A DNA stretch of 64,000 nt, taken from positions 1-64,000 of IMG/VR virus record IMGVR_UViG_3300010399_000002, one strand, 5' to 3'. Positions 1 to 64,000 of this stretch are shown here, in pieces (the stretch's first letter is position 1; every line of letters starts with the position of its first letter). Origin of the DNA: a virus. The position numbers were made by a program, and so were the translations under genes. Below the pieces are notes generated by a model. It searched no databases and was not told the origin of the DNA. It saw only the letters and a list, made by a program, of their open reading frames with translations.

Positions 1-124
1 ACCACGTAACTGCGTCTTCGGCCGGATCATCGCTGCGAGCTGGAACTTCCACCTCAACTCGATGCAAGCCGCACTCGACACATGAGTACTTGCAAGTGAT
101 CGTCGAAACGGGTACGAAAGCCAT
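1..124 (-). CDS. Hypothetical protein, truncated by window edge (MAFVPVSTITCKYSCVECG...)
   Basis: ATG at 124, open frame to position 1, CxxC motif; not in the ORF track because it is partial. Confidence 0.5.
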   Translation of the reverse strand, partial: MAFVPVSTITCKYSCVECGLHRVEVEVPARSDDPAEDAVTW

Positions 125-142
125 TTGTAGGACCTATCTAGG

Positions 143-228
143 AACTCATGGGGACTGTCAGGCACTCGCGGAACGGATCAAGTGGTAGTTGGAGATGGGT
201 TCGGGATCTGTGGCCGCTGTAGGAGCTT
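143..228. repeat. Tripartite dispersed motif, copy A
   Basis: CTGTCAGGCACT-N14-AGTGGTAGTTGG-N20-GCCGCTGTAGGAGCT; same blocks and spacing at 13261, 34081, 43161 and 61047. Confidence 0.8.
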
Positions 229-250
229 CTGCACTCGTAACTCAAAATTG

Positions 251-327
251 TGGTCGGGGCGGAGAGACTTGAACTCCCGACCCCCTGCGCCCAAGGCAGG
301 TGCGCTACCAGACTGCGCTACGCCCCG
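251..327 (-). tRNA. tRNA-Pro(TGG)
   Basis: Minus strand CGGGGCG acceptor stem, D-arm TAGCGCAGTCTGGTAGCGC, anticodon arm CCTGC-CTTGGGC-GCAGG, T-loop GTTCAAGTC, encoded CCA end. Confidence 0.97.
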
Positions 328-330
328 ACT

Positions 331-705
331 TTAATCTTTGCATGGGCAATCTGCGGAACATACATGACGTTGCTTGTGCGCTGGCAATTCCGCAACCTGT
401 TGCTCAACTCGTTCGTAACCGTCGCAATATGGAACTCGTCTGCGGCCACGTTCGTAATCGTGTAACGGATCTTCCACAAAGGCTCCACCGATCTTCATAG
501 CTGAAACACGATACCCGCACGGTGCTGGCCCGAACATGTCTTCTAACTCGGCCAGACACGTAACGAAACGTCGCTGCCATTCGATTGGAGCTGATTGCAG
601 AACTGATCTCGGAATTACCAGATACGGCGCATAAGTTAATCCGAACATCTCGTGAACTGGTTCGGAAGAGGCCTCGATCTGCACAACCTTATCTTGCAGA
701 CTCAT
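331..705 (-). CDS. Hypothetical phage protein
   Basis: 124-aa ORF whose start overlaps the terL stop. Confidence 0.7.
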   Translation of the reverse strand: MSLQDKVVQIEASSEPVHEMFGLTYAPYLVIPRSVLQSAPIEWQRRFVTCLAELEDMFGPAPCGYRVSAMKIGGAFVEDPLHDYERGRRRVPYCDGYERVEQQVAELPAHKQRHVCSADCPCKD

Positions 706-2273
706 CTTAACTCACCGCGCAACGTGGGCTTGTACTGACTGGCCATCGGTGCCATCGGAGCCTCGCGAGTTAAACTAACAACCGGAGCTAACGGACCGTG
801 ACCGTTTGACTTGATCATCAACCTTCTTAGAGCCTGCGAACAAGCATCTGCCTGATCTTTGTAAGCGGCTTTGGGAAAGTTACATAGCTCCTCGATGAAA
901 TCCGCGACCCACGGGCACATGTCAGGATGCGGAACATAGATGTTGCCGGACTCGAAGAACGGAGCTACGGCTGAAAGACGGGCTTCTTTACTGCCGTCGG
1001 CTCTCACGGCTATCAGACCGGGAACCTTTCTCTTGAGCTGATCTATAATTGCTGGACCGTTAGCTGCGTCTTCAACTAACTTCTTAGCGACCGTCGGCCA
1101 CTTCTCTGTAAAGTGCTCAACCGCGGCGCAACTCTGAGTGAAAGTCAGATGATCTCGATTGAGATCTAACAGATACGCATCTCCGCCTATTCGCATCCAC
1201 ACCTGGCCGCAGACGTAGGCACTATCTTTCAGCGCCTTGAAAGCCATGTCCCACGACTGCAACGAATCGTCCCACAGATCCGGATCGGGAGTCTCGTAAT
1301 AGAACTTGAACCAATGCCGTTTGATGATCCCGCCTTCTTGTGGAGACGGGCGCTGCTGGAGCTGTCCCGAAGAGCGCCAAGTACCCAATGCTCGTTCTAG
1401 AGCTTTTGTTTCTTCTTCGGGGAACTTTTTCGGCCAGAGCAATTCACCTTCTGCCTTCCTGGGATCGCTCCAACCGATTCCTGTTCTGCACGGGAACTTC
1501 GTCTCGTATCTCATTGGGAGTCTGAGCAATTCCCAACCTTCGTTCTTGCTAAGTAGATGTCCGCTCAAATCCCGTTCGTGAATCCGCTGCTGGACAATTA
1601 CCTTTCGGCCAGTCCTTTGGTCATTCAAACGAGTGGGCATAACCGTGTCCCACCAATCCAGAACATTGGCCATCATCGTATCTGGATAATAGGCCTCGAT
1701 TGCGCCGTGTGGATCGTCGCAGACTAGCACGTCTCCACCTTCACCAGTTGCGCCACCGTGACCGTGTATACCGTGCACCATTCGGAAGCCGCGGGTCGTA
1801 GTCTCGTATCTCGTTTTCTCATTCTGGTCTTCAGCTAACGAAAAGAGACTTCCCCAGTTCTTCTGATACCAATTCGATTCCAGCAATTGTCTGCACTTGA
1901 TAGAGTCTCTGGTAGCGAACTTGAAGGCATATGAACTATAGACCCATTTCGTCGTGCCCTTCTTTCTGATCCAATCCCAACTAGGCCAGAACACCGCTAT
2001 CGTTAAAGACTTCATGCACCTCGGGGGCATGTTTATTACAAGCAACTTGATCTGCCCATTCGATACTGCTTCCAGGTGCTCGCAGCACGCGTCTATATGC
2101 CAGTTCGGAACGAATGGAGTGGCTGGTTCTAAGATGCTCCAGGCTTGCTCCACGTATTCTCGTAAAGACCTTTCCGCAAGTTCCTTATTCACTTCTTCCA
2201 ACGTAGGAACTTCTGGAACAGTCTCTACTCTCTTCTTTCTAGCATTCACACTATGAAACCTGTACGCTGGCAC
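702..2273 (-). CDS. terL: Terminase large subunit
   Basis: NMPPRCMKS Walker-A-like motif, LVCDDPH Walker B, QQRIHERD, QLQQRP, C-terminal RNase H-fold nuclease (SWDMAFK, VEDAANG, KDQADA). Confidence 0.95.
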   Translation of the reverse strand: MPAYRFHSVNARKKRVETVPEVPTLEEVNKELAERSLREYVEQAWSILEPATPFVPNWHIDACCEHLEAVSNGQIKLLVINMPPRCMKSLTIAVFWPSWDWIRKKGTTKWVYSSYAFKFATRDSIKCRQLLESNWYQKNWGSLFSLAEDQNEKTRYETTTRGFRMVHGIHGHGGATGEGGDVLVCDDPHGAIEAYYPDTMMANVLDWWDTVMPTRLNDQRTGRKVIVQQRIHERDLSGHLLSKNEGWELLRLPMRYETKFPCRTGIGWSDPRKAEGELLWPKKFPEEETKALERALGTWRSSGQLQQRPSPQEGGIIKRHWFKFYYETPDPDLWDDSLQSWDMAFKALKDSAYVCGQVWMRIGGDAYLLDLNRDHLTFTQSCAAVEHFTEKWPTVAKKLVEDAANGPAIIDQLKRKVPGLIAVRADGSKEARLSAVAPFFESGNIYVPHPDMCPWVADFIEELCNFPKAAYKDQADACSQALRRLMIKSNGHGPLAPVVSLTREAPMAPMASQYKPTLRGELR

Positions 2274-2355
2274 GTTATATGCACTCGGAACTAATTACTG
2301 TATGACTCGTAGAAGTGAATTACTGTAACTCTGAGATACGCTTTATTTCTTCGAC

Positions 2356-4574
2356 TCAGACGTGTGCTGAACGAAACTTTGGGAAGTTACGCAACCATTC
2401 GGTAACTCTTTCTTCAACGATTGGAAAACCGTCGATGACGAAACCTTTAATAACTGGATCGTAGACGTATGACTTTATGCCGCCTTGTAGCAGTAACTGT
2501 TGCAAAGTCGAGAGTGTTGCTTGTAACTCTTTGGCGCGTTGGACTTGTCGCTTGTGGGTAATTGATTGACCCAACGCCTGCGACGTTTGCTGCGTCCACT
2601 TTTCATATTACTTCGCACCGAATTCTGAATCGAGCTTCTTCTGGATCTCAATGGGAATGTTCTCGACTTCGATACGATAGATCGGATGGAGATTCCTCTT
2701 CTCGGCTCTCTTGTCGAAGCACTTCAAACACAAGATCGTATCGTCACGACCTACAACGAGATCCCAAAACCAGTTCTCGATTGTCCACGCATACTGAGTC
2801 TTACGTCCGCAATCGTGACAGAACTCGTCAACCAATTGGAACTTGCACCAGATCGTCTTAACCCACGCTAGAATGCACATGACTGAAATCTTTCGGTGTC
2901 GTTGATCTCGTGATCTCTTCGTTTAACTTCTTGAAGCTTTCGTCTGAAAGAAGTCTCTCCCAACCGCCCTTGTTGTACCTGCGCCATTGTGACTTGTGAC
3001 CTATTACTTGTGCACAGAACTTAATAGCATCGATTCGACCTTGACTCGGTGGGCCTGTCCAATACGGATTACCTGGACCTTTGACTTCGATGATCATGAT
3101 TCGGTGGCCCTGCGATTAGTCTTGTGGCCGCGATGTCCCATTTCCCACAAACTGTAATTGATGGAAGACTGCACCAAAGAACGCTCTCCCATCTGGGTAT
3201 TGACTCGTTGACGCAGATGGTGGACACACAACATAAGAACATCATCTACGACTGGCCACGGACAGGACTTGCTGCCGGCGCAACTCATATCTCCCACTCT
3301 AGAAGATCTACAGTCTGACCTTTCAGTTCGTGTGTGCAATCTGGTTGAAAGATGATCTTGCCGTCAGTTACGTAGAAATGACAAATGTTCTTGACGTGTT
3401 CTTCACCTTCGTCCCACGTCACTAACACACTCGGCTTGAACGTAGGAAACTCGAGATCTCCATTGAACTCCCACTTGGCCTTTTGACTGTTGGGCTGTTC
3501 GGTATAGATAGCATGATGCCCTTTACAGCCAGGACACTGCATCATATAGCCCAGCAGCACACCGTTGCTACTGATTCGATGGAGCTTAGCCTTCTCACTC
3601 ATCTACGGCGGTCTCCACCTCGATGAACTCCGGCAGGCGTTCTTGCAGTAACTCGAGAAACATAGCTTCGCCTTGTTCTTCAGACAGCAAACCTTCTTCT
3701 ACGGCGTGACCTACCTGAAGAACGAGATTGGCTGCGAAGCTTTCATACTGGGGATTGATCTTGATCTTCAGCAGTAACTTTGCGTCTTGAGCCATCACGT
3801 CACCATCTGAATTTGTCTTTGCAGCAGCGGAGTCTTGAACATGGGCTCTAAACATTTTGAGCAGAACACTACCAAGAACCCTTCCTTGTGCTGTACGATG
3901 GTTGTGCTCTTGGGATGACACTTTGGCACCAGTATGCCTTGTGGTAACTGATCTACGTAAGCAATAGGAGCATCTCGTTCGATGAGAGCCTCTGCAACTT
4001 GGATCGTATCGACAAGATGTTTCGTCGCCATTACAAACCTTTGACGTGACGGTCGTGCAAATCCCTGAGCCAGAACAGTTGCTTCACTGAGACTGGCCGT
4101 TTGTTTCTTGGACGCATGGACAAAATGAACTCGACTGTTTCTCGGGACTTCTTCTCGTTGCTGATGCTCTCGCCTACGGTCTCGACAACTGGCTCTAGAT
4201 CTTTGAAGATACGATCAGCCTCTTCACGACGCTCTGCATCTGTACTGCCCGAGTCTTGAAATAGGCCCATGACAGATTATACCGCGTTACTGCAAGCGTC
4301 CGAGATTGGGTACTGTCTTGGCCATCAACTTAACGTGATTGATAACGAACACCGTGAAGCCTTCATCGTTGTCGGCTGTGATTGGAAGCTGAGCTCGCAT
4401 ACAACGATTGGTACCTGGGATTAGGGTCTCGAAGATTGGACCTTTACCTCCCCACCTTCCGCGAATGTAAGTACACACTCGCACTTGCAGACCGGCGGAC
4501 TCAATCGCCTTTTGGATCTTCTTTAGTCTCGGTGTGCTTTCTTGAATGAATACTTGGACTTCTTTGGCTGTCAT
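2356..4574 (-). other. Run of small tiled hypothetical genes between terS and terL (2608-2880, 2858-3097, 3595-~3855, 3795-4031, 4031-4270, 4287-4574)
   Basis: Minus-strand ORFs with abutting or overlapping start and stop codons; no recognisable domains. Confidence 0.6.
3285..3602 (-). CDS. DUF6527-like Cys/His protein
   Basis: CPGC..H...W.FNGD...PTF.PSVL...CH.YVTDGKI.F..DCTH pattern. Confidence 0.55.
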   Translation of the reverse strand: MSEKAKLHRISSNGVLLGYMMQCPGCKGHHAIYTEQPNSQKAKWEFNGDLEFPTFKPSVLVTWDEGEEHVKNICHFYVTDGKIIFQPDCTHELKGQTVDLLEWEI

Positions 4575-5164
4575 TGAGGAAGCACCTCCAACTGCAACAA
4601 ACGCAGTTTAGCTAGAGTCTTCCACTTGGGATCGTCAAACCAAATGATGACTGTACTGTAGCCGTAGCGTTGGAAATAAAATTTGCGGTCTGCCTCTTCT
4701 TCTTGCCTTGGCCAACCACGAAACTGTTCGTCGTGCCGAGTCCCAAAATACTCAATAACAATCTTGTTCTTTTCGTCAAGAAAATCTGGTACTCGACATC
4801 CGATGGGCTTTGGACTGAACTTAAAACGATGACTCAGATTGTATCTTTTGAGCAGAGACAAAATGTTGCATTCTGGACTGTTTGGTACAACTGCCTTGAC
4901 GTAAGCCCGAGCCCACTTTTTCTTTTCTGCCTCGCATCTTCGGCGGCCTTTGTTTGCTGCACTAATCTTACAACGCGTAGACTGAGATACTGGATGCCCA
5001 CGCAACGTTGCACTTAACTTACGTCTTGTAGCTCGCGAAACAGGACGACCTGTAAGCAAGGCACTAATCTTCTTTCGTGTAGCGACGGTGTGCCTCTTGC
5101 CCAAATGAGACTCACGTAACTTAGCCTTTGTTTCGGCTGTGTGCAAATGCCCGTACCCACTCAC
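4571..5164 (-). CDS. Free-standing putative homing endonuclease (NUMOD3-like repeats plus Vsr/DUF559-like nuclease)
   Basis: HTAETKAKLRESHLGK repeats; PNSPE...PDFLD...VIEYFG..H...GYSTVIIW. Confidence 0.8.
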   Translation of the reverse strand: MSGYGHLHTAETKAKLRESHLGKRHTVATRKKISALLTGRPVSRATRRKLSATLRGHPVSQSTRCKISAANKGRRRCEAEKKKWARAYVKAVVPNSPECNILSLLKRYNLSHRFKFSPKPIGCRVPDFLDEKNKIVIEYFGTRHDEQFRGWPRQEEEADRKFYFQRYGYSTVIIWFDDPKWKTLAKLRLLQLEVLPQ

Positions 5165-5658
5165 TGTATTGTGCCCTCGCTCTCAGACTGGCTGGCCTTT
5201 GTAATCAATTCTCGCAACTTGTGTAGGTCTCCAGTTGATAGTTTCTTTAAAGGAGACTGCTCGGTGTACTTGATCTCGCCACGCTGTTCGGTTATAACAA
5301 TGTCTCTCTGGCCCAGCATATTTTTTCCAAGCCAAATTTGCATTGTCACATTTCCTTTGTCGATAGCCGACTTCCACTGAGCACGGCGCAGTGACTCTTT
5401 GCCACGCTGCCAACCTCGTTCGAAAGCCTCAGCAAAGGCCACGCCGTTGGTCTCGTTGACTAATGTATCTTGACTCACGCCGAGCACCGCAGCTATCTCT
5501 TGCTGAGTACAGTGGATAGTAGCCAGCTTCTCAACGATCTTGCAGTCAATAGTCTTAGGCGGACGACCACGCTTCTTGACCGGAGTTATGCGATTGGCTT
5601 TTGGAGGACGGCCACGTTTCTTCTGGCCGGGTTTGGCTGCCCATGGTGAAGTACTCAT
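5161..5658 (-). CDS. terS: Terminase small subunit with two N-terminal AT-hook-like motifs
   Basis: HTH CTQQEIAAVLGVSQDTL, GNVTMQIWLGKNMLGQRD motif; start set at ATG 5658 (ATGA overlap with upstream stop). Confidence 0.85.
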   Translation of the reverse strand: MSTSPWAAKPGQKKRGRPPKANRITPVKKRGRPPKTIDCKIVEKLATIHCTQQEIAAVLGVSQDTLVNETNGVAFAEAFERGWQRGKESLRRAQWKSAIDKGNVTMQIWLGKNMLGQRDIVITEQRGEIKYTEQSPLKKLSTGDLHKLRELITKASQSESEGTIQ

Positions 5659-5996
5659 ACTGCGATGCAATCGGTCTGGGCTAGACGGAACGCCCAAAGG
5701 TCTTCAGGATTGATGGACTTGAACTTACTAGTATGATAGTCGCCCACCGTTTCACGGATGGTGTAGCTTTGGCCTGTGTAGCTTCGAGCTGTTAACGGTG
5801 TGGCTGGACCTATGCGCTCGACATCACTCGCACTATGGTTGAGTATTGTCTTCCAAACACGCGGCCGCTCGGGAGACATTTCAACTGGTGCTATCACTTT
5901 GGACTTAACCAGCTCCTTGGCCTTCTCGGCATGGATCTGATAAAGATAACGACCTGAGGCAGAGAACACCAGAACACGGCTGGCAAATTTGAGCAT
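5655..5996 (-). CDS. Hypothetical protein, first gene of the packaging operon
   Basis: 113-aa ORF downstream of a predicted promoter, coupled to terS. Confidence 0.7.
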   Translation of the reverse strand: MLKFASRVLVFSASGRYLYQIHAEKAKELVKSKVIAPVEMSPERPRVWKTILNHSASDVERIGPATPLTARSYTGQSYTIRETVGDYHTSKFKSINPEDLWAFRLAQTDCIAV

Positions 5997-6103
5997 GATT
6001 GACCTGCGGGTTACTTCGGCCGCCGGGTGAACTCAAACCCGAGTGTTTTGTTCTTTGGACCTCGCGGTCAGGCCCAGAGTGTTAACCTGCGAGCTCGTTA
6101 TGG

Positions 6104-6132
6104 AGTATAGTAAAACTCCCGCCTGAAGTAAA
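6104..6132 (-). promoter_or_regulatory. Sigma70-type promoter for the packaging operon
   Basis: Minus strand TTTACT-17bp-TATACT in an AT-rich intergenic gap. Confidence 0.65.
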
Positions 6133-6220
6133 GGTAATTTTTTGAGCCTGTATTTGGAGGGCCGCGGAGATACCTAACTTTACTGTAAATAATACAATAC
6201 TCTGAAAACTTGTTTTGGCA

Positions 6221-9200
6221 CTAAGACAGACGCTGGCCAAACTTGTGACCAAAACCTCGCACTCTACGCAGCACTATACCTTTACTCAGAGCCTCGATGG
6301 AGTCTTTGTACGCATTGTCGAACCAGTTACTCAAAAGCTCTTTGGCACCGTGCTGTCGGCACTTGCTTATAACTGCTACATTCTGCATCATGTCTGCATC
6401 ATGGAACTCTTTGACCGCAGCAGCGAGCGACCTGTACGCAGTCTCAGACTTGTGACACTGCAACTCCATCAGACAGTTATAGATCTTGCAACAGGGACAC
6501 TTTTCCACTTAGTACCTCCTTCTCAGTAAATCCTCTGCACGGGGAACTGATCCTTTAACTCTTCTTCTTGCGCACAGAGACTCGAACAATGGCCGACTTG
6601 TCGACGGCGGCTTGGATCATCCTGCGAGCTTCCAACAATGCACCTTTAGGTGTTGTAGCATCTACAACAAATAACAACACCGCACGGCATGTGTACTCTT
6701 CTTCTTTCTTCATCGCACGCACCTTCCTTTTCTTTGAACTCTTTAACTTGGACTTCACGATCTTCATTCCTTTCTCTGCACGCTCACGCTGCTCCTGCAA
6801 ATACAACTTGAGTGGCTTCGTACCGTGTGTCTCTCCTTTCGATGGATCGAAGTGATTCATCTTTTTGTAGGTTCCTTCGCCGAGCACTTTGTCGGTGACC
6901 CCCTGGGCTAATCGGTACAGCGCCATGTTCTCTCCCATCACTTACTTACCTCCACCTGTAAGCCAATGCTTGGAATCTTGCTAGCCTCCTTCTCTCGATA
7001 CTGAATGTTAGCGACAGCAAACTCCAACTTGCTAAGTGCCTTGCCCATTGCTCCGAGACTTTTCAACTCTCCCTCCCAATTTAAAAATTCTGCAGCTGCA
7101 TTGCCGACCTTCTCCAAGGACTTGTAGTACTCCAACAGGTCCTCTTCGATAGAGGCCTTACCGGGCGCGATGATCTCGTGGAATTTTCTCTTACGGTCGT
7201 AAATTCTGATCTTTGTTCCTTTCTTACTGATCTTCATCTCACTCTCCTTTCAGATCGTTCAACTCGTCTCTGAACTCCTGTCTCAAATCTTCGGCTGACA
7301 AACCTTGCCTCGCCTCGTCCTGTGTTACTTTGTCCGTAAGACACGTCCAACCATCTTTGTCCTTACACGGAGGATCGTGTCCATCTGGCAAAACGCAAAT
7401 GTATGGCACAGGCAAATCTTGTATTTGACAAATCACTTCGCGCTCCTTTCGATTGTGACTACCAACTTCCCTTTACGCGGTGACTTGGTTGGAAAACCGT
7501 TCTCGGGCCACTCCTCGGACTCCAAACTCAGAGCCCGCAGAATATTTACTGCACTGATGTAAAGTGTCTTGCTCTGCGGACTCGAGCGCCAGGCTTTTAG
7601 AGTCTCACCTTCGCTGTTATACACCGAGCGCTCGTACAGAACCAAGTTGCCTTGGTCTAAACACGGAACAACGAATACCTGATCGCTGTCTCTGAGCTTG
7701 CGACCCAGCAAAGCATTCACCAGTTGACTGGGTATAACCAACTGCGGTCTCTTGGGATTTCTCAGGCGGATGGTAGTCGGGGACCCGCCCTGCCCCACGT
7801 TGATTGGCTTCATGTCTTCTCCTTAGGGTCTTTTCTCTTTTCATCTTCGGCCGTCCATCCCCTCCGACCCCAACTTCCGTACTCGGTACGACCACTCATT
7901 CCGTTTCCGTGAAAGCTACCCGTTGCTGGACCGCCCGTCGTGGAACGGAAACCTGCATTCTGCTCAGCCTTGATATACTCTTCTTCGCTGACCTCTTTCT
8001 CGTCCCAAGGACCGTCGGGCTTCAAAAAATATCTTGTCTTCACTCTCCACCTCCATGAAACTCGCGGCGGGCTTTCAACAAACGATCTCGAACATGGACC
8101 GGAAGCTTATGGATCTCTGCTATACTCAACTTCACGGTCATCAGATACAACAACCGCAGATCCATGGCTTCTACTTCGACCTCGGTTAGCCGAGCTACAC
8201 TCATCATCGTAATCACTTCCCACCTCCGAGCTTCTTGAGCTTCTCTTCTTGAACTTGCAACCGCACCTTCATCGATCTGTTCTCATGCAACGCTGCATCT
8301 CGAGTCTCTTCAGCCTTCTCGACCCTCTCGAGCAGCAACTTGTTCTCAAACAACAACTGCTGTCTGGCACGCTCAAGCTCGTCAATACGTTTACGCTGTG
8401 CTTCGAACTCCGATGCGGCCTTCACCTTTCTGGGATTTGATTCGAGCAAATCAATCTTGAGCCACGCCTCTGACGGAGCAATTGGAACTGTTGTAACCTT
8501 TTGGATTGGTTCTGCTGGTATGGGCACCAACTTGCGACGGAAGTACAACGCGATCTCGATACCGTTCCACGTTATGACTCCGATGCGACTGTGCTGGTCT
8601 AACCAGGTGAAACCCATCTTGTCTTCGACTACGTGCCTGGATGCGTCCTCGCCTGAAGCGTAGCGTAGAGACTTGGCGCTTAGCTGCGGTCTGTTCTTCA
8701 CATCGATCAAATCCGAGTCTGGGACTTTCAACTGTTGCGCTGTTGAAAACACTATCGGCATCCTTACACCCCCTCCGTTATCTCTTCATGGCAATCTGGA
8801 CAGACCTTATCTGAATCGTCAACACTAGAATCGTTATTGGACGAGCCTGGATGAATACCTGGATGTGGTGCTAAATCCTCGGGCTTCCATCGCTCCAAGT
8901 AGTCGTGCCCGCAACCCCAACAGGACGGTGGCACCTTTACCTTCGTTGTAGGCATTTACGTCACCTCCGGCTTCAGTTCGGGAAAGAACTTATCTGCCAA
9001 CTCGAAAGAACGTTTCTGCGCTTCTTCTGAAGCTTCGTCCCAACACCCATCACTCGGACGACCTTCCACTTCAAGATACAACTTAACTGCTGACCAGATC
9101 TCTTTCTTGGACTCGGGATCTCCGTCATTGAACGACACCCAGTTGTCGTAGATCACAACTGCGATGACCTCTCGCCCTACAAAATGCTTCACCAGCACGG

Positions 9201-9838
9201 TGTACATCATTAAACCGTTTGGGTGCAGAGTAGCTTTTTGATCTCCCATCACTCTCCTCCTTTCGACTCACGCAGATGGATCTTTTTGGGCCTCAACTCC
9301 GAACGCGAAAAGTACAAAGCCCAAAACGCGAGACGCCTACGCTTGGGTATATACTGCCACAGGACCGCTTTGATAGCCGCACGCCTAGCAATCTCTTTGT
9401 TAGGCTTGTCCTTGTAATGTCGGCAAACCGAAGCTGAATACATTACTGACTGCGGTTCTTCGTTTGAAAGTTCTCGTATCTGTAACGTTGGTACTCTCGT
9501 CTCGATGTAGCAGATCGTCCGTTCGAACAAACCGGACAGCCTAGCAACCTTATCGTACTGAAAGGTTATAGCGTTACCGTACGCATCTCGAAGCATATCA
9601 GTTCACCTCCAATGGGATCCGTAGGCGGTGGAAACACAATCACTCCGCACTCCGAATGGAACACAAGATAATCGTTGATGTCTGTAACCCGAACCTCACA
9701 CTTGTTCTTGAGTGCTTTTGCGATGGAGCCTTCCATCTGAGCTTTCAACTCGGCCTCGTTGTCAACTCGAACAGGGTCTCCGTAGTAGCCTTTCTCATCG
9801 TAGATGTACACAAACAACGGATACAACTCTTCCATCAC
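6221..9838 (-). other. Cluster of small hypothetical genes (6221-6508, 6555-6941, 6938-7237, 7239-7436, 7433-7813, 7810-8043, 8213-8761, 8764-8955, 8956-9252, 9249-9596, 9566-9838)
   Basis: Tiled minus-strand ORFs, most with GGAG/GAGG SD and ATGA/GTGA overlaps. Confidence 0.7.
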
Positions 9839-10128
9839 TGCCTCCTCTTTTTACAAACGTGCGCTTTGATTTTCGTCCAACCTAACCTTCTGGCTGCTGT
9901 GATCCTGTGACTCCCGTCCATCAGCATATCTTGATTCTCACACAGAAACACTGGCAAGTAAGCTGCCTGCATGGAAAAAACGTACTCTTGCACTACAGAC
10001 TCCTTCTCGACAACATATGGACAGTACGTTTCAACATCGATCTCTTCGATTGGCAAGTGCTTGTAGTCCTCATACAAGTCTGTGAAAAAGCACTCACACT
10101 CATCTGCAAAAATCCCTTCTTCCATCAC
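9835..10128 (-). CDS. ParB/Srx-like N-terminal domain protein
   Basis: PVFL...MLMDGSHRITAARRLGWTKIKAHV motif; start at GTG 10128 overlapping the upstream stop. Confidence 0.7.
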   Translation of the reverse strand: MMEEGIFADECECFFTDLYEDYKHLPIEEIDVETYCPYVVEKESVVQEYVFSMQAAYLPVFLCENQDMLMDGSHRITAARRLGWTKIKAHVCKKRRQ

Positions 10129-11060
10129 AGCCCCCTTTTGGATCTTCCGATCTCTTCGACTACCCCGAAAAAGTAAGCAACCTGCAACATGGCAATCAGA
10201 CACGCTAGTTTGAACTGCCTGCTCCAAGGTTGAATGTAACATGCAAACGGATACAACACTGACTCCATCTGAAACCCGAGAGTATTGAAAGGACTTTCGT
10301 GTCGTCCATTCTCTGCTACGATCTTACTGAACTGATAGGCGCCTCGGCCGTATCTGCGAAATTGTAACCAGATCCTCTTTGGGCTCATTACATGACGATG
10401 GTAGACTACGACACTCGGATCGTAATGAATCTCGTAGCCTGCTGCTAACCAGCGGTCCCACAACTCACGGTCATCACCTGCGGTTAGATTCAGTCTTCTA
10501 TCATACTGACCTACCTCGTAGAAGAGTCGACGGGACACGGCCATGTTGTGACCTCCGCAGATCTTTGTCCTGTATGGTGCACCACCTTTCACGTCTGTAA
10601 AAATCTCGTGCAGGAACCGAATGAACAACTGACTGGCAACCGAACTTAGGTTGTCATACACAAGTGGAGAGATCTCCATCGGACCTCCCACCATGCAATT
10701 GGGATATTGTTGATAGTGTCTCTTGAGAGCGAAAAGCCAGTACTGATCGGGATGGCAATCATCGTCTAAAAACACCACGATCTCTCCTAGAGCTTTACTC
10801 GCCCCCAAATTGCGAGCTGCGGCTGCGCCAGAATTGGCTTGATGGAAAAATCTGGTGAGTAGCAACCTATGCTCGTACTGCGCGTACTGTTTGAACTGTG
10901 CATACATTTCGGTTAGGGCTTTTTCGTCACCTCCATCGTTGACGATGATCACCTCAAACTCAGGAGGATCGTATTGCTCACACAGCAACCGCAGCATCTC
11001 TCCGACGTACTCTGGCCGGTTGTATGTTGGAATTACGATTGAAAACGTTTTCCACTTCAC
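10125..11060 (-). CDS. GT2-family glycosyltransferase
   Basis: FSIVIPTYNR, VIIVNDGG, GAAAARNLG, VFLDDD, GDDRELW, QFRRYGRG. Confidence 0.9.
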   Translation of the reverse strand: MKWKTFSIVIPTYNRPEYVGEMLRLLCEQYDPPEFEVIIVNDGGDEKALTEMYAQFKQYAQYEHRLLLTRFFHQANSGAAAARNLGASKALGEIVVFLDDDCHPDQYWLFALKRHYQQYPNCMVGGPMEISPLVYDNLSSVASQLFIRFLHEIFTDVKGGAPYRTKICGGHNMAVSRRLFYEVGQYDRRLNLTAGDDRELWDRWLAAGYEIHYDPSVVVYHRHVMSPKRIWLQFRRYGRGAYQFSKIVAENGRHESPFNTLGFQMESVLYPFACYIQPWSRQFKLACLIAMLQVAYFFGVVEEIGRSKRGL

Positions 11061-11524
11061 CGGGACACCTCGCGATGGGGATCAAATTCTGTATCCTCCG
11101 ACATAAAGCGATGTTTAAACGGCCACGCATAGAAGATTGGTACATGTACTTGCCTGGCAAACCGAATGGTTGCCCATGTACCTGAACGCAAGACCTCTCT
11201 CATCTCGAACGGAGCTGCGATCAACGTATCTTTTCCGTCCTTGACAATTTTCTTGTTGCGCTCCAACGGATGCTCCGCGACCGCCACGAAATCCGCGTCC
11301 CGTGGAATTGGTGCTCTCGTACTAGCATTGGAAGGATATACGGCAATGAATACAGACAGGCCGCACACCTCACGAACTATCTCGTGAGCCTCCATGTCTG
11401 CACCGATGCAACAACCGTGACTGAACCTTTGGATCAATGGCTTGTACTTCAGAAGCCAAGTCTTCAGTTGCAACTTCTGATACTCTGTCATGCCTTGTTG
11501 TGTTCCTGTAAACGAGATATTCAC
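11057..11524 (-). CDS. SLOG/DprA-like nucleotide-binding protein
   Basis: ISFTGTQQG, HGCCIGADMEA, PLERNKKIV, RSGTWATIRFA; GTG start with GGAGG SD. Confidence 0.75.
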   Translation of the reverse strand: MNISFTGTQQGMTEYQKLQLKTWLLKYKPLIQRFSHGCCIGADMEAHEIVREVCGLSVFIAVYPSNASTRAPIPRDADFVAVAEHPLERNKKIVKDGKDTLIAAPFEMREVLRSGTWATIRFARQVHVPIFYAWPFKHRFMSEDTEFDPHREVSR

Positions 11525-11856
11525 GATGACCTCCACTTGGGATTCACTTTGACCTCGATCTCTTCTACGTCTGATGTTGGAGCTTTGTCCCACTTGCGCT
11601 TGATGTACGCTTCGGCTCGGTCTTGATCTCTGAAGAAACGAACTGCGAGAGCTAATGCTACCAACTTCCAATCGAGCTTGCGCTTGGGAATCTTGTTGTG
11701 TTCGAGAATGAAAGGACATGTCTCGGGACACCGTTCGCCTGAATTGAAAGCCTTTAGTATATCCTCTCGAAGCTCCAGACGCTCTTCATCGAGCTTCTTG
11801 ATCTGGGCCTTCAACTGGGCGTATCTTTCAACCCACTTCACATCGAATGTCTTCAT
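11521..11856 (-). CDS. Hypothetical protein
   Basis: 111-aa ORF with AGGAGG SD and coupled ends. Confidence 0.7.
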   Translation of the reverse strand: MKTFDVKWVERYAQLKAQIKKLDEERLELREDILKAFNSGERCPETCPFILEHNKIPKRKLDWKLVALALAVRFFRDQDRAEAYIKRKWDKAPTSDVEEIEVKVNPKWRSS

Positions 11857-12293
11857 ATTCTCCTCCTTGGTGGAGTAGGCTTACCGTAGCTGAGGTACAC
11901 TTCGTTTCTATCATCCATCTTGATCTTGTGCGACCTTTTGGATAGAATCCGTTGACCGCGAATTGAAAGTGCCTTCCAGTGTACCGGCCAACCTCGGTCA
12001 ATGTTCTCGATCACCAGCACATCTGCAACTGTATCTGGAACTTGCAAGCGGATGGTAAACTCGAACGTCTTCATGTTGCCTCCACCTTCTGCAATTGTCT
12101 CCCCAACTGGTCTCGTTCAGCACCATGGGTCCGTCGTCACCCTCGAACTGAACATAAATGTCAAAACCGAACCACGGCAACTGATTGGGTCTGATGTCTT
12201 TGACTGTGCCGAACTCCCACTTCTCCTGACCGGTATCGTATCGAGCTTTCACCCGATCTCCAATCTTGAACTTCGACTCTTCAACTTTGTGCT

Positions 12294-13235
12294 TCATACC
12301 TTGAAAGCCTCCTTGACTTTTGGCCACTCCAACGACTTGTCCCAGAACTTACCGAACCGGCGTTCCCAAGCCTTCGTGCCTACTCCTTTCAGATACGCCT
12401 TAACCAGGAACTGCAACTTCGGATTCTGCCTGTTCTCTGCCTCGATAGCGAACACCTTTTCAATTGGAGTATCTTTGCTGATACGCGGTTCCGTGCAATA
12501 CAGATGCTCAACCGCTTTACGAAAGACCCAATAGTGTTGAAACGATGGAGAGTCTTCGTATATCTCAGCGTGTATATCGGCTGCACGATAAAGCATCAAC
12601 TCCACTTGTGATTGCATCTCGTCTTCTTGCCAGTACATTTGGTTCTTGAACAGCACCTTGTCGTGGAGTAACCGACGCAATGGAACCACCTGAGTCTGCC
12701 ATGACCATTCGCCGGTTGTTTGCCAGATGTCAATAAAAGCTGCATCGAACTCACCTGGCCGAACTTGTTTGACCTCATTAAAAAGATCTCCGAGAATGAC
12801 CTCGACACGAGAATCAATCTGAGGCTGAACCAGTTTGATCAGATCCTTCTCACGCTCCACGACTATCACACGATAAACCTCGGGCTTTCTCACTAACAGA
12901 TGGGCAATGCAACCAAGACCCAGACCTCCGACCAGCACCGTCCCTTTTGCTCGACGCAGGAACGGTTCCATTTGCGCCAGCTCTTGCAAACTCGTGGACA
13001 TCCACATACCGTTCTCTTTGTCGTGCAACTGAGACACGACGATGTCCTTTTCGAAGCTTACACTCTGTGGTCTCCACTTTCCCTCGAACAACGCCTGGCG
13101 AAAACTGACAACTGGAATCTTACTGCCCGCGGAAAGTTTCTTATGTTCGATCCGAAACCTTCCGCGGCGCAAAACCTTGTACGATGGAAGATCTCGAAAC
13201 ATCCCGAAGATTCGGTACAGATGGGCCTTAGACAT
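12294..13235 (-). CDS. Class I SAM-dependent transferase (spermidine-synthase-like fold)
   Basis: VLVGGLGLG, VIVVERE, VILGD, FDAAFIDIW; probable start MSKAHL at 13235. Confidence 0.75.
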   Translation of the reverse strand: MSKAHLYRIFGMFRDLPSYKVLRRGRFRIEHKKLSAGSKIPVVSFRQALFEGKWRPQSVSFEKDIVVSQLHDKENGMWMSTSLQELAQMEPFLRRAKGTVLVGGLGLGCIAHLLVRKPEVYRVIVVEREKDLIKLVQPQIDSRVEVILGDLFNEVKQVRPGEFDAAFIDIWQTTGEWSWQTQVVPLRRLLHDKVLFKNQMYWQEDEMQSQVELMLYRAADIHAEIYEDSPSFQHYWVFRKAVEHLYCTEPRISKDTPIEKVFAIEAENRQNPKLQFLVKAYLKGVGTKAWERRFGKFWDKSLEWPKVKEAFKV

Positions 13236-13260
13236 TGCCTTAGGACCCTTTTTGGGACTG

Positions 13261-13343
13261 CGTGGGGCCTCACAGGCACTGTCGACGGGTGTTGGGGTAT
13301 GGTTGGATAGGGTATGCTCCACTTTGGACGTTGGAGAGGCTGT
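13261..13343. repeat. Tripartite dispersed motif, diverged copy E
   Basis: CTCACAGGCACT-N14-GGGTATGGTTGG-N20-GACGTTGGAGAGGCTG. Confidence 0.6.
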
Positions 13344-13354
13344 TACACTTTGAT

Positions 13355-15464
13355 CTACCACTTGTTGGCCTCCTTTTTTACTGCACTGCACAGATAGTAC
13401 AAACAACCGATAGCTGCCGAATACAGTTCGGGTGATTGGTCTCGGAACTCTTCCAACAGCTTCTTTTGAGTAACGCTGAGTGACTCCTGATCCTGTTCAT
13501 AGGCCTCGAGTATCCTGGCCACCTCCGGCGGAAACGAAATGGTATCTGAAACTGGCTGCGCCATTGAATAGTTGGAGCCTCCAATGTTGACATACTCGGG
13601 ACCTTCTTCGGCCTTCATGGCCTTTAGACGGCGGGCTGCAACGATCTTCCACTTCGGCACAACGTGTCGGCCGGCGTTTCTTTCGGCTCGGTCTTTGTAC
13701 ATCACGCACCACCTTTCTTCTTCAGATAGTAAATCGCATCCATAACCATCGAAGCGGATAATGTTATGCCTGCATACCTCTGAGCATGAGTCCTTAGAGA
13801 CCAAACCGATAATTGAGTCCTAAGAATCTTGATCAGAGTCTTCCGATCACAACCGGGCTTACGACCTCGCAAACTTTTTTGGAGTCGTGCGATGGCCGTC
13901 CTGCGCAGTTCCACTTCCGATTGTTTGGACCAGACAGGCAGTTTGCCGTGTGGGTGCTTTTTACCTTCCGGCCAATCACGATCCGGGATGGGTCTCATAC
14001 GGCCTCCTTCTTCTGTTCGGTGTACAACACGGCTCGACGCCCACCTACGGCTGCGGTTAGATCTCGAGCAGCACGCAACGCAAGTGAGAACTTCCCAATG
14101 AAAAGAAACCTGCCCAGACCGTTGTCGACCTGGAAATGCCAAACACCGGATTGACCTACTTGTCCGTGCACTCGTACATACTCATCGTACGCAACGGTGA
14201 CCTCGTCCGGCCTCGTATTGATAGGAGCTGGTGTTATCGCTGCAACGTCCCAATGCTCGAGATTGTCGTGAATGACCCACGTGGTCTTTTCTTTACTGGT
14301 AAGAGTCTTAGCGGCAGAGACAGCGGCCTCGAACATGTGGTAGCGATACACGTGCTCGTATCGGTCCTTCAAACGAACGACAGAGTAGCGAACAGTGGCG
14401 CTCATGACGTCAACTCCGCGCTACCGCTCACCTTCGAAACCCGAACATGGTTGAAAAAAGAAACTGTAGCCGCCAACAGAAACGCGCGACCAACAATGTT
14501 CTCAACAGCGGCCTGATCTAACAACGGTTGGTAGACGTTGCCGTTAGCTGAAACTGTGATGATGGTCTCTTCGCCGGAAGCTGTTGGTACCGTACGCAGC
14601 ATGAAGTACCATTTACCTGCGGCATAGTGGTTGCCATTGTACCAAGTCTTGGGCTTGACGTGAGCTACGCCTTCTTGCCAAATGGCGTGTAGCACTTCGT
14701 CAAACGCCTCGTTCAAGATATCGCAAACATTCTGCTCAGTCTGTAGCATTTTTTGCCTCCTTGGGCCTCTGGCCCGACTCAAAAAGTGTTCTGGTTGCTA
14801 GAACCAGTTAGCAAACCGCACCAAGTACGGTTGTAAAATGTTGTCAACTAGCATCGCCAGCATACGTGACATACCGGCGACAGTGAAACCAACCACAAGC
14901 GCTGTTGCAATCTCTTTGACTTTCACGGTATTGCCTCCCTTTCGTACATTCGCCCGGCCTCGAACGCGACCAGAATGCACAGATGCAAAAACGCATCCTC
15001 ATCGTGTTGACCGGTCTGGACTACAATTTCCTGAATGGGTTGACCTTCTAAACCGGAATCACCTGTCCAATCGTGACCCGCTAACTCCGGTATAGTAGCT
15101 GTAAACCTTTGTATGGCTTCGTGCCTGATAGCACACTCTTCCAAAGAATTGAGATCTCTCATCTGAATAGCACCTCCGGGACTCCGTTCTTTCTGCACTG
15201 CTCATAGTGATGAACTGCATAATTGGCACTGTACACGGAACAGGCCTCGATGATGGTCTGATGATCCACGGCCTTGGCCTTTAGATAGTAATAGCCTTCC
15301 CACGACGGATGGAACACAGCGTAGACTACAACGTTAACGTCAGCTCGCCGCAGCAACAGATTGGCATGATCGACATTCACCATCTTTATCTGGCGACCCC
15401 AACCTGGAATATCGACGATGGTAAAGCCTTTCGGCGTTGTACGCAAAGTCTTAATGTGTATCAC
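13355..15464 (-). other. Small hypothetical early-type genes (13355-~13705, 13702-~13998, 13995-14405, 14402-~14749, 14923-15162, 15159-15464)
   Basis: Tiled minus-strand ORFs with GGAGG SDs. Confidence 0.65.
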
Positions 15465-15491
15465 GAACAGCCTCCTGTGGTGGAGTTATCA

Positions 15492-15546
15492 GTTACTCCA
15501 TCCCGCCGGGACACTGGTTAGAGTGTCCCGACAGAAGGATTGTAAC
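15492..15546 (-). ncRNA. Intergenic hairpin/anti-SD element, copy 1
   Basis: GUUAC-AA-UCC-15bp stem-loop-U-GGA-GUAAC. Confidence 0.85.
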
Positions 15547-15553
15547 CTTCGAG

Positions 15554-16267
15554 TTACTTCGACAAGGGGTACGTGATCTTGTACTTGTCCCCCGTCACCT
15601 TGCACGTCCACTTCTTGCCCAGATATGCCTCGAGCTGGATGCCGTTCACCAACCGAGAGGGCTTCACCTCGCACTCCTTGGCGAGAGCGTTGATCTCCTT
15701 CTCGGTCGTGCCCTTCATGGCCAGCATGAACGCCCGGCCCATCGCGCTGCCGGCTTTGAACGGCAGATCCAAACCGCTGCCCTCGGGCTTGGCCTTCTTC
15801 TTGGGCTTGTCATCCGCCTTCTCGGACTTCTTTGCGGTCTTTTTGGTCTTGTCGGACTTCTTGGCCTTGGCCTCTTTGGCGGGCTTCTTGGACTTCACGG
15901 GCTTCTTCTTGTCTTCCACGTCTTCCTCCTCGTCGTCGGTCTCGGGCTCTTCTTCGTCTTCGGGGCTGTTGTCCTCGTCGATCTCGCTGATCTCTTCGGA
16001 CTCTTCGTCCTCTTCGGTCTCTTCCACGTCGTCTTCTTCGGGCTCTTCCGCCTCGGACTTGCTGACCTTCTTCTTTGCTGCTTTTTTGTCTGCCACTTTG
16101 TCTTTCTCCTTTTTCGGTCTGGGACCGGTTGGTTCCGCGTCGTCCAGGCAATCACTGGAACAGTACTCGCCCTTCTTACCACGGTATGTGAACGTTTTGG
16201 TGAACGGCTTGTGACAATGGTCGCAAGCGGTCTTTTTGGTTGGTTGACTCTTGTTCTCGTCTGACAC
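15554..16267 (-). CDS. Zn-finger (CxxC...YCSxxC) protein with acidic/lysine-rich linker and C-terminal small domain
   Basis: 237 aa, AAGGAGG SD before GTG, strongly biased codon usage. Confidence 0.85.
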   Translation of the reverse strand: MSDENKSQPTKKTACDHCHKPFTKTFTYRGKKGEYCSSDCLDDAEPTGPRPKKEKDKVADKKAAKKKVSKSEAEEPEEDDVEETEEDEESEEISEIDEDNSPEDEEEPETDDEEEDVEDKKKPVKSKKPAKEAKAKKSDKTKKTAKKSEKADDKPKKKAKPEGSGLDLPFKAGSAMGRAFMLAMKGTTEKEINALAKECEVKPSRLVNGIQLEAYLGKKWTCKVTGDKYKITYPLSK

Positions 16268-16295
16268 GTCTGCCTCCTTGAAAATCGGATGGCCC

Positions 16296-16352
16296 GGTTA
16301 CTCCATCCCACCAGCCCACTCGAATGAGTGAGCTGATAGAAGGATTGTAACC
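16296..16352 (-). ncRNA. Intergenic hairpin/anti-SD element, copy 2
   Basis: GGUUAC-AA-UCC-16bp stem-AUUC loop-U-GGA-GUAACC. Confidence 0.85.
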
Positions 16353-16354
16353 TT

Positions 16355-16696
16355 CTAACGAAAACCCCACCGAGCCATCACGTCTGGCTCCGATGCGTTC
16401 TCCATCACATCACTCGTGCAAACTGGACAACCATCATGGAGATCCTTCCGACGAAAGTCGTTAGTGAACTCGCCTGAGCAGCCCGACTCTTGCATGATTG
16501 GATCATCCCACGCGGTAGACTCCATCCGACACTGCTGCCATTCGTTTGTGCGCTTGTTGATAAACCAGTGGTCTTCCTTGCGGTGCTGCAAGGCTCGAGC
16601 ACGTTGATAAACAGAATCGAGTGTAGACGGCATCAGCTTTGACAGTAGCTTAAAAAGCCATCGCCACCTTCTATCGAACTGACCTACTGTCTGCAT
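16355..16696 (-). CDS. Hypothetical protein (MQTVGQF...)
   Basis: Start fixed by AAGGAGGCAGTAACC-ATG. Confidence 0.75.
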   Translation of the reverse strand: MQTVGQFDRRWRWLFKLLSKLMPSTLDSVYQRARALQHRKEDHWFINKRTNEWQQCRMESTAWDDPIMQESGCSGEFTNDFRRKDLHDGCPVCTSDVMENASEPDVMARWGFR

Positions 16697-16725
16697 GGTT
16701 ACTGCCTCCTTTTTGGTGGAACTCG

Positions 16726-16784
16726 AATCGTTCCATCCGGCCAACCCACTGCTGCGACAGTGAGCTGACTGAAGGACTACGATT
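16726..16784 (-). ncRNA. Intergenic hairpin/anti-SD element, copy 3
   Basis: AAUCGU-AG-UCC...U-GGA-ACGAUU; outer stem covaries with the other copies. Confidence 0.85.
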
Positions 16785-17554
16785 GGCCTGGAGACTTGGT
16801 AAGTGCCTCGTTGTCCGTCAAGCACTCGTGAACGATGAACCTCGCTGCTGCGGCTGTCTCGTCCAACGTCCCCAAATGCACTGCGCCTTCGATGGGACGC
16901 CGATCAATCTTGGTTGTCAACTGATACAGCACTCGACCGTTGACACCTTCCTCGCGCTGCTTCTCGATGGTAAACGCAATGTGGACCTTCATCTCGTATC
17001 CTCCCTAACTGGAGCTGTGGCGATCAGCCCGAACAGATGAATCGGACTGCGATCACTGTACACCATAAACACGAACAGTTGGGCCTTGCTCCAGCCTTTT
17101 TGCCTCCACGGATTGGACACCTCGCCGTGAGGTATTACAAGCACGGTGTCATTATTCTTACCGATATACCAACCCGGACCTTTGAACTTAAACGTGGGCA
17201 TCTGGAACTCCATCTTCTTTACGGTCCCGGCCATTGTCCAATCCGGATAGATGTCAAACGACAACCTGGACTGTTTCTTCGACTGTTTCTTCTTCACGGC
17301 TTCACCTTTCCGGCCTTGCGCTGCGCTTTCACAAACGCAACCAACGCCTTGTAAACCTCGGGCGAGCACTCCACTGACCAATTACGGTCAACGCGAGTAA
17401 CACAGAACTCACCAACCTCGGTGTCTACAAAGTAGTCTACGGCACCATCCTCGTCTCGAAGGTCGAGCACTTCGCCCACCTTCATAGAACCCAGAAACGA
17501 GGGCTTGAAAAACCTTTCGGGCTTTCCTTTTCGAGCCTTACTGATCTTCGCCAT
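16777..17554 (-). other. Three hypothetical genes (16777-16992, 16989-~17297, 17294-17554)
   Basis: Coupled ORFs; the first is preceded by AAGGAGGCAGTAACC. Confidence 0.7.
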
Positions 17555-17577
17555 GGTTACTGCCTCCTTTGTCTTCC

Positions 17578-17650
17578 GACCTGTCTCATCAGTGTTGGTA
17601 GGTCATTTCCAACAGAGCCTCGTAGAAGTTTTCCCACGAGGCTTTCGACA
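17578..17650 (-). ncRNA. Type II hammerhead ribozyme 1
   Basis: UGUC-GAAA-[GCCUCGUGGGAA AAC UUCUACGAGGC]-UC^-[UGUUGG loop CCAACA]-CUGAUGA-GACA; loop GACCU pairs with 3' AGGUC; predicted cut between 17615 and 17614. Confidence 0.92.
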
Positions 17651-17748
17651 AAAATACTCGAGAGTGAAACGCATGGAGATATAGGAGGCATAGCGTTACT
17701 CCACCAGTTCACTCCCGAGGTAGCCACGATCCCAAGTGACTACAAAAC

Positions 17749-18888
17749 TCAAGGTGTCTTGGTGAAGACTGCTCTCACCTCATCTTTGTTGAACTCCACA
17801 CGCCAGAAATTGTGTCTGAGGTCTTTGGAATATGCAATCAATCGCTGAGCCGGGTCGGCACACGGCAAACCGTTGGTAACATCGGCCTGCTTATGCCACT
17901 GCCCGTCTTGCAAGCGCGCCCAAATCATCGCCATGGCTGAACCTGGCGCATACATACCGCCGATCTTCTCACCTTTGGTTCGCTTGAGATTGCTCTTCGG
18001 TCCAGATGCTACACCCGGAACCTTCGGAGCTTTCGGTTTCTTGGGCTGTTTACCGTTGCCGACCACCACACCTGGCCCACCGGCTGTCCTGGCTGCAATG
18101 TTGCGAATGAGCAACCTGGAAGGTACGGTGCCGAGGTATGCCAACCAAGCATCGGCTACAGTCTGTACTGATGGAAGGACTTGGTCCAGCTTCACGACAT
18201 GCTGGCCATCGACCACCTGCACAGCGGAGGCTGTAAGCACGGTGCGAAGCTGACTCAGTAATAGTGGTAGCACCCCTTCGCGCTTGACCTGATGGTAGAG
18301 CTGTTGAGCGTATTCACGGCTGAAGGTGACTGTGCCGTTGCCGTCGAATTGTCTGGCCTTCTCGGCTTCGGCTACGGCGAATTTGATCTTCCCGCCGAAC
18401 GCCTTGTTAAGTGGAGTAACCACGGTATCGAACTTCCCGGTCAATCTGGCTTGCGATGCTTCGAGCTTTCCGCGCACCGCTTCCAGCTTCTTGTAGTAGG
18501 TCTCCATCTCGGGCATTTTGGGTATGACCTTCGACTCGCGCACGATCTTCTCGTACAAGCGAACCGCGGTACGCAGAGAAAGCTCCTGCTCTTGCTCAGT
18601 GGCACCTGGATTGATACCCAAGTTACGCGCACCGTTGGCTCGATTGTAGGACTTTTGCATCTCCGCTGACTGGGCTAGGTTAGTGTTCTGACTCAACACG
18701 TACGGCACGGCAACATCATACCAATTGATAGCTTCACTCAACGCAGTAAGCTGCATGGGAATAGAAGCTGTAATCAACTGCCTGTACGCCTTGAGTAGCA
18801 AACTGAGCTTGGGCTTGGGATACTGCGGAGCTGCTTTGACTTTCTTTGGCGCTCTCGGCGCCTTTGGTTGTCTTCTTTTGAACGGCAC
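17749..18888 (-). CDS. Hypothetical basic protein (379 aa) with C-terminal small domain shared with two other ORFs
   Basis: Long ORF, AAGGAGG SD, upstream GGTACAAT -10-like box. Confidence 0.85.
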   Translation of the reverse strand: MPFKRRQPKAPRAPKKVKAAPQYPKPKLSLLLKAYRQLITASIPMQLTALSEAINWYDVAVPYVLSQNTNLAQSAEMQKSYNRANGARNLGINPGATEQEQELSLRTAVRLYEKIVRESKVIPKMPEMETYYKKLEAVRGKLEASQARLTGKFDTVVTPLNKAFGGKIKFAVAEAEKARQFDGNGTVTFSREYAQQLYHQVKREGVLPLLLSQLRTVLTASAVQVVDGQHVVKLDQVLPSVQTVADAWLAYLGTVPSRLLIRNIAARTAGGPGVVVGNGKQPKKPKAPKVPGVASGPKSNLKRTKGEKIGGMYAPGSAMAMIWARLQDGQWHKQADVTNGLPCADPAQRLIAYSKDLRHNFWRVEFNKDEVRAVFTKTP

Positions 18889-19086
18889 TCTTGCCTCCTT
18901 GACGGAAAGTGTAATTGTACCTTACTTAGGGTCTCTTCTTGAACTTCAACTCGGCGTCGGCTCTGGTAGGAGCCTGGATGACTGTTGAGCCTTTGAACTT
19001 TTTGGACTGGTGATGGATCTCTTTCTTGTCGGTGTGATAAGCGAAGGCTGAACCTCCGGCTGTTACCAACCACAGAGTAGATTTAC

Positions 19087-19428
19087 TCATAGTGAATCCC
19101 TCATGGCCCTTACAAGGCACGCTGGCTTGTTGCAAGCGCCCCGACCGAAATCGTGTGTACCTACGTACGTGTACTTTTTCTTGCAGTACCTGCACACTGC
19201 GGTATGCTCCACTTGTACCGACTTGTACTTCACAAGTCTGCCGGTCTTCTTCAGAAGAGTAAGGGAGCCTCCATCTAACTGCAGGATTATCCCTTTGATT
19301 GGATCGACTGACTTCGTTCTCCGACCCGGTTCGTTACCGCGCTTGGCGTCCTCTTGCAATGTAACAATCTCGCGCTCCCAATCTCGAACCGACATGGTAC
19401 GAACGTATGTAACGAAACGCTGACTCAC
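19087..19428 (-). CDS. Hypothetical Zn-binding protein (VSQRFVTY..., CRYC...C..PAC)
   Basis: AAGGAGGT SD before GTG. Confidence 0.7.
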   Translation of the reverse strand: MSQRFVTYVRTMSVRDWEREIVTLQEDAKRGNEPGRRTKSVDPIKGIILQLDGGSLTLLKKTGRLVKYKSVQVEHTAVCRYCKKKYTYVGTHDFGRGACNKPACLVRAMRDSL

Positions 19429-19446
19429 AGTTACCTCCTTTTGAAT

Positions 19447-19502
19447 GGTTACTCCATCCGGCCAACCCACTCGGAGAATGGGTTGACTGAAGGATTGTAA
19501 CC
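19447..19502 (-). ncRNA. Intergenic hairpin/anti-SD element, copy 4
   Basis: GGUUAC-AA-UCC-UUC-A/C mismatch-12bp stem...GGA-U-GGA-GUAACC. Confidence 0.85.
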
Positions 19503-19805
19503 TTCTAGATTACAGGAACGGCGCACTTGTGCTCGTCGGCTCGAATATCGATCATCTGACCTGAACCGAGGACTGCACTATCCCTCGCAACTGGTAGACC
19601 TGATATGCGAACGACTGTTGTGCCGTCGTCCTTGTTGTTGACGTATAGGACCCCGCGACGCTGATCCCATTCGACTTCGCAATTTTCGATACGTTGCATT
19701 TTTTCTCCTTTTACTTTTGGGTCAGTTTCCAAAGCGTTAGGAACGCCCACAGAGACAACGCGAATTTCAAAGCGGCTTCGCCTGGTTCCATTTTGTGTCC
19801 TTTCG

Positions 19806-20894
19806 TCACGCCTTGGTGGGAGGAGCTGGAAGACAGAGGCGACTCGCAGCAGCAAGGAACTTCTGCTCGAAGTCTTTGGCCCTCATGACTCGCATGAACT
19901 CCCCACCGGTGGCCTTGCACGTCTCTTCGATAGCCTTGTGCATCGGATCGGCTCCGAACAACGACGTGTCTGCGCTGCTCACCAGAAGGATCACATCCAA
20001 CACGATGTTCATCTCCTTCATGGTAGGAATCAGCGTCGGCAACGATATGGCATCGTGTGACATGCCGTCGGTCACGAGAACCACATGATGCGCTCGCAAC
20101 GGCGACGGCGCCTTCTGACAGAGCTCGATGCTGGCCTTCACGGCTGGGAAAATATCGGTCCCGCCTTGAGGCGACATCAAGTTCAAAGCGTTGAGTAGAG
20201 TATCCCGCGTGTGGGCACCTTTGACATGCACGTTATGATCGAACTCGATCAACCTGATGTCGGGGTTCTCGTACTTGTTGTAGCGTTCTTCGATAGCCTT
20301 CTTGATATGCTTCTTCAAGGCCTGCATTTTGGTCTCCAGCCCGCGGAACTTGCTATAGTCCTCTTTGACTCCGAACATTTGGGTCAGGCCGAGCATCACA
20401 ACCGCGTCTTGCAGTAAGTCCTGGTTGTGAGTGAATCCCGCCAGCGCTGCAATTGCTACCTGCGGGTTCATGGACGACTGCGCTGCGCCGAACAATTGGG
20501 CCAGCAGCGCCTCCGGGTCGTTGACGTCGGGAACCTCTTCAGCCTCTTCGACCTCCGCGACCTCGTTGCTCAATGCCGTTTGGGATTCGACGATGGCTGC
20601 TGCGATCTTGGCCATGTTCTCTTCCGTCCACTTGTACAGCGTACGCGGATTGTCGGGTAGAAGATGACCGTCCATCGAACCAGAAATGTCGACGGTGAAG
20701 ATCAACTTCAAGAACTGCTGCGCCAGATCACTCAGCGACTTCGGGCCCTTGACTGGCTCGCGTTTCGCCGTCTGGGAAAGGACGAGATCTCCGCCGACCT
20801 CGGTCATCGACTGGATGTTATCATTCTTGGACTCGTCGTCCTTCTTCTTCTCGGGCTCGAGATTGTCCAAATCCAACAAAAAATTGTCACTCAT
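19806..20894 (-). CDS. von Willebrand factor A (vWA) domain protein
   Basis: MIDAS DISGSM, GGTDI, VVLVTDG, TGGEF; start moved to 20894 (SD AAGGAGGCAGTAACC). Confidence 0.85.
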   Translation of the reverse strand: MSDNFLLDLDNLEPEKKKDDESKNDNIQSMTEVGGDLVLSQTAKREPVKGPKSLSDLAQQFLKLIFTVDISGSMDGHLLPDNPRTLYKWTEENMAKIAAAIVESQTALSNEVAEVEEAEEVPDVNDPEALLAQLFGAAQSSMNPQVAIAALAGFTHNQDLLQDAVVMLGLTQMFGVKEDYSKFRGLETKMQALKKHIKKAIEERYNKYENPDIRLIEFDHNVHVKGAHTRDTLLNALNLMSPQGGTDIFPAVKASIELCQKAPSPLRAHHVVLVTDGMSHDAISLPTLIPTMKEMNIVLDVILLVSSADTSLFGADPMHKAIEETCKATGGEFMRVMRAKDFEQKFLAAASRLCLPAPPTKA

Positions 20895-20917
20895 GGTTAC
20901 TGCCTCCTTTAGTTTTT

Positions 20918-20983
20918 TGACCTGTCTCTTCAGGACGGGTAGGTCATTGCCCGCCGACGGGAGCGACTGGCTCCCGTTTCGAC
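20918..20983 (-). ncRNA. Type II hammerhead ribozyme 2
   Basis: GUC-GAAA-[CGGGAGC CAGUC GCUCCCG]-UC^-[GGCGGG loop CCCGUC]-CUGAAGA-GAC; UGACCU/AGGUCA pseudoknot; predicted cut between 20956 and 20955. Confidence 0.92.
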
Positions 20984-22310
20984 TCACTTGCAGTCTAGGG
21001 TGATGCAATTGCCATTCTGAATCCTGGCCAAAAACTTGCTCTTTCCGGACTCCGGCAACGTTGCTTGCCAAACCGACCTGGCTTCTTTCCAGCAAGTAAA
21101 AGCCTTGCGAGTGATTGGCTCACTCTCATATCTGGTAATACCGGGCGAAAGGTTAACTGGAGCTTTCTTAATCTCTGTGTCGATGACCCAGAACTTTTTC
21201 ATGCGTTTCTCCTTTCGTACTCGTACTGGAACAAGCGCTGCTGCAACCTGACTTCGATAGGGACCTTCTGTTGATTGTACCTTTGGAGTATTGGATCGAT
21301 GTTGATAGCCTTCTCGAACGCTGCCTCGGATGAATCGGCTAGCACTCGAACAACTACCGTTGGATTGTCCATCGGAGCTTCGACTAGATACCAGGCTGTC
21401 ATTTTACGACTCCTTTGAAGTGTCGAACCTGTAACGATAGATGGTAGCCTCGTACCGCCCGGTCTTGACCCAACCGTAACCGACTTCACGATACGACTTG
21501 CGAATGTCGATCTTGCGAACGTTGACCTTGTCGGCCAACCTCGCCAGTTGGTTGTGCTTCGATACGGCCAGACCGTGACGGGGCTTGATGGACCGACTGC
21601 CGTTATCGGGATTGCGGTCAATGAAGTATCGCTCTCTCCAAAATTGGAGCTGCGACTTCGCAGCCTGCAATCGTTCCTCGGCAGATGCAGACTTCTTAAC
21701 CAGTTGGGGCTGAACCTTCCGGCCATCCGGCCTGCGGTTCTCTTTGATTCGAGCCTTCCACCTCTTGATCTCGGCTTCGAGACGCGGAATTTTTCTGGCC
21801 TCTCGTCTGGCCTTGGTGATTAGATCTTTGAGGTATTGAATGTTTGACTCACATCTGTCTCTGTCGTCTTTGTAGGGCATCAGAAAACCTCCAACTCTAA
21901 GCCCAGTGACTTCGCAATCTTGCGGGCTTGAGAAACCGGAAACCACGCAATGCCGGCCTTGTCTTCTGCGTACGCTTTGTCTTTGGACTCGAATGGATCG
22001 GGATTGCCGTCTGTGAAGTACAACGGGCCGGCAGAATTGGTCTCCAACTTCAGGAACAGCTTCTTGGCCCAGCGAAGCTTCGTATTGAGCTTCATGGTTT
22101 AGTTCACCTCCGTCTCGGACATGCGCTGCGGAATCGCCTTCGTAGCAGCCTGGTAGTTAACCCAAGCTGCGTCCTTGGCTTCGCGGCTGCCGGCCTTCTT
22201 CCAGACCTTCCATGCATCGATCATCGCGACGATAGCATCGGCCCGGCGATAAGCTAACTGCTCACGTTCACTCGTCATAGTTACTGCCTCCTTTTGTGGT
22301 GGAGTTATCA

Positions 22311-22364
22311 GTTACTCCATCCGGTCGGATCACTCAGAGAATGATCCGGCTGAAGGATTGTAAC
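22311..22364 (-). ncRNA. Intergenic hairpin/anti-SD element, copy 5
   Basis: Same consensus with a covarying upper stem. Confidence 0.85.
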
Positions 22365-23429
22365 CCTTACCGTGTCTTGATCTTCAGACCCGACTCGAGA
22401 GCCTCGCGCAGTGCCTTCGCAATTCGTCTGGCACCTCGTGTATCCCACATCCTGGTCTTTTTGTTGTACTGATATCCGTCGCAGTAACCGCCGAACACGT
22501 ATATGCCGGCGGCCTTACCTGATGGAACGATCTTGATCTCGAACTTGTAATGCTCGGTTGGTTTTCTCATGATCTCCTTTTCAAACCTTGTTGGTTGAGA
22601 TTGAACCTTTCACGACACTCCAACCGAAAGATGACCAACGACCTTCGGTTGGTCTCCACGACCTTTCGTTATGGGCGTAGGCTAATTCGATTGTAGGAGT
22701 CTCTTGCGCGTCTTCTTTGGACTCGGACGGGTAGCTCTTGACTACGATCTTGCTGACTGCTTCTTGCGTTGCAGGGTAGCATGAATCGTACCTGAGCATG
22801 TCCAAAGGGAAAGTGAATTTCCCGACCACTTTGAATCTCGTAATGTACATCATATGGCTTCGGCTTTCTCCTTTGCGGTATTGAGTAGCGATTGCAGCCT
22901 CGTGATCTCGTTCAGCAAGTCTTCTTTTCCCCACCTATAGTTTGGATTGTACTTGCCGGCCTCGAGAGCAACGTCGCGAAGAGAATTGGCTGCTGCACGC
23001 GTGCGCTGCTGCTTCTCAAGATAGGCTGTACGTTCTTCAAACGTTGCTTCATCCAATTGGTAATTGTGATAGCCAGAAGCACCTTGCAGCTTGCCGTCGG
23101 GACGAAACCGCATCGGCGATCCATCTCCGATCTTAACGTCGACGCAGCCACTCGGTGTTCTCTTGACTACCTCGCCTAGAGTGTAGTGAATATCGTGTCC
23201 GGTAAACCGAGCCAGATAAACTTGAGTCACTGAGCACCTCCCGATATAGCAACGAACACAGCGACGAATTGGTCTGGCTTCGGCATCTCCCACCGCAGAA
23301 TCTGCATGACCTTCCACGGCTTGCGCGCTGCGTCAAACCACGTGTCACCCTGCTTGGGGGCTCGCTTCTCGCCGGCTTTAAAAACTTGGGCTTTCATGGT
23401 TACTGCCTCCTTTTAATTGGTGGATTCTT

Positions 23430-23483
23430 GTCGTTCCATCCGGTCAGCCCACTCGCAGAATGGGCTGGCTGAAGGACTACGAC
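23430..23483 (-). ncRNA. Intergenic hairpin/anti-SD element, copy 6
   Basis: GUCGU-AG-UCC...U-GGA-ACGAC. Confidence 0.85.
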
Positions 23484-23934
23484 GCTTGCGGACTGTGCGC
23501 TGCGTGGCTTCGTATCCACGGCTGCGGCTTTTCCACTTTGGCTAGTGGAATAGTGAGGTCTCGACTTCCGATCTCGATCTTCAGCGACAGGAACGTCAAG
23601 TAACTTCGCTGATCTAGACAGTGGATCGTAGTCTCCGTCTTCAACAACTTGATGGCTTCGCGTCTCGTCATTGTCTCTCCTCAATTGGGATAAGTAACTT
23701 TCTTGTGAGGGAACTGGCCTGCCCAACTCTTAACTTCGTCTCGTAACTGAAGATACGACTCGTACTGCTGTCCACCTTTGAGGATCTCGCTATTTGTTCC
23801 GAACTGGACGATGCGCTCGAAGGCTTCGAACTTTTTCCACATGCGAGCTACCAACCTGTCGAACTGGATATCGTTCATGTCTGCTCCTTTTAGTCGTCGA
23901 TGTCTTTGCCGAAGTTGCTGGGATTGGAGTTATT

Positions 23935-23999
23935 AGGTTACTCCATCCGGCCAAACCACTCGCATTGCTGCGAATGATCTGACCAAAGGATTGTAACCT
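23935..23999 (-). ncRNA. Intergenic hairpin/anti-SD element, copy 7
   Basis: AGGUUAC-AA-UCC-19bp stem capped by a GCAA tetraloop. Confidence 0.85.
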
Positions 24000-24012
24000 G
24001 TTTCCCGTGCAG

Positions 24013-24710
24013 AGCATCTACTGAGCTGGCACGTAAGTGTTACTAAGTATGCAAGCTAGCTGTGGATGTCTTCGCGCTGGCTACCATTTGGAAACCTTTG
24101 GTCGCTTTCTCGTGGCCTTCTGTCGTAGAGTCAGCTTGGAGGACATCACGTTGCGTCACTCACTAGTGTACTAGTATAGAGTAGACCAGTCCGTTCAGTG
24201 CGCAGGGAACATAAGCAGAACCTGCAGGCATTTCCGACTCGGCTTGGACCAGATGAATCTTCGGTCTCGAACCATCGAGCGCTCGTCTTCGTTCAATCAC
24301 CATGGGTTGTGGTATTGAACCAGCGTCTGCTATTCGGTTTTCAAATGCGGCTGTTAACCGCGCTGTCCCTGTAGTACTAGTGAGATCCTGCGAGAGCTCA
24401 TACGGCGCTTCGCAAGTGGGGCATTCCCAGCGGTACCGACTGCAAACCTTGGAAGGCTCGCTTCATTAGGCACTTCAGTGCTGGTGGTTGAACCCTTGAC
24501 TCTCAAGAACCCTTGGGGAGCTCAGCGTTGAATAGCGCTGCGAGATCCGGTAAAGCTTCTCGCCTCCGTAGAAGGAGCCAAACCAAACGAAAACGTAGTC
24601 GGTGGTTGCGAAGGTATAACCGGCGTTGGTCCCTCGGGGCGCCTGGCACTTTGGCCCCTTCGCGTATTCGGTTGGTTGGTTTGCTATTCGCTTCATCACA
24701 GTAGAACACT
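24013..24710 (-). ncRNA. Putative ~700-nt highly structured non-coding RNA
   Basis: No credible CDS; 5' and 3' ends pair; many nested long-range helices; TATACT box 7 nt upstream. Confidence 0.7.
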
Positions 24711-24717
24711 ATAGGAT

Positions 24718-24723
24718 AGTATA
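24718..24723 (-). promoter_or_regulatory. -10 element (TATACT) of the putative early promoter
   Basis: Lies 7 nt upstream of the first base of the terminal stem; no canonical -35 at 17 bp. Confidence 0.45.
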
Positions 24724-25045
24724 GGATAGGGATAGAAAGGGGGCTTTGGGGAACTTTATTTTCACTTTGTTTTCAATCACTTACAAGAAACACCCCTTGC
24801 ACGGTGCCCTCGTAAACCCTTTAGAACGTTGGGTTTACACGGGGTCTCAGAAGCCAAAAATGGGGATTTTTGGAGCTTCGGTGGGTCCTACGCGGCCGGT
24901 GGTAGTGGTAGGAAACGGCAAACGGACGCGGTACAAGAGCTGCTACGGGGTAGTTTTCGCGGCGGTGGGGTAAGGGAAAGGACCCTGAACAAATATCCAA
25001 CTTGGGGCTTGACACTCGGCCCCTTTTCCCCTTTCACTTTGGGAG

Positions 25046-25711
25046 TCAACGCATCTTGAGAAACTTATGCCACTGGCAGGTTAACATCCAATCCGGTCGC
25101 TGACGCAGGATCTCGATGACTCGACTGTGGTCTCCATCTGAATCCCCAACGCTGTTTATAGCTGAAAGATAGACGGGTATACCTTCGGGCCCAGCGTTGA
25201 CGATTCGGTCTGCATCCTCGAGACGGAAGTTCTTTCCCACCAGGAACTTCCATTCGTTAACCCAGACGGCGTTCTCGTACAGGAACCCTTGCTTGGGCGA
25301 GCACGTGATCCAACAGCGTTCTCCGACAGCGTCTGGAATCTTGAGAGTGCCGCTTGTCTCGATATGGATACCCGCCTCCGGCACAGCATCGATCAGCGGC
25401 TGTAGATCGTACAGGAACGGCTCGCCACCTGTGATAGATACCCAGGCAAGTCTGAAGTACTGGAAAATCTCTTCGGGCGTCATCTTCTTTGACTGGTGGT
25501 AGTTTGTGTCACAAAGAAACGCATCGCCACAGGCTGTACGACAGATGGAGTGCTTGGGATTCACTTCTCGCAGTACTCGCAGCTCGGGATCTTCGGGCGT
25601 CTCGTATCTCCCGACGTTGCACGCAGCTAGACGGACGAAAAACATAAGAGCTCCACAGTGTGTTGCTTCACCCTGAATTGATTCAAACGTCTCTGCGATA
25701 GGATATCTCAC
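25046..25711 (-). CDS. queE: 7-carboxy-7-deazaguanine synthase (radical SAM)
   Basis: IAETFESIQGE, FVRLAAC...CDT, ITGGEP, IETSG, TCSPK, QWHKFL. Confidence 0.92.
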   Translation of the reverse strand: MRYPIAETFESIQGEATHCGALMFFVRLAACNVGRYETPEDPELRVLREVNPKHSICRTACGDAFLCDTNYHQSKKMTPEEIFQYFRLAWVSITGGEPFLYDLQPLIDAVPEAGIHIETSGTLKIPDAVGERCWITCSPKQGFLYENAVWVNEWKFLVGKNFRLEDADRIVNAGPEGIPVYLSAINSVGDSDGDHSRVIEILRQRPDWMLTCQWHKFLKMR

Positions 25712-26562
25712 AGTTGAGACCTCACTTTTCTTACAACCTTAACTGTATCCGATAACTCCGACTCCCAAATTACGATTGCCTTATAGCCGTGATCTCGAAA
25801 GTGCTTGATTCGTTCTTTCTCTTCTGCTTGTCTGGACTGTCCTGTGATCAACGGACCGTGCCAATAGTTTCCAAACAACTCGATTACAACTCGACTATGC
25901 CTCGAAACAAAATCTGGCAACTTGCCGCCTACAACAAGTCCGCCTTTGATGTTTAACTTGAACTTGCCTGGAAAGTTACCTTTTAACAAACGCCAAAGAG
26001 CCTTCTCACATCCGTTTGGACGAGACAATCTAGCTCGTGTGTTAGCAGCCTTGTTTGCTAACAGAAGTCTTGTACTAGGCTTACGAAGAGACTTTGATAG
26101 GTTCAAGCAATGTTCTAGTGTTCTTGGTGGACGTTTGTAACCTTTTAACCTTTTTGAAATAGCTGCTCGTTGCTTATCTGTAACGACTCTCTTCGGCTTG
26201 CAGGCTAAATATTTAGCCCTAAGAACTGGGTCGGCCCACCTGAGCTTGGCTGCAGCTGATATCTTTGCATTACGAATGGGAGATCTTGCAGCTGCAAGAT
26301 GACGACTTTTAAACTTTGGATCTTTTCGATACCTACTGCGAAGCCTTTTTGAAAGACGTTTGCGTACTACACGCGGCATGAAGTCGTTGCCATTCTTAAT
26401 CCTGGTAGCTTTCCTTTTTGCTGCTACCTCAACACTGCGTAATACACCTCCTTCTACCCAAAGACTTTTTACATGTCTCCTATTTGCCTCTATACGCCTT
26501 GGATCTTGAAAAGCCGCCTTAACAGCGGCGGATATCTTTGGGTACCTTACGGGCTTCTTCAT
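25708..26562 (-). CDS. Free-standing putative homing endonuclease (Vsr/DUF559-like)
   Basis: W.DP..R repeats; PNGCE...PDFV...VIELFGNYWHG...GYKAIVIWE. Confidence 0.8.
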   Translation of the reverse strand: MKKPVRYPKISAAVKAAFQDPRRIEANRRHVKSLWVEGGVLRSVEVAAKRKATRIKNGNDFMPRVVRKRLSKRLRSRYRKDPKFKSRHLAAARSPIRNAKISAAAKLRWADPVLRAKYLACKPKRVVTDKQRAAISKRLKGYKRPPRTLEHCLNLSKSLRKPSTRLLLANKAANTRARLSRPNGCEKALWRLLKGNFPGKFKLNIKGGLVVGGKLPDFVSRHSRVVIELFGNYWHGPLITGQSRQAEEKERIKHFRDHGYKAIVIWESELSDTVKVVRKVRSQL

Positions 26563-26564
26563 AA

Positions 26565-27017
26565 CTACACCTCCCAACGAGCTTCCGAAGTGCAAGTCTC
26601 TTTTAGCGACACACGAGACAGATAGTGCTTGTACTTTGCTCCGATCTCCGTGCCCAACAACGGACGCAGAATGTCCACAAAGCGCAGCACCAAATTCTCA
26701 CTTGAAGGATAAAACCCGTCACCTAGAATTTCTGGCACATAATAGATAACATCCTGACCTTCACCTTCGGCCTCAAGTGAACTCAATGGCCACGGACCAA
26801 GATGTTGATGGTCGAGATGATCTATAATAGCCTCATCTACAATTTTCTTCAGATCTCCGTAGTCCATTACAAAACCCGTCTCAGGATCTACGTCGCCTTC
26901 GACAGATACAAATAATACCCAATCGTGTCCGTGAAGCCGTGAACATTTTCCTTTGTGCTTAGGCAGCACGTGACTAGCATGAAAATTTCTCTCACAAGTT
27001 ATCTCGACTACACTCAT
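26565..27017 (-). CDS. queD: 6-carboxy-5,6,7,8-tetrahydropterin synthase
   Basis: FHASH, KCSRLHGH, VMDYGDLK, LDHQHL, PSSENL. Confidence 0.92.
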   Translation of the reverse strand: MSVVEITCERNFHASHVLPKHKGKCSRLHGHDWVLFVSVEGDVDPETGFVMDYGDLKKIVDEAIIDHLDHQHLGPWPLSSLEAEGEGQDVIYYVPEILGDGFYPSSENLVLRFVDILRPLLGTEIGAKYKHYLSRVSLKETCTSEARWEV

Positions 27018-27027
27018 TCCTCACCCC

Positions 27028-27534
27028 CTAGAAAAACGTTTGTACTCCGTAGACACAGATTAAAATACTTTCGGCGCGCCCATGGTCTTTCTTGCGTCGC
27101 AACTTGTCTGACCACTTAGGATATAACCGGATGGCTTCTCGAACAGATGCCTCTTTGTCCGCCTCTTGTTTTCCTACGCCGAGCATGGCCTTCTTCCACC
27201 GCTGCGGTGAAACCCATTCCAGTCTGTAGCCTAGAGCTGTGATTATACCTTCCCAGATGCCGAGACCGTGGCCCATAAGGAACATGCTGTGGACTCCCTG
27301 GTTTGGAAGACTGTGTACACGCTCGAGAACCGCTACTGTGTTCTTGGGTAAATTCTGTATCGTCCAAACCATAGCTGACGTTACGAACTGCCTGCGTGTC
27401 TTGCGTCCTTTCTTGACCTTTACCGTAGGAGTGTCTGCGACTAACACAGGACTCCACTTGTTATCTACAAAACGCATGATGGTAACGGCGCCGCTCAAAC
27501 CTGGATCGATGCCGACACAGTATCTTGGTCTCAA
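27028..27534 (-). CDS. ruvC: RuvC-like Holliday junction resolvase
   Basis: VGIDPGLSGA, VLERV, PQRWKK, KDHGRAESILI. Confidence 0.85.
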   Translation of the reverse strand: MRPRYCVGIDPGLSGAVTIMRFVDNKWSPVLVADTPTVKVKKGRKTRRQFVTSAMVWTIQNLPKNTVAVLERVHSLPNQGVHSMFLMGHGLGIWEGIITALGYRLEWVSPQRWKKAMLGVGKQEADKEASVREAIRLYPKWSDKLRRKKDHGRAESILICVYGVQTFF

Positions 27535-27980
27535 CGTACAGCCTCGTATCGCGTTATTCGATCTTCGAGCACCTGCCCGTTCTCGCCGTAAAGCTTGTAC
27601 GGATGGACAGATGACTTTACACGTTCTACCAAGTTCTCGATGATGCTCTTGCGAGAGTCGGACACAAAAATATGAAAAACGTCCCCGACTTCAATCAAAG
27701 ACGCGTGGCGTGCAACGTACGCACTAATATAACTATCTTGGTCTCCGCCTTGGAACCACACCTTGAACTCAAAAAACGGAACACCGTACGTAGCACAAGT
27801 AGCCTTTACGACAGCGCCTATACCCGAATCGCTTCCGATGGAGCACACGCGTACCTGATCGAGCATAGCTGACTGTTGCATTTCTTCGATCAGATCTCGT
27901 ACAGTTACAGAACATGGATCATCTGGTTCGGGATGCTTCCAAGCCTTACTGCGCCATCCAACTATGACCACCGTTCTCAA
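27531..27980 (-). CDS. SLOG/YspA-like protein
   Basis: N-terminal VVIVGWRS, GSDSGIG, YVARHASLI pattern. Confidence 0.45.
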   Translation of the reverse strand: MRTVVIVGWRSKAWKHPEPDDPCSVTVRDLIEEMQQSAMLDQVRVCSIGSDSGIGAVVKATCATYGVPFFEFKVWFQGGDQDSYISAYVARHASLIEVGDVFHIFVSDSRKSIIENLVERVKSSVHPYKLYGENGQVLEDRITRYEAVR

Positions 27981-27981
27981 G

Positions 27982-28965
27982 TTATCTCCTCCCCCGACGA
28001 ACTAGTCTGGACACGATTCCATCATGAATAAGCGTTGGCGAATAGTTCACACACTTCGCACACTCGTCCTTGAACAAACCTATGCGCATGAGTTCTTGCA
28101 TATCCTTCACCTTCGGACCTTCCCAGATCTCTTTGAGACTTTGCTCATGAAGATTGCCGTAATAATTCACTGTCTCTTTCTTGGGCTCGAAAATGTAACA
28201 ACACGATACCACATCTCCATCCTGCGTTACGGATACACTCGTGAACGGATTCAAACAGAAGCCGGCATGGGTTGGAACCTCTTCTGGCTGCCGACCTTGC
28301 ATGATACCAAAAGAATCTTGCACCGTTCTTATTGTAGCAAACCTATCCCAACCACGTTCTTGCATCAACACAGCAAGGGCCTCAACGTCACCAGAACCTT
28401 TCACTAGGTCAGTACATACCAATTGAAGCTCGATGAATGGTCTGTTCTCAACTGGTGTACCAACTAACGAATTGAAAAAGTAGTGCAAACTTGCTAACAG
28501 ATCATTCAACTTAGCTGGATACCGCATCTTGTGGTATACGTCTGGATCAACACTGTCGACTGAAATAGTCAGGGCATCGAGTAGCATCAAATCTTGTGTG
28601 ACTGTACTGCTCTCACGCCTCTTCTGCATGTTCAATCCGTGAGTACTCAAACCTACCATAAGACCTACGGTCTTTTGTAGATACCGTATGAAGTCTCGCA
28701 ACCTAGGGTGCATGGTAGGTTCTCCGGCTTGTTGTAATTCGATATACGATGAACCTTCGAAGTCTCCACGCTTGTACATGGTCTCGAGCAACTCAAACGG
28801 AAACAACCGTGGCTGGCGTTCTAGATTTGTTGTACGCAGGCACATGGGACACGCCAGATCACAAGCTGCTGTCAACTCGATCTGATAGATTGACGGTAGC
28901 CGTTTGTACGGTTCACCTTTTGCTTGCAGATATGCCTCTTGGCCGACGATTGGAAATGTTGTCAT
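27982..28965 (-). CDS. Radical SAM protein with SPASM/twitch domain
   Basis: CDLACPMC, GEPTMHP, CLNPF..V.VTQDGDVVSCC...GNL....L.EIW...CAKC. Confidence 0.9.
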   Translation of the reverse strand: MTTFPIVGQEAYLQAKGEPYKRLPSIYQIELTAACDLACPMCLRTTNLERQPRLFPFELLETMYKRGDFEGSSYIELQQAGEPTMHPRLRDFIRYLQKTVGLMVGLSTHGLNMQKRRESSTVTQDLMLLDALTISVDSVDPDVYHKMRYPAKLNDLLASLHYFFNSLVGTPVENRPFIELQLVCTDLVKGSGDVEALAVLMQERGWDRFATIRTVQDSFGIMQGRQPEEVPTHAGFCLNPFTSVSVTQDGDVVSCCYIFEPKKETVNYYGNLHEQSLKEIWEGPKVKDMQELMRIGLFKDECAKCVNYSPTLIHDGIVSRLVRRGRR

Positions 28966-29339
28966 ACTTGCGCTCCTTCTGGTACTGGTGTAGCATTGAA
29001 CTTGATGTCCATGTACGTATGATCTTCGTAACTCAACTTAACAAACTGCGTCTCGGCGCATCGTTCACAGAAATAGACATTGTAATACAAACGCCTACGC
29101 GCACCGCTACCTGCCAAGCAATTGTCTGTATCTTTGTAACCCACACCTTGATACACGAACTTATGAGGATGGTCTGTCATGACCTCACCTTTATGCCGTT
29201 GGTCTTACCTAACACCCAACGCAACAGTTCTTCTTCGTGCTTATAGAATGAATACGTAGTACGATATCTGCCCACATGCTGTGGATTCAAACGCATGGCC
29301 TCTTCGGCCTCCGCAACCTTCTGCACTGCGGTATCCAAC

Positions 29340-30629
29340 CTACTCCGAATCTCGATCTCTGTTCTCAACTTGATCACCTATCGGTGCTGGCTGACCTTTG
29401 AACTCAATCTTGTGTCCAGACACCCGTTCTAATATCCCTCGCTGCATAGCTGAATGCAAACTCTCAACTGCTGGAACCTTGAAACCCATGGTCTGCAGCA
29501 TACGCTGAACACTATCTTCGTATTTCTGATAGATCCAAGTATAGCTGTCCGGAGGACTGTCCAACAACTCGTACAGCTTGTTCTTGGCATCCTGCACATC
29601 TTTAAACTGGTCGGTCTTGTACAAATGCCGTTCATTGTGATGTAACGCATCTGGAAACGTTAACCTGTGTGGATACAGAGGAGCTGCTCCGTAGTACGCG
29701 GCCTCGAGCAACGTATAGCTAACGAAGTCTTGCAGCGCACAGTTGAACTGTACGTGTGCTTTGTTCAGAATACTATAATACCCGGCCTTCCTTAAACTTG
29801 TTGCTATTACAAATCTGTTGGTATACGTCTCGGCCATCTTAGCTGCTCTGATAAGCAAGGACTGGTCATTGCTCTTTAACTCGGATTGGCCTGTACACAC
29901 GATGAACCTAACGTCGGGACGTTCTTGCAAAACGTAGTTCGCCAACGACATGAAGAAATCTGGATCTTTCTCTTTGTCCCATCGAGAACTGAATACAACG
30001 GTCTTGTAGTCTGCGTACTTTCTTGGACTGAATGGATGAATTGACTCCAGTACAGACGAATCGAACACTGTACCCACAGCTTGTGCTTTGTCACTTGCAT
30101 AAGGCACAATGCCTCCATATCTCAGCATTTTAACTAGCTCTGGTGCTGCGGTGAAAACTCCGTTCAAAGCAATTGCAATCCCTCTTTCAAACTTGCGCAT
30201 CCACCAGGCCATGGGTGCTGTAAAGTCGTTTGGGTCTACGCTCTGTGCGTGACAGAACGCGTACATGGGTACCCAGTTCTTTTGATCCGGGCCGAACTTG
30301 AGTGACTGGCAATACGGCAACATCTCGAAACCAGGTGTCCAGAAGTCTTCCCAATAGACAACGTCTCGTCCAGGTTGAATGTAACCCTTTTCGATACCTG
30401 CCATTACCTGCAGCACTTGATTGAATCCCCACTTTGTCCGTTCACAAGTGTCCATGACCACACCTGACTTGATAGTGCGAACTACCTCGTCTGGACGGTA
30501 GACCCCGAACTCAATGCCATTGTGCTTCAAGCGTCTCTCAAACATTCCGTCCTGTTTACTCACAACCTCAGTCCATCGGGACGTGTACTGTTCACATGGA
30601 CAGTAGATCAATCGTTCTGGCATTACCAA
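29340..30629 (-). CDS. GT-B fold (GT4-like) glycosyltransferase
   Basis: VVFSSRWDKEKDPDFF, FNCALQDFVSYTLLEA..YGAAPLYP. Confidence 0.8.
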   Translation of the reverse strand: MVMPERLIYCPCEQYTSRWTEVVSKQDGMFERRLKHNGIEFGVYRPDEVVRTIKSGVVMDTCERTKWGFNQVLQVMAGIEKGYIQPGRDVVYWEDFWTPGFEMLPYCQSLKFGPDQKNWVPMYAFCHAQSVDPNDFTAPMAWWMRKFERGIAIALNGVFTAAPELVKMLRYGGIVPYASDKAQAVGTVFDSSVLESIHPFSPRKYADYKTVVFSSRWDKEKDPDFFMSLANYVLQERPDVRFIVCTGQSELKSNDQSLLIRAAKMAETYTNRFVIATSLRKAGYYSILNKAHVQFNCALQDFVSYTLLEAAYYGAAPLYPHRLTFPDALHHNERHLYKTDQFKDVQDAKNKLYELLDSPPDSYTWIYQKYEDSVQRMLQTMGFKVPAVESLHSAMQRGILERVSGHKIEFKGQPAPIGDQVENRDRDSE

Positions 30630-30823
30630 CCTCGCTCCCGTCGTAACTTGGCTGAACTCACCTTGTACTCCTTATGCCACTTGAACAACAACTTACGAAA
30701 ATTGTTGGAGATCTTTCCGTGACCGATATCCTCTACGGCTACCTTGGTCAACAGTCTATCTAAAAGCTTTGCAGCCTCGTGCTGCAACTCCATCTCAGTC
30801 TCATCGTACAACGGCATAATCTT

Positions 30824-31048
30824 TTACTCCGAATCACTCGGAGCCTCCATGAATCTAGCACACGCCTTGGCGTTCAAAATCTGCTCGTCGTTTGCATGGT
30901 TCATCCCCAACTCAATACGCCTCTCAATCCACGCTCGAATTGCATACGGAGCTGCAGGATCTCTTTCCAAAAGTACAAACAACATCTCATCATCCTTGGC
31001 CTTGTTCCAGCAACTGTTTGGAACTTCCCTTTCGTTAAATTTCTTCAT
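30824..31048 (-). CDS. Small hypothetical phage protein, possibly leaderless
   Basis: DDEMLFVLLERDPAAP; GGTATAAT 7 nt before ATG. Confidence 0.65.
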   Translation of the reverse strand: MKKFNEREVPNSCWNKAKDDEMLFVLLERDPAAPYAIRAWIERRIELGMNHANDEQILNAKACARFMEAPSDSE

Positions 31049-31056
31049 GATCTTGA

Positions 31057-33843
31057 TTATACCTCGATACGGCTAACTCGATTGGACTTCACTACTGTGA
31101 TCTGTTTGCAGTCCTCGAGTTCTGAAATGATGGACGGCGAATGGGTCGTCAACATAATTGTACCGAACGACCTTGGTATCTTCTTTAGAGCTGAACCTAC
31201 TACTCGAGCATTGTGACTGTCCAAACCCGTACCTGGTTCGTCGAGCACGATCACGTTACATGGTGCAAGCACCTGACGAAGAGCAAAACCAATAATGATA
31301 CTCAACAGTCTGGTCTCACCATTGGACTGATCTAGCAAACCTGCGCCACCTTGAATGTTGGTAACCTGCACGTCGATGTCTGTACCGTCCAACACGAACT
31401 TGACATTGAGTAACCCGTTACAGATCATCTTGGAATACTGCTGAGCTGCGGCATTCAACATGGGACACAGTTGATATGCAAGATGAGCTGGCAAACCTGA
31501 ACGAGACAACACTGAAATACAGTACTCGAGAAATATCTTTTCTCGTTCTGCTTGCCTCAGAGCCTTAGTGATGATTAGTGCCTTCAATGTACTTGACTCG
31601 ATGGTGGCTTGTATCTCAGACTCTATCTTGGCACTGGCCTTAGCCTCCGCTAACTCGGTCTCGTAAAAATGCAAATTGGAACGTGTGTTCTCCCGGATCT
31701 CAATCAACCTGCCGATACGATCCGTCAAAGCTCTGCACTCAGTAAACACACGTTGATACGTATCCTCTGCTTGTGAAACAACCTCAGAAGCTGCATCCAT
31801 CTGCTTCTTTATACTAGCCAATACTCTATTCAACTCTTTCTTCGGACCTTCAATCTCTTTTCCTACTGGACGCAGGCAAGTAGGACAGTCTCCTGTCAGA
31901 CGAAGTAAACGGCTCAACTTGACCTGCGTGTCTGCATAACGTGACTCTAAGGAACCGTGAGTCTTCTCGGCTACACTCAAAGCCTCGTTTACTCGTCTCG
32001 CATCTGCAACTAATCTTGTATCCTTCTTTTGCAAACGTAGTAACTTAGCTGCCAACCTTTTGTGCTTTTCCGTCAGTGACTCAACCTTCTTCTTACACAA
32101 ACCTGTACGCCTGATTGAACCTTCCACAGACTCCAAATGCTTGTTAGCTTCCAAAATTACTGCTAACAACGATTGTTCCTCAGTAAACAGTTCCTGAAAA
32201 CGCTCTTGCAACACAACCGCCTCGGCCTTGACTTCGTCCTGAGCCTTGGTAAAGCGTTCTAAATTGAGGAACTTGCACAAGATGTCTTTCCGTTCTCGAT
32301 CTGAACCTCCGAGTATGCGCGTGACCTCATGTTGGTCAATATACATTACGTTACGCAGCATCTCCCACGTCAAACCGGTCAAGGTCTCGAGTAACGTCTG
32401 CGTACCTTTCATTCCTATACCGGTTGAAACGTCCTTACCTTCAACAGAGAGCTTCAAGCCCTTGGGCTTGCGTCCGCGGAACACCTCACACCTTCGCCCA
32501 CCAGAAATCTCGAACTCCAACTTGACCCACGATGGAGTACCGTCCTTCCGACCTTGCCTCGACCAGGCATCGTGCTGCTGACCTTTGATATTCTTACCGA
32601 ACAACGCAACTGATGGTAACGCCAGAAGATTACTCTTACCTGCCCCGTTTGAAGCTCCGGGCATATCTTCGTTGCGACCCGTCACTAGAGTAATGCCACG
32701 ATGAGTGTAATCTAACTCGAGTTTCTTGAAGCTTAGAAAATTCCGAGCTGTGCCTCGTAGAAGTTTTAGACCTGGCTCCGATCTGATCAACTGTCCTACC
32801 ACAGACAGTTTGTGAAGTATATAAGCAGTAATCTCTTCAACGCGATTCGACAGATCCGGTAATACAGTCTTCCGAACATAGGACTCGATGAGAGCTTTGT
32901 CCGTTGCCCCTTCTACATCAAGATGATCCTTACTGCTGTCTAGGAACTCCGGCACTACAACGATGGACGCCTCAGGATACTTCTTCTCAGCCTGAAGCTT
33001 GGTACGATTGATGAACTGACCTATGTCTGGTACCGACTGATCACAGGCAACATGGACTCGAACTGTGTGACCTTTCCAACTCGATGGTCTTTTGAATCCC
33101 GGTAACGACGGATCGTACAACCTGGACATGTTGGACGAAATAGGCTGAATGGTCTTTGCTGTGGTATCGACTAGTAAGTAACCCTTTCTTTGGTTTGCTT
33201 CTCCCCAATCGTGTACAAACGGTGAACCTACATACCAGACGTTACGGAACGGCACCTGGAACTGTTGCTGAAAATGTATGTGTCCGCCGATTACGTACAA
33301 GAAGCTTTTGGGGCACAAATCCGAAACTCGTATTGGAGCGCCTTTGGCTCTCGTCTGAACGTTGAACCTGCACTGATCGAGTTCGTTGTGAAAAACCAGT
33401 ATGTCTCGATCTGGATTAGACTGTTCTGCAAAAGACTTAGCGGCCTTGATGACCTCCTCACTGTCTGAACTAAACGGTAGAAGATACAACTTACAGACAC
33501 CTGTTTGTAACATGACTGTGTCTGGCCTAGTTATAACGTAGGCACCCGCAGACTCGAGTGCTGGAAACCAGGTATCTGCTGAACTGTGCATCCCCGTTCG
33601 ATCGTGATTACCCATCAGAACTATGAAATGGATGTTACGAGCATTGAAGTACCTGCACGCCCATACCCCAAAGTTTACTACACGTACTCCAACCGGATCG
33701 TAGCTTTGTTTTACATCTCCGCAATGGACCACAACCTTGCAGCCTTCTCGCTTGCAGATTCGAACCAGTTGCTTAACAACAGACTCACAGCGATCCAGAT
33801 TACTATAATCTGCCTGCCAATCCGAACTGAATAGAATCTTCAC
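31057..33843 (-). CDS. Fused SbcD/Mre11 nuclease - SbcC/Rad50 ATPase
   Basis: Metallophosphoesterase motifs (SDWQ, HCGD, GNHD, GHIH), then NGAGKS Walker A, CPTC zinc hook, QSNGE signature, VLDEP, TTH. Confidence 0.9.
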   Translation of the reverse strand: MKILFSSDWQADYSNLDRCESVVKQLVRICKREGCKVVVHCGDVKQSYDPVGVRVVNFGVWACRYFNARNIHFIVLMGNHDRTGMHSSADTWFPALESAGAYVITRPDTVMLQTGVCKLYLLPFSSDSEEVIKAAKSFAEQSNPDRDILVFHNELDQCRFNVQTRAKGAPIRVSDLCPKSFLYVIGGHIHFQQQFQVPFRNVWYVGSPFVHDWGEANQRKGYLLVDTTAKTIQPISSNMSRLYDPSLPGFKRPSSWKGHTVRVHVACDQSVPDIGQFINRTKLQAEKKYPEASIVVVPEFLDSSKDHLDVEGATDKALIESYVRKTVLPDLSNRVEEITAYILHKLSVVGQLIRSEPGLKLLRGTARNFLSFKKLELDYTHRGITLVTGRNEDMPGASNGAGKSNLLALPSVALFGKNIKGQQHDAWSRQGRKDGTPSWVKLEFEISGGRRCEVFRGRKPKGLKLSVEGKDVSTGIGMKGTQTLLETLTGLTWEMLRNVMYIDQHEVTRILGGSDRERKDILCKFLNLERFTKAQDEVKAEAVVLQERFQELFTEEQSLLAVILEANKHLESVEGSIRRTGLCKKKVESLTEKHKRLAAKLLRLQKKDTRLVADARRVNEALSVAEKTHGSLESRYADTQVKLSRLLRLTGDCPTCLRPVGKEIEGPKKELNRVLASIKKQMDAASEVVSQAEDTYQRVFTECRALTDRIGRLIEIRENTRSNLHFYETELAEAKASAKIESEIQATIESSTLKALIITKALRQAEREKIFLEYCISVLSRSGLPAHLAYQLCPMLNAAAQQYSKMICNGLLNVKFVLDGTDIDVQVTNIQGGAGLLDQSNGETRLLSIIIGFALRQVLAPCNVIVLDEPGTGLDSHNARVVGSALKKIPRSFGTIMLTTHSPSIISELEDCKQITVVKSNRVSRIEV

Positions 33844-34080
33844 AACAAGTTCTTCCAGTTCTCGATCTCGTAAACCTTTTCGATGGAGTCTAACTGTTCA
33901 CCTGCATCGTAGACACCTTCAAAATTCCAACCATACCATTCCTTGTTAAAACGGCCGAGATACAACTCACTGTTGCTCACAACAAGATACAACTTGCCTT
34001 TACGGATGTGGGCGTTCTTGTTGGTACCGTTTAGTGGTATTGATTTTAGCTTGATTGCAGCCATGTAAACACCTTTTGGG

Positions 34081-34165
34081 AACTCGTGGGGACTGTCAGG
34101 CACTTGTCTTGCGGTTCAAGTGGTAGTTGGGGATGGTTTTCATAGGCAACTCGTTAGAGAGACTG
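34081..34165. repeat. Tripartite dispersed motif, copy B
   Basis: CTGTCAGGCACT-N14-AGTGGTAGTTGG. Confidence 0.8.
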
Positions 34166-34636
34166 TCACCTCGTATTTACAAATACCTCAACTCGAGCCT
34201 CCGCTACCTTCATACGATCTATCAATCTCTGCACCGCTACCGCTAACAACGGATGACTGATTCCTGTTTGGCTTTCGATGGCAACACTCGTAGCTGCAAT
34301 GTACTCGCGAAGTTCTTTCAACGGATTGCACCAAGTACCTTCACCTGGACGCTGACGGTGTTCCCAAAAGCGCTCACACTCAGACAGGAACTCTTCACGA
34401 CTTGGCAGAGACGTATCTGCTTCGACTCCATCACCAAGCACTGCATACAAACGATCATCGTCCAAATGACAGCGTTGATGACCTTTCTCACCACGATGTT
34501 CTTCTACAGCCTTGCGAAGAGTGATGAAGTCTTCGCACAACTTACTTAAATTTGGCCTCAGTATGGTAGCACCACGACCAACCCATTCCGACAACTCTTC
34601 AACTTGATCTATGGTAAACATCAAGACTCCTTCCAC
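34166..34636 (-). CDS. Hypothetical protein
   Basis: 156-aa ORF in operon. Confidence 0.65.
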   Translation of the reverse strand: MEGVLMFTIDQVEELSEWVGRGATILRPNLSKLCEDFITLRKAVEEHRGEKGHQRCHLDDDRLYAVLGDGVEADTSLPSREEFLSECERFWEHRQRPGEGTWCNPLKELREYIAATSVAIESQTGISHPLLAVAVQRLIDRMKVAEARVEVFVNTR

Positions 34637-34836
34637 CTCTTACCGTGCCTGATCTCAGATACGTGACCTGGATTTAGATGAAGCTTTTTGGCCAATGCCT
34701 TCGTACCGAGATCACTCGTACGAATCATTTGTACCATTTCCAAATTTATCTTGGCACTCGGATTCCTTGCGCCTTTGTGTCTGTATGCCTTACTCGGCCA
34801 CGGAGACAGATTCACCTTAAAACCTCCCGCACGCAC
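34621..34836 (-). CDS. HTH fragment resembling the C-terminus of HNH homing endonucleases
   Basis: KGARNPSAKIN...LAKKLHLNPGHVSEIRHGKRWK; no HNH core. Confidence 0.55.
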   Translation of the reverse strand: MRAGGFKVNLSPWPSKAYRHKGARNPSAKINLEMVQMIRTSDLGTKALAKKLHLNPGHVSEIRHGKRWKES

Positions 34837-35797
34837 GATAAAGAGCGGACACTACCTTAACATGAAGTACAAAATCATCGGGTGCCCAAGCATTGGCTAA
34901 CTCATCGATACATCGAGCAACGTCGACAAGTTTAGCCGACGGCTTGGGATTCAACAGAATACTGCGCAAGTAACCCAAAGCTGCGGCCCGCAGCGCCTTG
35001 GCATCTTCTGCACTGGAATTTTGGATCTCGCGTCGAACTGCTGGCCAGTCACCTCGCAACATGGACTGACAAACTCGCAACGTATCAATCGCGCAATCTG
35101 TACCTCGTATCGCTGACTCTGGATCTTCACCGGCCGCGTACTTCTCAAGTGCATTCAACAACAAACCGGGAGACGAGAGACCTTGTTGATTAGCTTGCTC
35201 GATCAGCAACCCTATCTCGCGTTTCAACGAAATCTTATCGGCTGCGTACGTCAAGAACTTCTCTACGTCTGTAGGACGCAGCGCCTGCATCGTGTAGACC
35301 ATACAACGACGACGTAGCGTACGAAGGATCTTGTCCGGCTCGGTCGTGCACACGATCCAAACTGTCGTTCTGGGAGCTTCCTCAAAATACTTGAGTAACA
35401 GATTCTGTGCGGCTGAAGATATTCGCTGCGCTTCGTCAAGTATATAGACCCGACGACGAGTCGGAGATATAGGCGCATACTGCGATCCAACTGCTATCTC
35501 ACGAATGTCGTCGACACCGGATATGTCCCCGGCATTGATCTCATGGATCTGGAACTTACTGCTGTTCTTGAGACACAGACTGCACGGATCACCAAACTCG
35601 TTATGAGTGCAATTCAAACTCGTAGCTAGTATCCTGGCAATGGTAGTCTTGCCCGATCCGCTTTGCCCGATGAACATCCAAGCTCTGGGCATGCGTCCGG
35701 TAGCAGCCTGAGACTTGATGGCTGCAATAACCTTTGACTGGCCGTACAAGCCTTTAAATGATCTCGGCCTGAGAGATAAAGCTAAGACTCTAGTCAT
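34817..35797 (-). CDS. DnaX-like clamp loader AAA+ subunit
   Basis: LRPRSF, GQSGSGKTT, C...PCSLC, EINA, ILDEAQ, AQNLLLK..EE, RRRC. Confidence 0.9.
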   Translation of the reverse strand: MTRVLALSLRPRSFKGLYGQSKVIAAIKSQAATGRMPRAWMFIGQSGSGKTTIARILATSLNCTHNEFGDPCSLCLKNSSKFQIHEINAGDISGVDDIREIAVGSQYAPISPTRRRVYILDEAQRISSAAQNLLLKYFEEAPRTTVWIVCTTEPDKILRTLRRRCMVYTMQALRPTDVEKFLTYAADKISLKREIGLLIEQANQQGLSSPGLLLNALEKYAAGEDPESAIRGTDCAIDTLRVCQSMLRGDWPAVRREIQNSSAEDAKALRAAALGYLRSILLNPKPSAKLVDVARCIDELANAWAPDDFVLHVKVVSALYRACGRF

Positions 35798-35990
35798 TGG
35801 AATGAGGTGCTAGGTATCCTTTGGGCTCGTCCACCTTTGGCTTATTGTCTTCTAAACACGCATACACTAACAAACACAAAAACGAAAACGCCAGCCAATA
35901 CTCGACCCTAACCGGATAACCGTGTACAAAAGAACCTGCTAACGCTCGACTGAAAGCTGCAATGCCTAACCATCTCAAAGTGTACATGTC

Positions 35991-36842
35991 TCAACCTCTC
36001 TTGGAAATCAAAACTCGATCTGGATGTCTCCAGTATCTGCGAAAAAAGTGCTTAGTGGAAAATCGTGTGCGCCCGCCTTTACCGGACTGAAGTATTAAAC
36101 CGTGTTGGCCGTAGCGACCTAGAAACATCTTTCGAGACAACTCCATCATCTCTTTACCGCCGGAACGCCTGGACTCCTCTAGAGTCTTTATGGTCGTATA
36201 CTTACCAGATACAACCTCACGCAAAACAACTGTGGTACAAACGTAACAAGCCCAACCGGCTATAACTGCATCTGCTACAAACATACCGTCCTCGCCGGCG
36301 AAGCCTTTATCCAAAGTCTCTTGAAAGAAAATCTTGTCTTTCGAAACCGGACGGCGCAGAACGTACATGGAACCTTTGATAGATAGCCCGCACTTACGAA
36401 GCTCTATATTTTTTCTGTACAACGGATCTGTCAACCTCTTACTAAACGGTTCGTTTCTCGGGTCTAATGGAACCCAAATGTCTACACCAGACCAACGAGC
36501 GGAAAACTTTTGCATATGTGCAAAGATCGTAGGCCCATCCTGGTGCTGGTACAGCATTGCATCGTTGTCTAACAACAATCCCCACTCATCTGAACTCCTG
36601 TAAAACTCTTTAAGCAACTCGTTACGAGCAAAACCTGGCAGAAGTAGTGGGCTACTCTTGGAACGAACCTTGTAGACTGGTCCTTTGCGAAACCATTCTT
36701 CTTTGTAACGCTGAGCTAGAATATGAACAGGACTTTTGGGAAGCACTTGACTAAGCCACTTCAACTGAATGTCGTGCTCACGTACGCGACGTTCTTGTAC
36801 TGCAGGATCTTCACCCATGTACGAGATAATCATGACTCGCAT
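35991..36842 (-). CDS. GT-A fold glycosyltransferase-like protein
   Basis: IISY start, ARNELL, LLLDNDA (DxD), GEDGMF. Confidence 0.6.
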   Translation of the reverse strand: MRVMIISYMGEDPAVQERRVREHDIQLKWLSQVLPKSPVHILAQRYKEEWFRKGPVYKVRSKSSPLLLPGFARNELLKEFYRSSDEWGLLLDNDAMLYQHQDGPTIFAHMQKFSARWSGVDIWVPLDPRNEPFSKRLTDPLYRKNIELRKCGLSIKGSMYVLRRPVSKDKIFFQETLDKGFAGEDGMFVADAVIAGWACYVCTTVVLREVVSGKYTTIKTLEESRRSGGKEMMELSRKMFLGRYGQHGLILQSGKGGRTRFSTKHFFRRYWRHPDRVLISKRG

Positions 36843-37790
36843 TTAGCTTGATCCTTTCTCTTCGGCTTTCAACATGGCTGCGTCCACCCACTTAGTACTA
36901 CGCTTACCGTCAAAGTAGATCTTGTAGCCGCACCTGCTACCTTCCACACCGCCGGCCTTGTTCTTCAGATTGGTAATGATGCCCTTTAAACCAACGATCT
37001 TGCCGGACTTCATTAACCGCCCACCTTTTGTCCTGCGTACAATGGAACGGATATGACAATAGAATTTCAAAGCCTTTCCTCCGGGCGTATACTCGGGATT
37101 ACCGAACGCCACACCTGGAGCAATGCGTACTTGGTTGATAAAGACTCCTAACACATTGTATGACTCGAAAAGACCTGTCCAGCGGCGCAGCAACTTACCG
37201 AGAAACTGAGGTAAGGCCATTTGCGTACGCATGTTTTGTCCGGATACACCGGCAGCAGCCTCGATCTCCGTCAACAATGCTACTACTGAATCGGTGACCA
37301 GAAAAATCTTCTCTATACCCCGATGGTGCTTGCGAGACATGAGGAGCTCTACTTCTTCACACAACTCTTCGGCTGTGCTTAAACGAACTTGACCTTTAAC
37401 GTCACCTTCCTCTTCCTCACTAACCTCGGCCTGTCTCTTCTTAGACTTACGTGCAAACTTACCTACATACGGATGAACTACCACAACCTGACTTGTATCC
37501 AAACCACGAAGCTTACACCACGTCTCATCATACGAGTTCTCGGCATCAAACCATATTACTTCAGCTCCATCTTGTTGTGCTAAAGCAGCTAACTCTAGAG
37601 CTATAGCTGTTTTGCCGTGAGACTCGTGTCCGGAAAGTTCGACCATCTTACCGTATGGAATACCGCGTGGGGAGCCCAAAGCGATATTCAACTCCGGACT
37701 CCCTGTATCGAGCCAGCACTTAGGGGCCCAATCGGTCGTGTAGTGCTTCAGCTTCTTACGAATAAGCGCCAGCTCTTTCGCGGCATCCAT
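36843..37790 (-). CDS. recA: RecA/UvsX-like recombinase
   Basis: GIPYG, GHESHGKT, DAEN, TDSV, FINQVR, TPGGKALKFY. Confidence 0.93.
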   Translation of the reverse strand: MDAAKELALIRKKLKHYTTDWAPKCWLDTGSPELNIALGSPRGIPYGKMVELSGHESHGKTAIALELAALAQQDGAEVIWFDAENSYDETWCKLRGLDTSQVVVVHPYVGKFARKSKKRQAEVSEEEEGDVKGQVRLSTAEELCEEVELLMSRKHHRGIEKIFLVTDSVVALLTEIEAAAGVSGQNMRTQMALPQFLGKLLRRWTGLFESYNVLGVFINQVRIAPGVAFGNPEYTPGGKALKFYCHIRSIVRRTKGGRLMKSGKIVGLKGIITNLKNKAGGVEGSRCGYKIYFDGKRSTKWVDAAMLKAEEKGSS

Positions 37791-37792
37791 GA

Positions 37793-39010
37793 CTATTTCC
37801 TCACCTTCTTCTTGACTACCTTCTTCTTGGGAGGCTCCTCTTCCTCGTCGTCTTCTTCCGACTCTTCTTCCGGTTCCTCTTCTTCCTCGTCCTCTTCTTC
37901 GTCCTCGTCCTTAGCTACCTTCTTTTTTGGCTTCGGACCGGGTTTCTTTTTCTTGGGAGGCTCTTCCTCTTCTTCATCTTCTTCTTCGTCTTCTTCGGGT
38001 TCCTCTTCTTCCTCGTCCTCTGACTCTTCGTCTTCCGGCTCAGGTTTCTTTTTCTTCTTTACTGGTTTCTTCTTGGACAGAGGCTCTTCCTCATCTTCTT
38101 CATCCTCATCTTCGTCTTCTTCTGGTTCCTCTTCCTCGTCCTCTGACTCTTCGTCTTCCTCCTCGTCCTTAGCTACCTTCTTTTTTGGCTTCGGACCGGG
38201 TTTCTTTTTCTTGGGAGGCTCTTCCTCTTCTTCATCTTCTTCTTCGATTTCTTCCTCACTCTCGTCTTCTTCTTCGTCTTCTTCTGGCTCAGGTTTGGCC
38301 TTACCTTTCACTTTCTTCTTGGACTTGTCATCTTCGTCTTCGTCTAAATCTTCGGTGTCTACATCACGACCGTAATACGCGGCCTTCTGCACTTCCTCGT
38401 CGTAGGCATCGATGAGATTGTCGATAGGCTTCAACGACGCCATAATGGTCTTCGGAACGGCAGACGGATCGTCGTCCGGCTCGATGGTCCCGTACCGAGT
38501 GTTCTTCCAATCCGTACCAGTACGAGACAGGTTGATATTGCGACCCTTCTTAGCATCACTGTAGTCCTTCTTTGTACTGGACAGCAAAGCCAACACCGCA
38601 GTACTGAGAGATCGAGCTCCGCCGGTGGATACAAACCAGAGCAACGGGCCGCGCCACTTATCGGAGGCCTGATCAAGATAGATAACTTGGACAACGAACT
38701 GTTCTTTCGGCGCGAGTGCTTTTGCGATATTGATCTTGGCCCGCTTCTTGGATTTCTCCAGTGCGGGAATGATCTCATCGCACAACCAGCACTCGCCTTC
38801 CTTGGTATCGAACTCCTTCCCGCAACGGGCCATCTTCTTATCCGGACCAACGTCGCGATGAACGAGATACTCTGTGTACGGGGCATATTCCGGCCCTCGC
38901 GGATCGGGAAGGATACGAAACGTGTTCTCTCCCTCAGTCAGTTTGTACGTTTTGCCTTGAGACTTCTCACGTACTCTGTCCTTCGCCTTGTCTTTCCAAC
39001 TACTGGCCAT
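37793..39010 (-). CDS. gp32-like single-stranded DNA-binding protein with ~190-aa E/K block tail
   Basis: GENTFRILP, C...CWLC, GRNINLSRTG...TRY; lies between recA and a UvsY-like gene. Confidence 0.75.
   Translation of the reverse strand: MASSWKDKAKDRVREKSQGKTYKLTEGENTFRILPDPRGPEYAPYTEYLVHRDVGPDKKMARCGKEFDTKEGECWLCDEIIPALEKSKKRAKINIAKALAPKEQFVVQVIYLDQASDKWRGPLLWFVSTGGARSLSTAVLALLSSTKKDYSDAKKGRNINLSRTGTDWKNTRYGTIEPDDDPSAVPKTIMASLKPIDNLIDAYDEEVQKAAYYGRDVDTEDLDEDEDDKSKKKVKGKAKPEPEEDEEEDESEEEIEEEDEEEEEPPKKKKPGPKPKKKVAKDEEEDEESEDEEEEPEEDEDEDEEDEEEPLSKKKPVKKKKKPEPEDEESEDEEEEEPEEDEEEDEEEEEPPKKKKPGPKPKKKVAKDEDEEEDEEEEEPEEESEEDDEEEEPPKKKVVKKKVRK
37903..38246. repeat. 86-bp perfect direct repeat (37903-37988 and 38161-38246) in the SSB tail
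   Basis: Base-by-base comparison. Confidence 0.95.
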
Positions 39011-39237
39011 CTTGTCTGGTATTATCTCCTTTTCAACGTTGTCTTGCTAACTCGACTGTTACCTTACTGGCCTCTGTAACCGTGTAACCTTCGTTGTCAG
39101 TGAAATCGAGTGTTACCTCGACCAGATGATTTTCAACCCGCTCTTCCCACGTTGGTGCGGTGTCGCGAAACGTAACGTCAGCTGGAACCGTGAACTTGAC
39201 CTGCCGAATTACATCATCCTTACTGGCTGCCACAAAA

Positions 39238-39660
39238 TCACCTCCCCCCTGAAGCAATATGTTCTGCACGTTTTTCTGAAGCAATCTTAGCCGCTGCTTC
39301 CCAACTGTTTGCCCAGATGGGCTCGACACGGTACAACAAACCTTTATACGTACCACCATCAAACTCGCTAGACTCAACCTCTATGGGCACATTCTCAACA
39401 TTCTCAATGTCCTCTTCATATTCCATATTCTCAACACGTGTACAACACGAGCCTTTAAGATCTGGTGGATAGATTATAACTCGAAAACATGCCTTGCCTC
39501 GCTGCACCCACGACGGAGTCTTATTCAACTTCCACACCTCAATGGCTCGATCGACATCGCCAAGCAGATTCATAAATGCCTTAGCTTTTTCTTCGTCATC
39601 GAAAATGCCCCGGATCTGGTAATCGCTGTACGAACCTTGCGTTACAACGTAGAGCTTCAT
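39238..39660 (-). CDS. Hypothetical phage protein
   Basis: KLYVVTQGSYSDYQIRGIF..EEKA N-terminus, typical of small phage proteins. Confidence 0.7.
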   Translation of the reverse strand: MKLYVVTQGSYSDYQIRGIFDDEEKAKAFMNLLGDVDRAIEVWKLNKTPSWVQRGKACFRVIIYPPDLKGSCCTRVENMEYEEDIENVENVPIEVESSEFDGGTYKGLLYRVEPIWANSWEAAAKIASEKRAEHIASGGR

Positions 39661-40151
39661 AACTTGCCTCCCGGATACTTGGCCTTCACCTTCTTGCGAA
39701 GATTGGCCAAATTATCAAAATCGGATTCTTGCAAACGCCCGGCCATGGCGTTCTCAATACCCATGACCTCTTGCACAACTCGCAACGCGGCGGCTCGCTG
39801 CCTGTAAGCCTCTACCAGCAACCTGGAGAACTCGTCGTACTCGGTAGCAGTAGCTACTGCGGCATCGGCCTCTTTGTATTCCCGCTTACCGTATAGCCTA
39901 GCCTGAATCAAGCCTTCGGTTATTCGCGTATCTCCACCTAGAGCTTTCAGATTGGCCCGTATTCTAAGAGACAGAGACGCAGCCACTTCTTTCAAACGAG
40001 ACTCCGCCCGAATACGTTCTCTGAGCTTTCGCACACGGTACCGAGAGGCATTGATAAATAGACGCGGTTGTTCCTTAGCTGCGTCTACAACTCGCTCTTC
40101 GGAAAAATCTAATGCGTTGATTAGTTCTTCGAGATTGATCTTCGTGTCCAC
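39657..40151 (-). CDS. UvsY-like recombination mediator (helical)
   Basis: QPRLF, RITEGLI...Y...LVEAYRQR pattern; near SSB and RecA; GTG start at 40151. Confidence 0.55.
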   Translation of the reverse strand: MDTKINLEELINALDFSEERVVDAAKEQPRLFINASRYRVRKLRERIRAESRLKEVAASLSLRIRANLKALGGDTRITEGLIQARLYGKREYKEADAAVATATEYDEFSRLLVEAYRQRAAALRVVQEVMGIENAMAGRLQESDFDNLANLRKKVKAKYPGGKL

Positions 40152-40188
40152 TGGACTGACTCGTTTCTTCGATGGATTTGAATTATAC

Positions 40189-40458
40189 CTAATTTGCCTG
40201 GCCCAACCTGCGTACCTCAGCAGCCAATTCAAAATTTGCCTGGCCCAACCTGCGTACCTCAGCAGCCAATTCAAAAGCATCCAATTCTGGTGCGGAGAGA
40301 ACTGCTACCACCACTCCATTCTTCGTAATAGAAAAGCACTTTCCCATCTGAGCCTGTAGCAGAATGTCACCTGGAGTACGACGAAAATCCATTGCTGTAA
40401 TGGTCTCTTGTTGCCCAGTAAGATCTATACTTTTAGTCAAAGGCTTTCTCATCTGCAA
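40189..40458 (-). CDS. Phd/YefM antitoxin-like protein
   Basis: ITAMDFRRTPGDIL...GKCFSITKNGVVVAVL. Confidence 0.65.
   Translation of the reverse strand: MQMRKPLTKSIDLTGQQETITAMDFRRTPGDILLQAQMGKCFSITKNGVVVAVLSAPELDAFELAAEVRRLGQANFELAAEVRRLGQAN
40191..40276. repeat. 42-bp perfect tandem duplication
   Basis: AATTTGCCTGGCCCAACCTGCGTACCTCAGCAGCCAATTCAA twice; duplicates FELAAEVRRLGQAN. Confidence 0.95.
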
Positions 40459-40462
40459 CTCC

Positions 40463-43138
40463 TTAGTTTGCTGTTAGTCCGTATCTGTTCTTCGGATCAT
40501 ATCTCTTCATCACAGCGGCATCGACTTCTTCATTCTTTTTCAACCAGGACTGAACAAAGTCTTGGGGAGACTCACCTTTGTAATTGACCATAGAACCGAG
40601 CCTGAATCCGGCCTTGGCTTCGGCTGCTAATGGAACTGACAACTCAAAGCCAAACAACTTCTTGACCTGTCTCGGAACCTCATCTGCCATCAGCGACATA
40701 CACAACGGATGTACCTCGGGCAGGTCCGCGGCTGATACAAAGAAATACAACGCATCGTGTATCTCCATCGACAGTTCCTGCAAGAGACGATACGTAACTG
40801 GAAGCTTGTGTAACAACGCCATAGCCATCAACACTAACTGATGAGCTGAGCCCTGAACTGGAGAATTGATAGCTTGATTACCCCAGAACGTACCGCGATC
40901 TTCACCGCCCACCTCTCTACGGAAACCAAACATGGTCTCAACATAGCCGTGACGTTCTGCAAACTCTCGCTGAGACTCTTGGAAGTCTCGAACACCTTTG
41001 TACTTTACAAAATAGGCACGATGTAGTTCTTTTACACGCTGATCAGAAACATCCTTGACACCCTTAGCTCGCAGATAGTCTGGTAATCCGTCTTCTCCCA
41101 GACCGAAAATGATACCGAAGTGCATGTTCTTGATGAGACGGCGGATACCTTCATCGTGGCGGATCTTTTCAACTGGCCAACCCGTCAACGTATGTCCAAC
41201 CTGAGAATGAATATCTTGTCCGGACCGAAGTTGGCTGATCAACAACTTGTCTTGCGACATGTGGGCTAAGACTCGTACCTCAATTTGACTGTAGTCTGCC
41301 CCATACATGACCTTCAGTCTTTTGTAGGCATTGAAATTCTTAAACAGGTACGCCCACTTCGGATCTGATACAAGCAGGTTCTTCAACAGAGGATCGTTGT
41401 GCAAGTTCTGCATGTTCACGATCCCCAAATCGTCTCGCTCCGAACCTCCCGATCGCAGTCGCCCAGTAATAGCACCTGTCAGCCACCAAATGGTCCGCAA
41501 TCGACCTTCATACGTATCGGCGGATAACTTGTAGCCGTCGAGATACGTACTGTCCATTTTCGACATACGGCGCCACTCAGTCTCTTTAGCTGGAAACTTG
41601 TGGTGCTCTGCTAGCAACTCCAAAGTCTCTTTGGCTGTTGTCCTCGTTGGCTTCCTAAGGTACCTCCCTAATTTCAATTTATCGTACACGACCTTCGCTA
41701 CTTGTGGTGGAGAACCTGGATTGAAATCTGGATCTCCGGCAATCAACTTCAACTGAGACTCGAGCCTTTCCAATCTGGTTGGTATAACCTTCTTAACGCG
41801 CTTCCAGTATGAGTAGTCCAAAAATGGACCTTTTGACTCTGCGGCACTCAACACGTACGCACAATGGATATACACCTGAAGCAATGGAAGACTGATCTTC
41901 TTTTCTGTGGTCTTCTCTACCCGCTTACACAAATCGTTGTCTGCACAGTTGTAGGGCGTTAGTACATGGGGCGGAATGCGTCCAAAGTCGACATCCTTAT
42001 CATCTTTGCCTTTGGCATACGGAGCTACGATGTCTTTATAACCGGCGAACGCGGGAAACCTGACTTTGGCGATCTCGGCTAGACCAAATTTCCTGCGATG
42101 GGGATACCTCAAATACTCGGCATAGTTCGTATCGTACGTGTATCCTCGAGTCTTCAACCCGAGCATCTCTTTGTACTTCTGCGTATCTGACGACCCGTAA
42201 TGGAAGATCTTCTCCACCTTCGGATCTTCTAGAAACTTGCCAAAGTACTCGATACGCCGATCTCGTTCTTGATCTGAGATATGTATCTTGTCGTGGGCAA
42301 AGTAAACTGTACGGGCATAACCTGGTTGGTAGCAGAAGCCTGTACAAAGTACTTGATGCCTGCCGTGAGCTTTGCCGTCTTCTTCGTCGTTGGCAACTCG
42401 CTGGCCGCTAGCTGCTGCCTTTTCAAGGAACTCTTTCAACTCGATGGCTGAATCTAATGACCCGTAGTCTTGAGCTTCAACGAAACTATAGCGTCCGGGA
42501 TTGCCAGCGAACTCGGCTACAGCTCGGAGCCTCGTACGGAACTCATCTAGCCTGGACTTGGTAGCTCCACCTCGCAAGAAAAAGGCCGGATGGTCTGCAC
42601 ATACTACCTTGGCTTTTAAGCGTGCTGACCAAAAGATGGGATTGTCTTTGCGGTACTCCTTGCCAAGCAAAGCTCTGGCTGCAACCTGACCTAGAACTAG
42701 ATGGACTACTGCTTCGGATCTCTTGAGTGCCTGTTGCGTATGGTAAGCACAGTGCTTGATCTCGTCGTTGGTAGGTGGTCTGTCTTTAAGACGACCATCA
42801 TCGTCCGTAACTGTTGGCCAGCACCTAACAACGTTCTGGACATCACAATCCGGACGCTGAATGCCCGCCTTGCCCATCTCTTCCCAAAACCATTTTCCGG
42901 ACGGGCCTATCAACTCGATTTGATTCTTGTTCTCGATGTAACCTGGAGCTTGTGCCCAGACAAAGATCTTTCGTCCTTTGACCTTCTTGAGATTGATGAC
43001 TTTGAAAATTCCGGGCTGTTGGTCTAATGGACAACCTTTGCAACCAAGACCTTGAAAGACTTTGAACTCGGATTTTTTCTTGGACGATGCTATCTCGGTT
43101 GTGGAACCGTCATCGGATAGCAGATTGGAGAATTTCAT
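40463..43138 (-). CDS. polA: Family A DNA polymerase with N-terminal UDG-like domain and 3'-5' exonuclease
   Basis: UDG family-4-like CxxC, QAPG, NVVRCWP, HPAF; TGRL, NMQNL, ADYSQIEVR, R...K...FG, INSPVQG, IHDAL. Confidence 0.93.
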   Translation of the reverse strand: MKFSNLLSDDGSTTEIASSKKKSEFKVFQGLGCKGCPLDQQPGIFKVINLKKVKGRKIFVWAQAPGYIENKNQIELIGPSGKWFWEEMGKAGIQRPDCDVQNVVRCWPTVTDDDGRLKDRPPTNDEIKHCAYHTQQALKRSEAVVHLVLGQVAARALLGKEYRKDNPIFWSARLKAKVVCADHPAFFLRGGATKSRLDEFRTRLRAVAEFAGNPGRYSFVEAQDYGSLDSAIELKEFLEKAAASGQRVANDEEDGKAHGRHQVLCTGFCYQPGYARTVYFAHDKIHISDQERDRRIEYFGKFLEDPKVEKIFHYGSSDTQKYKEMLGLKTRGYTYDTNYAEYLRYPHRRKFGLAEIAKVRFPAFAGYKDIVAPYAKGKDDKDVDFGRIPPHVLTPYNCADNDLCKRVEKTTEKKISLPLLQVYIHCAYVLSAAESKGPFLDYSYWKRVKKVIPTRLERLESQLKLIAGDPDFNPGSPPQVAKVVYDKLKLGRYLRKPTRTTAKETLELLAEHHKFPAKETEWRRMSKMDSTYLDGYKLSADTYEGRLRTIWWLTGAITGRLRSGGSERDDLGIVNMQNLHNDPLLKNLLVSDPKWAYLFKNFNAYKRLKVMYGADYSQIEVRVLAHMSQDKLLISQLRSGQDIHSQVGHTLTGWPVEKIRHDEGIRRLIKNMHFGIIFGLGEDGLPDYLRAKGVKDVSDQRVKELHRAYFVKYKGVRDFQESQREFAERHGYVETMFGFRREVGGEDRGTFWGNQAINSPVQGSAHQLVLMAMALLHKLPVTYRLLQELSMEIHDALYFFVSAADLPEVHPLCMSLMADEVPRQVKKLFGFELSVPLAAEAKAGFRLGSMVNYKGESPQDFVQSWLKKNEEVDAAVMKRYDPKNRYGLTAN

Positions 43139-43160
43139 TGCCTAATGGCACCTCGAATGG

Positions 43161-43246
43161 TACTCGTAGGAGCTGTCAGGCACTGTTTTTGGGTGCTAGG
43201 TGGTAGTTGGGGATGGTTTGGCATACTCAGGACGTTGTAGAGGCTG
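43161..43246. repeat. Tripartite dispersed motif, copy C
   Basis: CTGTCAGGCACT-N14-GGTGGTAGTTGG-N20-GACGTTGTAGAGGCTG. Confidence 0.8.
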
Positions 43247-44362
43247 CTACTTCAATTTCTTGGCCATGATTAATTCTGCGTCTCCGGCCTGCAAATGGAA
43301 CGCGCCTGTATCTTTGTAACGAACATCGATCTGCAACTTCTGCGTGGCTGCATATTGGACAAACGGTAAAACAAAATGCAACATCCACTCCCAATCGATG
43401 GGAGCTTTCAAAACAGACGCACTGACCCTTTCATTGAAACTACCTGCTGGTACGGCAGCCTCGATGGATAGAACTGAAGATTTGCCTTTTAAAGACTGCA
43501 CACGCAGCATTACATCTTGTCTCATGGTAGCTGCAACATAAGCAGCCAACCTTTCACTCACTCCGGCCAACGACGAACCGGATATAGACAAGATCTTCGG
43601 CATCTTACGAGCTTCAACCAGACGCTTCTGAATCTGCGTAGCTGGAAAGTTCTTAGCAGCCTGAACTGGAACGGTTTGTGCAATCTGACCGAAGCCGAAA
43701 CTAGCTACTACCACCTTACCGGTGAACAGTATCTCTTGCAACTGGTCGGCCTCTAGTGCCGACAGCATCCCTAACGGAAACGGGATGGTAACTGGAAATT
43801 TGCCCGGAGCTGAAAACACCGTTACTTGATTGCTGGTAAGAACGCAGGTCTTCGATACCAAAAAGATGCAATTCAAATGTGCTGCTGTTGGGTCGGCGGT
43901 AGCATACTGACTGGCTAATCGCATCAACTGACCTTGCTTCGACGTGATAGCCAACTTCGCTGCGTTCTTGATGGACGGCAAATCACCATAACCTGTAACC
44001 GGTTGACAGCCTTGACAATGTAGCGTACGCCGACCGGACTTGATTGTCAGTTTCCCGAACTGTTTATCGGCATCGAACTTAAACGTGATGGTTGACTCTG
44101 ACTTGTAGAAGTCTTTCATAACCAACACAAACGGACTGAGCATACCGCGGTCTACGAAGAACTCCCACTTACCTTTGTCGCCCGGACATGGTACTTGAAC
44201 TCGCCCGAGAGACTCGGCTGCCAACGACAGATACAACATGTTGCTAGCGCACTCCAAACGAATCATCTCCGATGGTAGAACACCGGACCTAGCTGGAACC
44301 AAACCTAGCACCTCGAGTGCTGATGCTAGTTCTTTGGACTTGACTGCGTTTACAAGCGCCAT
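43247..44362 (-). CDS. DnaN-like (beta) sliding clamp
   Basis: 371 aa; VKSKELASALEVL..VP N-terminus, HLNCIFL, NFP, ELIMA C-terminus; next to the polymerase, clamp loader present. Confidence 0.6.
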   Translation of the reverse strand: MALVNAVKSKELASALEVLGLVPARSGVLPSEMIRLECASNMLYLSLAAESLGRVQVPCPGDKGKWEFFVDRGMLSPFVLVMKDFYKSESTITFKFDADKQFGKLTIKSGRRTLHCQGCQPVTGYGDLPSIKNAAKLAITSKQGQLMRLASQYATADPTAAHLNCIFLVSKTCVLTSNQVTVFSAPGKFPVTIPFPLGMLSALEADQLQEILFTGKVVVASFGFGQIAQTVPVQAAKNFPATQIQKRLVEARKMPKILSISGSSLAGVSERLAAYVAATMRQDVMLRVQSLKGKSSVLSIEAAVPAGSFNERVSASVLKAPIDWEWMLHFVLPFVQYAATQKLQIDVRYKDTGAFHLQAGDAELIMAKKLK

Positions 44363-44377
44363 TACTTCACCTCTCTC

Positions 44378-44746
44378 CTATCCACGTACAGTGGCTCCAC
44401 ATTCTCCATCTTCTGAGACAGTTACAAAGACAACGCTCTCGGTTACATTGCGTTCTACGTAGTTGAATATGATCTTGGCCATCGACTCGCAAGAATGTGA
44501 CAACACCCCGTTCTTTGGCCAACCAAACACACGATCGCAGTACGCCTTAATCCTGCGCTTCAGTATCTGGAACTCTACCTCTCGATCGTCAGCAAACACA
44601 CGTACTTCAACATGCACATGAAACATATGACGGTGTGGATGTTGTAGGTACTTGACCTCCGCTGACTGGTCTTTTTTGAGCTTGGTTACACCTTCCCACT
44701 GGTGTACGCCTTCAAACTCGCACGTAGCCCAAACTGTTGTTATCAT
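44378..44746 (-). CDS. QueD-paralogue T-fold protein (DpdL-like, candidate CDG decarboxylase)
   Basis: EGVHQW, LQHPHRHMF (LxxxHRHxF), DREVEF, SCESMA, VSEDGECG. Confidence 0.65.
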   Translation of the reverse strand: MITTVWATCEFEGVHQWEGVTKLKKDQSAEVKYLQHPHRHMFHVHVEVRVFADDREVEFQILKRRIKAYCDRVFGWPKNGVLSHSCESMAKIIFNYVERNVTESVVFVTVSEDGECGATVRG

Positions 44747-44759
44747 TTAATCCCCCTTT

Positions 44760-45110
44760 TTAGTACTTCTTGCCTCCCTCAGCTAGTCTGGCCTCTGTTG
44801 TATGATCTTTACGAACAGCATTGAAAGCCATCTTGCGCTCGTAGATCTCTTGAAGATTGATCTCATACGCCCCGGCTACATCAAAAATACGAATGAGAGT
44901 ATCTACAAGCTCTACGTCGAACATCTTATACTCCGGCAACTTGTCATCCTGCAAATCCTTACGATGACCTTCCATAGCCTCTGCTAACTCGGAGACCATT
45001 AACATCAACATCTCTCCGACATTACGCTGCAAAGGCTCTCCGGTAGCTGGATTACGCCACCACTTTTCATTTGCCTCGTGTACTTCTTCTGCGTACCCAT
45101 TCAAATTCAC
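44760..45110 (-). CDS. MazG-like nucleotide pyrophosphohydrolase
   Basis: LMVSELAEAMEGHRK...VELVDTLIRIFD...KMAFN. Confidence 0.85.
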   Translation of the reverse strand: MNLNGYAEEVHEANEKWWRNPATGEPLQRNVGEMLMLMVSELAEAMEGHRKDLQDDKLPEYKMFDVELVDTLIRIFDVAGAYEINLQEIYERKMAFNAVRKDHTTEARLAEGGKKY

Positions 45111-45739
45111 TTTCCACCTCCTACGTAACCTAGAAACTCAGCTTTCACATCTGGCTTCTTGAAGCAACCTCGCAACGCGGTCGTGATGGTTGTAGCCTGC
45201 GCCTTCTTAACCCCACGTACGCTCATACAAGTATGAAGTGCTGAAATACACGCGCCGCAACCTTTTGGCTGCACCACCTTTTGAAACACGTCAACGATCT
45301 GACTGGTTAAAAGTTCTTGCAACTGTGGACGCTTACTCAACACATCTATTAAGCGACCTATCTTGGACAGGCCTACGAGCTTTTTTCCTGGAAGATAGGC
45401 GAAGTGAACGTGTCCTATGAACGGCAACAGATGATGGGCGCACCACGAAACGAACTCAACGTCTTTAACTATGACCATCTGATCGTACTGATGATTGGGG
45501 AAGCCTGTCACCTTTGTTATAGAACTCGATAGAACTGAGGCTGGATCTGCTCCCAACCCCATAAGCAACTCGTCTTCGTACATGCGCACAACACGATTGG
45601 GCGTATCGGCGACATGGGGTTCTAATTCTTGTGGTGCATCTGCGAGCATTAATCGTAGACCGCGACCTACCACCAAAGACCAATGCGTCCCGTGAGTCTC
45701 AATAACACTACTTGACTGCACTTTTTCTTGTCTTGGCAT
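45107..45739 (-). CDS. folE: GTP cyclohydrolase I
   Basis: DTPNRV, SWCAHHLLPF, GLSK, RPQLQE, HTCMSVRGV. Confidence 0.95.
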   Translation of the reverse strand: MPRQEKVQSSSVIETHGTHWSLVVGRGLRLMLADAPQELEPHVADTPNRVVRMYEDELLMGLGADPASVLSSSITKVTGFPNHQYDQMVIVKDVEFVSWCAHHLLPFIGHVHFAYLPGKKLVGLSKIGRLIDVLSKRPQLQELLTSQIVDVFQKVVQPKGCGACISALHTCMSVRGVKKAQATTITTALRGCFKKPDVKAEFLGYVGGGK

Positions 45740-46457
45740 TGCGTTTTACCGTTCTCCTCAGCATCTTAACCACACTACCTGGATACTTACCTACATCACG
45801 ATTTGAAACTCGAACAACCGCGTAACCTGCTGACTCCCACAACAACGTAGCCTTCACCTTATGAGCTGCGCCACAACTCTGATCGCACTCCAAAATAACA
45901 TTGTACTCCGGTAAGTAAAAATCTGCAATCAATCCTTCTAGCAGAACCTGCGAACTATATCTTATATGTAATACGTAACGCAGAATCTTACGCATCACAA
46001 ACTCAGTTGGTGTAGGCTGGTGGCGGCGAACCTTGGCGTTAGCTAACAAACGCCTTCGACGTATAACTGGATCTTGCCAAGACCTGCGACGACCTCGGGT
46101 CTGCTTGGTACGATAACCCGGATCTTTCCAACGTTCTTGATTAGCTGAACGTGTGTTATCTGCATACTTGACTCGACGATCTGGATTGTTTGCCCAGAAA
46201 CGTTTGGAATTTTCAGACTGCATGGAACGATGCTTACGTGAATGGAACTTCCTAAACCACCTTTTCTTAAATCTTGGATCGCTTCTAACCTTGTGCATAC
46301 TCTTTGCGTGCTTAGCACAGTACGCGGGATCTTGCCAACGAGCCTGCATACTAGCTGACCGCTTAGAAGTAACCGAACGTAAACTTTTAAGGAGCTTGGA
46401 TCTAGACTTCGGATTGGACCAACGAGCCTTCATGGCCTTAGACCTATCGTAACTCAT
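45708..46457 (-). CDS. Free-standing putative homing endonuclease (DUF559-like)
   Basis: WQDP/WKDP repeats; PTPTE...QVLL..LIADFYL...ILECDQ...AGYAVVRVSN. Confidence 0.75.
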   Translation of the reverse strand: MSYDRSKAMKARWSNPKSRSKLLKSLRSVTSKRSASMQARWQDPAYCAKHAKSMHKVRSDPRFKKRWFRKFHSRKHRSMQSENSKRFWANNPDRRVKYADNTRSANQERWKDPGYRTKQTRGRRRSWQDPVIRRRRLLANAKVRRHQPTPTEFVMRKILRYVLHIRYSSQVLLEGLIADFYLPEYNVILECDQSCGAAHKVKATLLWESAGYAVVRVSNRDVGKYPGSVVKMLRRTVKRNAKTRKSAVK

Positions 46458-47545
46458 ATCAGTCTCTCTAATGGTGCCCAACGGCAAGGCTGTCCAGACT
46501 CAGATATGCGCTTGAACGTAATTGCATTGTATATTGCTCGTGCTGGAATACTTCTGCGCAGCTCTTCAAAATCGAATCCATCCTTCTCCACCAGATCTCG
46601 CAAGAACTTGTACGTATCCTTGTTAAGCCCGTCCACTGTACCGTAGCCGCTACTCTTAGCCTCAGTGGTAGAAATATGAACAAGTGATATCCTTCTACGT
46701 GATGGTGCAGTAGTCACAATCTTACCGTAGGCCGCCGCCTTAATCCACGTCGTTGAATCGACACTCCAAAAAGGATAGTCAAAAGCAATTGGGCCAGTCA
46801 CGGCAAACCCGTGTAGTTTGATATTATACCGGTTTGCGCAAGTGAAGACCTGATCGTAATAGAACCTCACATCCTTGCGACTGTTCTTACCGATCTGATT
46901 CAAACCCAAACCCATGATCTTGTGACCTGCATCGGCGTACTTCTCGAACCAAGTAAGCGAATGATCACCATGGTACACAGGCACAGGACGGATACCCATA
47001 TCTTGCAGTTCTGCAGTAGCCTTCCAGATGGTAGGACAATGGCGGCGCCAATCAAACGTTACGTAGAAATCAAACAGACCTCGCGTGGCTCGCACATAGT
47101 CGGCATACAGCGACATGAACTGTTTGGCTTGTTCTTCGACACTACCCAAACGATCAACTTGAGACTTGCCACGAACTACCCCTTTACGATAGATGAGCGT
47201 ATGAAACGAGTGTGCTCCTGAATCGAGAAAAATCCGGTGCCCGTTGCTTAGACAGAAATTCAACGCATGGTAGTGTCTGCGATCGAAGAACGGAGCTGTA
47301 GCTGAACAGTAAGCGAAACTGATACAGCGGTACTTGTAACCCGTAGCTGCAAAAAACTTCTCTTCAGTCTGACCTTTTCCCGACAGCGTCCCGGACAGGT
47401 AGAAAATAGGCTTGGGATCTTTGACCGAAGTACCTGTCCAATCTGATCCTCCGACCCACTTAGGCTGAGTCTTGGGACCCTCCGGGAACGGAAAATTCGA
47501 TACGGACGCTTTTCGCCGTTTCGATAAACCTCCACTTTTTGCCAT
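46454..47545 (-). CDS. dpdA: DpdA/TGT-like 7-deazaguanine insertion enzyme
   Basis: IFLDSGAHS, FYVTFD, PVPVYHG, LHGFAVT, SVDSTTW; beside folE; start uncertain (86-nt overlap with upstream ORF). Confidence 0.8.
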   Translation of the reverse strand: MAKSGGLSKRRKASVSNFPFPEGPKTQPKWVGGSDWTGTSVKDPKPIFYLSGTLSGKGQTEEKFFAATGYKYRCISFAYCSATAPFFDRRHYHALNFCLSNGHRIFLDSGAHSFHTLIYRKGVVRGKSQVDRLGSVEEQAKQFMSLYADYVRATRGLFDFYVTFDWRRHCPTIWKATAELQDMGIRPVPVYHGDHSLTWFEKYADAGHKIMGLGLNQIGKNSRKDVRFYYDQVFTCANRYNIKLHGFAVTGPIAFDYPFWSVDSTTWIKAAAYGKIVTTAPSRRRISLVHISTTEAKSSGYGTVDGLNKDTYKFLRDLVEKDGFDFEELRRSIPARAIYNAITFKRISESGQPCRWAPLERLI

Positions 47546-47948
47546 ATATCTCTTCTCTCCTGAAGCATCCGTAAATTCGATCTGCGTTCCCTTTCTTGCG
47601 CTTCACGAACTTCTCGAGCTCGACCTTGGTGATACCACCAACCTGCATACACAACTGAAAGCACCTGTAGATGATACTGCCCTTGCGAGTGAAAGGTATA
47701 GCTGGTTCTCCATTAACGGGTAAGATACCTTTGACGAATTGCACACAGATGGATCGATCTGGACAGAAACGACTGCACTCTTCTGCACTAGCATCATACT
47801 CCTTGGCAAAACAACATCTCTTATCTGCCTGCATTCGATTGTAGCAAACAAGGCAGACCAGCGTATCGACAAAGTACTTAGAAGACAAGATGTCCTCAAC
47901 GGAGTACTTCTTATCACAGATGAGACACTGGATTATTTTGCGACTCAT
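47460..47948 (-). CDS. Cys-rich Zn-binding protein with C-terminal shared domain
   Basis: CLIC, CLVC, CC, C..FCP...C; IPF..KGS...GKKW tail. Confidence 0.7.
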   Translation of the reverse strand: MSRKIIQCLICDKKYSVEDILSSKYFVDTLVCLVCYNRMQADKRCCFAKEYDASAEECSRFCPDRSICVQFVKGILPVNGEPAIPFTRKGSIIYRCFQLCMQVGGITKVELEKFVKRKKGNADRIYGCFRREEIYGKKWRFIETAKSVRIEFSVPGGSQDSA

Positions 47949-48117
47949 ATCTCGTATCCATCTTTGTGTCTTTGTTCCAACCATCGTGCAACCGCACAAC
48001 AAACCTCATAGTAGGTGCCATCGTACTCAAACTCCGCCATCGGATATCCTTCATCTTGGTCGTCGTGGCAACTAATACAACAAGGCGGATGCCCTTCGAG
48101 ATCGCTACAACGAACCG

Positions 48118-48681
48118 TCACGCTCGCATCCCCAAAACTGTACGCATGTCGTCTGCGGTAACCTGATGTTGCTTGGCTAGCCTTCGGAACTCTCTCCGAA
48201 CGCGCTTGAACTTCCGGCCATGGGTAACCAACCGCCGTTCTCCGGTCAATACATTGGACAAGAACGATTGTAACTCGATTGAAGCCTCTACGTACAGATT
48301 CTGAACCAGTTCTTTTGAACAGTTGTACTCGAGCATGCGATGCTGACTGGGTAACGAGATCGTGTCTATATCTACTGTTGCACCTGGTGGTAGACGCTTT
48401 GATCTGTACATGGTCTCAAGATACGTTACAAAACAGTTGTCTACAACGGTCTGAACGAAGGTAGTGAACTTACCTCGACCGGGTTCCCATGTAGCTCGAC
48501 CGTTATTGGGATTCAAGGCACCCCACGCCCACATGAGTCCCATTTGACTCAAGTCTTCAACGTCGATCCACGACCGAAACTGTATGGGCAACTTTCGATA
48601 GAACGAAATGGCTCGCCCAAAAACCAACCTCTCATACTGTTCCACTTGTACCTCTGGTACGACTCGTTTTTTACGTGGCAT
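48118..48681 (-). CDS. Phage sigma70-family sigma factor
   Basis: Region 2: DVEDLSQMGLMWAW.A...WEPGRGKFTTFV. Confidence 0.75.
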   Translation of the reverse strand: MPRKKRVVPEVQVEQYERLVFGRAISFYRKLPIQFRSWIDVEDLSQMGLMWAWGALNPNNGRATWEPGRGKFTTFVQTVVDNCFVTYLETMYRSKRLPPGATVDIDTISLPSQHRMLEYNCSKELVQNLYVEASIELQSFLSNVLTGERRLVTHGRKFKRVRREFRRLAKQHQVTADDMRTVLGMRA

Positions 48682-48693
48682 CCCATTCTCACT

Positions 48694-48894
48694 TTATTCT
48701 TCTAAAAAATAACCCGTACCTGGTTCTACTGCTATACAAAGCTTTCGTTTGCCGTGTACTACCTTATCTTGCTCCGCCTTAGCTGCAAGAATCTTAGCCT
48801 CTACTCGTTCCGGATGGTTCTCTACTTCTTCTGCTGGAAAAATTAGAATAGTGTACCCGGCACGATGTAAACGCTTACGCTCACTTACCGTCAT
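48694..48894 (-). CDS. Short ORF resembling the C-terminal tail of the DUF559-like nucleases
   Basis: RLHRAGYTILIF..EEVENHPERV vs RLERAGYVVVRISNHTVTKYPDKA; ATGA overlap. Confidence 0.5.
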   Translation of the reverse strand: MTVSERKRLHRAGYTILIFPAEEVENHPERVEAKILAAKAEQDKVVHGKRKLCIAVEPGTGYFLEE

Positions 48895-49598
48895 AACACA
48901 ACCTTTCGCATCTGCAACAAACGCAGCTTCGCCTTGGACTTCCATTGGCCTATACGAATTATCTTAACCGCAATATCTGGATGGTTAGAAACGTCGCGAT
49001 TTGAAATACGAATAACCGTGTAACCGGCCAACTCCCAAATCTTGGTATATTTACGCTTACTATCACTAAGATACTGGTCAACTTCTAGTATTGCATTGTA
49101 CTCTGGCAAATAGAAGTCTACGATCAATCCAACCAACAAAACTTGAAACCTGTACTTGATATTTAACCTTCGGAGAATGCGCTTGGTCTTTAACTCACTG
49201 GCAGTCGGACGGTGTCTATTTACCTTAGACTTTGCTAACATCTGACGATAGCGGCTCTTTGGATCTCGCCAAGACTGCTCTGAGGCTTTTGCTATCTTGC
49301 TACGTCGAATTGGAGACCTCAGTGCCTTAAGTAATCTTGCACTTACTGCAGGATCATTCCAAAGAGCTTTCAGACTTTTTCGCCTCTTTCTTTGCACTGC
49401 AGGACTCTGACCCGCCTGAAGCAGCCTGGCACGAGTCTGCGAATCAACCCACGACTGTCTGTGACTCTCCACCTGCCTATCCCTATAACTTGGATCTTGC
49501 CAAAGTTTACGAACGCTCTCTGACAACGTACTAGCCCTTTGTTTAGCTCGATACTCTGGATCTGCCCAACGCCTCTTTGCCGCATCAGATTTGTTCAT
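48891..49598 (-). CDS. Free-standing putative homing endonuclease (DUF559-like)
   Basis: W.DP repeats; PTASE...FQVLL..LIVDFYL...ILEVDQ. Confidence 0.75.
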   Translation of the reverse strand: MNKSDAAKRRWADPEYRAKQRASTLSESVRKLWQDPSYRDRQVESHRQSWVDSQTRARLLQAGQSPAVQRKRRKSLKALWNDPAVSARLLKALRSPIRRSKIAKASEQSWRDPKSRYRQMLAKSKVNRHRPTASELKTKRILRRLNIKYRFQVLLVGLIVDFYLPEYNAILEVDQYLSDSKRKYTKIWELAGYTVIRISNRDVSNHPDIAVKIIRIGQWKSKAKLRLLQMRKVVL

Positions 49599-49603
49599 AG
49601 TCT

Positions 49604-50581
49604 TTAAACCACACGAACACCTTCAAAGAACTCCCGTCTTGAAGCTAGCAAACTCGTCATCTCATAATCAGAACATAGACGAACAAATTCAAGATACCTT
49701 TTTCTCTTCTCGGCGTACGACATACACCTCAGCGTACCGCACTTGAGATATGCACGCAACTCGTACAGTTGCTTTTGAACCACCTCACGACAGTCTGATG
49801 GTAGCAACGAATAACCTGTATCTCGTGGAATGACCGCAAGCTGCCAACATTTGTGCACATTGTCCCAATGCTGTTCCAACTGCGGATACGCCTTCTTCAC
49901 CTGGGAAGTAAGTTTAGCAAATCTTTTTGTGGATGGAGTAACACCTGCTAGGATCATGGCACTAGCACGAGCCGGACCTATACCCGCAACTGACTTATAA
50001 TTATCACTGCTGTCCCCAGACAGAGCCTTGTACTCCGCCCATTGGTCTGGACGCAAACCGTGAGACTTGGCTAGATCGAAACTGGCAACAGCGACTGGAT
50101 TCTTGGGCAGTGGTCGAAGCACTCGTACCTTTTTGGAAATCAACTGGTAGAAGTCTGCATCTGTGGAGTAGATCCAAACACGGTTGACTGACTTGTGATC
50201 TTGGCACACCTGACTGAAGATACCTATGAGATCGTCCGCCTCGAGACCGTCAACCCTGAACTGCATGAAGCCCAGAACTTCGATGAATTTCTCTAGCACT
50301 GGCAACTGCATGAATACTACTGCTCGAGCTTCCTTTTGTTCTGGAGTACTCGCACGAGAAGCCTTGTAGGTACTAACGATCTTCTTGCGCCAGACAGATT
50401 GGCTGTCCCAACAGATGACTATCTCCGATGAGTACTTGGACATCAAAGCTCGAAGGCTAGACAAGAAGCCATAAATGATCCCAGTAGGAAAGGACTTGCC
50501 TTCAATTGTAGTACTGAGATTAAAAGCAAAACCACAACGATAAACTATGTTCATACCATCAACTAGTATTATGTCCTTCAA
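49604..50581 (-). CDS. 5'-3' exonuclease / flap endonuclease (PIN plus H3TH)
   Basis: ILVDGMN, CWD, YKASR, EADDLIG, STDADFYQL, LSGDSSDNY..V.GIGP. Confidence 0.93.
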   Translation of the reverse strand: MKDIILVDGMNIVYRCGFAFNLSTTIEGKSFPTGIIYGFLSSLRALMSKYSSEIVICWDSQSVWRKKIVSTYKASRASTPEQKEARAVVFMQLPVLEKFIEVLGFMQFRVDGLEADDLIGIFSQVCQDHKSVNRVWIYSTDADFYQLISKKVRVLRPLPKNPVAVASFDLAKSHGLRPDQWAEYKALSGDSSDNYKSVAGIGPARASAMILAGVTPSTKRFAKLTSQVKKAYPQLEQHWDNVHKCWQLAVIPRDTGYSLLPSDCREVVQKQLYELRAYLKCGTLRCMSYAEKRKRYLEFVRLCSDYEMTSLLASRREFFEGVRVV

Positions 50582-51363
50582 GCAACACCTCGTGAACGCA
50601 CAGAACTTATTGCCTGCTGTATAGTTGCAATCGCCTTGTCTGGATACTTTGTAACAGTATGATTACTGATTCGTACAACAACGTAACCTGCACGCTCTAA
50701 ACGCCTAGTCGCTAGACGTGTCCGCTTAGTCTGCTGCTGATCAACCTCTAACGCTATATTGTAATCGTACAGATAAAAATCGACTATAAGACCTGCAAGC
50801 AGAACTTGAGAATGATACCTAGTCTTCAAATTGTAACGAAGTATTCTACGCAGGCACTTCTCTGTTGGAGTAAGATTGCGTCTGTATGTAATTGCACGAG
50901 ACTGCAAACGCCTTAACCTAACAGACTCATCCTTCCAACTACTACGTAGACTTTTTGACTTGCGGGCCAACGTCTTAACGCCTCTACTGGCTTTGGCTTG
51001 ATTGGTGCGATAAACAGGATTAGTCCAACGTCTCTTTGCTGCTCTTGACTGTTTAATACGAACCGCAGGACTACTATTAGCTCGACTTAAAGCTGCGACC
51101 TGCGTTAGTCTGAACTGTGGATCTTGCCATAACTTTTTCATCTGAACTGATCTGTCTGCACGTACAATTGGATCTTTGTTTAACTCAATTGTTGCTTTAG
51201 CTTGCTTAGCTCTGTACTCTGGGCTCTGCCAACGCCTCTTAGCAGCACGATAGTTACTAATAGATCGCTTAGCTCGAACAACCGGATCTTTGTTGGCCTT
51301 CTGCTGCTTAGCTCTGTACTCAGGCCTTTTCCACTTTAGTCTCTGTGCTTCTGATCTGGTCAC
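50578..51363 (-). mobile_element. DUF559-like homing endonuclease gene inserted into the 5' end of the exonuclease gene
   Basis: W..PEYRAKQ repeats; TPTE...QVLL..LIVDFYL...LEVDQ; flanked by two versions of MKDIILVDGM. Confidence 0.8.
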
Positions 51364-51407
51364 TAGCAATCTCCAATCATACCGTCGACAAGAATGATGT
51401 CTTTCAT
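51363..51407 (-). pseudogene. Orphaned original 5' end of the exonuclease gene (MKDIILVDGMIGDC*)
   Basis: First 10 codons encode the same peptide as 50581-50552. Confidence 0.85.
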
Positions 51408-51565
51408 CTAAGCCTCTTCACCAAGCTCTGTCTGCACCACGAAACAACTCCAATTTCCTTCGCTGCACCGCACTCTCTGCACGAACGACCATTCCGAGCG
51501 CTGTATGAATTATGCGCAACAGCACTCGATAGACCGTGATCTTGTCTTCCGTACTCAACGTCACC

Positions 51566-51784
51566 TTAGTTCCTATCACCGTCGCCCAATACTAGATCTG
51601 CGTCTTCACTTCCGCAACCGGGAGAATCTGATTCTGCAACCGTGACCTTGTCGGTCTCGACGTACAACTGGTATAGTGCGATAGCCTTTCGTACCACTTG
51701 CCTCTGACTGATCTGTTGCTTCTCTGCCAACTTCTCAACCACCTTGGCGTCTTTGTTATTGAGCTGTACTGTGAATTGTGACAT
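51566..51784 (-). CDS. Ribbon-helix-helix (CopG-like) protein
   Basis: QFTVQL...VVEKLAEKQQISQRQVVRKAI. Confidence 0.65.
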   Translation of the reverse strand: MSQFTVQLNNKDAKVVEKLAEKQQISQRQVVRKAIALYQLYVETDKVTVAESDSPGCGSEDADLVLGDGDRN

Positions 51785-52346
51785 GGGTCTCTACTCCTCG
51801 ATGTAAGTTGCTGTTAGATTTTTGTACTCCAAACTCGTCAAACGAAAACTAGTTCCTGGTACCGGCATAACCTTACCGCAATCACCCAAAAGCGTTGGAA
51901 CATCCAAAACTGGTTGGGTGTACCTCGGCGGTGGAGGCCAGTCCAACTCGATAACCTCAGTATGTCCGTTCAACCTCAACAAATGAGCTGCGCACTTTTT
52001 CTCAGACATCTTCCCTCCATGCCCAATGCACAATCATGAAATCGTACAAAGCCTTTTCATCACTGTCGTACGTGTAACCTTTTTGTGCTGCTGAAGCCTT
52101 TTGCCTGCGGATGGCCTCTTCCTCAGTAATCTTCACTGCTGGTTCTCCGCACTCGTTGTAGACTATCATAAAGACTCCAATCTAGGAATATCAGTAACCC
52201 TTGGAGGATCTTCACCTTCAAACCACTCGATAATCTCACCACAATCCGGTACTGGACATATCAGCTCTGCGTAGTCCGTATCTTCTGGCATGTCGTTTGC
52301 AAAAACTATTAGACCGCAACCATGGCACCGCTTCTCGATATACATA

Positions 52347-53300
52347 TCACACCTGAGCTGCATACGCTAACATGGTCATCCGCAAATGCCAACTGAATTT
52401 GACAACTCGTTGCAACACTGTGAGCAACGACTTATCTGAAAGTTCATCGGCCTGTTTACGACTCTTAGGTGGTGGCCAGCACACTAACACATTGTATCTC
52501 TTGTCCAACTGTTCTGCGGTTTGTACTGTGGCTTCGATCCCAACTCGATCCGGATCTGGATATAGGATGATTCTCTTGCACTCGACCTCGATCAATTGTG
52601 ACAACATGGTCTCGGTCAACGTGTGACCCAACATGGCCAATGAACGAGTAGTTCTCCACGCCTCCGGCAATTCACTCATTGTGCGCTCAATGGCTAGAGC
52701 CTTGAAGATACCCTCAGCGATACAAACCGTAGGGGCTGTTGGAACGTTGTTTAGACCCCACAGGTACTTCTCGCCTGGAGAATTGAGGTATTTGATTGGG
52801 CTCCTACCGCTAAAGTCACGGCACACCAGACCTTTTAACTCGTCCTCGTAGAAGATTGGGAAGACTATCCTGTACGCATATCTGCCACTGAGAGACACGC
52901 CTACATGATGCTTTCTTAACAAGTCCTTACTTACCCGACGAGCGTACATGTACTTCTGAGCTTTGCGTACCAACGGATCACTGTCTTCTCTATGCAGCAA
53001 CTGAAAATCGATGGGCAGTTTAACTGGACCTTGTTTCTTGGCCTCTACGGTATCTTGTTCAAGACCACCACCTTGGATAGCTAATTCTCCTAGAACCAGT
53101 TTGGGTGCATCGCGCCCTACGCGCCAGTCACAGTTAAAACAGTGTCCCTGACCCGTAACGATATTGACACCCAAACGGAACTTGATGTCTTCACCTTCCC
53201 CACGCTCGGCACAGAACGGACAACACATCCAGATCTCTTGAGGATCTCCAGTACGCTTGTACCTGATCCCACTGGCTATAAGTGTCTCAAGGAAAGTCAT
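52347..53300 (-). CDS. DNA primase (Zn ribbon plus TOPRIM)
   Basis: CPFC...CFNC, RIVFPI, KYLN, IAEG, YPDPD. Confidence 0.88.
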   Translation of the reverse strand: MTFLETLIASGIRYKRTGDPQEIWMCCPFCAERGEGEDIKFRLGVNIVTGQGHCFNCDWRVGRDAPKLVLGELAIQGGGLEQDTVEAKKQGPVKLPIDFQLLHREDSDPLVRKAQKYMYARRVSKDLLRKHHVGVSLSGRYAYRIVFPIFYEDELKGLVCRDFSGRSPIKYLNSPGEKYLWGLNNVPTAPTVCIAEGIFKALAIERTMSELPEAWRTTRSLAMLGHTLTETMLSQLIEVECKRIILYPDPDRVGIEATVQTAEQLDKRYNVLVCWPPPKSRKQADELSDKSLLTVLQRVVKFSWHLRMTMLAYAAQV

Positions 53301-54175
53301 TGGCTACCACTTTTTGATAACTTTAGTAACTTACGCAATCGTGCTTCTGACCTAGCTAAACCTCGAATCAACTGCTCACTTGTAAAACGAGCGACGCGAT
53401 ACTTGTACGCACGAAGAGTTAAATCTCGAAACGCATCTCTACGCTGATTATCTGGGTGATTATGTCTCGGCCCGTCGCACTCAATGACCAATCGAGACAA
53501 AGGAACTAGAAAATCAACTATGCAATTATGTAGTACAACTTGACACTGATACTTAACGCCTAATCTGTTCAACAGATACGACATTATATCTTCTATACCC
53601 GTTGGACGCTTACGCATAGACCTGGCAAAGCAAGTCAGAAAATACTTACGCCAATCTGGATCGTTCCACTGTTCCTTGTGAGTGCGACTTTGATTTATTT
53701 TGACCTTCTCTTTGTAACCAGGTCTCTTCCAACGAGCTGTAACTTCATGCCGAACTGCATCACTTATACGCTGACGATAAACTGGATCTCTCCAATTACG
53801 TTTACCGAGCTTGGACTTCTTATGCCTTGTTCTTGGATCTGCTAGAACCTTTCTCATCCTAACAGATTGTTCGGCCTTGCGTTCTGGTGTCCAGTACTTT
53901 TTAATGACCGCAGACTGCCTTAACTTGTAATCCGAAGTACGGGACTTTACTATAGCTGCTATCTGACTTTCACGCCAAACTGGATCTTTCCACAGAGCCT
54001 TCATGGCAGCTACATGACTCTTACGCCCTGAAACTGAACTGAGCTTCGCCTTTGAAATAGCTGCACCTCGAGCGGCCTTCCAACTTGGATCTGCCCAAAG
54101 CAATTTCATCTTAGCAATCTGATTACGACGACCTTGACGTGTCACCTCACCGGACTTACGTCTCTTCTTCTTCAT
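53297..54175 (-). CDS. Free-standing putative homing endonuclease (DUF559-like)
   Basis: W.DP repeats; PTGIE...IVDFL...VIECDGPRH...RDAFRD; start uncertain. Confidence 0.8.
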   Translation of the reverse strand: MKKKRRKSGEVTRQGRRNQIAKMKLLWADPSWKAARGAAISKAKLSSVSGRKSHVAAMKALWKDPVWRESQIAAIVKSRTSDYKLRQSAVIKKYWTPERKAEQSVRMRKVLADPRTRHKKSKLGKRNWRDPVYRQRISDAVRHEVTARWKRPGYKEKVKINQSRTHKEQWNDPDWRKYFLTCFARSMRKRPTGIEDIMSYLLNRLGVKYQCQVVLHNCIVDFLVPLSRLVIECDGPRHNHPDNQRRDAFRDLTLRAYKYRVARFTSEQLIRGLARSEARLRKLLKLSKSGSQ

Positions 54176-55520
54176 AACTTCGAGAACTAACCTCCTCACG
54201 CATCTTTTTAATGGTAGCGTCTCTATCGTATATAAGCATTCTCTCCTTATCACTCATAATGTTGCAACCCACATGCTGTTTGGTAAACTTAGACGCTGCT
54301 ACCCACAAGTACAAACCGTTTTCGTCGTCCCAATCGCCTTGCCCGAGCGATATGGCTAACGTTACCTTGCGGACCTTACTGATGTCTTCTGCAAGACGAT
54401 CACCTGATAAGATCTTGAATGACTCCGTTCCGCGTTGTGTCTGAGCTGCTGTCCAGAGTATCACTTGCTTGCGGGCTGCGAATTGACGTAACTCACGGTA
54501 CACGTCGGCAAACTCCATACGTCGATCGGCTTGCTTCTTCGATGGACGAATCTCATCATCGTAGTCGATAATCACAACATCGGCACTGAAGCCTTGACCG
54601 CGCTCTTTTTCCCATGCGGCTTCGATCATCGGCACACTGAATCCGGACTCCGTACCATCAATGATCTTCAAACGTCCTTTGAGCAGGCGCTTGTACAACA
54701 TGAACCTGTATCTCAAAGTCTTCGTCATGGTCGTCAACTTCGAATACGGCAAATTGGCAACCGCGGCGTCGAACCTATCCTCAACATCGTCCTGAGGATC
54801 TTCGAGTGTAATAAATATGACATTCAGTCTCTGAAGAGTGTATGCCAAAGCCAACCAAAGCAAAGTGAGAGACTTCCCACGCTTGTATGGTGCTATGAAA
54901 AGACCAAGATGACCTGGACCTATGTTCCTGATAAGAAGGTCTAGTGGATCTATCAGGAACAATGGATGCTTCCGATCTTTACTGCTATCTCGACGGGCGA
55001 TGCGGACTTCCAACTCTTTGTTACTGAAGAACTCCGTGGACCGATATGGATCTTTGGAAAAGACATCCACGGCCCCGCGACAGATATCTAACCATTTCTC
55101 ATCGGATAGCTGACCTTTGGCTTGCAAATCTACGATCTCTTCGATGGCTGCTGCCTTGGACTTCTCACGCTTGAACTGCACCACTTTGTCGAGCAGTGAA
55201 TCTGCAGCCAGGATCTTCTTGCGACGCAGGCCTTGTCCGTACTCGGTTAACGAAGTCCTGAATGAATCTTTGGCTCGTGATGATCTGCAATAGTCGAGTA
55301 TCTCCGTAGACAGGAGCTTTCCCAACGGGTGCTTGTACTTCTGGTAGTAGTCTAATGCTAACTGAACGAGTATCCACCTTTCCCGACCGTACTCATGGCC
55401 GTTTCTTGGACGGAAGTCTGCAGCAGTCAACAAATGACTGGATGCAATCAAGAACCTCTTGTCCTTGATCAGAAGAGCTGCAAGCAAATCCTGAAACTCG
55501 CTATTGTCGAAATATGTCAT
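54156..55520 (-). CDS. DnaB-like replicative helicase
   Basis: APYKRGKS, ITLED, IIDYDD, WTAAQTQR, LAEDISK. Confidence 0.9.
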   Translation of the reverse strand: MTYFDNSEFQDLLAALLIKDKRFLIASSHLLTAADFRPRNGHEYGRERWILVQLALDYYQKYKHPLGKLLSTEILDYCRSSRAKDSFRTSLTEYGQGLRRKKILAADSLLDKVVQFKREKSKAAAIEEIVDLQAKGQLSDEKWLDICRGAVDVFSKDPYRSTEFFSNKELEVRIARRDSSKDRKHPLFLIDPLDLLIRNIGPGHLGLFIAPYKRGKSLTLLWLALAYTLQRLNVIFITLEDPQDDVEDRFDAAVANLPYSKLTTMTKTLRYRFMLYKRLLKGRLKIIDGTESGFSVPMIEAAWEKERGQGFSADVVIIDYDDEIRPSKKQADRRMEFADVYRELRQFAARKQVILWTAAQTQRGTESFKILSGDRLAEDISKVRKVTLAISLGQGDWDDENGLYLWVAASKFTKQHVGCNIMSDKERMLIYDRDATIKKMREEVSSRSYEEEET

Positions 55521-56365
55521 TCACCCTTACCAACGAATCTTCATTGTACGAAGTTCTTCGTCCATGGCCATACGTTCTAAACCCGTTAACTTTGGCTCGG
55601 CTTCTTTGGCACATAACGAACGAACTGGTGGTAGCTGCAAAGTACTACTCAACTGGATCTTTTTGGAAATTATATGTTGGCCGCAGTCCAAACACGCTAT
55701 CTCATCCATTCCCGCACCTGAACAAATTGCCTTTCCGTCAGAACCGTTCCTTTGGCACTTGAACACATTCGACGTATTCCTATGCCTGCAACCAAAGAAA
55801 AACTGAAATAGTTTATCTAGCATCTCGCCACTCCTTTTCTCATTGTTGATCGTAGAAATGGTCACATTCCTGACAGAAGAAACTTTGTGGCAGTTTTTCG
55901 GACGGATGGTAGAAAGCCTCAACCTGATGACCGTCTGGACAGATTGCCACTAAACGAATTGTACGGAGCCTCATAACTGGATCTCGCGATGCCTCGTTAG
56001 TCTTATCGCCACGAAAGATCTGCATCTGAGCACCGGCGGTACATTGGATGACTTCCGATGGTGTAGTACTCACAACGCCTCCCTGAGCATCTGACTGTCC
56101 ACCAAAGCACGAATGGCCTCGCCTGGTGTAGTGCCGAACTTGTGGGCTTCACCGTTCTCCGCAAACGCTCGAATGATTGAAACCTCGGCAGCAACAGGTA
56201 CTATCCACTGCGGTCGCGTAACTATGGCCAACACTGTGTTCTCCGGCAACTTGGACAGAGCCTTTTCCAACAGCAACCAATTTTCAGCTGCGTCCAGTAA
56301 CTGTATGGTTACGTCTGCTGGTACGGCATTTGGATTCTCACGCCATAGAGCAATAGTATCGAGTG

Positions 56366-56812
56366 TCATTCCTCTTCCTCCATCTTGATTGGCTTGATAT
56401 GCTTGAACTTGTACACACCTTTCCACGCGCGTTTGAATGTAGCAGCCTTGGCTTTGGACAACGTTGTCATTGCACGACGAACTGTTACCGGATGTACTTT
56501 TAGCATCTTGGCTAACTTGACTGGAACGATATTGGACTGGGTATCTGTGGCTCTTTTGAATATTCCCAGCCAGTTTGGAATGGTGTACTCGCGAGTTGAC
56601 TTGTTTGGAAAGTACTTTTTCATGGTGCCGGTGGCTGAAAGGACTTTGACCTTGCGACGACCATACTCGCGACGAGTAACATACTGTGTTGGCTTGACCG
56701 TGATGGCACTCTGACCGAGTATAGCGTACGCCTCGCGCAGAACAGCAGCCTCATGGTCTAATTGGACCAAGCGTTTCTTGATAGCTTCGAGAACTTCTGA
56801 AGTCGTTGTCAT
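56366..56812 (-). CDS. Winged-helix DNA-binding protein
   Basis: KLAKMLKVHPVTVRRAMTTL...KGVY. Confidence 0.6.
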   Translation of the reverse strand: MTTTSEVLEAIKKRLVQLDHEAAVLREAYAILGQSAITVKPTQYVTRREYGRRKVKVLSATGTMKKYFPNKSTREYTIPNWLGIFKRATDTQSNIVPVKLAKMLKVHPVTVRRAMTTLSKAKAATFKRAWKGVYKFKHIKPIKMEEEE

Positions 56813-56888
56813 AATGTATCTCCAACATCTACACCGCAACTCTTCAAAGAAAGATTGATCATGCTGCCCTCCTTGACCATGACTCGTC

Positions 56889-57734
56889 TCATTCGTACTC
56901 TCCTTTTTCAATCTTCTTTAAGCAAAAATCCCGCATGGAAAAAACCGTAACACAGTTGCTATAAGCTTGATAGTCTCGATCGTACACATTGCACGAATCA
57001 GTTGTGTACACATGGTCGAAGAACTGAAGCAATTTGGTTAGTCCGTTTGAAAATATACCGTGCGTTACATATAGACCCAAACGACTAACTCCTTTAGCCT
57101 TCAACTGTTCTGCCAATCCGACAAACGTGCCGCCACCATCACAGATGTCGTCGATAATCAACGTGGGCTGTCCACCTAACTCTTCCTTACTCGGTGTCTC
57201 AAATCCGGACAACTTACCTGTAGCTGGATCCCGTATCTTGGAAGCCTGTAAAGGAACCCCACGGTAACGCTCTTTGGCGCCTGCATCTGGAACTAGGATG
57301 TTGACTGATTCTTTAACTTTAGTTGAAAATTGCTTTTGAGCTGCATCGACCAAACTTACCGGACTCAGATTTACCAAATTAGGTATGAACTGTTTGGCAA
57401 ACCGAGAATGAACATCAACAGTGTAGACATGATGAATACCAAGTGTGCTTAAGTACGAAGCAAACATGTCCAAACCGTGACAATCACCTGGCACGAAACG
57501 GCGATCCGCTCGACTGAACGGTAAATAAGGCAAGCACAGTGACACTCGTTGTTGAGGTCGTTTACGAGCTTGAATGGCGCTAATACACAGACCAATCTCC
57601 ACGATATCTCGACTGGTAGTATATAGCAACACTCGATCACTATTGTGGGTAATCGACTTGCAACGTACCTGTAGTTCACCGGCAGGGTACTTGAACATCT
57701 CAAAGTCTGATCGAAACAAAGTTAATAGCGGCAT
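56889..57734 (-). CDS. PRPP-synthetase-like protein (candidate Adps, ADPR-PP synthase)
   Basis: FKYPAGE, PYLPFSRADR, VDVHS, PDAGA, IIDDICDGGGTF, VTHGIFS. Confidence 0.88.
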   Translation of the reverse strand: MPLLTLFRSDFEMFKYPAGELQVRCKSITHNSDRVLLYTTSRDIVEIGLCISAIQARKRPQQRVSLCLPYLPFSRADRRFVPGDCHGLDMFASYLSTLGIHHVYTVDVHSRFAKQFIPNLVNLSPVSLVDAAQKQFSTKVKESVNILVPDAGAKERYRGVPLQASKIRDPATGKLSGFETPSKEELGGQPTLIIDDICDGGGTFVGLAEQLKAKGVSRLGLYVTHGIFSNGLTKLLQFFDHVYTTDSCNVYDRDYQAYSNCVTVFSMRDFCLKKIEKGEYE

Positions 57735-59242
57735 CCTTGAATCACCCTTTCCCGAACAGTATCGAACGGAACATCTACCAGCAACTTCCCATCCTCGAAC
57801 ACCTTCTCCAACGCGCAGTGTTCTAAAGCATCTTCTGTAGACATGTCTCGAGCATAGTAGATGGGCTTGTCTGGTGTGGACCATTCCGTACGGTATACAA
57901 CAGGTATTCCTTTAAGGGAGAACTTCGTTCCGTCATCCGTGACTGGCTTCTTGAAGATGGAAAGTATTTCACCTCCCCGACGAACGGCAGTAGCCTTCAT
58001 GGCAAAGCCGTAAGTGTCCCGCGTGACGTAGCAATACGTGTACGAACCAATGCCCAACACAACATTGTACGGAGACAGATGCAACTTGTGAACGGTCTTA
58101 CTCAGAATAGCATCGGCGCGTTCTGGAGTAATACTGTCACCATATATCAAACCGCCGTTCTTGATGAGTGGTAGACCTTGACGGTTTGAATCCGTACCCA
58201 ATGCTGTAGCTAACAACTGAATAGCACCGTAGAAAGCGGGATGATCTCGATAGGTCTTGTAGCTGTGAGAATGTCCGGCCATGCTATCATCGCCGCACAA
58301 AATATCGACAGGGTCACCGGAATCTGGACGGATTACCAACTTACCTTGACGAGCAAGTATCTTGCCCTTCAACCGTGGCACATAGTCGGTCAGCACCTTC
58401 CACAGATCCCAAGTGTCTGACACGATGGACAGAATACCAGTTGGATACACGTCAAACAGCAGACGCTCGAAGGTCTCAAACTCTGCTATATCCAATCCGG
58501 CTGACATCACACTGTGTTCTGTAGCTGGAACCGAGCCTCCAATGGTGAGCTTAGCTCCATAATACTGTTTAGCAGCTACGACTGCGGGCACCGTATCTGT
58601 ACCGGAAAAACAGAACAAATGTCCCAGACCAGACTGAATAGCATCCTCGATTCCGCCCATGCCGCGGCACGAAAAGTCGTGGCCTTGCCAATCGACAAAA
58701 CCAAGATCTTCTTCACCGGCCTCTTTGGCGTATTGCTCGAAGATCCGCCTGTACCTTTGTGCAGTTGTAGCAGATGTAGCAATACGCCACAATCCGGCGG
58801 ACAAAAGCGTCTCGAGGTAATTTGGCAACCAGAATGCCTCTGGTCGCGTATTGGTGATGACTAAAGCTGGTACACCGAATGGTACACCGTGGCCTTCGGG
58901 CAGGGCATATACCTTGATGGGAAGATACCCGAGTCTGTGCAGCGCTTGGATGTGATCCACTCTTGGACTCTTTACGCCCAAACAGCTACTGACCACATCT
59001 TTGTACTCCGACAAGACCACACCTTCCGGAACGTTGAAGAAACCTTGATTGAAGTCCTCGAGTAGATGCTTCTTGGCGAAATACGTAAAACCGACATTAG
59101 CTACTCGCGACAGACCGAGCACCCGCGACTTGCGCGGTGTCCAGTTACTCCACACCTGAGTAGTGTCTGATGGATACTGTTCGAAGTGACCGACCTTGTA
59201 GAAGTCGATGTTGAAAATCGGATTCGTCGGATTCCGAATCAT
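57722..59242 (-). CDS. NAMPT-like protein (candidate Namat)
   Basis: DFYKVGH..QYP, HDFSCRG, GTDT, VPATEHSVM, SIVSDTWD, IRPDSGDP, IYGDSIT, GIGS. Confidence 0.92.
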   Translation of the reverse strand: MIRNPTNPIFNIDFYKVGHFEQYPSDTTQVWSNWTPRKSRVLGLSRVANVGFTYFAKKHLLEDFNQGFFNVPEGVVLSEYKDVVSSCLGVKSPRVDHIQALHRLGYLPIKVYALPEGHGVPFGVPALVITNTRPEAFWLPNYLETLLSAGLWRIATSATTAQRYRRIFEQYAKEAGEEDLGFVDWQGHDFSCRGMGGIEDAIQSGLGHLFCFSGTDTVPAVVAAKQYYGAKLTIGGSVPATEHSVMSAGLDIAEFETFERLLFDVYPTGILSIVSDTWDLWKVLTDYVPRLKGKILARQGKLVIRPDSGDPVDILCGDDSMAGHSHSYKTYRDHPAFYGAIQLLATALGTDSNRQGLPLIKNGGLIYGDSITPERADAILSKTVHKLHLSPYNVVLGIGSYTYCYVTRDTYGFAMKATAVRRGGEILSIFKKPVTDDGTKFSLKGIPVVYRTEWSTPDKPIYYARDMSTEDALEHCALEKVFEDGKLLVDVPFDTVRERVIQGCRY

Positions 59243-59502
59243 GACCGACCTCCTTCCACTGGTACGTAGGTCTCTGCAAAGATGTCCGGCTTGCATGGAT
59301 ACTTCTCACCTTTGACCCCGGTAATGATCCAATCACCGGGAGTCACAACGTGAAAGTGGTCCTGCTTGCTCTCCAACGTAGTGATACAAAAACCGGTCTG
59401 TGACTCACGATTGATAGTGACCCCTTCTGGCCATGGTATCTGATCGGGAAAAAACTGAGCTGCCTCGACGATAACTGGTCTTTTTCTGAACAACGGCATC
59501 AC
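59239..59502 (-). CDS. Small conserved phage protein (PGDW/PGDYG-like)
   Basis: FRKRPVIVEA.QF...PGDWIITGVKGEKYPCKPDIFAETY. Confidence 0.75.
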   Translation of the reverse strand: MMPLFRKRPVIVEAAQFFPDQIPWPEGVTINRESQTGFCITTLESKQDHFHVVTPGDWIITGVKGEKYPCKPDIFAETYVPVEGGRS

Positions 59503-59512
59503 ACTCTCCTTT

Positions 59513-60016
59513 TCAAACTGCGTTCATCAACTGCTGGATATAATACCGGGCCTTCTCGTAGTTCCAAGCATGAATGAGCCTATCTATCTTCGTCGTATCT
59601 TCTCCTGGAAACAACTCGTCTGCGGTCTGGGTTAAAACCGAATCTCTCCAATCAATGGTGATGACTCTCTTGCGCCAACCGATCTTGATACGACCTTTGG
59701 CTGTTGTAACTATGTACCATGGTCGGTGCTCACAACATATATCTGGACAGTATCCGTTGGGAATAGCCTCAACGAAGATTGGTTGCTCGAAACAAGACAA
59801 AAGCAACTCGCGTTCTAAAACAGTTGTCTTATAGCGCTCAGAATCACTGCGATAGACTTCGGCAGTAAGCAACTTGTGAATCTCCTCTGTCTTTTGACTA
59901 ACTATTCGTCCTTGGGCCTCAGTTACCACACCACCTGGAACGCAAACCCTAACCTCAACTCCGATCTCACCTTCTCGGCCGATTGATTCATGTCGGCCTG
60001 CGTCAACATACGTCAT
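59513..60016 (-). CDS. Hypothetical phage protein
   Basis: IPNGYC...PWYIVTT..GRIKIGWRKRVI.IDW motif; start set at MTYVDAG. Confidence 0.7.
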   Translation of the reverse strand: MTYVDAGRHESIGREGEIGVEVRVCVPGGVVTEAQGRIVSQKTEEIHKLLTAEVYRSDSERYKTTVLERELLLSCFEQPIFVEAIPNGYCPDICCEHRPWYIVTTAKGRIKIGWRKRVITIDWRDSVLTQTADELFPGEDTTKIDRLIHAWNYEKARYYIQQLMNAV

Positions 60017-61046
60017 CTGGATCTTCCTCCATTTTGAATGTAAAATGTAATCGTTCAAATGAAGCATAGCACGAAATAGTATAACCCGCCCTTTGCGACT
60101 TTTGTTATCGACCATCAACTTGGCAATCAAATGAACTGGACAAGTTGGCTGATCGTAGGACGCTTCCAACCTCTTTTGACTGGGTCTGCGTAGCCATTGC
60201 ATAAACTATCCTTCGTCTAGATCTTGGACTTCCAACACTGCTATCAGCTGACCGTCGTTCCACTCATTGTGTTTCTTTGTACCAGGTGGATATGGATTCT
60301 CTTCGTGGCCGTGCAACTGGCTGCCCGGTAATGCAGCTTGCATGTACACAACGTAGCCTTGCGCCTTGGGCTTGAGTCTTTTGCACTGTCTCAATGTTAT
60401 GAGCTTTGGCTTTTTGACCGTGATCATAGCTTATCCGCCTTCGCTAGCTTTTCGAGGTACTCTGTTAGAGCAACTACGAACTCGACCTCTTCTGGTTCTG
60501 GATCGGCAACGCAATTTGGACAGACGGCTGTGTGCAATGCAACTGAAAAAACCTTAGCTTCGCAATATGGACAAGTCTCCATGTTATACCTCAATTGCTT
60601 CATCTGCGATTCGACGCAGTAACTCCCTCCAACCTTTTCCACGCTTATGCCTCAAACTACTGACTGCAATCGTCTTCAACTGCGTTGGACTGGTAGTTAC
60701 TTTTACTGCGCACTCGTATGAAGCCTCCTGTACATCGTCCGCAGTAAGCCTGTGCACTGTAACTATCAACATTAGCACATACCTCCTGCTGCCCACAACT
60801 TCTTACGATACATCTTGGCGCACTTGGTGCATGCCTGTCTTATACTACTCTCATTCACCTCGAAGGCTGTATCGTACACAACCGGTGCTCCGCACAAAGC
60901 CGGTGTATCTGCGCCGTGCAGATATTTGCGGCCTACAGCTGTCAATCTGCGAATGTGATAACTATCGCCTGCAACCCGTGTAGCACAAAAGCTGTACTGG
61001 TGGATCTGTTTTTCCGGTCTCTTGACTGTTGTGGGCATAGATTTGG

Positions 61047-61131
61047 CACTCGTAGGAACTGTCAGGCACTGTTTCTAGACACCAAGTGGTGGTTGGATGG
61101 GGTTTTTGATTCCCAACTCGTTGTAGGGGCT
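61047..61131. repeat. Tripartite dispersed motif, copy D
   Basis: CTGTCAGGCACT-N14-AGTGGTGGTTGG-N20-CTCGTTGTAGGGGCT. Confidence 0.8.
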
Positions 61132-61652
61132 AGAAACGGATTTTCACGAAACCTGCGTCTCGTAAACCTCTTTGATCCCAACCTCTTCTTTGTCTTCTCC
61201 AACTGGATGCGATACTCGTTTACGTACTTCAATGGATCTTTGACTCGCAGCCTGGGAATGGACATTCCGAGCATCGCTACCTTGAAAGCGCTTCTAGCGG
61301 CTTTGATATTCTCGCCATTGGGATACAATCTCTGCATCTCCAACTCAACTGCTTGCCGAGAAACATTTCCACAGAATGTACTGAGTCTCGTACTGAATAT
61401 CGAGCCTTTCACTGGAGATCGCCTTCGCCAGTAGTTAACTAAGAATCTCACTAACCAATCCGGACTGACCTTGTAGCGCTCGCACCAAACCTTCAGGTTC
61501 AGCAACCGCAAACGATCGTCGGGCTTCAGCCTCAATCTCACATTTGACTTGTGATAGTTGGACAGGATGGTCTCCACTTTTGATTGCCACTTGTTCAGCA
61601 CATATTCGAGATGGGAACGGGGACTCATGAACGTGTTCTCGTACGTAACCAC
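61062..61652 (-). CDS. Hypothetical basic protein
   Basis: 196-aa ORF. Confidence 0.6.
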   Translation of the reverse strand: MVTYENTFMSPRSHLEYVLNKWQSKVETILSNYHKSNVRLRLKPDDRLRLLNLKVWCERYKVSPDWLVRFLVNYWRRRSPVKGSIFSTRLSTFCGNVSRQAVELEMQRLYPNGENIKAARSAFKVAMLGMSIPRLRVKDPLKYVNEYRIQLEKTKKRLGSKRFTRRRFRENPFLAPTTSWESKTPSNHHLVSRNSA

Positions 61653-61997
61653 TTTGGCACCCTAGGCTTTACACAGGTTCTATACCTTGATACAAAGCCT
61701 TGTAACATCTCAACACGTACTCTACGCATCCAACGGAACCCCAACCACTTAGGGGCGCGCCCTTTTCTCGTAACCAAATTATTCCAGTAACTCATTTTTC
61801 ACGCCTCTACTCGATTCACTTGTGCTTCTCCTTCCACCAAGACACGAATGCGGACAGTACAACAGCAACCATCGGGCCGACCTGCACACCCATCGGTGGA
61901 TCTTTCTGCTTAACCAATAGCGCCTGCGTTAGACTATCTACAAACCAAAACGCCAAGGCCGGAATAACGAAATTTTCTATGAATGAGACTAGTATAC

Positions 61998-62666
61998 TCA
62001 TTTCACCTCCTCGCCCTTCTCCGGGGCGGCAAGTTCCTGTTTGTGCCCGTATATCTCGCAGCCGAGCATGACTTGCACCGTCGTCGCTTCGATTCCTTCG
62101 AGCATGTCCCGCGCTTGCTGCTTGCCCTCGATCCGCCCCCGCAGCCGCTCCCGCGCTCCGTGGCGCTCCAACTCTGCGTACCTCTCCTCGGCGGCTAGCG
62201 CTCGACCTTCCATGCTGTCATACAGGTTGAAGGCGTCGTTGAGACTTCGGCACCCCTTGAAGCGACTCCCTACAAGGTTCTCGTACTCAAGTAGACGAAA
62301 CTCCATTCCTTCATTCGCGGTAATAAGCTGGCCGTTTCTCTCTCGTTCGGCGTTAAGTTCTCCGATGACGGACTGATACTCACCGATGCGACCTTTAGCG
62401 TTCATGGCCTTCCATGTCTGGCAAATGGGTAGCTCCTCATCTCGGTCACCAAAGTGGGCGGCGGCTTCCGAAAACTCAGAAGTCTCGAACTCACAGTGGA
62501 AGCACTTCCAAACTGCCCGCGCTCCATGGCGCTGGGCGAAGGCGACGAGGGCGTCGGCAAGCAAACCAACAGCCTGCTTACGGCTAGACAATACAGACAT
62601 GTGCCCGTAAGTATCTAGCGCCACCTTCTCCGCCTCTTCCCGCAGCGCGCTCTCGGTGGGGGTCAT
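61998..62666 (-). CDS. Mosaic hypothetical protein with WKCFHC...HFG Zn module and coiled coil
   Basis: ORF, motif and internal 18-bp repeat. Confidence 0.65.
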   Translation of the reverse strand: MTPTESALREEAEKVALDTYGHMSVLSSRKQAVGLLADALVAFAQRHGARAVWKCFHCEFETSEFSEAAAHFGDRDEELPICQTWKAMNAKGRIGEYQSVIGELNAERERNGQLITANEGMEFRLLEYENLVGSRFKGCRSLNDAFNLYDSMEGRALAAEERYAELERHGARERLRGRIEGKQQARDMLEGIEATTVQVMLGCEIYGHKQELAAPEKGEEVK

Positions 62667-62901
62667 CGAGAGAATCCTTGTGCATCCATATATGAAGATG
62701 CTTGCAAAAAGGTAGAGTCTGGAAACAGCAATGACCAGAGCTTCATAACTTTTTCGGGATCTAGCTTTCCGGACCTGTCAAAGGATTCCAACTCCGCTAT
62801 TGGAATCAGAGAGTCCTTGCTCAGGTGCGCAAGGCTCTTAGGCCCTACGTTCTTGACGAACCTGTGAACTAACTCAATGTACACTGACGAAATGCCGACG
62901 A

Positions 62902-63285
62902 TCATGTCCTCTCTCCTTGCGCCCGCGCCCACTCTAGGCAGGCGGAGCAGATGGCGTCCTGTATTGTCTGTCCTTCGCCGTGAAATCGTGCTACTCGGCC
63001 AGATACCCAAATGTCACACACGTATGGGATGCGCTTCTCTAAATCGAACCACTCGCATCTGTCCAGCACCTCCATGGCGTCGGCTATGGAGACGTAGGGG
63101 TCCCAATCGTCAAGATGCCCTTCTGGCGGACACGGCCCCAGCGGGCTCTTTTCCCAATCAAGCACTGACCGCGAACAGATCCGGCATATCCAGAACTTTC
63201 CGCGCTCTTCCCATTCGTGTAACGGCCAGCCCATCACCACGCGGGCCAGCAGCGCCACGTTCGCGGCTTTCTGTTCTAAAGTCAC
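62902..63285 (-). CDS. Phage ABA-sandwich-like protein
   Basis: ARVVMGW...WDPYVSIADAMEV...TIQDAICSACL. Confidence 0.6.
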   Translation of the reverse strand: MTLEQKAANVALLARVVMGWPLHEWEERGKFWICRICSRSVLDWEKSPLGPCPPEGHLDDWDPYVSIADAMEVLDRCEWFDLEKRIPYVCDIWVSGRVARFHGEGQTIQDAICSACLEWARAQGERT

Positions 63286-63977
63286 TTGGCACTCTCCAAA
63301 GCAACCAATAACTTTTGCACATCAACCGCGATCTCTCTTTTGTGTCCTCGATCAGTACCGTTCTTAACGATGATCTTCTCTTGCGCCAAATCCGAAAACG
63401 TACTTGTCATCAACTCTCGTGACGTACGGCAATACCGGGCTAACGTCTCGTGTGACAAGATTGGCAAAGTCTGGATACCGCGTATATCTTTCAATGGGCC
63501 GGGGAAACACGACTTGACTAACGAAGCCAACATATACAGAACCATATCTTGCAACAACCAACTCTCTGCGCCCAGACGTTCCAACAACACATCCCTCTGG
63601 GCCGCGATAGCTTCATACATGACCCCAAACTTGACCTCGTCCAATGGATGGAAAAATAACTTAACTGGAGTAAGAGCTTCGAGAGCATCACCTGGCCGAC
63701 TGAGCAGGACGGACGGATCTGTTGAGCTGTGAAACGAGACGATCATGGAGTACCTTAACTGTTCTTCGCCGCTGCGAAAATCTCGTCTGTGAGGCTTACA
63801 GTAATTCGTCTTACCGGCAAACGGCCGCGTATAGGCAACCAGTCCACTACCGACTACCATATACAAACCGTAGTCCTTACTGCTGTCTTCTGCGACTCTG
63901 CGGTTTCTGTCGTCTCGCTGACGGGGATTTTCGACGAAACCTCGAATGTCCCCTTTCTGAAGATCGATTACGCTCAT
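63282..63977 (-). CDS. Crp/Fnr-like transcription regulator
   Basis: LYMVVGSG.V beta-roll-like N-terminus, EALTPV, HTH LSHETLARYCRTSRELMTSTFSDL. Confidence 0.7.
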   Translation of the reverse strand: MSVIDLQKGDIRGFVENPRQRDDRNRRVAEDSSKDYGLYMVVGSGLVAYTRPFAGKTNYCKPHRRDFRSGEEQLRYSMIVSFHSSTDPSVLLSRPGDALEALTPVKLFFHPLDEVKFGVMYEAIAAQRDVLLERLGAESWLLQDMVLYMLASLVKSCFPGPLKDIRGIQTLPILSHETLARYCRTSRELMTSTFSDLAQEKIIVKNGTDRGHKREIAVDVQKLLVALESAK

Positions 63978-64000
63978 GACGGCTTCCTTTCTTCAAATAC

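Follow-up and report, generated by a model that had tools for sequence, protein, structure and literature searches.

The early genes of phage T7 lie in a multi-kilobase polycistron with clustered promoters, intergenic hairpins, and hairpins in the leader that precedes the first gene, and Dunn and Studier reportedly described, in 1983, the RNase III processing signals of this early mRNA precursor. The precursor, of ~7000 nt, contains five RNase III signals, in which bulges or loops lead to single-strand cuts, and 3′ hairpins stabilize the RNA (PMC3867540). In the polycistrons of prophages and phages, hammerhead ribozymes are clustered around genes, and processing to operon- or gene-length mRNAs has been proposed; in the type II form, a pseudoknot joins loop I to the 3′ tail that follows stem II (Perreault et al. 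2011, PMC3088659).

Here, we analyze an operon in the window, a stretch of 64,000 nt at the start of IMG/VR record IMGVR_UViG_3300010399_000002, which is the complete 114.7-kb genome of a soil phage. Its hammerheads resemble those of Perreault and coworkers in being type II, in having the loop I/3′-tail pseudoknot, in their placement from stop codon to ribosome-binding site, and in their company of small phage genes, but they occupy only two of nine junctions, the other seven being held by a different hairpin, which we call A, without a recognizable catalytic core. The operon, like the T7 precursor, would be a multi-kilobase early polycistron behind clustered promoters. The A hairpins share with the T7 signals an irregular helix of about two turns, locations in intergenic gaps and leader, and hairpins that would be left at RNA ends; A also has a bulge and mismatches, which might mark a cut site. 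Unlike the T7 signals, with which they have no sequence similarity, they carry an invariant center that appears to mimic a ribosome-binding site and a second, mutually exclusive hairpin, they are mixed with hammerheads, and their cutting is presumed. The REP/BIME elements of enterobacteria are also repeated, imperfect intercistronic hairpins, and they can stabilize upstream mRNA; unlike A, which is confined to one strand of a single operon, they sit in chromosomes in either orientation and lack both a ribosome-binding site mimic and an alternative hairpin. In man-made insulators, such as RiboJ (a hammerhead plus a hairpin) and the sites for Csy4 or RNase III that are built into synthetic operons, a cutter is followed by a hairpin and then by a standard ribosome-binding site, which frees expression from the influence of upstream sequence; the phage junctions would have this same order in a natural arrangement, with a presumed function. 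An earlier note on this DNA did not recognize the combination as described. The concept is already published, both for hammerhead-cut phage polycistrons (PMC3088659) and for RNase III processing in T7 (PMC3867540), and the operon varies a layout known from self-processed operons of other phages. What stands of that claim is the A family, which matches nothing in Rfam and, judged by its absence elsewhere in the databases scanned, appears to be previously undescribed.

Results

Operon layout and leader

All operon features lie on the minus strand, from 24730 to 14800 (Table 1). Within this ~10-kb run, 25 small genes are split into nine blocks by nine junction elements, seven A hairpins (A1 to A7) and two hammerheads (B1 and B2). 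The codon-usage score exceeds the 95th percentile of the null in 20 of the 25 genes, in line with the many small genes of the earlier note, and falls inside the null range in the other 5. Neighboring genes within blocks overlap or are at most 14 nt apart on the gene map, and an A hairpin or a hammerhead is present in every intergenic gap longer than 40 nt. Hammerheads and A hairpins hold equivalent places, the order being stop codon, element, ribosome-binding cassette, and start codon. The 18-nt cassette is present in five minus-strand copies without a mismatch (0 expected by chance), which confirms the near-identical initiation cassette claimed at the five starts 23397, 22278, 20894, 17554, and 16696. 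Family searches of the 25 genes yielded no more than a VWA domain, in a 362-aa protein, and a single PHROG whose function is unknown. Neither phage records nor a set of 5.8 billion proteins contained a relative of the 379-aa protein, and almost all of the small genes appear to be without known relatives. The region had no megablast match in phage records, and no related genome was found in which the cassette junctions, possible recombination points according to the earlier note, could be compared. A QueE-like gene sits just upstream of the operon, and two distant relatives of this gene have neither the gene order nor A. A second soil run (X2) contains identical phage fragments with zero variants and thus gives no comparative signal, and no RNA run was found to contain the phage.

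The leader differs from its initial description as a large structured RNA behind one putative promoter. A promoter-like box occurs in it twice and is almost absent from the rest of the genome. By codon score, ORFs in the leader resemble null ORFs, and none is credible. The fold of the whole leader has a z-score of −1.6 relative to shuffled sequence, and of its 150-nt windows only two, both containing A1, beat their shuffles; on these statistics we dropped the idea of an ornate structured RNA, the leader being no more structured than shuffled sequence. Comparison of the leader with the Rfam 15 covariance models gave no credible match at E values up to 10. Separate promoters for the blocks are not apparent, as a scan of the block fronts found no repeated box and no convincing σ70-like site, and no strong terminators were found inside the unit. 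Because block-front promoters and strong internal terminators are both absent from these scans, the whole unit looks like a single transcript.

Table 1. Features of the operon, in order of transcription; positions are those of the window
Feature	Positions	Strand	Description	Evidence
Leader	23879..24735	(-)	~850 nt, ORF-poor; two promoter-like boxes (~24724, ~24179) and hairpin A1 near 3′ end	ORF scores, fold statistics, box scan
Gene array	14798..23878	(-)	25 small genes, 26 to 379 aa, nine blocks	Gene map and codon scores
A1	23936..23998	(-)	In leader, no ORF ending just upstream; alternative hairpin 23921-23948	71.4 bits
A2	23429..23484	(-)	Variant outer stem, upstream stop in 5′ strand; alternative hairpin 23419-23441, then cassette, start 23397	76.6 bits
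A3	22310..22365	(-)	Alternative hairpin 22298-22322, then cassette, start 22278	77.6 bits
B2	20916..20984	(-)	Type II hammerhead, begins at upstream stop; predicted cut after C 20956; then cassette, start 20894	RF02276 33.3 bits; 67.8 bits viral model
A4	19447..19502	(-)	Alternative hairpin 19443-19459, then shortened cassette, GTG start 19428	81.9 bits
B1	17575..17650	(-)	Type II hammerhead, long stem III; predicted cut after C 17615; then cassette, start 17554	66.6 bits viral model
A5	16726..16784	(-)	Variant outer stem, upstream stop in 5′ strand; alternative hairpin 16715-16738, then cassette, start 16696	67.6 bits
A6	16296..16352	(-)	Alternative hairpin 16287-16308, then GTG start 16267	79.8 bits
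A7	15491..15547	(-)	Alternative hairpin 15479-15503, then GTG start 15464	74 bits
Terminator-like hairpin	14791..14807	(-)	Weak hairpin, then T run, end of unit	Consensus match only

The A hairpins

The seven hairpins that had been claimed are copies of one irregular hairpin of ~57 nt, found at the junctions named for them, with pairing and compensatory changes. The structure has 23 pairs, with 96.3% of cells pairing and 10 pairs changed on both sides, in an alignment of seven paralogous copies from one genome; this level of covariation was reached by 0 of 500 shuffles. Sense strands score 68 to 82 bits and antisense strands 14 to 28 bits, and many of the pairs are G:U, which points to a structure at the RNA rather than the DNA level; on this ground we rejected a hairpin formed in DNA, such as one resembling integron attC. 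An intrinsic terminator was likewise rejected for the lack of a U run behind A. The stems can covary except in an invariant center of 14 nt. The conserved irregularities are a 2-nt purine bulge and two mismatches, one U-U and one purine-purine; the terminal loop shows no conservation. K-turn and sarcin-ricin motifs were absent from A by eye. The upstream stop codon lies between the inside of the 5′ strand (A2 and A5) and 6 nt ahead of it in six of the seven copies.

The 3′ strand of A is identical to the ribosome-binding cassette at 11 of 13 positions, and the 5′ strand shows complementarity to it; in the lowest-energy fold of A3, the 5′ strand is paired with the real cassette. From this resemblance, the 3′ strand appears to be a mimic of the ribosome-binding site, which is a new observation. 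The same strand takes part in an alternative hairpin, likewise a new observation, present at all seven copies and mutually exclusive with the main one, that is favored over composition-matched shuffles at p 0.0005 to 0.08 each (Fisher combined ~1e-8). At −5 to −10.6 kcal/mol, the alternative hairpin is much the weaker of the two, the main one folding at −31 to −46 kcal/mol across the junctions, and it thus makes sense only once the 5′ strand has been removed or covered. In modeling of Shine-Dalgarno exposure, the rise was clear for B1 and modest for A1 to A3 with the 5′ strand masked, and there was none for A4 to A7 or B2. This inconsistency across junctions led us to drop a general claim that cutting exposes the ribosome-binding site; the separately activated mRNAs of the earlier note keep modeled support at B1 and A1 to A3 and lose it at A4 to A7 and B2.

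No copy of A was found outside the operon in the 114.7-kb genome, and A had no credible match among the Rfam 15 covariance models at E values up to 10. Pattern scans of IMG/VR, JGI metagenomes, and GTDB genomes returned chance or coding matches only. Putative decayed copies, one kind resembling A and the other a hammerhead, were rejected for their marginal scores.

Hammerheads at two junctions

Both hammerheads that had been claimed are complete type II hammerheads, though neither reaches the Rfam gathering score: B2 matches RF02276 at 33.3 bits (E 1.2e-5), under the gathering score of 37 bits, and B1 was not reported by cmscan against Rfam. Both score ~67 bits (E ~1e-17) against a model of 21 other viral type II hammerheads, whose members were gathered with a pattern from B, which makes the model only partly independent. 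The conserved core is complete in each, comprising CUGANGA, GAAA, A15.1-U16.1, H17 at the cut site, and G10.1-C11.1, with A at the free position 7 in B2. Stems I and III are capped by loops and keep their pairing through compensatory changes, their sequences in B1 differing from those in B2, and stem II is an open 3-bp helix. A 5-nt complement for the loop I/3′-tail pseudoknot is present in B1, B2, and the 21 viral relatives, and covaries in some of the relatives. B1 and B2 belong to a widespread subfamily of viral hammerheads. Self-cleavage of both would be a reasonable expectation because of their intact catalytic cores and what is established for the class (Perreault 2011, PMC3088659).

Discussion

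The arrangement raises the question of what the A hairpins do at junctions equivalent to those of the hammerheads. The account that we favor, tentatively and with a little less than even confidence, is one of transcript processing. Host RNA polymerase would make one long transcript from the two promoter-like boxes, and the nine junction elements would convert it into up to ten pieces. (A search of the phage for a single-subunit RNA polymerase gave no match, the control of that search being blank too.) B1 and B2 would cut themselves after C17, at the positions given in Table 1. A, as about two turns of irregular dsRNA with an invariant center, would most likely be cut by a double-strand-specific endonuclease, for which host RNase III is the prime candidate by comparison with the T7 early precursor; the 23 pairs of A form one irregular helix, set against at least ~20 bp of dsRNA for a T7-type RNase III signal, and the phage has no recognizable gene for RNase III, RegB, Cas6, or Csy4. 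With the 5′ strand cut off, the 3′ strand would refold with the next 10 to 20 nt into the small alternative hairpin, placing it at the extreme 5′ end of the downstream RNA, just as the hammerhead product would start with the stem I hairpin. At the 5′ end of every block there would then be a protective hairpin, followed by an A-rich linker and a strong ribosome-binding site common to all, and the block would thereby be insulated from sequence upstream, with presumed effects on stability or translation. The position of A1 in the leader, where no ORF ends nearby, fits leader trimming and not translational coupling. The proposal in the earlier note that two interchangeable devices cut the transcript thus stands with respect to the equivalent positions, the 5′ hairpin that both would leave on the downstream RNA, and the intact hammerhead cores, cutting at A being presumed.

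An unlikely alternative is that A acts as a translational coupling switch without being cut. On reaching the upstream stop codon, a terminating ribosome would melt the main hairpin, and the freed 3′ strand would fold the downstream hairpin or hold a 30S subunit through its sequence resembling a ribosome-binding site, opening the real site, such that a block is translated only if the previous one is. The placement of the stop codons in six of seven copies fits such ribosome-driven opening equally well, and coupling would also draw on the complementarity of the 5′ strand to the cassette, the near identity of the 3′ strand to it, the A3 fold, the statistical support for the alternative hairpin, and the exposure modeled for A1 to A3. 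It is opposed by A1, which has no upstream ORF, by the presence of hammerheads, which are cutting devices, in this niche and before this cassette, and by the flat exposure modeled for A4 to A7.

Somewhat less likely again, A could be the site of a sequence-specific phage or host protein that represses or times all blocks, or a REP-like stabilizer that blocks 3′ exonucleases and sets block ratios. The conserved bulge and U-U mismatch around an invariant center, all within covarying stems, together with the variable terminal loop, would fit a protein site, and A lies between cistrons as REP elements do. This leaves both the alternative 3′ hairpin and the positional equivalence with hammerheads unexplained, and the family searches gave no candidate RNA-binding protein. 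The 14-nt invariance counts against the processing account: RNase III has no need of it, and it suggests either that A has a sequence-specific partner or that the strand complementary to the ribosome-binding site and its mimic serve, as a pair, in a second role. A bolder reading, in which A is functionally interchangeable with the hammerheads and the mimicry in the 3′ strand makes the cut a built-in translational switch, has in our judgment a slim chance of being correct.

New ribozyme classes are said to have been discovered by association with hammerheads, by Weinberg et al. in 2015. That A is itself a new small self-cleaving ribozyme, replacing hammerheads at seven junctions, has a chance slimmer still: it shares the hammerhead niche and cassette, its conserved non-Watson-Crick nucleotides are concentrated in the center, and there are very small lantern ribozymes with two stems and a single internal loop (PMC11620745), but A forms a nearly uninterrupted helix that lacks a junction, a pseudoknot, and a conserved loop, and it matches no Rfam ribozyme family. 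Like twister-sister and lantern (PMC5660989, PMC11620745), A can be drawn as two stems about a small internal loop, of 5 × 6 nt, but the letters of the loop differ from theirs, and the sole C-A step of the irregular region is present in only four of the seven copies.

The role of phage hammerheads is still debated, and here one niche, with one cassette, takes either a hammerhead or a structurally unrelated hairpin. If both indeed leave an RNA with a 5′ hairpin, the selected function would be their shared outcome, in which the RNA is cut, gains a 5′ hairpin, and has its ribosome-binding site insulated, and one cutting chemistry could stand in for another. We speculate that A could serve as a compact natural insulator part, with a small chance of its being a new ribozyme. 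The A model, run on 24 hammerhead-bearing viral loci, gave no match. Arrays of 3 to 4 hammerheads occupy the same niche, from stop codon to ribosome-binding site, in other viral contigs.

Structure of hairpin A

The seven hairpins (A1 to A7) that the earlier note had placed along the operon are copies of one structure, in which pairing holds in 96.3% of cells and both sides have changed in 10 of the 23 pairs; none of the shuffled alignments or slid registers approaches this pairing. Each copy has an outer stem of 5 to 6 bp, a 2-nt purine bulge, an invariant centre (three pairs, a U-U mismatch, two pairs, and a purine mismatch), an upper stem of 11 to 14 bp, and a free loop. A2 and A5 have a different, fully compensated outer stem, and are exactly the two copies whose 5′ strand takes in the upstream UAG stop codon. 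A model of A scores 68 to 82 bits on the sense strand versus 14 to 28 bits on the antisense strand, and this gap, together with the many G:U pairs, points to A acting as RNA. Rfam yielded no match to A, and A was not found beyond this genome in everything that could be searched.

The 3′ strand of A is identical at 11 of 13 positions to the cassette, the ribosome-binding sequence ahead of block starts, so that the 5′ strand is also complementary to the real ribosome-binding site; the minimum-energy fold of A3 pairs the two. In all seven copies the 3′ strand is able to pair instead with the following 10 to 20 nt, and the tails beat composition-matched shuffles in each copy (p 0.0005–0.08; combined p ~1e-8, with A3 and A7 not independent because they have a common tail). 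This alternative hairpin is three to six times weaker than the main one and can only matter after the 5′ strand is lost or occupied. A hairpin with ribosome-binding-site mimicry and a built-in second state is, as far as can be searched, new, and is worth a bench test. Five of the seven copies have a 3′ strand with the sequence AUG-GAG-UAA, which amounts to a mini-ORF of two codons.

Proposed processing at the junctions

If A were cut between its upper stem and its 3′ strand, the upstream RNA would have a 3′-terminal hairpin, and the downstream RNA would start with a small hairpin that an A-rich linker separates from the cassette. The predicted products of the hammerheads B1 and B2 are laid out likewise, stem III ending the upstream piece and stem I opening the downstream piece about 60 nt ahead of the start codon; cleavage is predicted after 17615 in B1 and after 20956 in B2. 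The anatomy of A fits opening by ribosomes equally well, since six copies have a stop codon either within the 5′ strand or no more than 6 nt ahead of it. Because A and the hammerheads have the predicted product layout in common and A1 sits in a leader without upstream translation, processing at A is the reading we prefer. RNase III is the candidate cutter suggested by how large and irregular the A helix is, in analogy to the five RNase III signals of T7 early RNA (PMC3867540), and the invariant centre suggests that the partner of A may be more sequence-specific than RNase III.

The proposal that the transcript is cut into separately activated mRNAs is a reasonable one where the hammerheads are concerned and a candidate reading where the hairpins are, and partition-function modelling of Shine-Dalgarno exposure gave a mixed picture. 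Modelled exposure rose from 0.05 to 0.48 upon cleavage at B1, aided by an 8-nt anti-Shine-Dalgarno sequence upstream of the ribozyme, rose modestly at A1 to A3, and was unchanged at A4 to A7 and B2. The original observation is largely correct, and conceptually the operon is a variation on two paradigms already in the literature.

Hammerheads B1 and B2

Inspection confirmed the complete type II order in both B1 and B2: from 5′ to 3′, a 3-nt stem II strand, GAAA, the stem III hairpin, U-C at the cut site, the stem I hairpin, CUGANGA, the second stem II strand, and a 5-nt tail that is the complement of loop I. Rfam scans of the whole region, default and permissive, missed both; on a short stretch B2 reached 33.3 bits against RF02276, under the gathering score of 37, and B1 was missed again, probably owing to its long stem III. 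With a search pattern derived from loop I and the tail, 24 viral contigs were recovered, and their matches also bear the other parts of the hammerhead core. Against a covariance model based on 21 of them, B1 scored 66.6 bits and B2 67.8 bits, and nothing else in the genome exceeded 12 bits. Several of the contigs carry two to four hammerheads, in every case flanked by a stop codon and the following Shine-Dalgarno site, the placement seen for B1 and B2. Perreault et al. 2011 (PMC3088659) published the same arrangement in phage hammerhead arrays, with in vitro cleavage and a proposed role in processing phage polycistrons, so the hammerhead part of the finding is, judged by sequence, genuine but known. 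Contigs L165 and L207 each have three to four type II hammerheads about 350 nt apart in the order stop codon, hammerhead, Shine-Dalgarno site, and the pseudoknot covaries among their copies.

An ORF of 44 codons, equipped with a Shine-Dalgarno site, spans B1 and ends at a UAA within the cassette, 2 nt ahead of the next start codon; its codon score of −0.22 argues against a real gene. The sequence separating the 379-aa gene from B1 contains a stable hairpin, stretches like the 5′ and 3′ halves of A (local alignment p ~0.04), and 8 nt perfectly complementary to the Shine-Dalgarno sequence of the cassette, and may be a decayed A element superseded by the hammerhead.

Cassettes, genes, and promoters

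The initiation cassettes, described before as near-identical, are five copies of 18 nt with no mismatches, all on the minus strand and confined to the operon. They stand behind three A hairpins and both hammerheads, the same after either element, and the remaining four A junctions have related strong ribosome-binding sites instead; identity from junction to junction ends at the start codon. A3 and A7 have an identical 28-nt tail and different upper stems, and A2 and A5 have their variant outer stem in common. The junction parts look modular, and duplication or gene conversion among junctions would fit.

With starts picked by Shine-Dalgarno context, the operon has 25 genes of 26 to 379 aa. Codon-usage scores exceed the 95th percentile of null ORFs in 20 genes and all candidate leader ORFs in 24, g2 (0.105) ranking among the latter. 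Adjacent genes within blocks overlap or are at most 14 nt apart, gaps of 76 to 194 nt contain one RNA element apiece, and a 37-nt gap has none. This short gap opens with a stretch like the A 5′ strand with one deletion (p ~0.06), which may be a remnant of A. Family searches of the operon proteins returned a VWA domain in the one of 362 aa, weak hints of zinc fingers, a single PHROG whose function is unknown, and nothing else. The sole PHROG match (phrog_11674, E 3e-14) belongs to a 90-aa protein whose homologues in phiCbK-like Caulobacter phages and Acidovorax phage ACP17 are ~37% identical to it. A 237-aa protein starts with a Cys motif resembling a zinc finger; a long low-complexity stretch follows, acidic at first and then lysine-rich, and unrelated contigs pile up on it in the read layout.

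The large structured leader RNA proposed earlier did not hold up: the leader is as a whole not more stable than shuffles (z −1.6), and among its 150-nt windows only the two containing A1 are. Codon scores gave no credible ORF in these 850 nt ahead of the first gene. Where a single promoter had been proposed, an 8-nt promoter-like box of TATACT type followed 7 to 8 nt later by TAGTG occurs twice, and two tandem promoters appear as likely as one; the 8-mer has one further occurrence in the genome, on the opposite strand. The idea of one transcript is retained in that neither this box nor a convincing sigma-70-like site was found ahead of the blocks, each of which might have had its own promoter, and internal terminator-like sites in the operon are weak ones only. 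The leader also has a weak hammerhead-like match (10.6 bits, E 0.18) whose core is broken. It lies immediately ahead of the second box and could be a ribozyme in decay or simply due to chance.

Coordinates of features in and around the operon and in other viral contigs
Feature	Positions	Strand
237-aa protein	15554-16267	−
44-codon ORF	17557-17691	−
B1	17575-17650	
Gap between 379-aa gene and B1	17651-17748	−
37-nt gap	18889-18925	−
Mini-ORF (example)	19447-19459	−
B2	20916-20984	
90-aa protein	22581-22853	−
Second promoter-like box	24179	
Hammerhead-like match	24181-24239	−
First promoter-like box	24724	
QueE-like and QueD-like genes	25046-27017	−
IMG/VR contig L165, hammerheads	7484-8596	
IMG/VR contig L207, hammerheads	3624-4831	

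Genome and host

The viral record is complete at 114,732 bp with a 123-bp terminal repeat, the window being its first 64 kb; it comes from a soil metagenome, and a second soil sample from a separate study contains identical fragments. Nearly all window genes lie on the minus strand, so the operon is read from 24730 down to 14800; among them are genes for a terminase, DNA polymerase, helicase, SbcCD-like nuclease, and the deazaguanine pathway. The terminase has its nearest cultured relatives in proteobacterial phages (~40% identical), Caulobacter and Acidovorax phages encode distant homologues of one small gene, and a proteobacterial host is plausible. QueE-like and QueD-like genes adjoin the operon on its upstream side.

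Follow-up and report, generated by a model that had tools for sequence, protein, structure and literature searches.

A previously undescribed RNA element, a bulged hairpin of about 60 nt and 25 bp, is repeated seven times between the early genes of a novel, complete soil phage of 114.7 kb. We propose that these hairpins may be modules at which a single long early transcript is processed and stabilized between its cistrons, a reading to which we assign a probability of roughly 45%. Translational on/off switching, the main model of the initial annotation, is less well supported than cutting and stabilizing of the early mRNA.

Seven covarying hairpins in one early operon

The initial annotation, made on the window (positions 1 to 64,000 of the viral record, 64,000 nucleotides in all), had reported seven copies. 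They lie between 15.49 and 24.00 kb, all on the minus strand, and a covariance-model search of the whole 114.7-kb genome returned exactly these seven and none elsewhere (Table 1). The observed count of conserved 14-mers exceeds that of every one of 100 shuffles. All copies have the same orientation and belong to one operon.

Table 1 Positions of the hairpins, linker boxes and hammerheads in the window. Bit scores of the hairpins are from the covariance model; p values compare the alternative helix with composition-preserving linker shuffles.
Feature	Position	Strand	Characteristics	Score
Hairpin copy 1	15491..15547	-	Type A, outer stem GGUUAC/GUAAC	74.3 bits
Hairpin copy 2	16296..16352	-	Type A outer stem; all 25 bp paired	79.5 bits
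Hairpin copy 3	16726..16784	-	Type B, outer stem AUCGU/ACGAU	68.1 bits
Hairpin copy 4	19447..19502	-	Type A	80.4 bits
Hairpin copy 5	22310..22365	-	Type A; two A-C mismatches in middle stem	74.7 bits
Hairpin copy 6	23429..23484	-	Type B, outer stem GUCGU/ACGAC	75.1 bits
Hairpin copy 7	23936..23998	-	Type A; upper stem longer by 3 bp (28 pairs)	71.9 bits
Linker box copy 1	15481..15486	-	ACUCCA, partner of 3′-arm UGGAGU	p 0.037
Linker box copy 2	16287..16292	-	CCAUCC, pairs with the shared GGAUGG core	p 0.16
Linker box copy 3	16717..16722	-	GUUCCA, fits the type B arm UGGAAC	p 0.003
Linker box copy 4	19443..19448	-	CCAUUC, overlaps the final two outer-stem bases	p 0.027
Linker box copy 5	22300..22305	-	ACUCCA	p 0.003
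Linker box copy 6	23421..23424	-	UCCA, 4 bp only	p 0.030
Linker box copy 7	23925..23930	-	ACUCCA	p 0.030
Type II hammerhead	20916..20984	-	RF02276, full model length	33.3 bits (cut-off 37), E 1.4e-5
Second hammerhead-like element	17578..17650	-	Complete GAAA / CUC / CUGAUGA core	no Rfam match

The consensus is as first described: outer stem, A(A/G) bulge, UCC, long stem-loop, U bulge, GGA and outer stem. The AA or AG bulge of the 5′ arm is invariant, as is the U bulge of the 3′ arm 3 bp away, and four copies contain an A-C mismatch (1×1). The invariant pairs fall into two boxes (alignment columns 11-15 and 25-28, with their partners) that are 10-13 bp, or about one helical turn, apart and lie on one helical face. 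The invariant part consists of the bulged lower-middle stem and the second box about one turn higher, the remaining pairs being free to covary, and the loops vary among copies. In the alignment of the seven copies with one homologue, 95.5% of the cells are paired, compared with 82.5 ± 1.5% in shuffles (0 of 500 reach 95.5%); registers slid as a control give pairing of at most 46.5%. The covariation claimed earlier is confirmed, as both sides have changed at 13 of the 25 pairs and three outer-stem sequence types occur, all of which pair. The same is true of the claim that the G-U pairs (30 cells) work on the minus strand only: the covariance model scores 68-80 bits on this strand and 16-28 bits on the plus strand. 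Covariation and strand scores thus support an element that functions as RNA on the mRNA strand, and the one-strand G-U pairs together with compensatory changes in both helices (the lower stem and the alternative helix described below) argue for selection on the RNA.

A single true homologue was found, on a metagenome contig that shares nothing else with the phage; it carries a third outer-stem sequence, which still pairs. The hairpin is the only similarity between the phage and contigs L005/L014 (82-84% identity over 43-60 nt), and tblastx of the phage against these contigs gave no match. A pattern search of 185,579 bacterial species genomes returned no true copies, since all seven matches fold poorly and are chance occurrences. 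Rfam yielded no match to the hairpins, whether at the gathering threshold, across 10 kb with E ≤ 5, or with permissive settings on stretches of 106-116 nt; the same permissive scan did recover the neighboring hammerhead. With its clear covariation, this undescribed motif could therefore seed a new RNA family.

The placement of the copies between an upstream stop codon and a downstream Shine-Dalgarno sequence (SD) is borne out by the coordinates. The stop lies 1-6 nt before the outer stem in copies 1, 2, 4 and 5 (6 nt after the stop of a 237-aa gene in copy 1, UAG at 2 nt in copies 2 and 4, UAA at 1 nt in copy 5), while in copies 3 and 6 the last U of the outer stem and the AG bulge themselves form the UAG. 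Hence the stop is at or inside the hairpin base in 7/7 copies that have an upstream ORF, the foreign homologue included; in copies 2-6 and the homologue this position would let a ribosome disrupt the first helix, in copy 1, with its 6-nt gap, only marginally. Copy 7 follows a leader of about 700 nt, the large RNA of the initial annotation, and no ORF ends nearby. The gap from hairpin to SD is 15-18 nt, with exceptions of 8 nt in copy 4 and 48 nt in copy 7. All copies are between co-oriented genes, presumably on a polycistronic transcript. A prediction scan listed no promoter-like or terminator-like site at any of the seven copies, which by prediction places them all inside one transcription unit. 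Intrinsic terminators were rejected as an identity for the hairpins, no U tract following any copy and the terminator scan listing none of them.

Sequence around the hairpins is also repeated. The flanks are common to the copies from stop codon to SD, copies 1 and 5 have an identical 21-nt tail, AAGG borders the type A copies on both sides, and the translation-initiation region recurs at five genes.

Alternative pairing of the 3′ arm

According to the initial annotation, the 3′ arm of each hairpin has a second partner just downstream that changes in step with the outer stem. Such a partner is present in all copies and pairs better than composition-preserving shuffles of the linker in 6 of 8 sequences (p 0.003-0.037). 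The match to the outer stem is only partial: the linker box fits the outer-stem type of its own copy in copies 1/5/7, 3 and 4 (three lineages), whereas in copies 2 and 6 and in the homologue it pairs with nothing beyond the shared GGAUGG core. The alternative helix always begins within GGAUGGA and shares GGAUGGA(GU) with the lower stem. The lower stem and the 3′-arm/linker helix are thus mutually exclusive, both show selection, and the proposed competition for the 3′ arm is supported. In stability, the main hairpin exceeds the alternative helix by 20-35 kcal/mol.

The output half of the proposed switch, an anti-SD that blocks the SD, is not supported. Pairing of the linker with the SD exists in the sequence, but it is weak (ensemble -0.3 to -8 kcal/mol) and does not rise above that of shuffled linkers (p 0.12-0.66); copy 2 is the only copy in which a moderately stable linker-SD helix is also predicted. 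Masking of the first 14 nt, that is of the 5′ arm, in a partition-function model raises the probability that the SD is unpaired in 7 of 8 copies (for example from 0.01 to 0.44 and from 0.23 to 0.86), an effect that is modest, compositional and reversed in copy 4 (0.71 to 0.33). The layout of copy 7 also speaks against this half of the switch. There, the alternative helix is kept despite the lack of an upstream ORF and with the SD 48 nt away, which fits a role in processing and does not fit coupling driven by a ribosome.

Proposed processing of the early transcript and its alternatives

Two of the junctions in this operon are occupied by type II hammerheads instead of hairpins, and these junctions, both ahead of the same initiation region, are equivalent to the hairpin junctions. 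The hammerhead at 20916..20984 is directly 3′ of a stop codon and ahead of the same translation-initiation region, and stems I and III of the second element (17578..17650) covary with those of the first. In the processing model, each hairpin would receive a single cut from an RNase III-type host endonuclease specific for double strands, at a position guessed to be within or close to the conserved bulged part of the 3′ arm. Most of the hairpin would stay on the upstream cistron and cap its 3′ end against exonucleases. The released remnant of the 3′ arm would fold with the linker box into a hairpin of 4-7 bp at the new 5′ end, which may help the fragments to separate, may protect from 5′-end-dependent decay, and would leave unpaired the strong SD that follows after 4-10 nt. 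Hammerhead cleavage at the other two junctions would yield the same end state, in which the upstream product carries a 3′ hairpin and the downstream product a 5′ hairpin.

The processing site offered as one option by the initial annotation gains support from the substrate-like size and shape of the hairpins, from the alternative helix kept in copy 7 and from the hammerheads at equivalent junctions. Judged from the predicted fold (25 bp, about two helical turns, small AA and U bulges, a 1×1 mismatch), the hairpins fit the RNase III substrate class. Such sites have stems of about 20 bp or more, and here there are 25 pairs (28 in copy 7); the bulges and the A-C mismatch likewise resemble the irregularities that restrict cutting of such sites to one arm, and every copy is intercistronic. 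Neither RNase III nor a dsRNA-binding domain was found among the proteins encoded by the phage, so the processing enzyme would be that of the host. Against processing, the lower duplex of 9-12 bp might hold the fragments together after a single cut, and the tight placement of the stop codons is not required by a pure processing model.

RNase III needs no specific sequence, and the strict conservation of the lower stem, extending to an otherwise unrelated contig, is therefore just as compatible with a mobile element or with a protein that recognizes the sequence. Such a binder could come from the host or be made early or in the middle phase by the phage, with the hairpin as its operator, coordinating the stability or translation of the early cistrons. 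Invariant bulges and flanking pairs within a helix that otherwise covaries, the two boxes on one face, and a free loop, which fits recognition of helix and bulge, all agree with this; we nevertheless regard it as unlikely, though less so than the alternatives below, because no candidate protein was found (the approximately 20 early ORFs have no Pfam families) and because an operator by itself leaves the selected alternative helix and the stop-codon placement unexplained. These two features favor a translational coupling switch without cleavage. In that scheme, the terminating ribosome melts the 5′ arm, the 3′ arm captures the linker box that damps the SD, and downstream translation comes to depend on upstream translation. 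The effect of masking in 7 of 8 copies is in its favor, but the chance-level linker-SD pairing, the reversal in copy 4 and the layout of copy 7 are not; moreover, a ribosome terminating 6 nt from the stem of copy 1 would barely open it, and a main hairpin of such stability would re-form quickly. We consider the coupling switch more doubtful than the operator.

Mobility of the element can be taken in two ways. Hairpin and linker box might together form a bistable, self-contained module for junctions that passes horizontally among unrelated soil phages and is functionally interchangeable with type II hammerheads, in which a trigger (cleavage by a nuclease, termination of a ribosome or intrinsic self-cleavage) flips the long hairpin into a pair of short hairpins capping both neighboring cistrons; we place this below the coupling switch in likelihood. 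Alternatively, the hairpin could be a by-product, or a simple 3′ stabilizer, in a mobile or recombinogenic intergenic cassette (compare T4-type PeSL cassettes or a MITE) spreading between phages and junctions. The isolated similarity to contigs L005/L014, the common flanks with the identical tail of copies 1 and 5, the initiation region at five genes and the AAGG borders point that way. Selection on the RNA, the lack of copies in bacterial genomes, the single orientation in a single operon and the absence of a Y1-type transposase (PF01797) from the proteins of the phage point the other way, and we judge the cassette less probable again. REP/RAYT or IS200/IS605-type DNA hairpins were rejected on the missing PF01797 match, the lack of true genomic copies elsewhere and the strand-asymmetric G-U pairing. 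New classes of ribozyme have been discovered before through their association with known ones, and the hairpins share their kind of junction with two hammerheads and conserve their bulge nucleotides. A new self-cleaving class doing the same job as those hammerheads, an option in the initial annotation, is nonetheless very improbable for an element that consists of one near-perfect helix, varies in its loops, lacks both a multi-helix junction and a conserved pseudoknot, and matches no Rfam ribozyme model even in permissive small-region scans.

If the processing model is true, one phage operon would have its long early mRNA cut into capped units in two unrelated ways, by ribozymes and by hairpins that depend on a protein, and would provide a natural system for comparing the two modes of cutting. 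The selected alternative helix gives a testable model for processing, product release and 5′-end protection within about 80 nt. Since the hairpin also occurs in a second phage contig that is unrelated in every other respect, one may ask whether phages exchange such junction modules whole.

Relation to known systems

Paralogous, sequence-related intercistronic hairpins of about two turns, with small loops or bulges and on a polycistronic phage transcript, are also found in the RNase III sites of T7 (R0.3 to R18.5) and the Bs-RNase III sites of SP82; references on sites of this type include Panganiban and Whiteley (1983) and Mitra and Bechhofer (1994). The hairpins described here differ in having staggered AA and U bulges in place of one internal loop, and in the selected second helix between 3′ arm and linker, which to our knowledge has no counterpart in the T7 or SP82 sites; cleavage of the present hairpins is putative. 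Classic RNase III sites are stable stem-loops with small internal bulges (PMC4838370). SP82 targets, like those T7 stems that contain an internal bubble, receive a single cut on the downstream side, and a cut on this arm leaves a 3′ hairpin on the upstream mRNA (PMC1935012). Once RNase III has cut SP82 RNA, the downstream part is stabilized by an SD-like, purine-rich element close to its new 5′ end (Hue et al. 1995, as cited in PMC7509114). As with such Gram-positive 5′ stabilizers (the SP82 polypurine, 5′-terminal stem-loops), the new 5′ end here would carry GGAUGGAG folded into a hairpin, whose role, unlike theirs, is putative.

In ermC-type attenuation and in lambda cIII, a ribosome or RNase III shifts the balance between mutually exclusive helices and changes downstream initiation, the SD or start codon belonging to one helix. 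Mutually exclusive helices under selection are present here too. In contrast, SD sequestration is not supported, as pairing of linker and SD stays at the level of shuffled linkers and the hairpin ends 8-48 nt before the SD; the upstream reading frame is a full gene and not a leader peptide.

Likeness to the SAS/ESAS repeats of Cluster K mycobacteriophages is one of layout only. SAS is a conserved initiation-region repeat of unknown function at a subset of non-structural genes, and at about half of these an inverted repeat whose spacer varies lies further upstream (ESAS); as departures in ESAS go uncompensated, its authors saw little reason to assume an mRNA hairpin (PMC3203893). Membership in this group (13-bp SAS consensus, imperfect 17-bp inverted repeats without compensation) was rejected, given that the two show no relation in sequence and that our hairpins have longer, strongly covarying arms.

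Clustered hammerheads that flank genes in prophages are reported to imply the cutting of long transcripts into gene-length mRNAs (Perreault et al. 2011, PMC3088659). Like them, the hairpins are structured elements at the gene junctions of long phage transcripts; lacking a ribozyme core, however, they would depend on a nuclease protein for cleavage.

Structure and distribution of the intercistronic hairpins

The seven bulged hairpins that the initial annotation described between genes are all present where it put them, and two conserved 14-mers are commoner in the window than in any of 100 shuffles. A covariance model (R1), built from the seven window copies and one foreign homologue, recovers exactly these seven over the whole 114.7-kb genome, on the minus strand at 68.1-80.4 bits. 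At the same places on the plus strand it scores 16.1-27.7 bits, as expected from the claim that the G-U pairs function on the minus strand only; the asymmetry arises because the hairpin cells hold 30 G-U and only six A-C or C-A combinations. The proposed structure holds as well: six outer pairs, a 2-nt bulge, three pairs, a single bulged U on the other arm and 16 further pairs. Across the eight aligned sequences 95.5% of 200 cells are paired, compared with 82.5 ± 1.5% for shuffled partners (0 of 500 reach it), and registers slid by 1-3 columns give at most 46.5%. The claimed covariation of the arms is seen in 13 of the 25 pairs, where both sides have changed, among eight copies that are all related by descent and are carried by two lineages. 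From pairing, compensation and strand asymmetry, therefore, the hairpin is a selected RNA structure in the mRNA sense.

The first A of the bulge is invariant, as are UCCUU of the 5' arm, paired with GGAUGGA of the 3' arm from which the U is bulged out, one C-G pair five steps up, and the box CAYU/AGUG beside the loop. The outer stem, of which type A (copies 1, 2, 4, 5 and 7) and type B (copies 3 and 6) are two sequence classes, and the pairs between invariant positions vary with compensation; the loops are free. The two main boxes lie 10-13 bp apart, about one A-form helix turn, a spacing that fits recognition along one helix face. Reads of two soil DNA sequencing runs carry only identical sequence, without natural variants.

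The complete virus record, assembled from a soil metagenome, has 114,732 bp with direct terminal repeats, and the window is its first 64 kb. Nearly all window genes lie on the minus strand; the recognisable ones include a family A DNA polymerase fused to a UDG domain, an SbcCD-like fusion, a DnaB-like helicase and a terminase, and the closest annotated phage polymerases show <30% identity. Between 14.8 and 24.7 kb stand ~25 small co-oriented ORFs, with a Pfam family in one only, a VWA protein; this stretch looks like an early, host-takeover operon. It is headed by a ~700-nt leader without a convincing ORF, which ends at hairpin copy 7 and whose complementarity to the hairpin arms, the linker box (3' of the hairpin) and the initiation region is no better than that of shuffles. 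Promoter and terminator scanning predicted neither a sigma-70-like promoter nor an intrinsic terminator at the hairpins, the hammerheads or the other elements discussed, and the phage encodes no RNase III, dsRBD or Y1 transposase. Elsewhere in the window, a tRNA-Pro(UGG) gene has 70% G+C compared with ~50% for the phage background.

Searching beyond the window yielded one true homologue, and none in two distant phage relatives. Against 50,697 phage records, megablast with the region and tblastn with two proteins gave nothing closer than 28% identity, and neither these records nor six IMG/VR scans contained a near relative. The two distant relatives (L002 and L003, from IMG/VR) were recovered via the VWA protein, and R1 detects no hairpin on their whole records. 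A pattern scan of metagenome contigs returned 11 loci, of which only two, L005 and L014, are genuine; they hold a single sequence, recovered from two samples. The outer stem of this homologue is a third sequence type with pairing kept (CGCU with AGCG), its stop codon is a UAG formed by the last stem U and the AG bulge, and downstream follow a box complementary to GGAUGGA, the SD and a start codon. By tblastx the two contigs do not match the window phage; they have nothing but the hairpin in common with it, and Rfam has no match on the contigs. Other hits were treated as chance: L013 (18 bits with R1, but AT-rich, eukaryote-like DNA), L001 from an IMG/VR scan (a pattern match without a stem) and seven bacterial-genome pattern matches, all of which fold poorly. 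The homologue contigs also carry a ~190-nt structured-looking leader, with the first small ORF (for a hydrophobic peptide of 39 aa) behind it, and a G+C-rich non-coding gap of 330 nt; neither leader nor gap has an Rfam match.

Coordinates of the features discussed (window positions unless a contig is named)
Feature	Position	Strand	Remarks
Hairpin, foreign homologue	L005 299-360; L014 1253-1314		two short contigs, different samples; 71.3 bits (R1)
Hammerhead 1	17578-17650	minus	same core (GAAA, CUC, CUGAUGA) and same loop I as hammerhead 2
Hammerhead 2	20916-20984	minus	Rfam Hammerhead_II, full model, 33.3 bits (cut-off 37), E 1.4e-5, 131-nt scan
Initiation region, ~19 nt	16690-16713, 17548-17571, 20888-20910, 22272-22295, 23391-23414	minus
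GAAGG/AAGG after stop codon	15534-15552, 16338-16357, 19488-19507, 22351-22370	minus	type A copies
Leader, ~700 nt	24001-24760	minus
Stem-loop	17655-17745	minus	upstream of hammerhead 1
Spacer before 379-aa gene	18889-18925	minus
tRNA-Pro(UGG) gene	254-327	minus
Leader, ~190 nt	L005 1-170; L014 955-1140
Non-coding gap, 330 nt	L005 1026-1360

Gene junctions and hammerheads

Placement between a stop codon and an SD stands for copies 1-6; copy 7 stands apart. The stop codon precedes the outer stem by 1 nt (copy 5), 2 nt (copies 2 and 4) or 6 nt (copy 1), and in copies 3 and 6 and in L005 it lies inside the hairpin base, as a UAG at the bulge. The SD stands 8-18 nt beyond the hairpin in copies 1-6 and 28 nt beyond it in L005. 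Copy 7 follows the ~700-nt leader, with no ORF end within 160 nt and its SD 48 nt downstream. Two other readings of these sites were rejected. TACAAT in the 5' arm as a promoter lacks a -35 element, is missing from type B copies and was not listed by the promoter scan; translational bypass (hopping) at the copies with UAG in the stem would lack a matching landing codon in copy 6, and all downstream genes possess an SD and start codon of their own.

A ~19-nt initiation region (AAAGGAGGCAGUAAC, then C or U, then AUG) is shared by five early genes, after hairpins and hammerheads alike, and lies 3' of hairpin copies 3, 5 and 6. The GUAAC in it is a potential partner of the type A 5' outer arm as well, a pairing present in the MFE fold of copy 5.

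Type II hammerheads occupy two other junctions of the early operon, each directly preceding this conserved initiation region. Stems I and III of hammerhead 1 differ in sequence from those of hammerhead 2, with pairing kept; hammerhead 1 has no Rfam match and is recognisable only by its core and its covariation with the other. A 10-kb Rfam scan missed both, and the 131-nt scan recovered one. After hammerhead cleavage the upstream product ends in stem III as its 3' hairpin, and the downstream product begins with stem I as its 5' hairpin. Clustered phage hammerheads have been proposed to cut long transcripts into gene-length mRNAs (Perreault et al., PMC3088659).

Two further elements resemble the hairpins. 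A stable stem-loop (-37.5 kcal/mol, z -3.6) contains GGUGGAGUAAC, similar in sequence to the hairpins' 3' arm, with CCUCC in its loop; R1 does not detect it, and it could be a member of the family that has degenerated or recombined. In the spacer before the 379-aa gene, AAGGUACAAUUAC resembles the type A 5' arm (AAGGUUACAAUCC) without a 3' partner and may be the remnant of a lost hairpin.

Competing helices between hairpin and SD

The initial annotation gave the 3' arm a second partner, the linker box, in the linker between hairpin and SD. Such a partner is present in all copies, and against 300 composition-preserving shuffles per linker the resulting helix does better in six of the eight copies, but not in copy 2 or L005. 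The helix starts at the U bulge in copies 1, 3, 5, 6 and 7, and three bases earlier in copies 2, 4 and L005. Its covariation was borne out in part: a cross-pairing matrix shows type-matched linkers in copies 1/5/7, 3 and 4, which favour own-type arms by 2.6-6 kcal/mol, and linkers without a preference in copies 2, 6 and L005. Copies 1, 5 and 7 are clearly related by descent, which leaves about three independent type-matched lineages, six in all; one p-value per lineage, combined by hand, gives roughly 1e-4 for this helix. All energies come from nearest-neighbour models.

Shuffle p-values of the two linker pairings
Copy	3'-arm/linker helix	linker-SD
1	0.037	0.157
2	0.163	0.123
3	0.003	0.380
4	0.027	0.377
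5	0.003	0.147
6	0.030	0.123
7	0.030	0.273
L005	0.277	0.663

Pairing of the linker, as an anti-SD, with the SD found no such backing: no copy does better than shuffled linkers (p 0.123-0.663). When the hairpin is forced in a partition-function model, seven copies have an SD that is 1-27% unpaired, a share that rises to 23-86% in the same seven once the first 14 nt are masked; copy 4 is reversed, from 71% to 33% on masking. For the proposed two-state switch the model's support is mixed. Because linker-SD pairing is no better than in shuffles, the modelled change is read as a compositional effect of a pyrimidine-containing linker beside GGAGG.

A tRNA-like ACCA after a short helix (4 of 8 copies) was discarded, the 5-bp helix being too short. 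In type A copies, CCUUC of the 5' arm has a potential partner in a GAAGG or AAGG immediately 3' of the stop codon (7 bp in copy 2). Another AAGG, beyond the hairpin, is contained in the SD; these flanks could be a further alternative helix, or an insertion trace with a 4-bp duplication.

Proposed processing and its alternatives

Among the options of the initial annotation we favour a processing site, and tentatively (probability about 0.45) regard the hairpins as intercistronic processing and stability modules; the SD-blocking switch lacks an output helix, linker-SD pairing being at the level of shuffles. This reading draws on structure and strand, conservation, position, the selected competing helix and the hammerheads at equivalent junctions. 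A putative host RNase III-type enzyme would make a single cut in the 3' arm, close to the conserved bulges, as happens in T7 and SP82 substrates that have internal loops (PMC1935012; PMC4838370). The upstream cistron would retain a 3' hairpin, and the 3'-arm remnant would join the linker box in a 5'-terminal hairpin; this would both release the downstream fragment from the 5' arm and protect it, and the SD, 4-10 nt beyond, would stay open.

Processing of this kind would explain both copy 7 and the absence of SD sequestration. The tight placement of the stop codons is not needed for it and is still the strongest point in favour of a coupling switch actuated by the ribosome; that switch would explain the placement, but it has no output helix and fails at copy 7, and we hold it to be unlikely. 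The invariant bulges, and the conservation across unrelated contigs, would also be explained by an operator for a sequence-specific protein, a fairly unlikely proposal for which no candidate protein was found. A mobile or recombinogenic cassette would accommodate the foreign homologue and the flanks common to the copies; selection at the RNA level speaks against it as the whole story, and it appears improbable. That the hairpins form a new ribozyme class, hinted at solely by their association with hammerheads, is very improbable. The readings are partly compatible: phages can exchange processing sites as well.

In their predicted working the hairpins are closest to the RNase III sites of T7 and SP82, whose structural and positional features they share. 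Rfam scans of the hairpins gave no family at the gathering threshold, at E<=5 over 10 kb or in permissive single-copy scans, and the hairpin belongs to none of the Rfam families. It is neither a terminator nor REP-like, and it is set apart from SAS/ESAS, whose inverted repeats lack compensation (PMC3203893). What is new here is an RNA motif with a built-in, selected alternative helix, sharing its operon with hammerheads.

Follow-up and report, generated by a model that had tools for sequence, protein, structure and literature searches.

The DNA studied here belongs to an uncultured phage whose 114.7-kb IMG/VR genome has direct terminal repeats and is estimated to be complete. We analysed a 64-kb window of this genome (64,000 nucleotides), in which all sizeable frames are on the minus strand and which codes for a terminase, a DNA polymerase, a helicase and an SbcCD-like nuclease. 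Among isolates, the terminase is closest, at about 40% identity, to those of Aeromonas phages 51, 56 and vB_AsaM-56, and no close relatives of the DNA polymerase or of the 379-aa protein described below were found in viral contigs. From about 24.0 to 14.8 kb runs a series of small genes without family matches, whose junctions carry either a long hairpin (seven junctions) or a hammerhead (two junctions). The hammerhead at the junction of main interest (HH1, a flagged element of 76 bases) is on the sense strand of this one-direction gene array, and the only other copy in the genome (HH2) lies further upstream in the same operon. The junction is organized as follows.

17749–18888, minus strand: upstream gene, 379 aa, without family match, with its stop 98 nt 5' of HH1
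17655–17745, minus strand: spacer with two stem-loops that separates the upstream stop from HH1 (from sequence and fold)
17575–17650, minus strand: HH1, the complete type II ribozyme with its 3' pseudoknot tail
17552–17569, minus strand: cassette AAGGAGGCAGUAACCAUG of the 86-aa gene, after HH1
17294–17554, minus strand: downstream gene, 86 aa, without family match, with its AUG 60 nt after the predicted cut
20916–20984, minus strand: HH2, the only other genomic copy

The second stem-loop of the 17655–17745 spacer has a 13-bp base and the loop UGCCUCCU (17683–17690), whose 8 nt are exactly complementary to the ribosome site AGGAGGCA; UAUUUUUGU comes after this stem-loop. The hairpin and UAUUUUUGU could act as a partial intrinsic terminator or as an anti-ribosome-site element; a terminator scan made no call at 17655–17745, since its rule does not admit so large a loop. 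Two open frames that cross the region, one of 44–56 aa on the coding strand (17727/17691–17557, through HH1) and one on the plus strand (17505–17684), were set aside as by-products of the RNA element.

The 86-aa gene starts within an 18-nt cassette that recurs in the operon. The 18-mer AAGGAGGCAGTAACCATG is present in the genome as four exact copies and one with a single mismatch, as against 0.03 expected by chance, and all five are confined to the operon between about 24.0 and 14.8 kb. Each copy lies directly 3' of an RNA element, which is a hammerhead in two cases (HH1 and HH2) and a long hairpin in three. The initial annotation had placed the HH1 ribozyme in the slot that hairpins fill at other junctions, and as anatomy this is right. 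Because the cassette has UAA two bases before its AUG, upstream frames that are in phase stop right at the start codon. The cassette copies other than that of the 86-aa gene, each directly after a hammerhead or a hairpin, and the long intercistronic hairpins identified by folding are the following.

16694–16711, minus strand: cassette copy
20892–20909, minus strand: cassette copy
22276–22293, minus strand: cassette copy
23395–23412, minus strand: cassette copy
15492–15557, minus strand: long intercistronic hairpin
16296–16358, minus strand: long intercistronic hairpin
16715–16780, minus strand: long intercistronic hairpin
19447–19508, minus strand: long intercistronic hairpin
22311–22370, minus strand: long intercistronic hairpin
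23430–23480, minus strand: long intercistronic hairpin
23935–24000, minus strand: long intercistronic hairpin

The seven hairpins consist of about 25–28 near-continuous pairs with a purine bulge (AA/AG) and a covarying outer stem, either GGUUAC/GUAACC or AAUCGU/ACGAUU. They had no family match in Rfam, and a 14-mer scan of other viral contigs gave single matches only; these lacked the remainder of the motif and were rejected as chance. By analogy with the T7 early transcript, the hairpins look like sites for a double-strand-specific nuclease (RNase III-type) or like 3' stabilisers. In several of the folds, their 5' UCCUU is instead paired to the ribosome site that comes next.

HH1 was dissected on the minus strand. 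Its 5' part reads UGUC-GAA-A(GCCUCGUGGGA-AAAC-UUCUACGAGGC)U-C, up to the predicted cut, and its 3' part UGUUGG-AAAUGACCUA-CCAACA-CUGAUGA-GAC-AGGUC-GGA, with the following elements in 5' to 3' order.

17644–17649, minus strand: 5' strand of stem II, GUC (17649–17647), and core G12 A13 A14 (17646–17644), from sequence
17616–17643, minus strand: stem III hairpin, 17643–17632 paired with 17627–17616, from sequence and minimum-free-energy fold
17615, minus strand: C17, with the predicted scissile bond 17615/17614, from hammerhead numbering and model alignments
17593–17614, minus strand: stem I, UGUUGG (17614–17609) and CCAACA (17598–17593), loop AAAUGACCUA, from sequence and fold
17586–17592, minus strand: core strand CUGAUGA (C3–A9), from sequence and both model alignments
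17583–17585, minus strand: 3' strand of stem II, GAC, giving 3 bp that include the usual G10.1-C11.1 pair, from sequence
17578–17582, minus strand: 3' tail AGGUC, which pairs with GACCU of loop I (17604–17600) to form the pseudoknot, from sequence

All the elements listed in the initial annotation were found on this strand: the complete core (GAAA, a CUC triplet and CUGAUGA), three stems and the GACCU/AGGUC pseudoknot. The conserved catalytic residues C3 U4 G5 A6 N7 G8 A9, G12 A13 A14, the A15.1-U16.1 pair and H17 are all present, and the cleavage triplet is CUC. Counted from A15.1 (17643)-U16.1 (17616), stem III has 12 bp and an AAAC loop, whereas stem I has 6 bp and a 10-nt loop. The permutation is that of type II, stems I and III being capped by loops and stem II open, as seen both in the fold and in the full-length alignments to both models. 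The pseudoknot that most type II members have, in which loop I forms at least four pairs with the stretch immediately 3' of stem II, here comprises 5 Watson-Crick pairs, with a possible sixth pair, U17605-G17577. This is the architecture that the annotation had named as that of bacteria and phages, and it agrees with the consensus of Perreault et al. 2011, which includes the loop I/3'-tail pseudoknot (PMC3088659). The two finer positional claims, a predicted cut between 17615 and 17614 and a spacing of 8 nt before the ribosome site, also hold: the first agrees with hammerhead numbering of the sequence, and the second corresponds to 17577–17570, which separates the pseudoknot from AAGGAGGCAGUAACCAUG (17569–17552). 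The minimum-free-energy fold calculated with ViennaRNA gives stems I and III (z = −3.46), and none of 200 shuffled sequences folds as well.

We then looked at family membership. On a 101-nt slice containing HH1, the Rfam type II model RF02276 aligned over model positions 1–66 with 26.7 bits (E 5.4e-4), and on a slice of about 100 nt HH2 scored 33.3 bits. The cmsearch with Hammerhead_II suggested at the outset thus gave an end-to-end alignment of HH1 but a score below the Rfam gathering cut-off of 37 bits, which HH2 did not reach either; this cut-off is an operational threshold and not a structural feature. No hammerhead was reported by the Rfam scan of the whole window at gathering thresholds, by the scan of a 301-nt slice at E≤10 or by the genome-wide search with RF02276. 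Since slices of about 100 nt returned both matches, these blanks are losses to filtering and not absence: with 301 nt or more to scan, the Rfam speed filters discard both hammerheads, and on short slices these filters are laxer. The low RF02276 score of HH1 has three sources, namely the 12-bp stem III, which turns nine residues into insertions, the 15.2-16.2 pair, which is G-C and not C-G, and the extension of stem I into part of loop I in the Rfam model.

A second covariance model, R1, was built from an alignment (A1) of 40 hammerheads from other viral contigs, the sequences of the window being excluded. With R1, HH1 reached 65.0 bits (E 5.6e-16) over model positions 1–64, and HH2 (20984–20916) reached 66.6 bits. 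The next-best match, at 16.3 bits (E 0.024), covered nothing but the model's two ends, its middle being deleted, and is noise, and nothing credible besides HH1 and HH2 was found by R1 over the full genome of 114,732 bases. A further R1 match at 24239–24181 on the minus strand (13.3 bits, E 0.17) has a broken core (CUGAACG) and an unworkable stem III and was rejected as a ribozyme; lying in the gene-free stretch 24013–24710, it is probably a chance match or a decayed copy. A 30-nt pattern of the 3' half matched twice in the window, compared with 0.00 expected from 100 shuffles. A chance or coding origin of HH1 is excluded by the model scores.

The Rfam cut-off proved conservative for the UGACCUA sub-type, since the RF02276 run at gathering threshold missed six sites of the same sub-type in other contigs that had R1 scores of 75–83 bits (for example L005:810-873 and L011:1469-1532). 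The sub-type does belong to RF02276, because several of the sites found by pattern were called Hammerhead_II by Rfam above the cut-off (for example L003 6830-6893 and L017 9783-9850). As both copies in this phage score below the cut-off and are lost to the speed filters, routine annotation undercounts the sub-type.

HH2 reads AGUC-GAA-A(CGGGAGC-CAGUC-GCUCCCG)U-C up to its predicted cut between 20956 and 20955, and GGCGGG-CAAUGACCUA-CCCGUC-CUGAAGA-GAC-AGGUCA after it. The two copies have the loop I residues AAUGACCUA and the tail in common. They are separated by nine compensatory double changes (three stem I pairs and six stem III pairs), with pairing always kept, and in addition by one G-C to G-U change; core position 7, where either base is permitted, is U in HH1 and A in HH2. 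A mechanically called frame (19806–21095, TTG start, 429 aa) passes through HH2; instead, this VWA-domain gene most likely begins with the AUG at 20894 (362 aa), behind a standard cassette.

The wider family was recovered by scanning viral contigs with the 3' half alone (pattern UGACCUA-N4-9-CUGANGAGACAGGUC), the 5' half being left unspecified. This pattern-only search is the unbiased one, some of the 40 members of A1 having been chosen by a descriptor that requires pairing. It returned 35 loci in unrelated contigs. Among 29 distinct sites, 28 had a fully complementary 5' strand of stem I, all 29 had UH plus CGAAA and 27 had a stem III hairpin, and these sites contained 19 different stem I and 25 different stem III sequences. 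In A1 (39 distinct members), 95.6% of cells were paired, as compared with 34–40% with slid partners. Double changes occurred in 13 of the 21 pairs, pseudoknot included (5 of 6 in stem I, and likewise 5 of 6 in stem III), and the covariation score was 0.574 (0.145 when shuffled). Three pairs of the pseudoknot covary, as in UGACCU/AGGUCA, UCGCCU/AGGCGA and GGUCCU/AGGACC, and the pairs of stem II are invariant or G-C/G-U across the 39 members. The modal design of the family (stem I of 6 bp, 10-nt loop, stem II of 3 bp) is that of HH1.

In 380 kb of DNA fetched from IMG/VR contigs (loci L001-L035), R1 found 114 hammerheads. In these other contigs they are single or form arrays, with up to 16 copies in the 14.6-kb locus L035 (IMGVR_UViG_3300033551_000003). 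Loci L027, L028, L033, L007 and L011 hold 6–9 each, roughly one per small gene, and in dense arrays neighbouring copies carry different pseudoknot sequences. One contig with several type II copies also has a type III hammerhead (L030:5388-5440, plus strand; Rfam RF00008, 51.8 bits).

The placement of the ribozymes relative to genes was surveyed at 105 distinct sites, with upstream frames of at least 45 codons. The upstream stop codon ends on base 1 or 2 of the ribozyme in 63 of the 105 (UAA-GUC or UAG-UC, inside stem II) and falls within 8 nt 5' of it in a further 22. Counted from where the model match ends, the next ribosome site and start codon come after a median of 16 nt (10th–90th percentile 13.5–31.5). 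HH2 fits this rule exactly: its upstream stop UGA (20986–20984) overlaps base 1 of the ribozyme, and the start codon comes 21 nt after the match. HH1 fits the downstream half, with 20 nt from match end to start codon, but departs from the abutting arrangement of most members in that its upstream stop is 98 nt away with two stem-loops between. The words "stop codon" and "Shine-Dalgarno" are both absent from the 2011 paper of Perreault et al., and no description of this regularity was found in the literature searched. A stop inside stem II and a start about 16 nt downstream would constitute a general design rule that is open to further checking.

Altogether, the sequence, fold, family membership and position of HH1 are direct observations, and they indicate that the 76-base element is very probably a genuine self-cutting type II hammerhead RNA between two genes. 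We consider it likely that HH1 is functional within a long minus-strand polycistronic mRNA and uncouples the neighbouring cistrons. Upon folding, the loop I/3'-tail pseudoknot would hold stems I and II parallel, and the 2'-OH of C17 (17615) would attack its own phosphate, cutting the RNA between 17615 and 17614. On the upstream RNA, which carries the 379-aa gene, this would leave a 2',3'-cyclic phosphate behind a terminal hairpin, the 12-bp stem III. The downstream piece would open with the stem I hairpin, bearing a 5'-OH (a hairpin-pseudoknot leader of 60 nt); 28 nt after this hairpin would come a strong standardised ribosome-binding site and then the 86-aa gene. The predicted minimal fragments of HH1 are of 36 nt (17650–17615) and 39 nt (17614–17576). 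As the most likely consequence, the two cistrons would be uncoupled, each piece gaining structured and chemically unusual ends, and stability and translation would no longer depend on the flanking RNA. At seven other junctions the same job would apparently be done by the long hairpins, probably as host RNase III-type or stabilising sites.

Cleavage of the polycistronic mRNA by HH1 is what its perfect core and the activity of its family lead one to expect (PMC3088659; PMC8782182). In ribozymes of this class, the pseudoknot aligns stems I and II, and the products of the cut after position 17 carry a 2',3'-cyclic phosphate and a 5'-OH, respectively. The rate falls 20- to more than 100-fold when the pseudoknot is shortened or mutated (PMC3088659). 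Type II hammerheads of the design of HH1 cleave in vitro, and prophage clusters of hammerheads cleave during transcription of native RNAs of about 2 kb and in E. coli (PMC3088659). Three type II hammerheads also cleave in Desulfovibrio vulgaris, giving minimal fragments of 29–32 nt and 39 nt (PMC8782182). Uncoupling of transcripts has been proposed in general terms for bacterial and phage hammerheads (PMC6765202), and for HH1 both uncoupling and stabilisation are inferred. An unmasking of the ribosome site by cleavage found no support in base-pair probabilities. For HH1, ribosome site and start codon had a mean unpaired probability of 0.68 with the RNA uncut and again 0.68 once cut; for HH2 the values were 0.61 before cleavage and 0.56 after it. 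Folding thus lends no support to an effect on translation.

Some observations weigh against this main reading. The 15.2-16.2 pair is G-C, giving CUC in place of the usual GUC of the family, and is found in only one of the 39 members; the RF02276 score is below the curated cut-off and stem III is unusually long; the nested fold prefers a helix between UUUUGUC (17653–17647) and GACAAAG (17573–17567) that replaces stem II; and the hairpin and U-run just 5' of HH1 could stop some transcripts early. They also bear on two other explanations. HH1 might be a conditional ribozyme that cuts only in some states and regulates the 86-aa gene rather than simply processing the transcript, the states being set, for example, by the UUUUGUC/GACAAAG helix, by the UGCCUCCU loop being engaged or free, or by ribosome traffic. 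We regard such a switch as unlikely. The alternative helix, which takes in the first bases of the ribosome site, does appear in the minimum-free-energy folds of HH1, and the exact 8-nt complement of the ribosome site held by the upstream hairpin loop speaks for it as well, as does the stop codon inside stem II of most family members, since a terminating ribosome must therefore melt the ribozyme. However, both the alternative helix and the upstream hairpin lack an equivalent at HH2, the predicted accessibility of the ribosome site is unaltered by cleavage, and the folding program cannot score the pseudoknot, which favours the active form.

Somewhat less probable again is that HH1 is an inactive or very slow relic whose hammerhead shape is kept and serves only as a structured spacer or stabilising pair of hairpins. 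Such RNAs exist, some hammerhead-like RNAs having been inactive in the study of Perreault et al. (PMC3088659), and the CUC triplet, the stem III of 12 bp and an Rfam score under the threshold are deviations from the family norm that would fit a relic. Yet every core position conforms, the pseudoknot and the stem I/stem II geometry are those of the modal family design, and an identical G15.2-C16.2 pair is present in a family member of another contig (L022); the nine compensatory changes between HH1 and HH2 moreover argue for selection on the fold. Hammerhead cleavage yields ends compatible with RtcB (5'-OH and 2',3'-cyclic phosphate), and the genome holds just two copies, which point the same way and flank a single gene block, so one may ask whether the pair releases the 3.3-kb block 20955–17615 for joining into a circular RNA by a host RtcB-type ligase; this is very improbable, as the phage encodes no RtcB or RNA ligase domain, no sequence feature brings the ends of the block together, and hammerheads elsewhere are single or in arrays (at most 16 per 14.6 kb), which fits plain processing.

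Returning to HH1 as a probable processing element that would uncouple cistrons, the recurrence of one cassette type after either kind of RNA element raises a broader idea, which we put forward tentatively: hammerheads and long covarying hairpins may be interchangeable intercistronic modules, each fused to the standard 18-nt cassette. If so, the early operon would be made of natural 'insulator plus standard start' units, ribozyme cutting would stand in for cutting by a host nuclease at two junctions, and bacterial and phage hammerheads, whose biological role has been described as unresolved (PMC6765202), would gain a concrete and testable job. The operon offers a clean natural comparison, with one cassette type after either a hammerhead or a long hairpin. 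A hammerhead/hairpin swap or a dead core at this locus would directly test the effect of cleavage on the stability and translation of the flanking genes.

Compared with known systems, HH1 is a further example of a well-known class in a typical setting, both class and arrangement having been known since 2011. The type II hammerheads of bacteria and prophages have the same core, permutation and pseudoknot (PMC3088659; RF02276) and, like HH1, lie on the sense strand between small phage genes (PMC3088659). Relative to the RF02276 norm, HH1 and HH2 score low (26.7 and 33.3 bits, both under 37) and HH1 has a 12-bp stem III and CUC instead of GUC; unlike most type II members, it is preceded by a 98-nt structured spacer after the upstream stop and does not abut it. 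The prophage clusters of Clostridium scindens, Azorhizobium caulinodans and Agrobacterium tumefaciens likewise have several ribozymes per polycistronic transcript, and in these clusters as in this phage the ribozymes bracket blocks of genes without assigned function (PMC3088659). This phage differs from the clusters in having two ribozymes only, the other operon junctions carrying its own phage-specific long hairpin.

Two systems outside this class are also comparable. In the T7 early transcript, RNase III hairpins between cistrons are the sites at which the long early mRNA is cut, and they need the host enzyme. The likeness to HH1 is one of function only: in both cases the upstream piece ends, or for HH1 would end, in a protective hairpin and the downstream piece starts shortly before a ribosome site, whereas the hammerhead would cut itself, leaving a 5'-OH and a cyclic phosphate. 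RiboJ is a synthetic insulator derived from a type III hammerhead of a satellite RNA. Like HH1, it places a hammerhead before the ribosome site, so that the downstream leader is constant whatever lies upstream, and HH1 would be a putative natural insulator of this kind.
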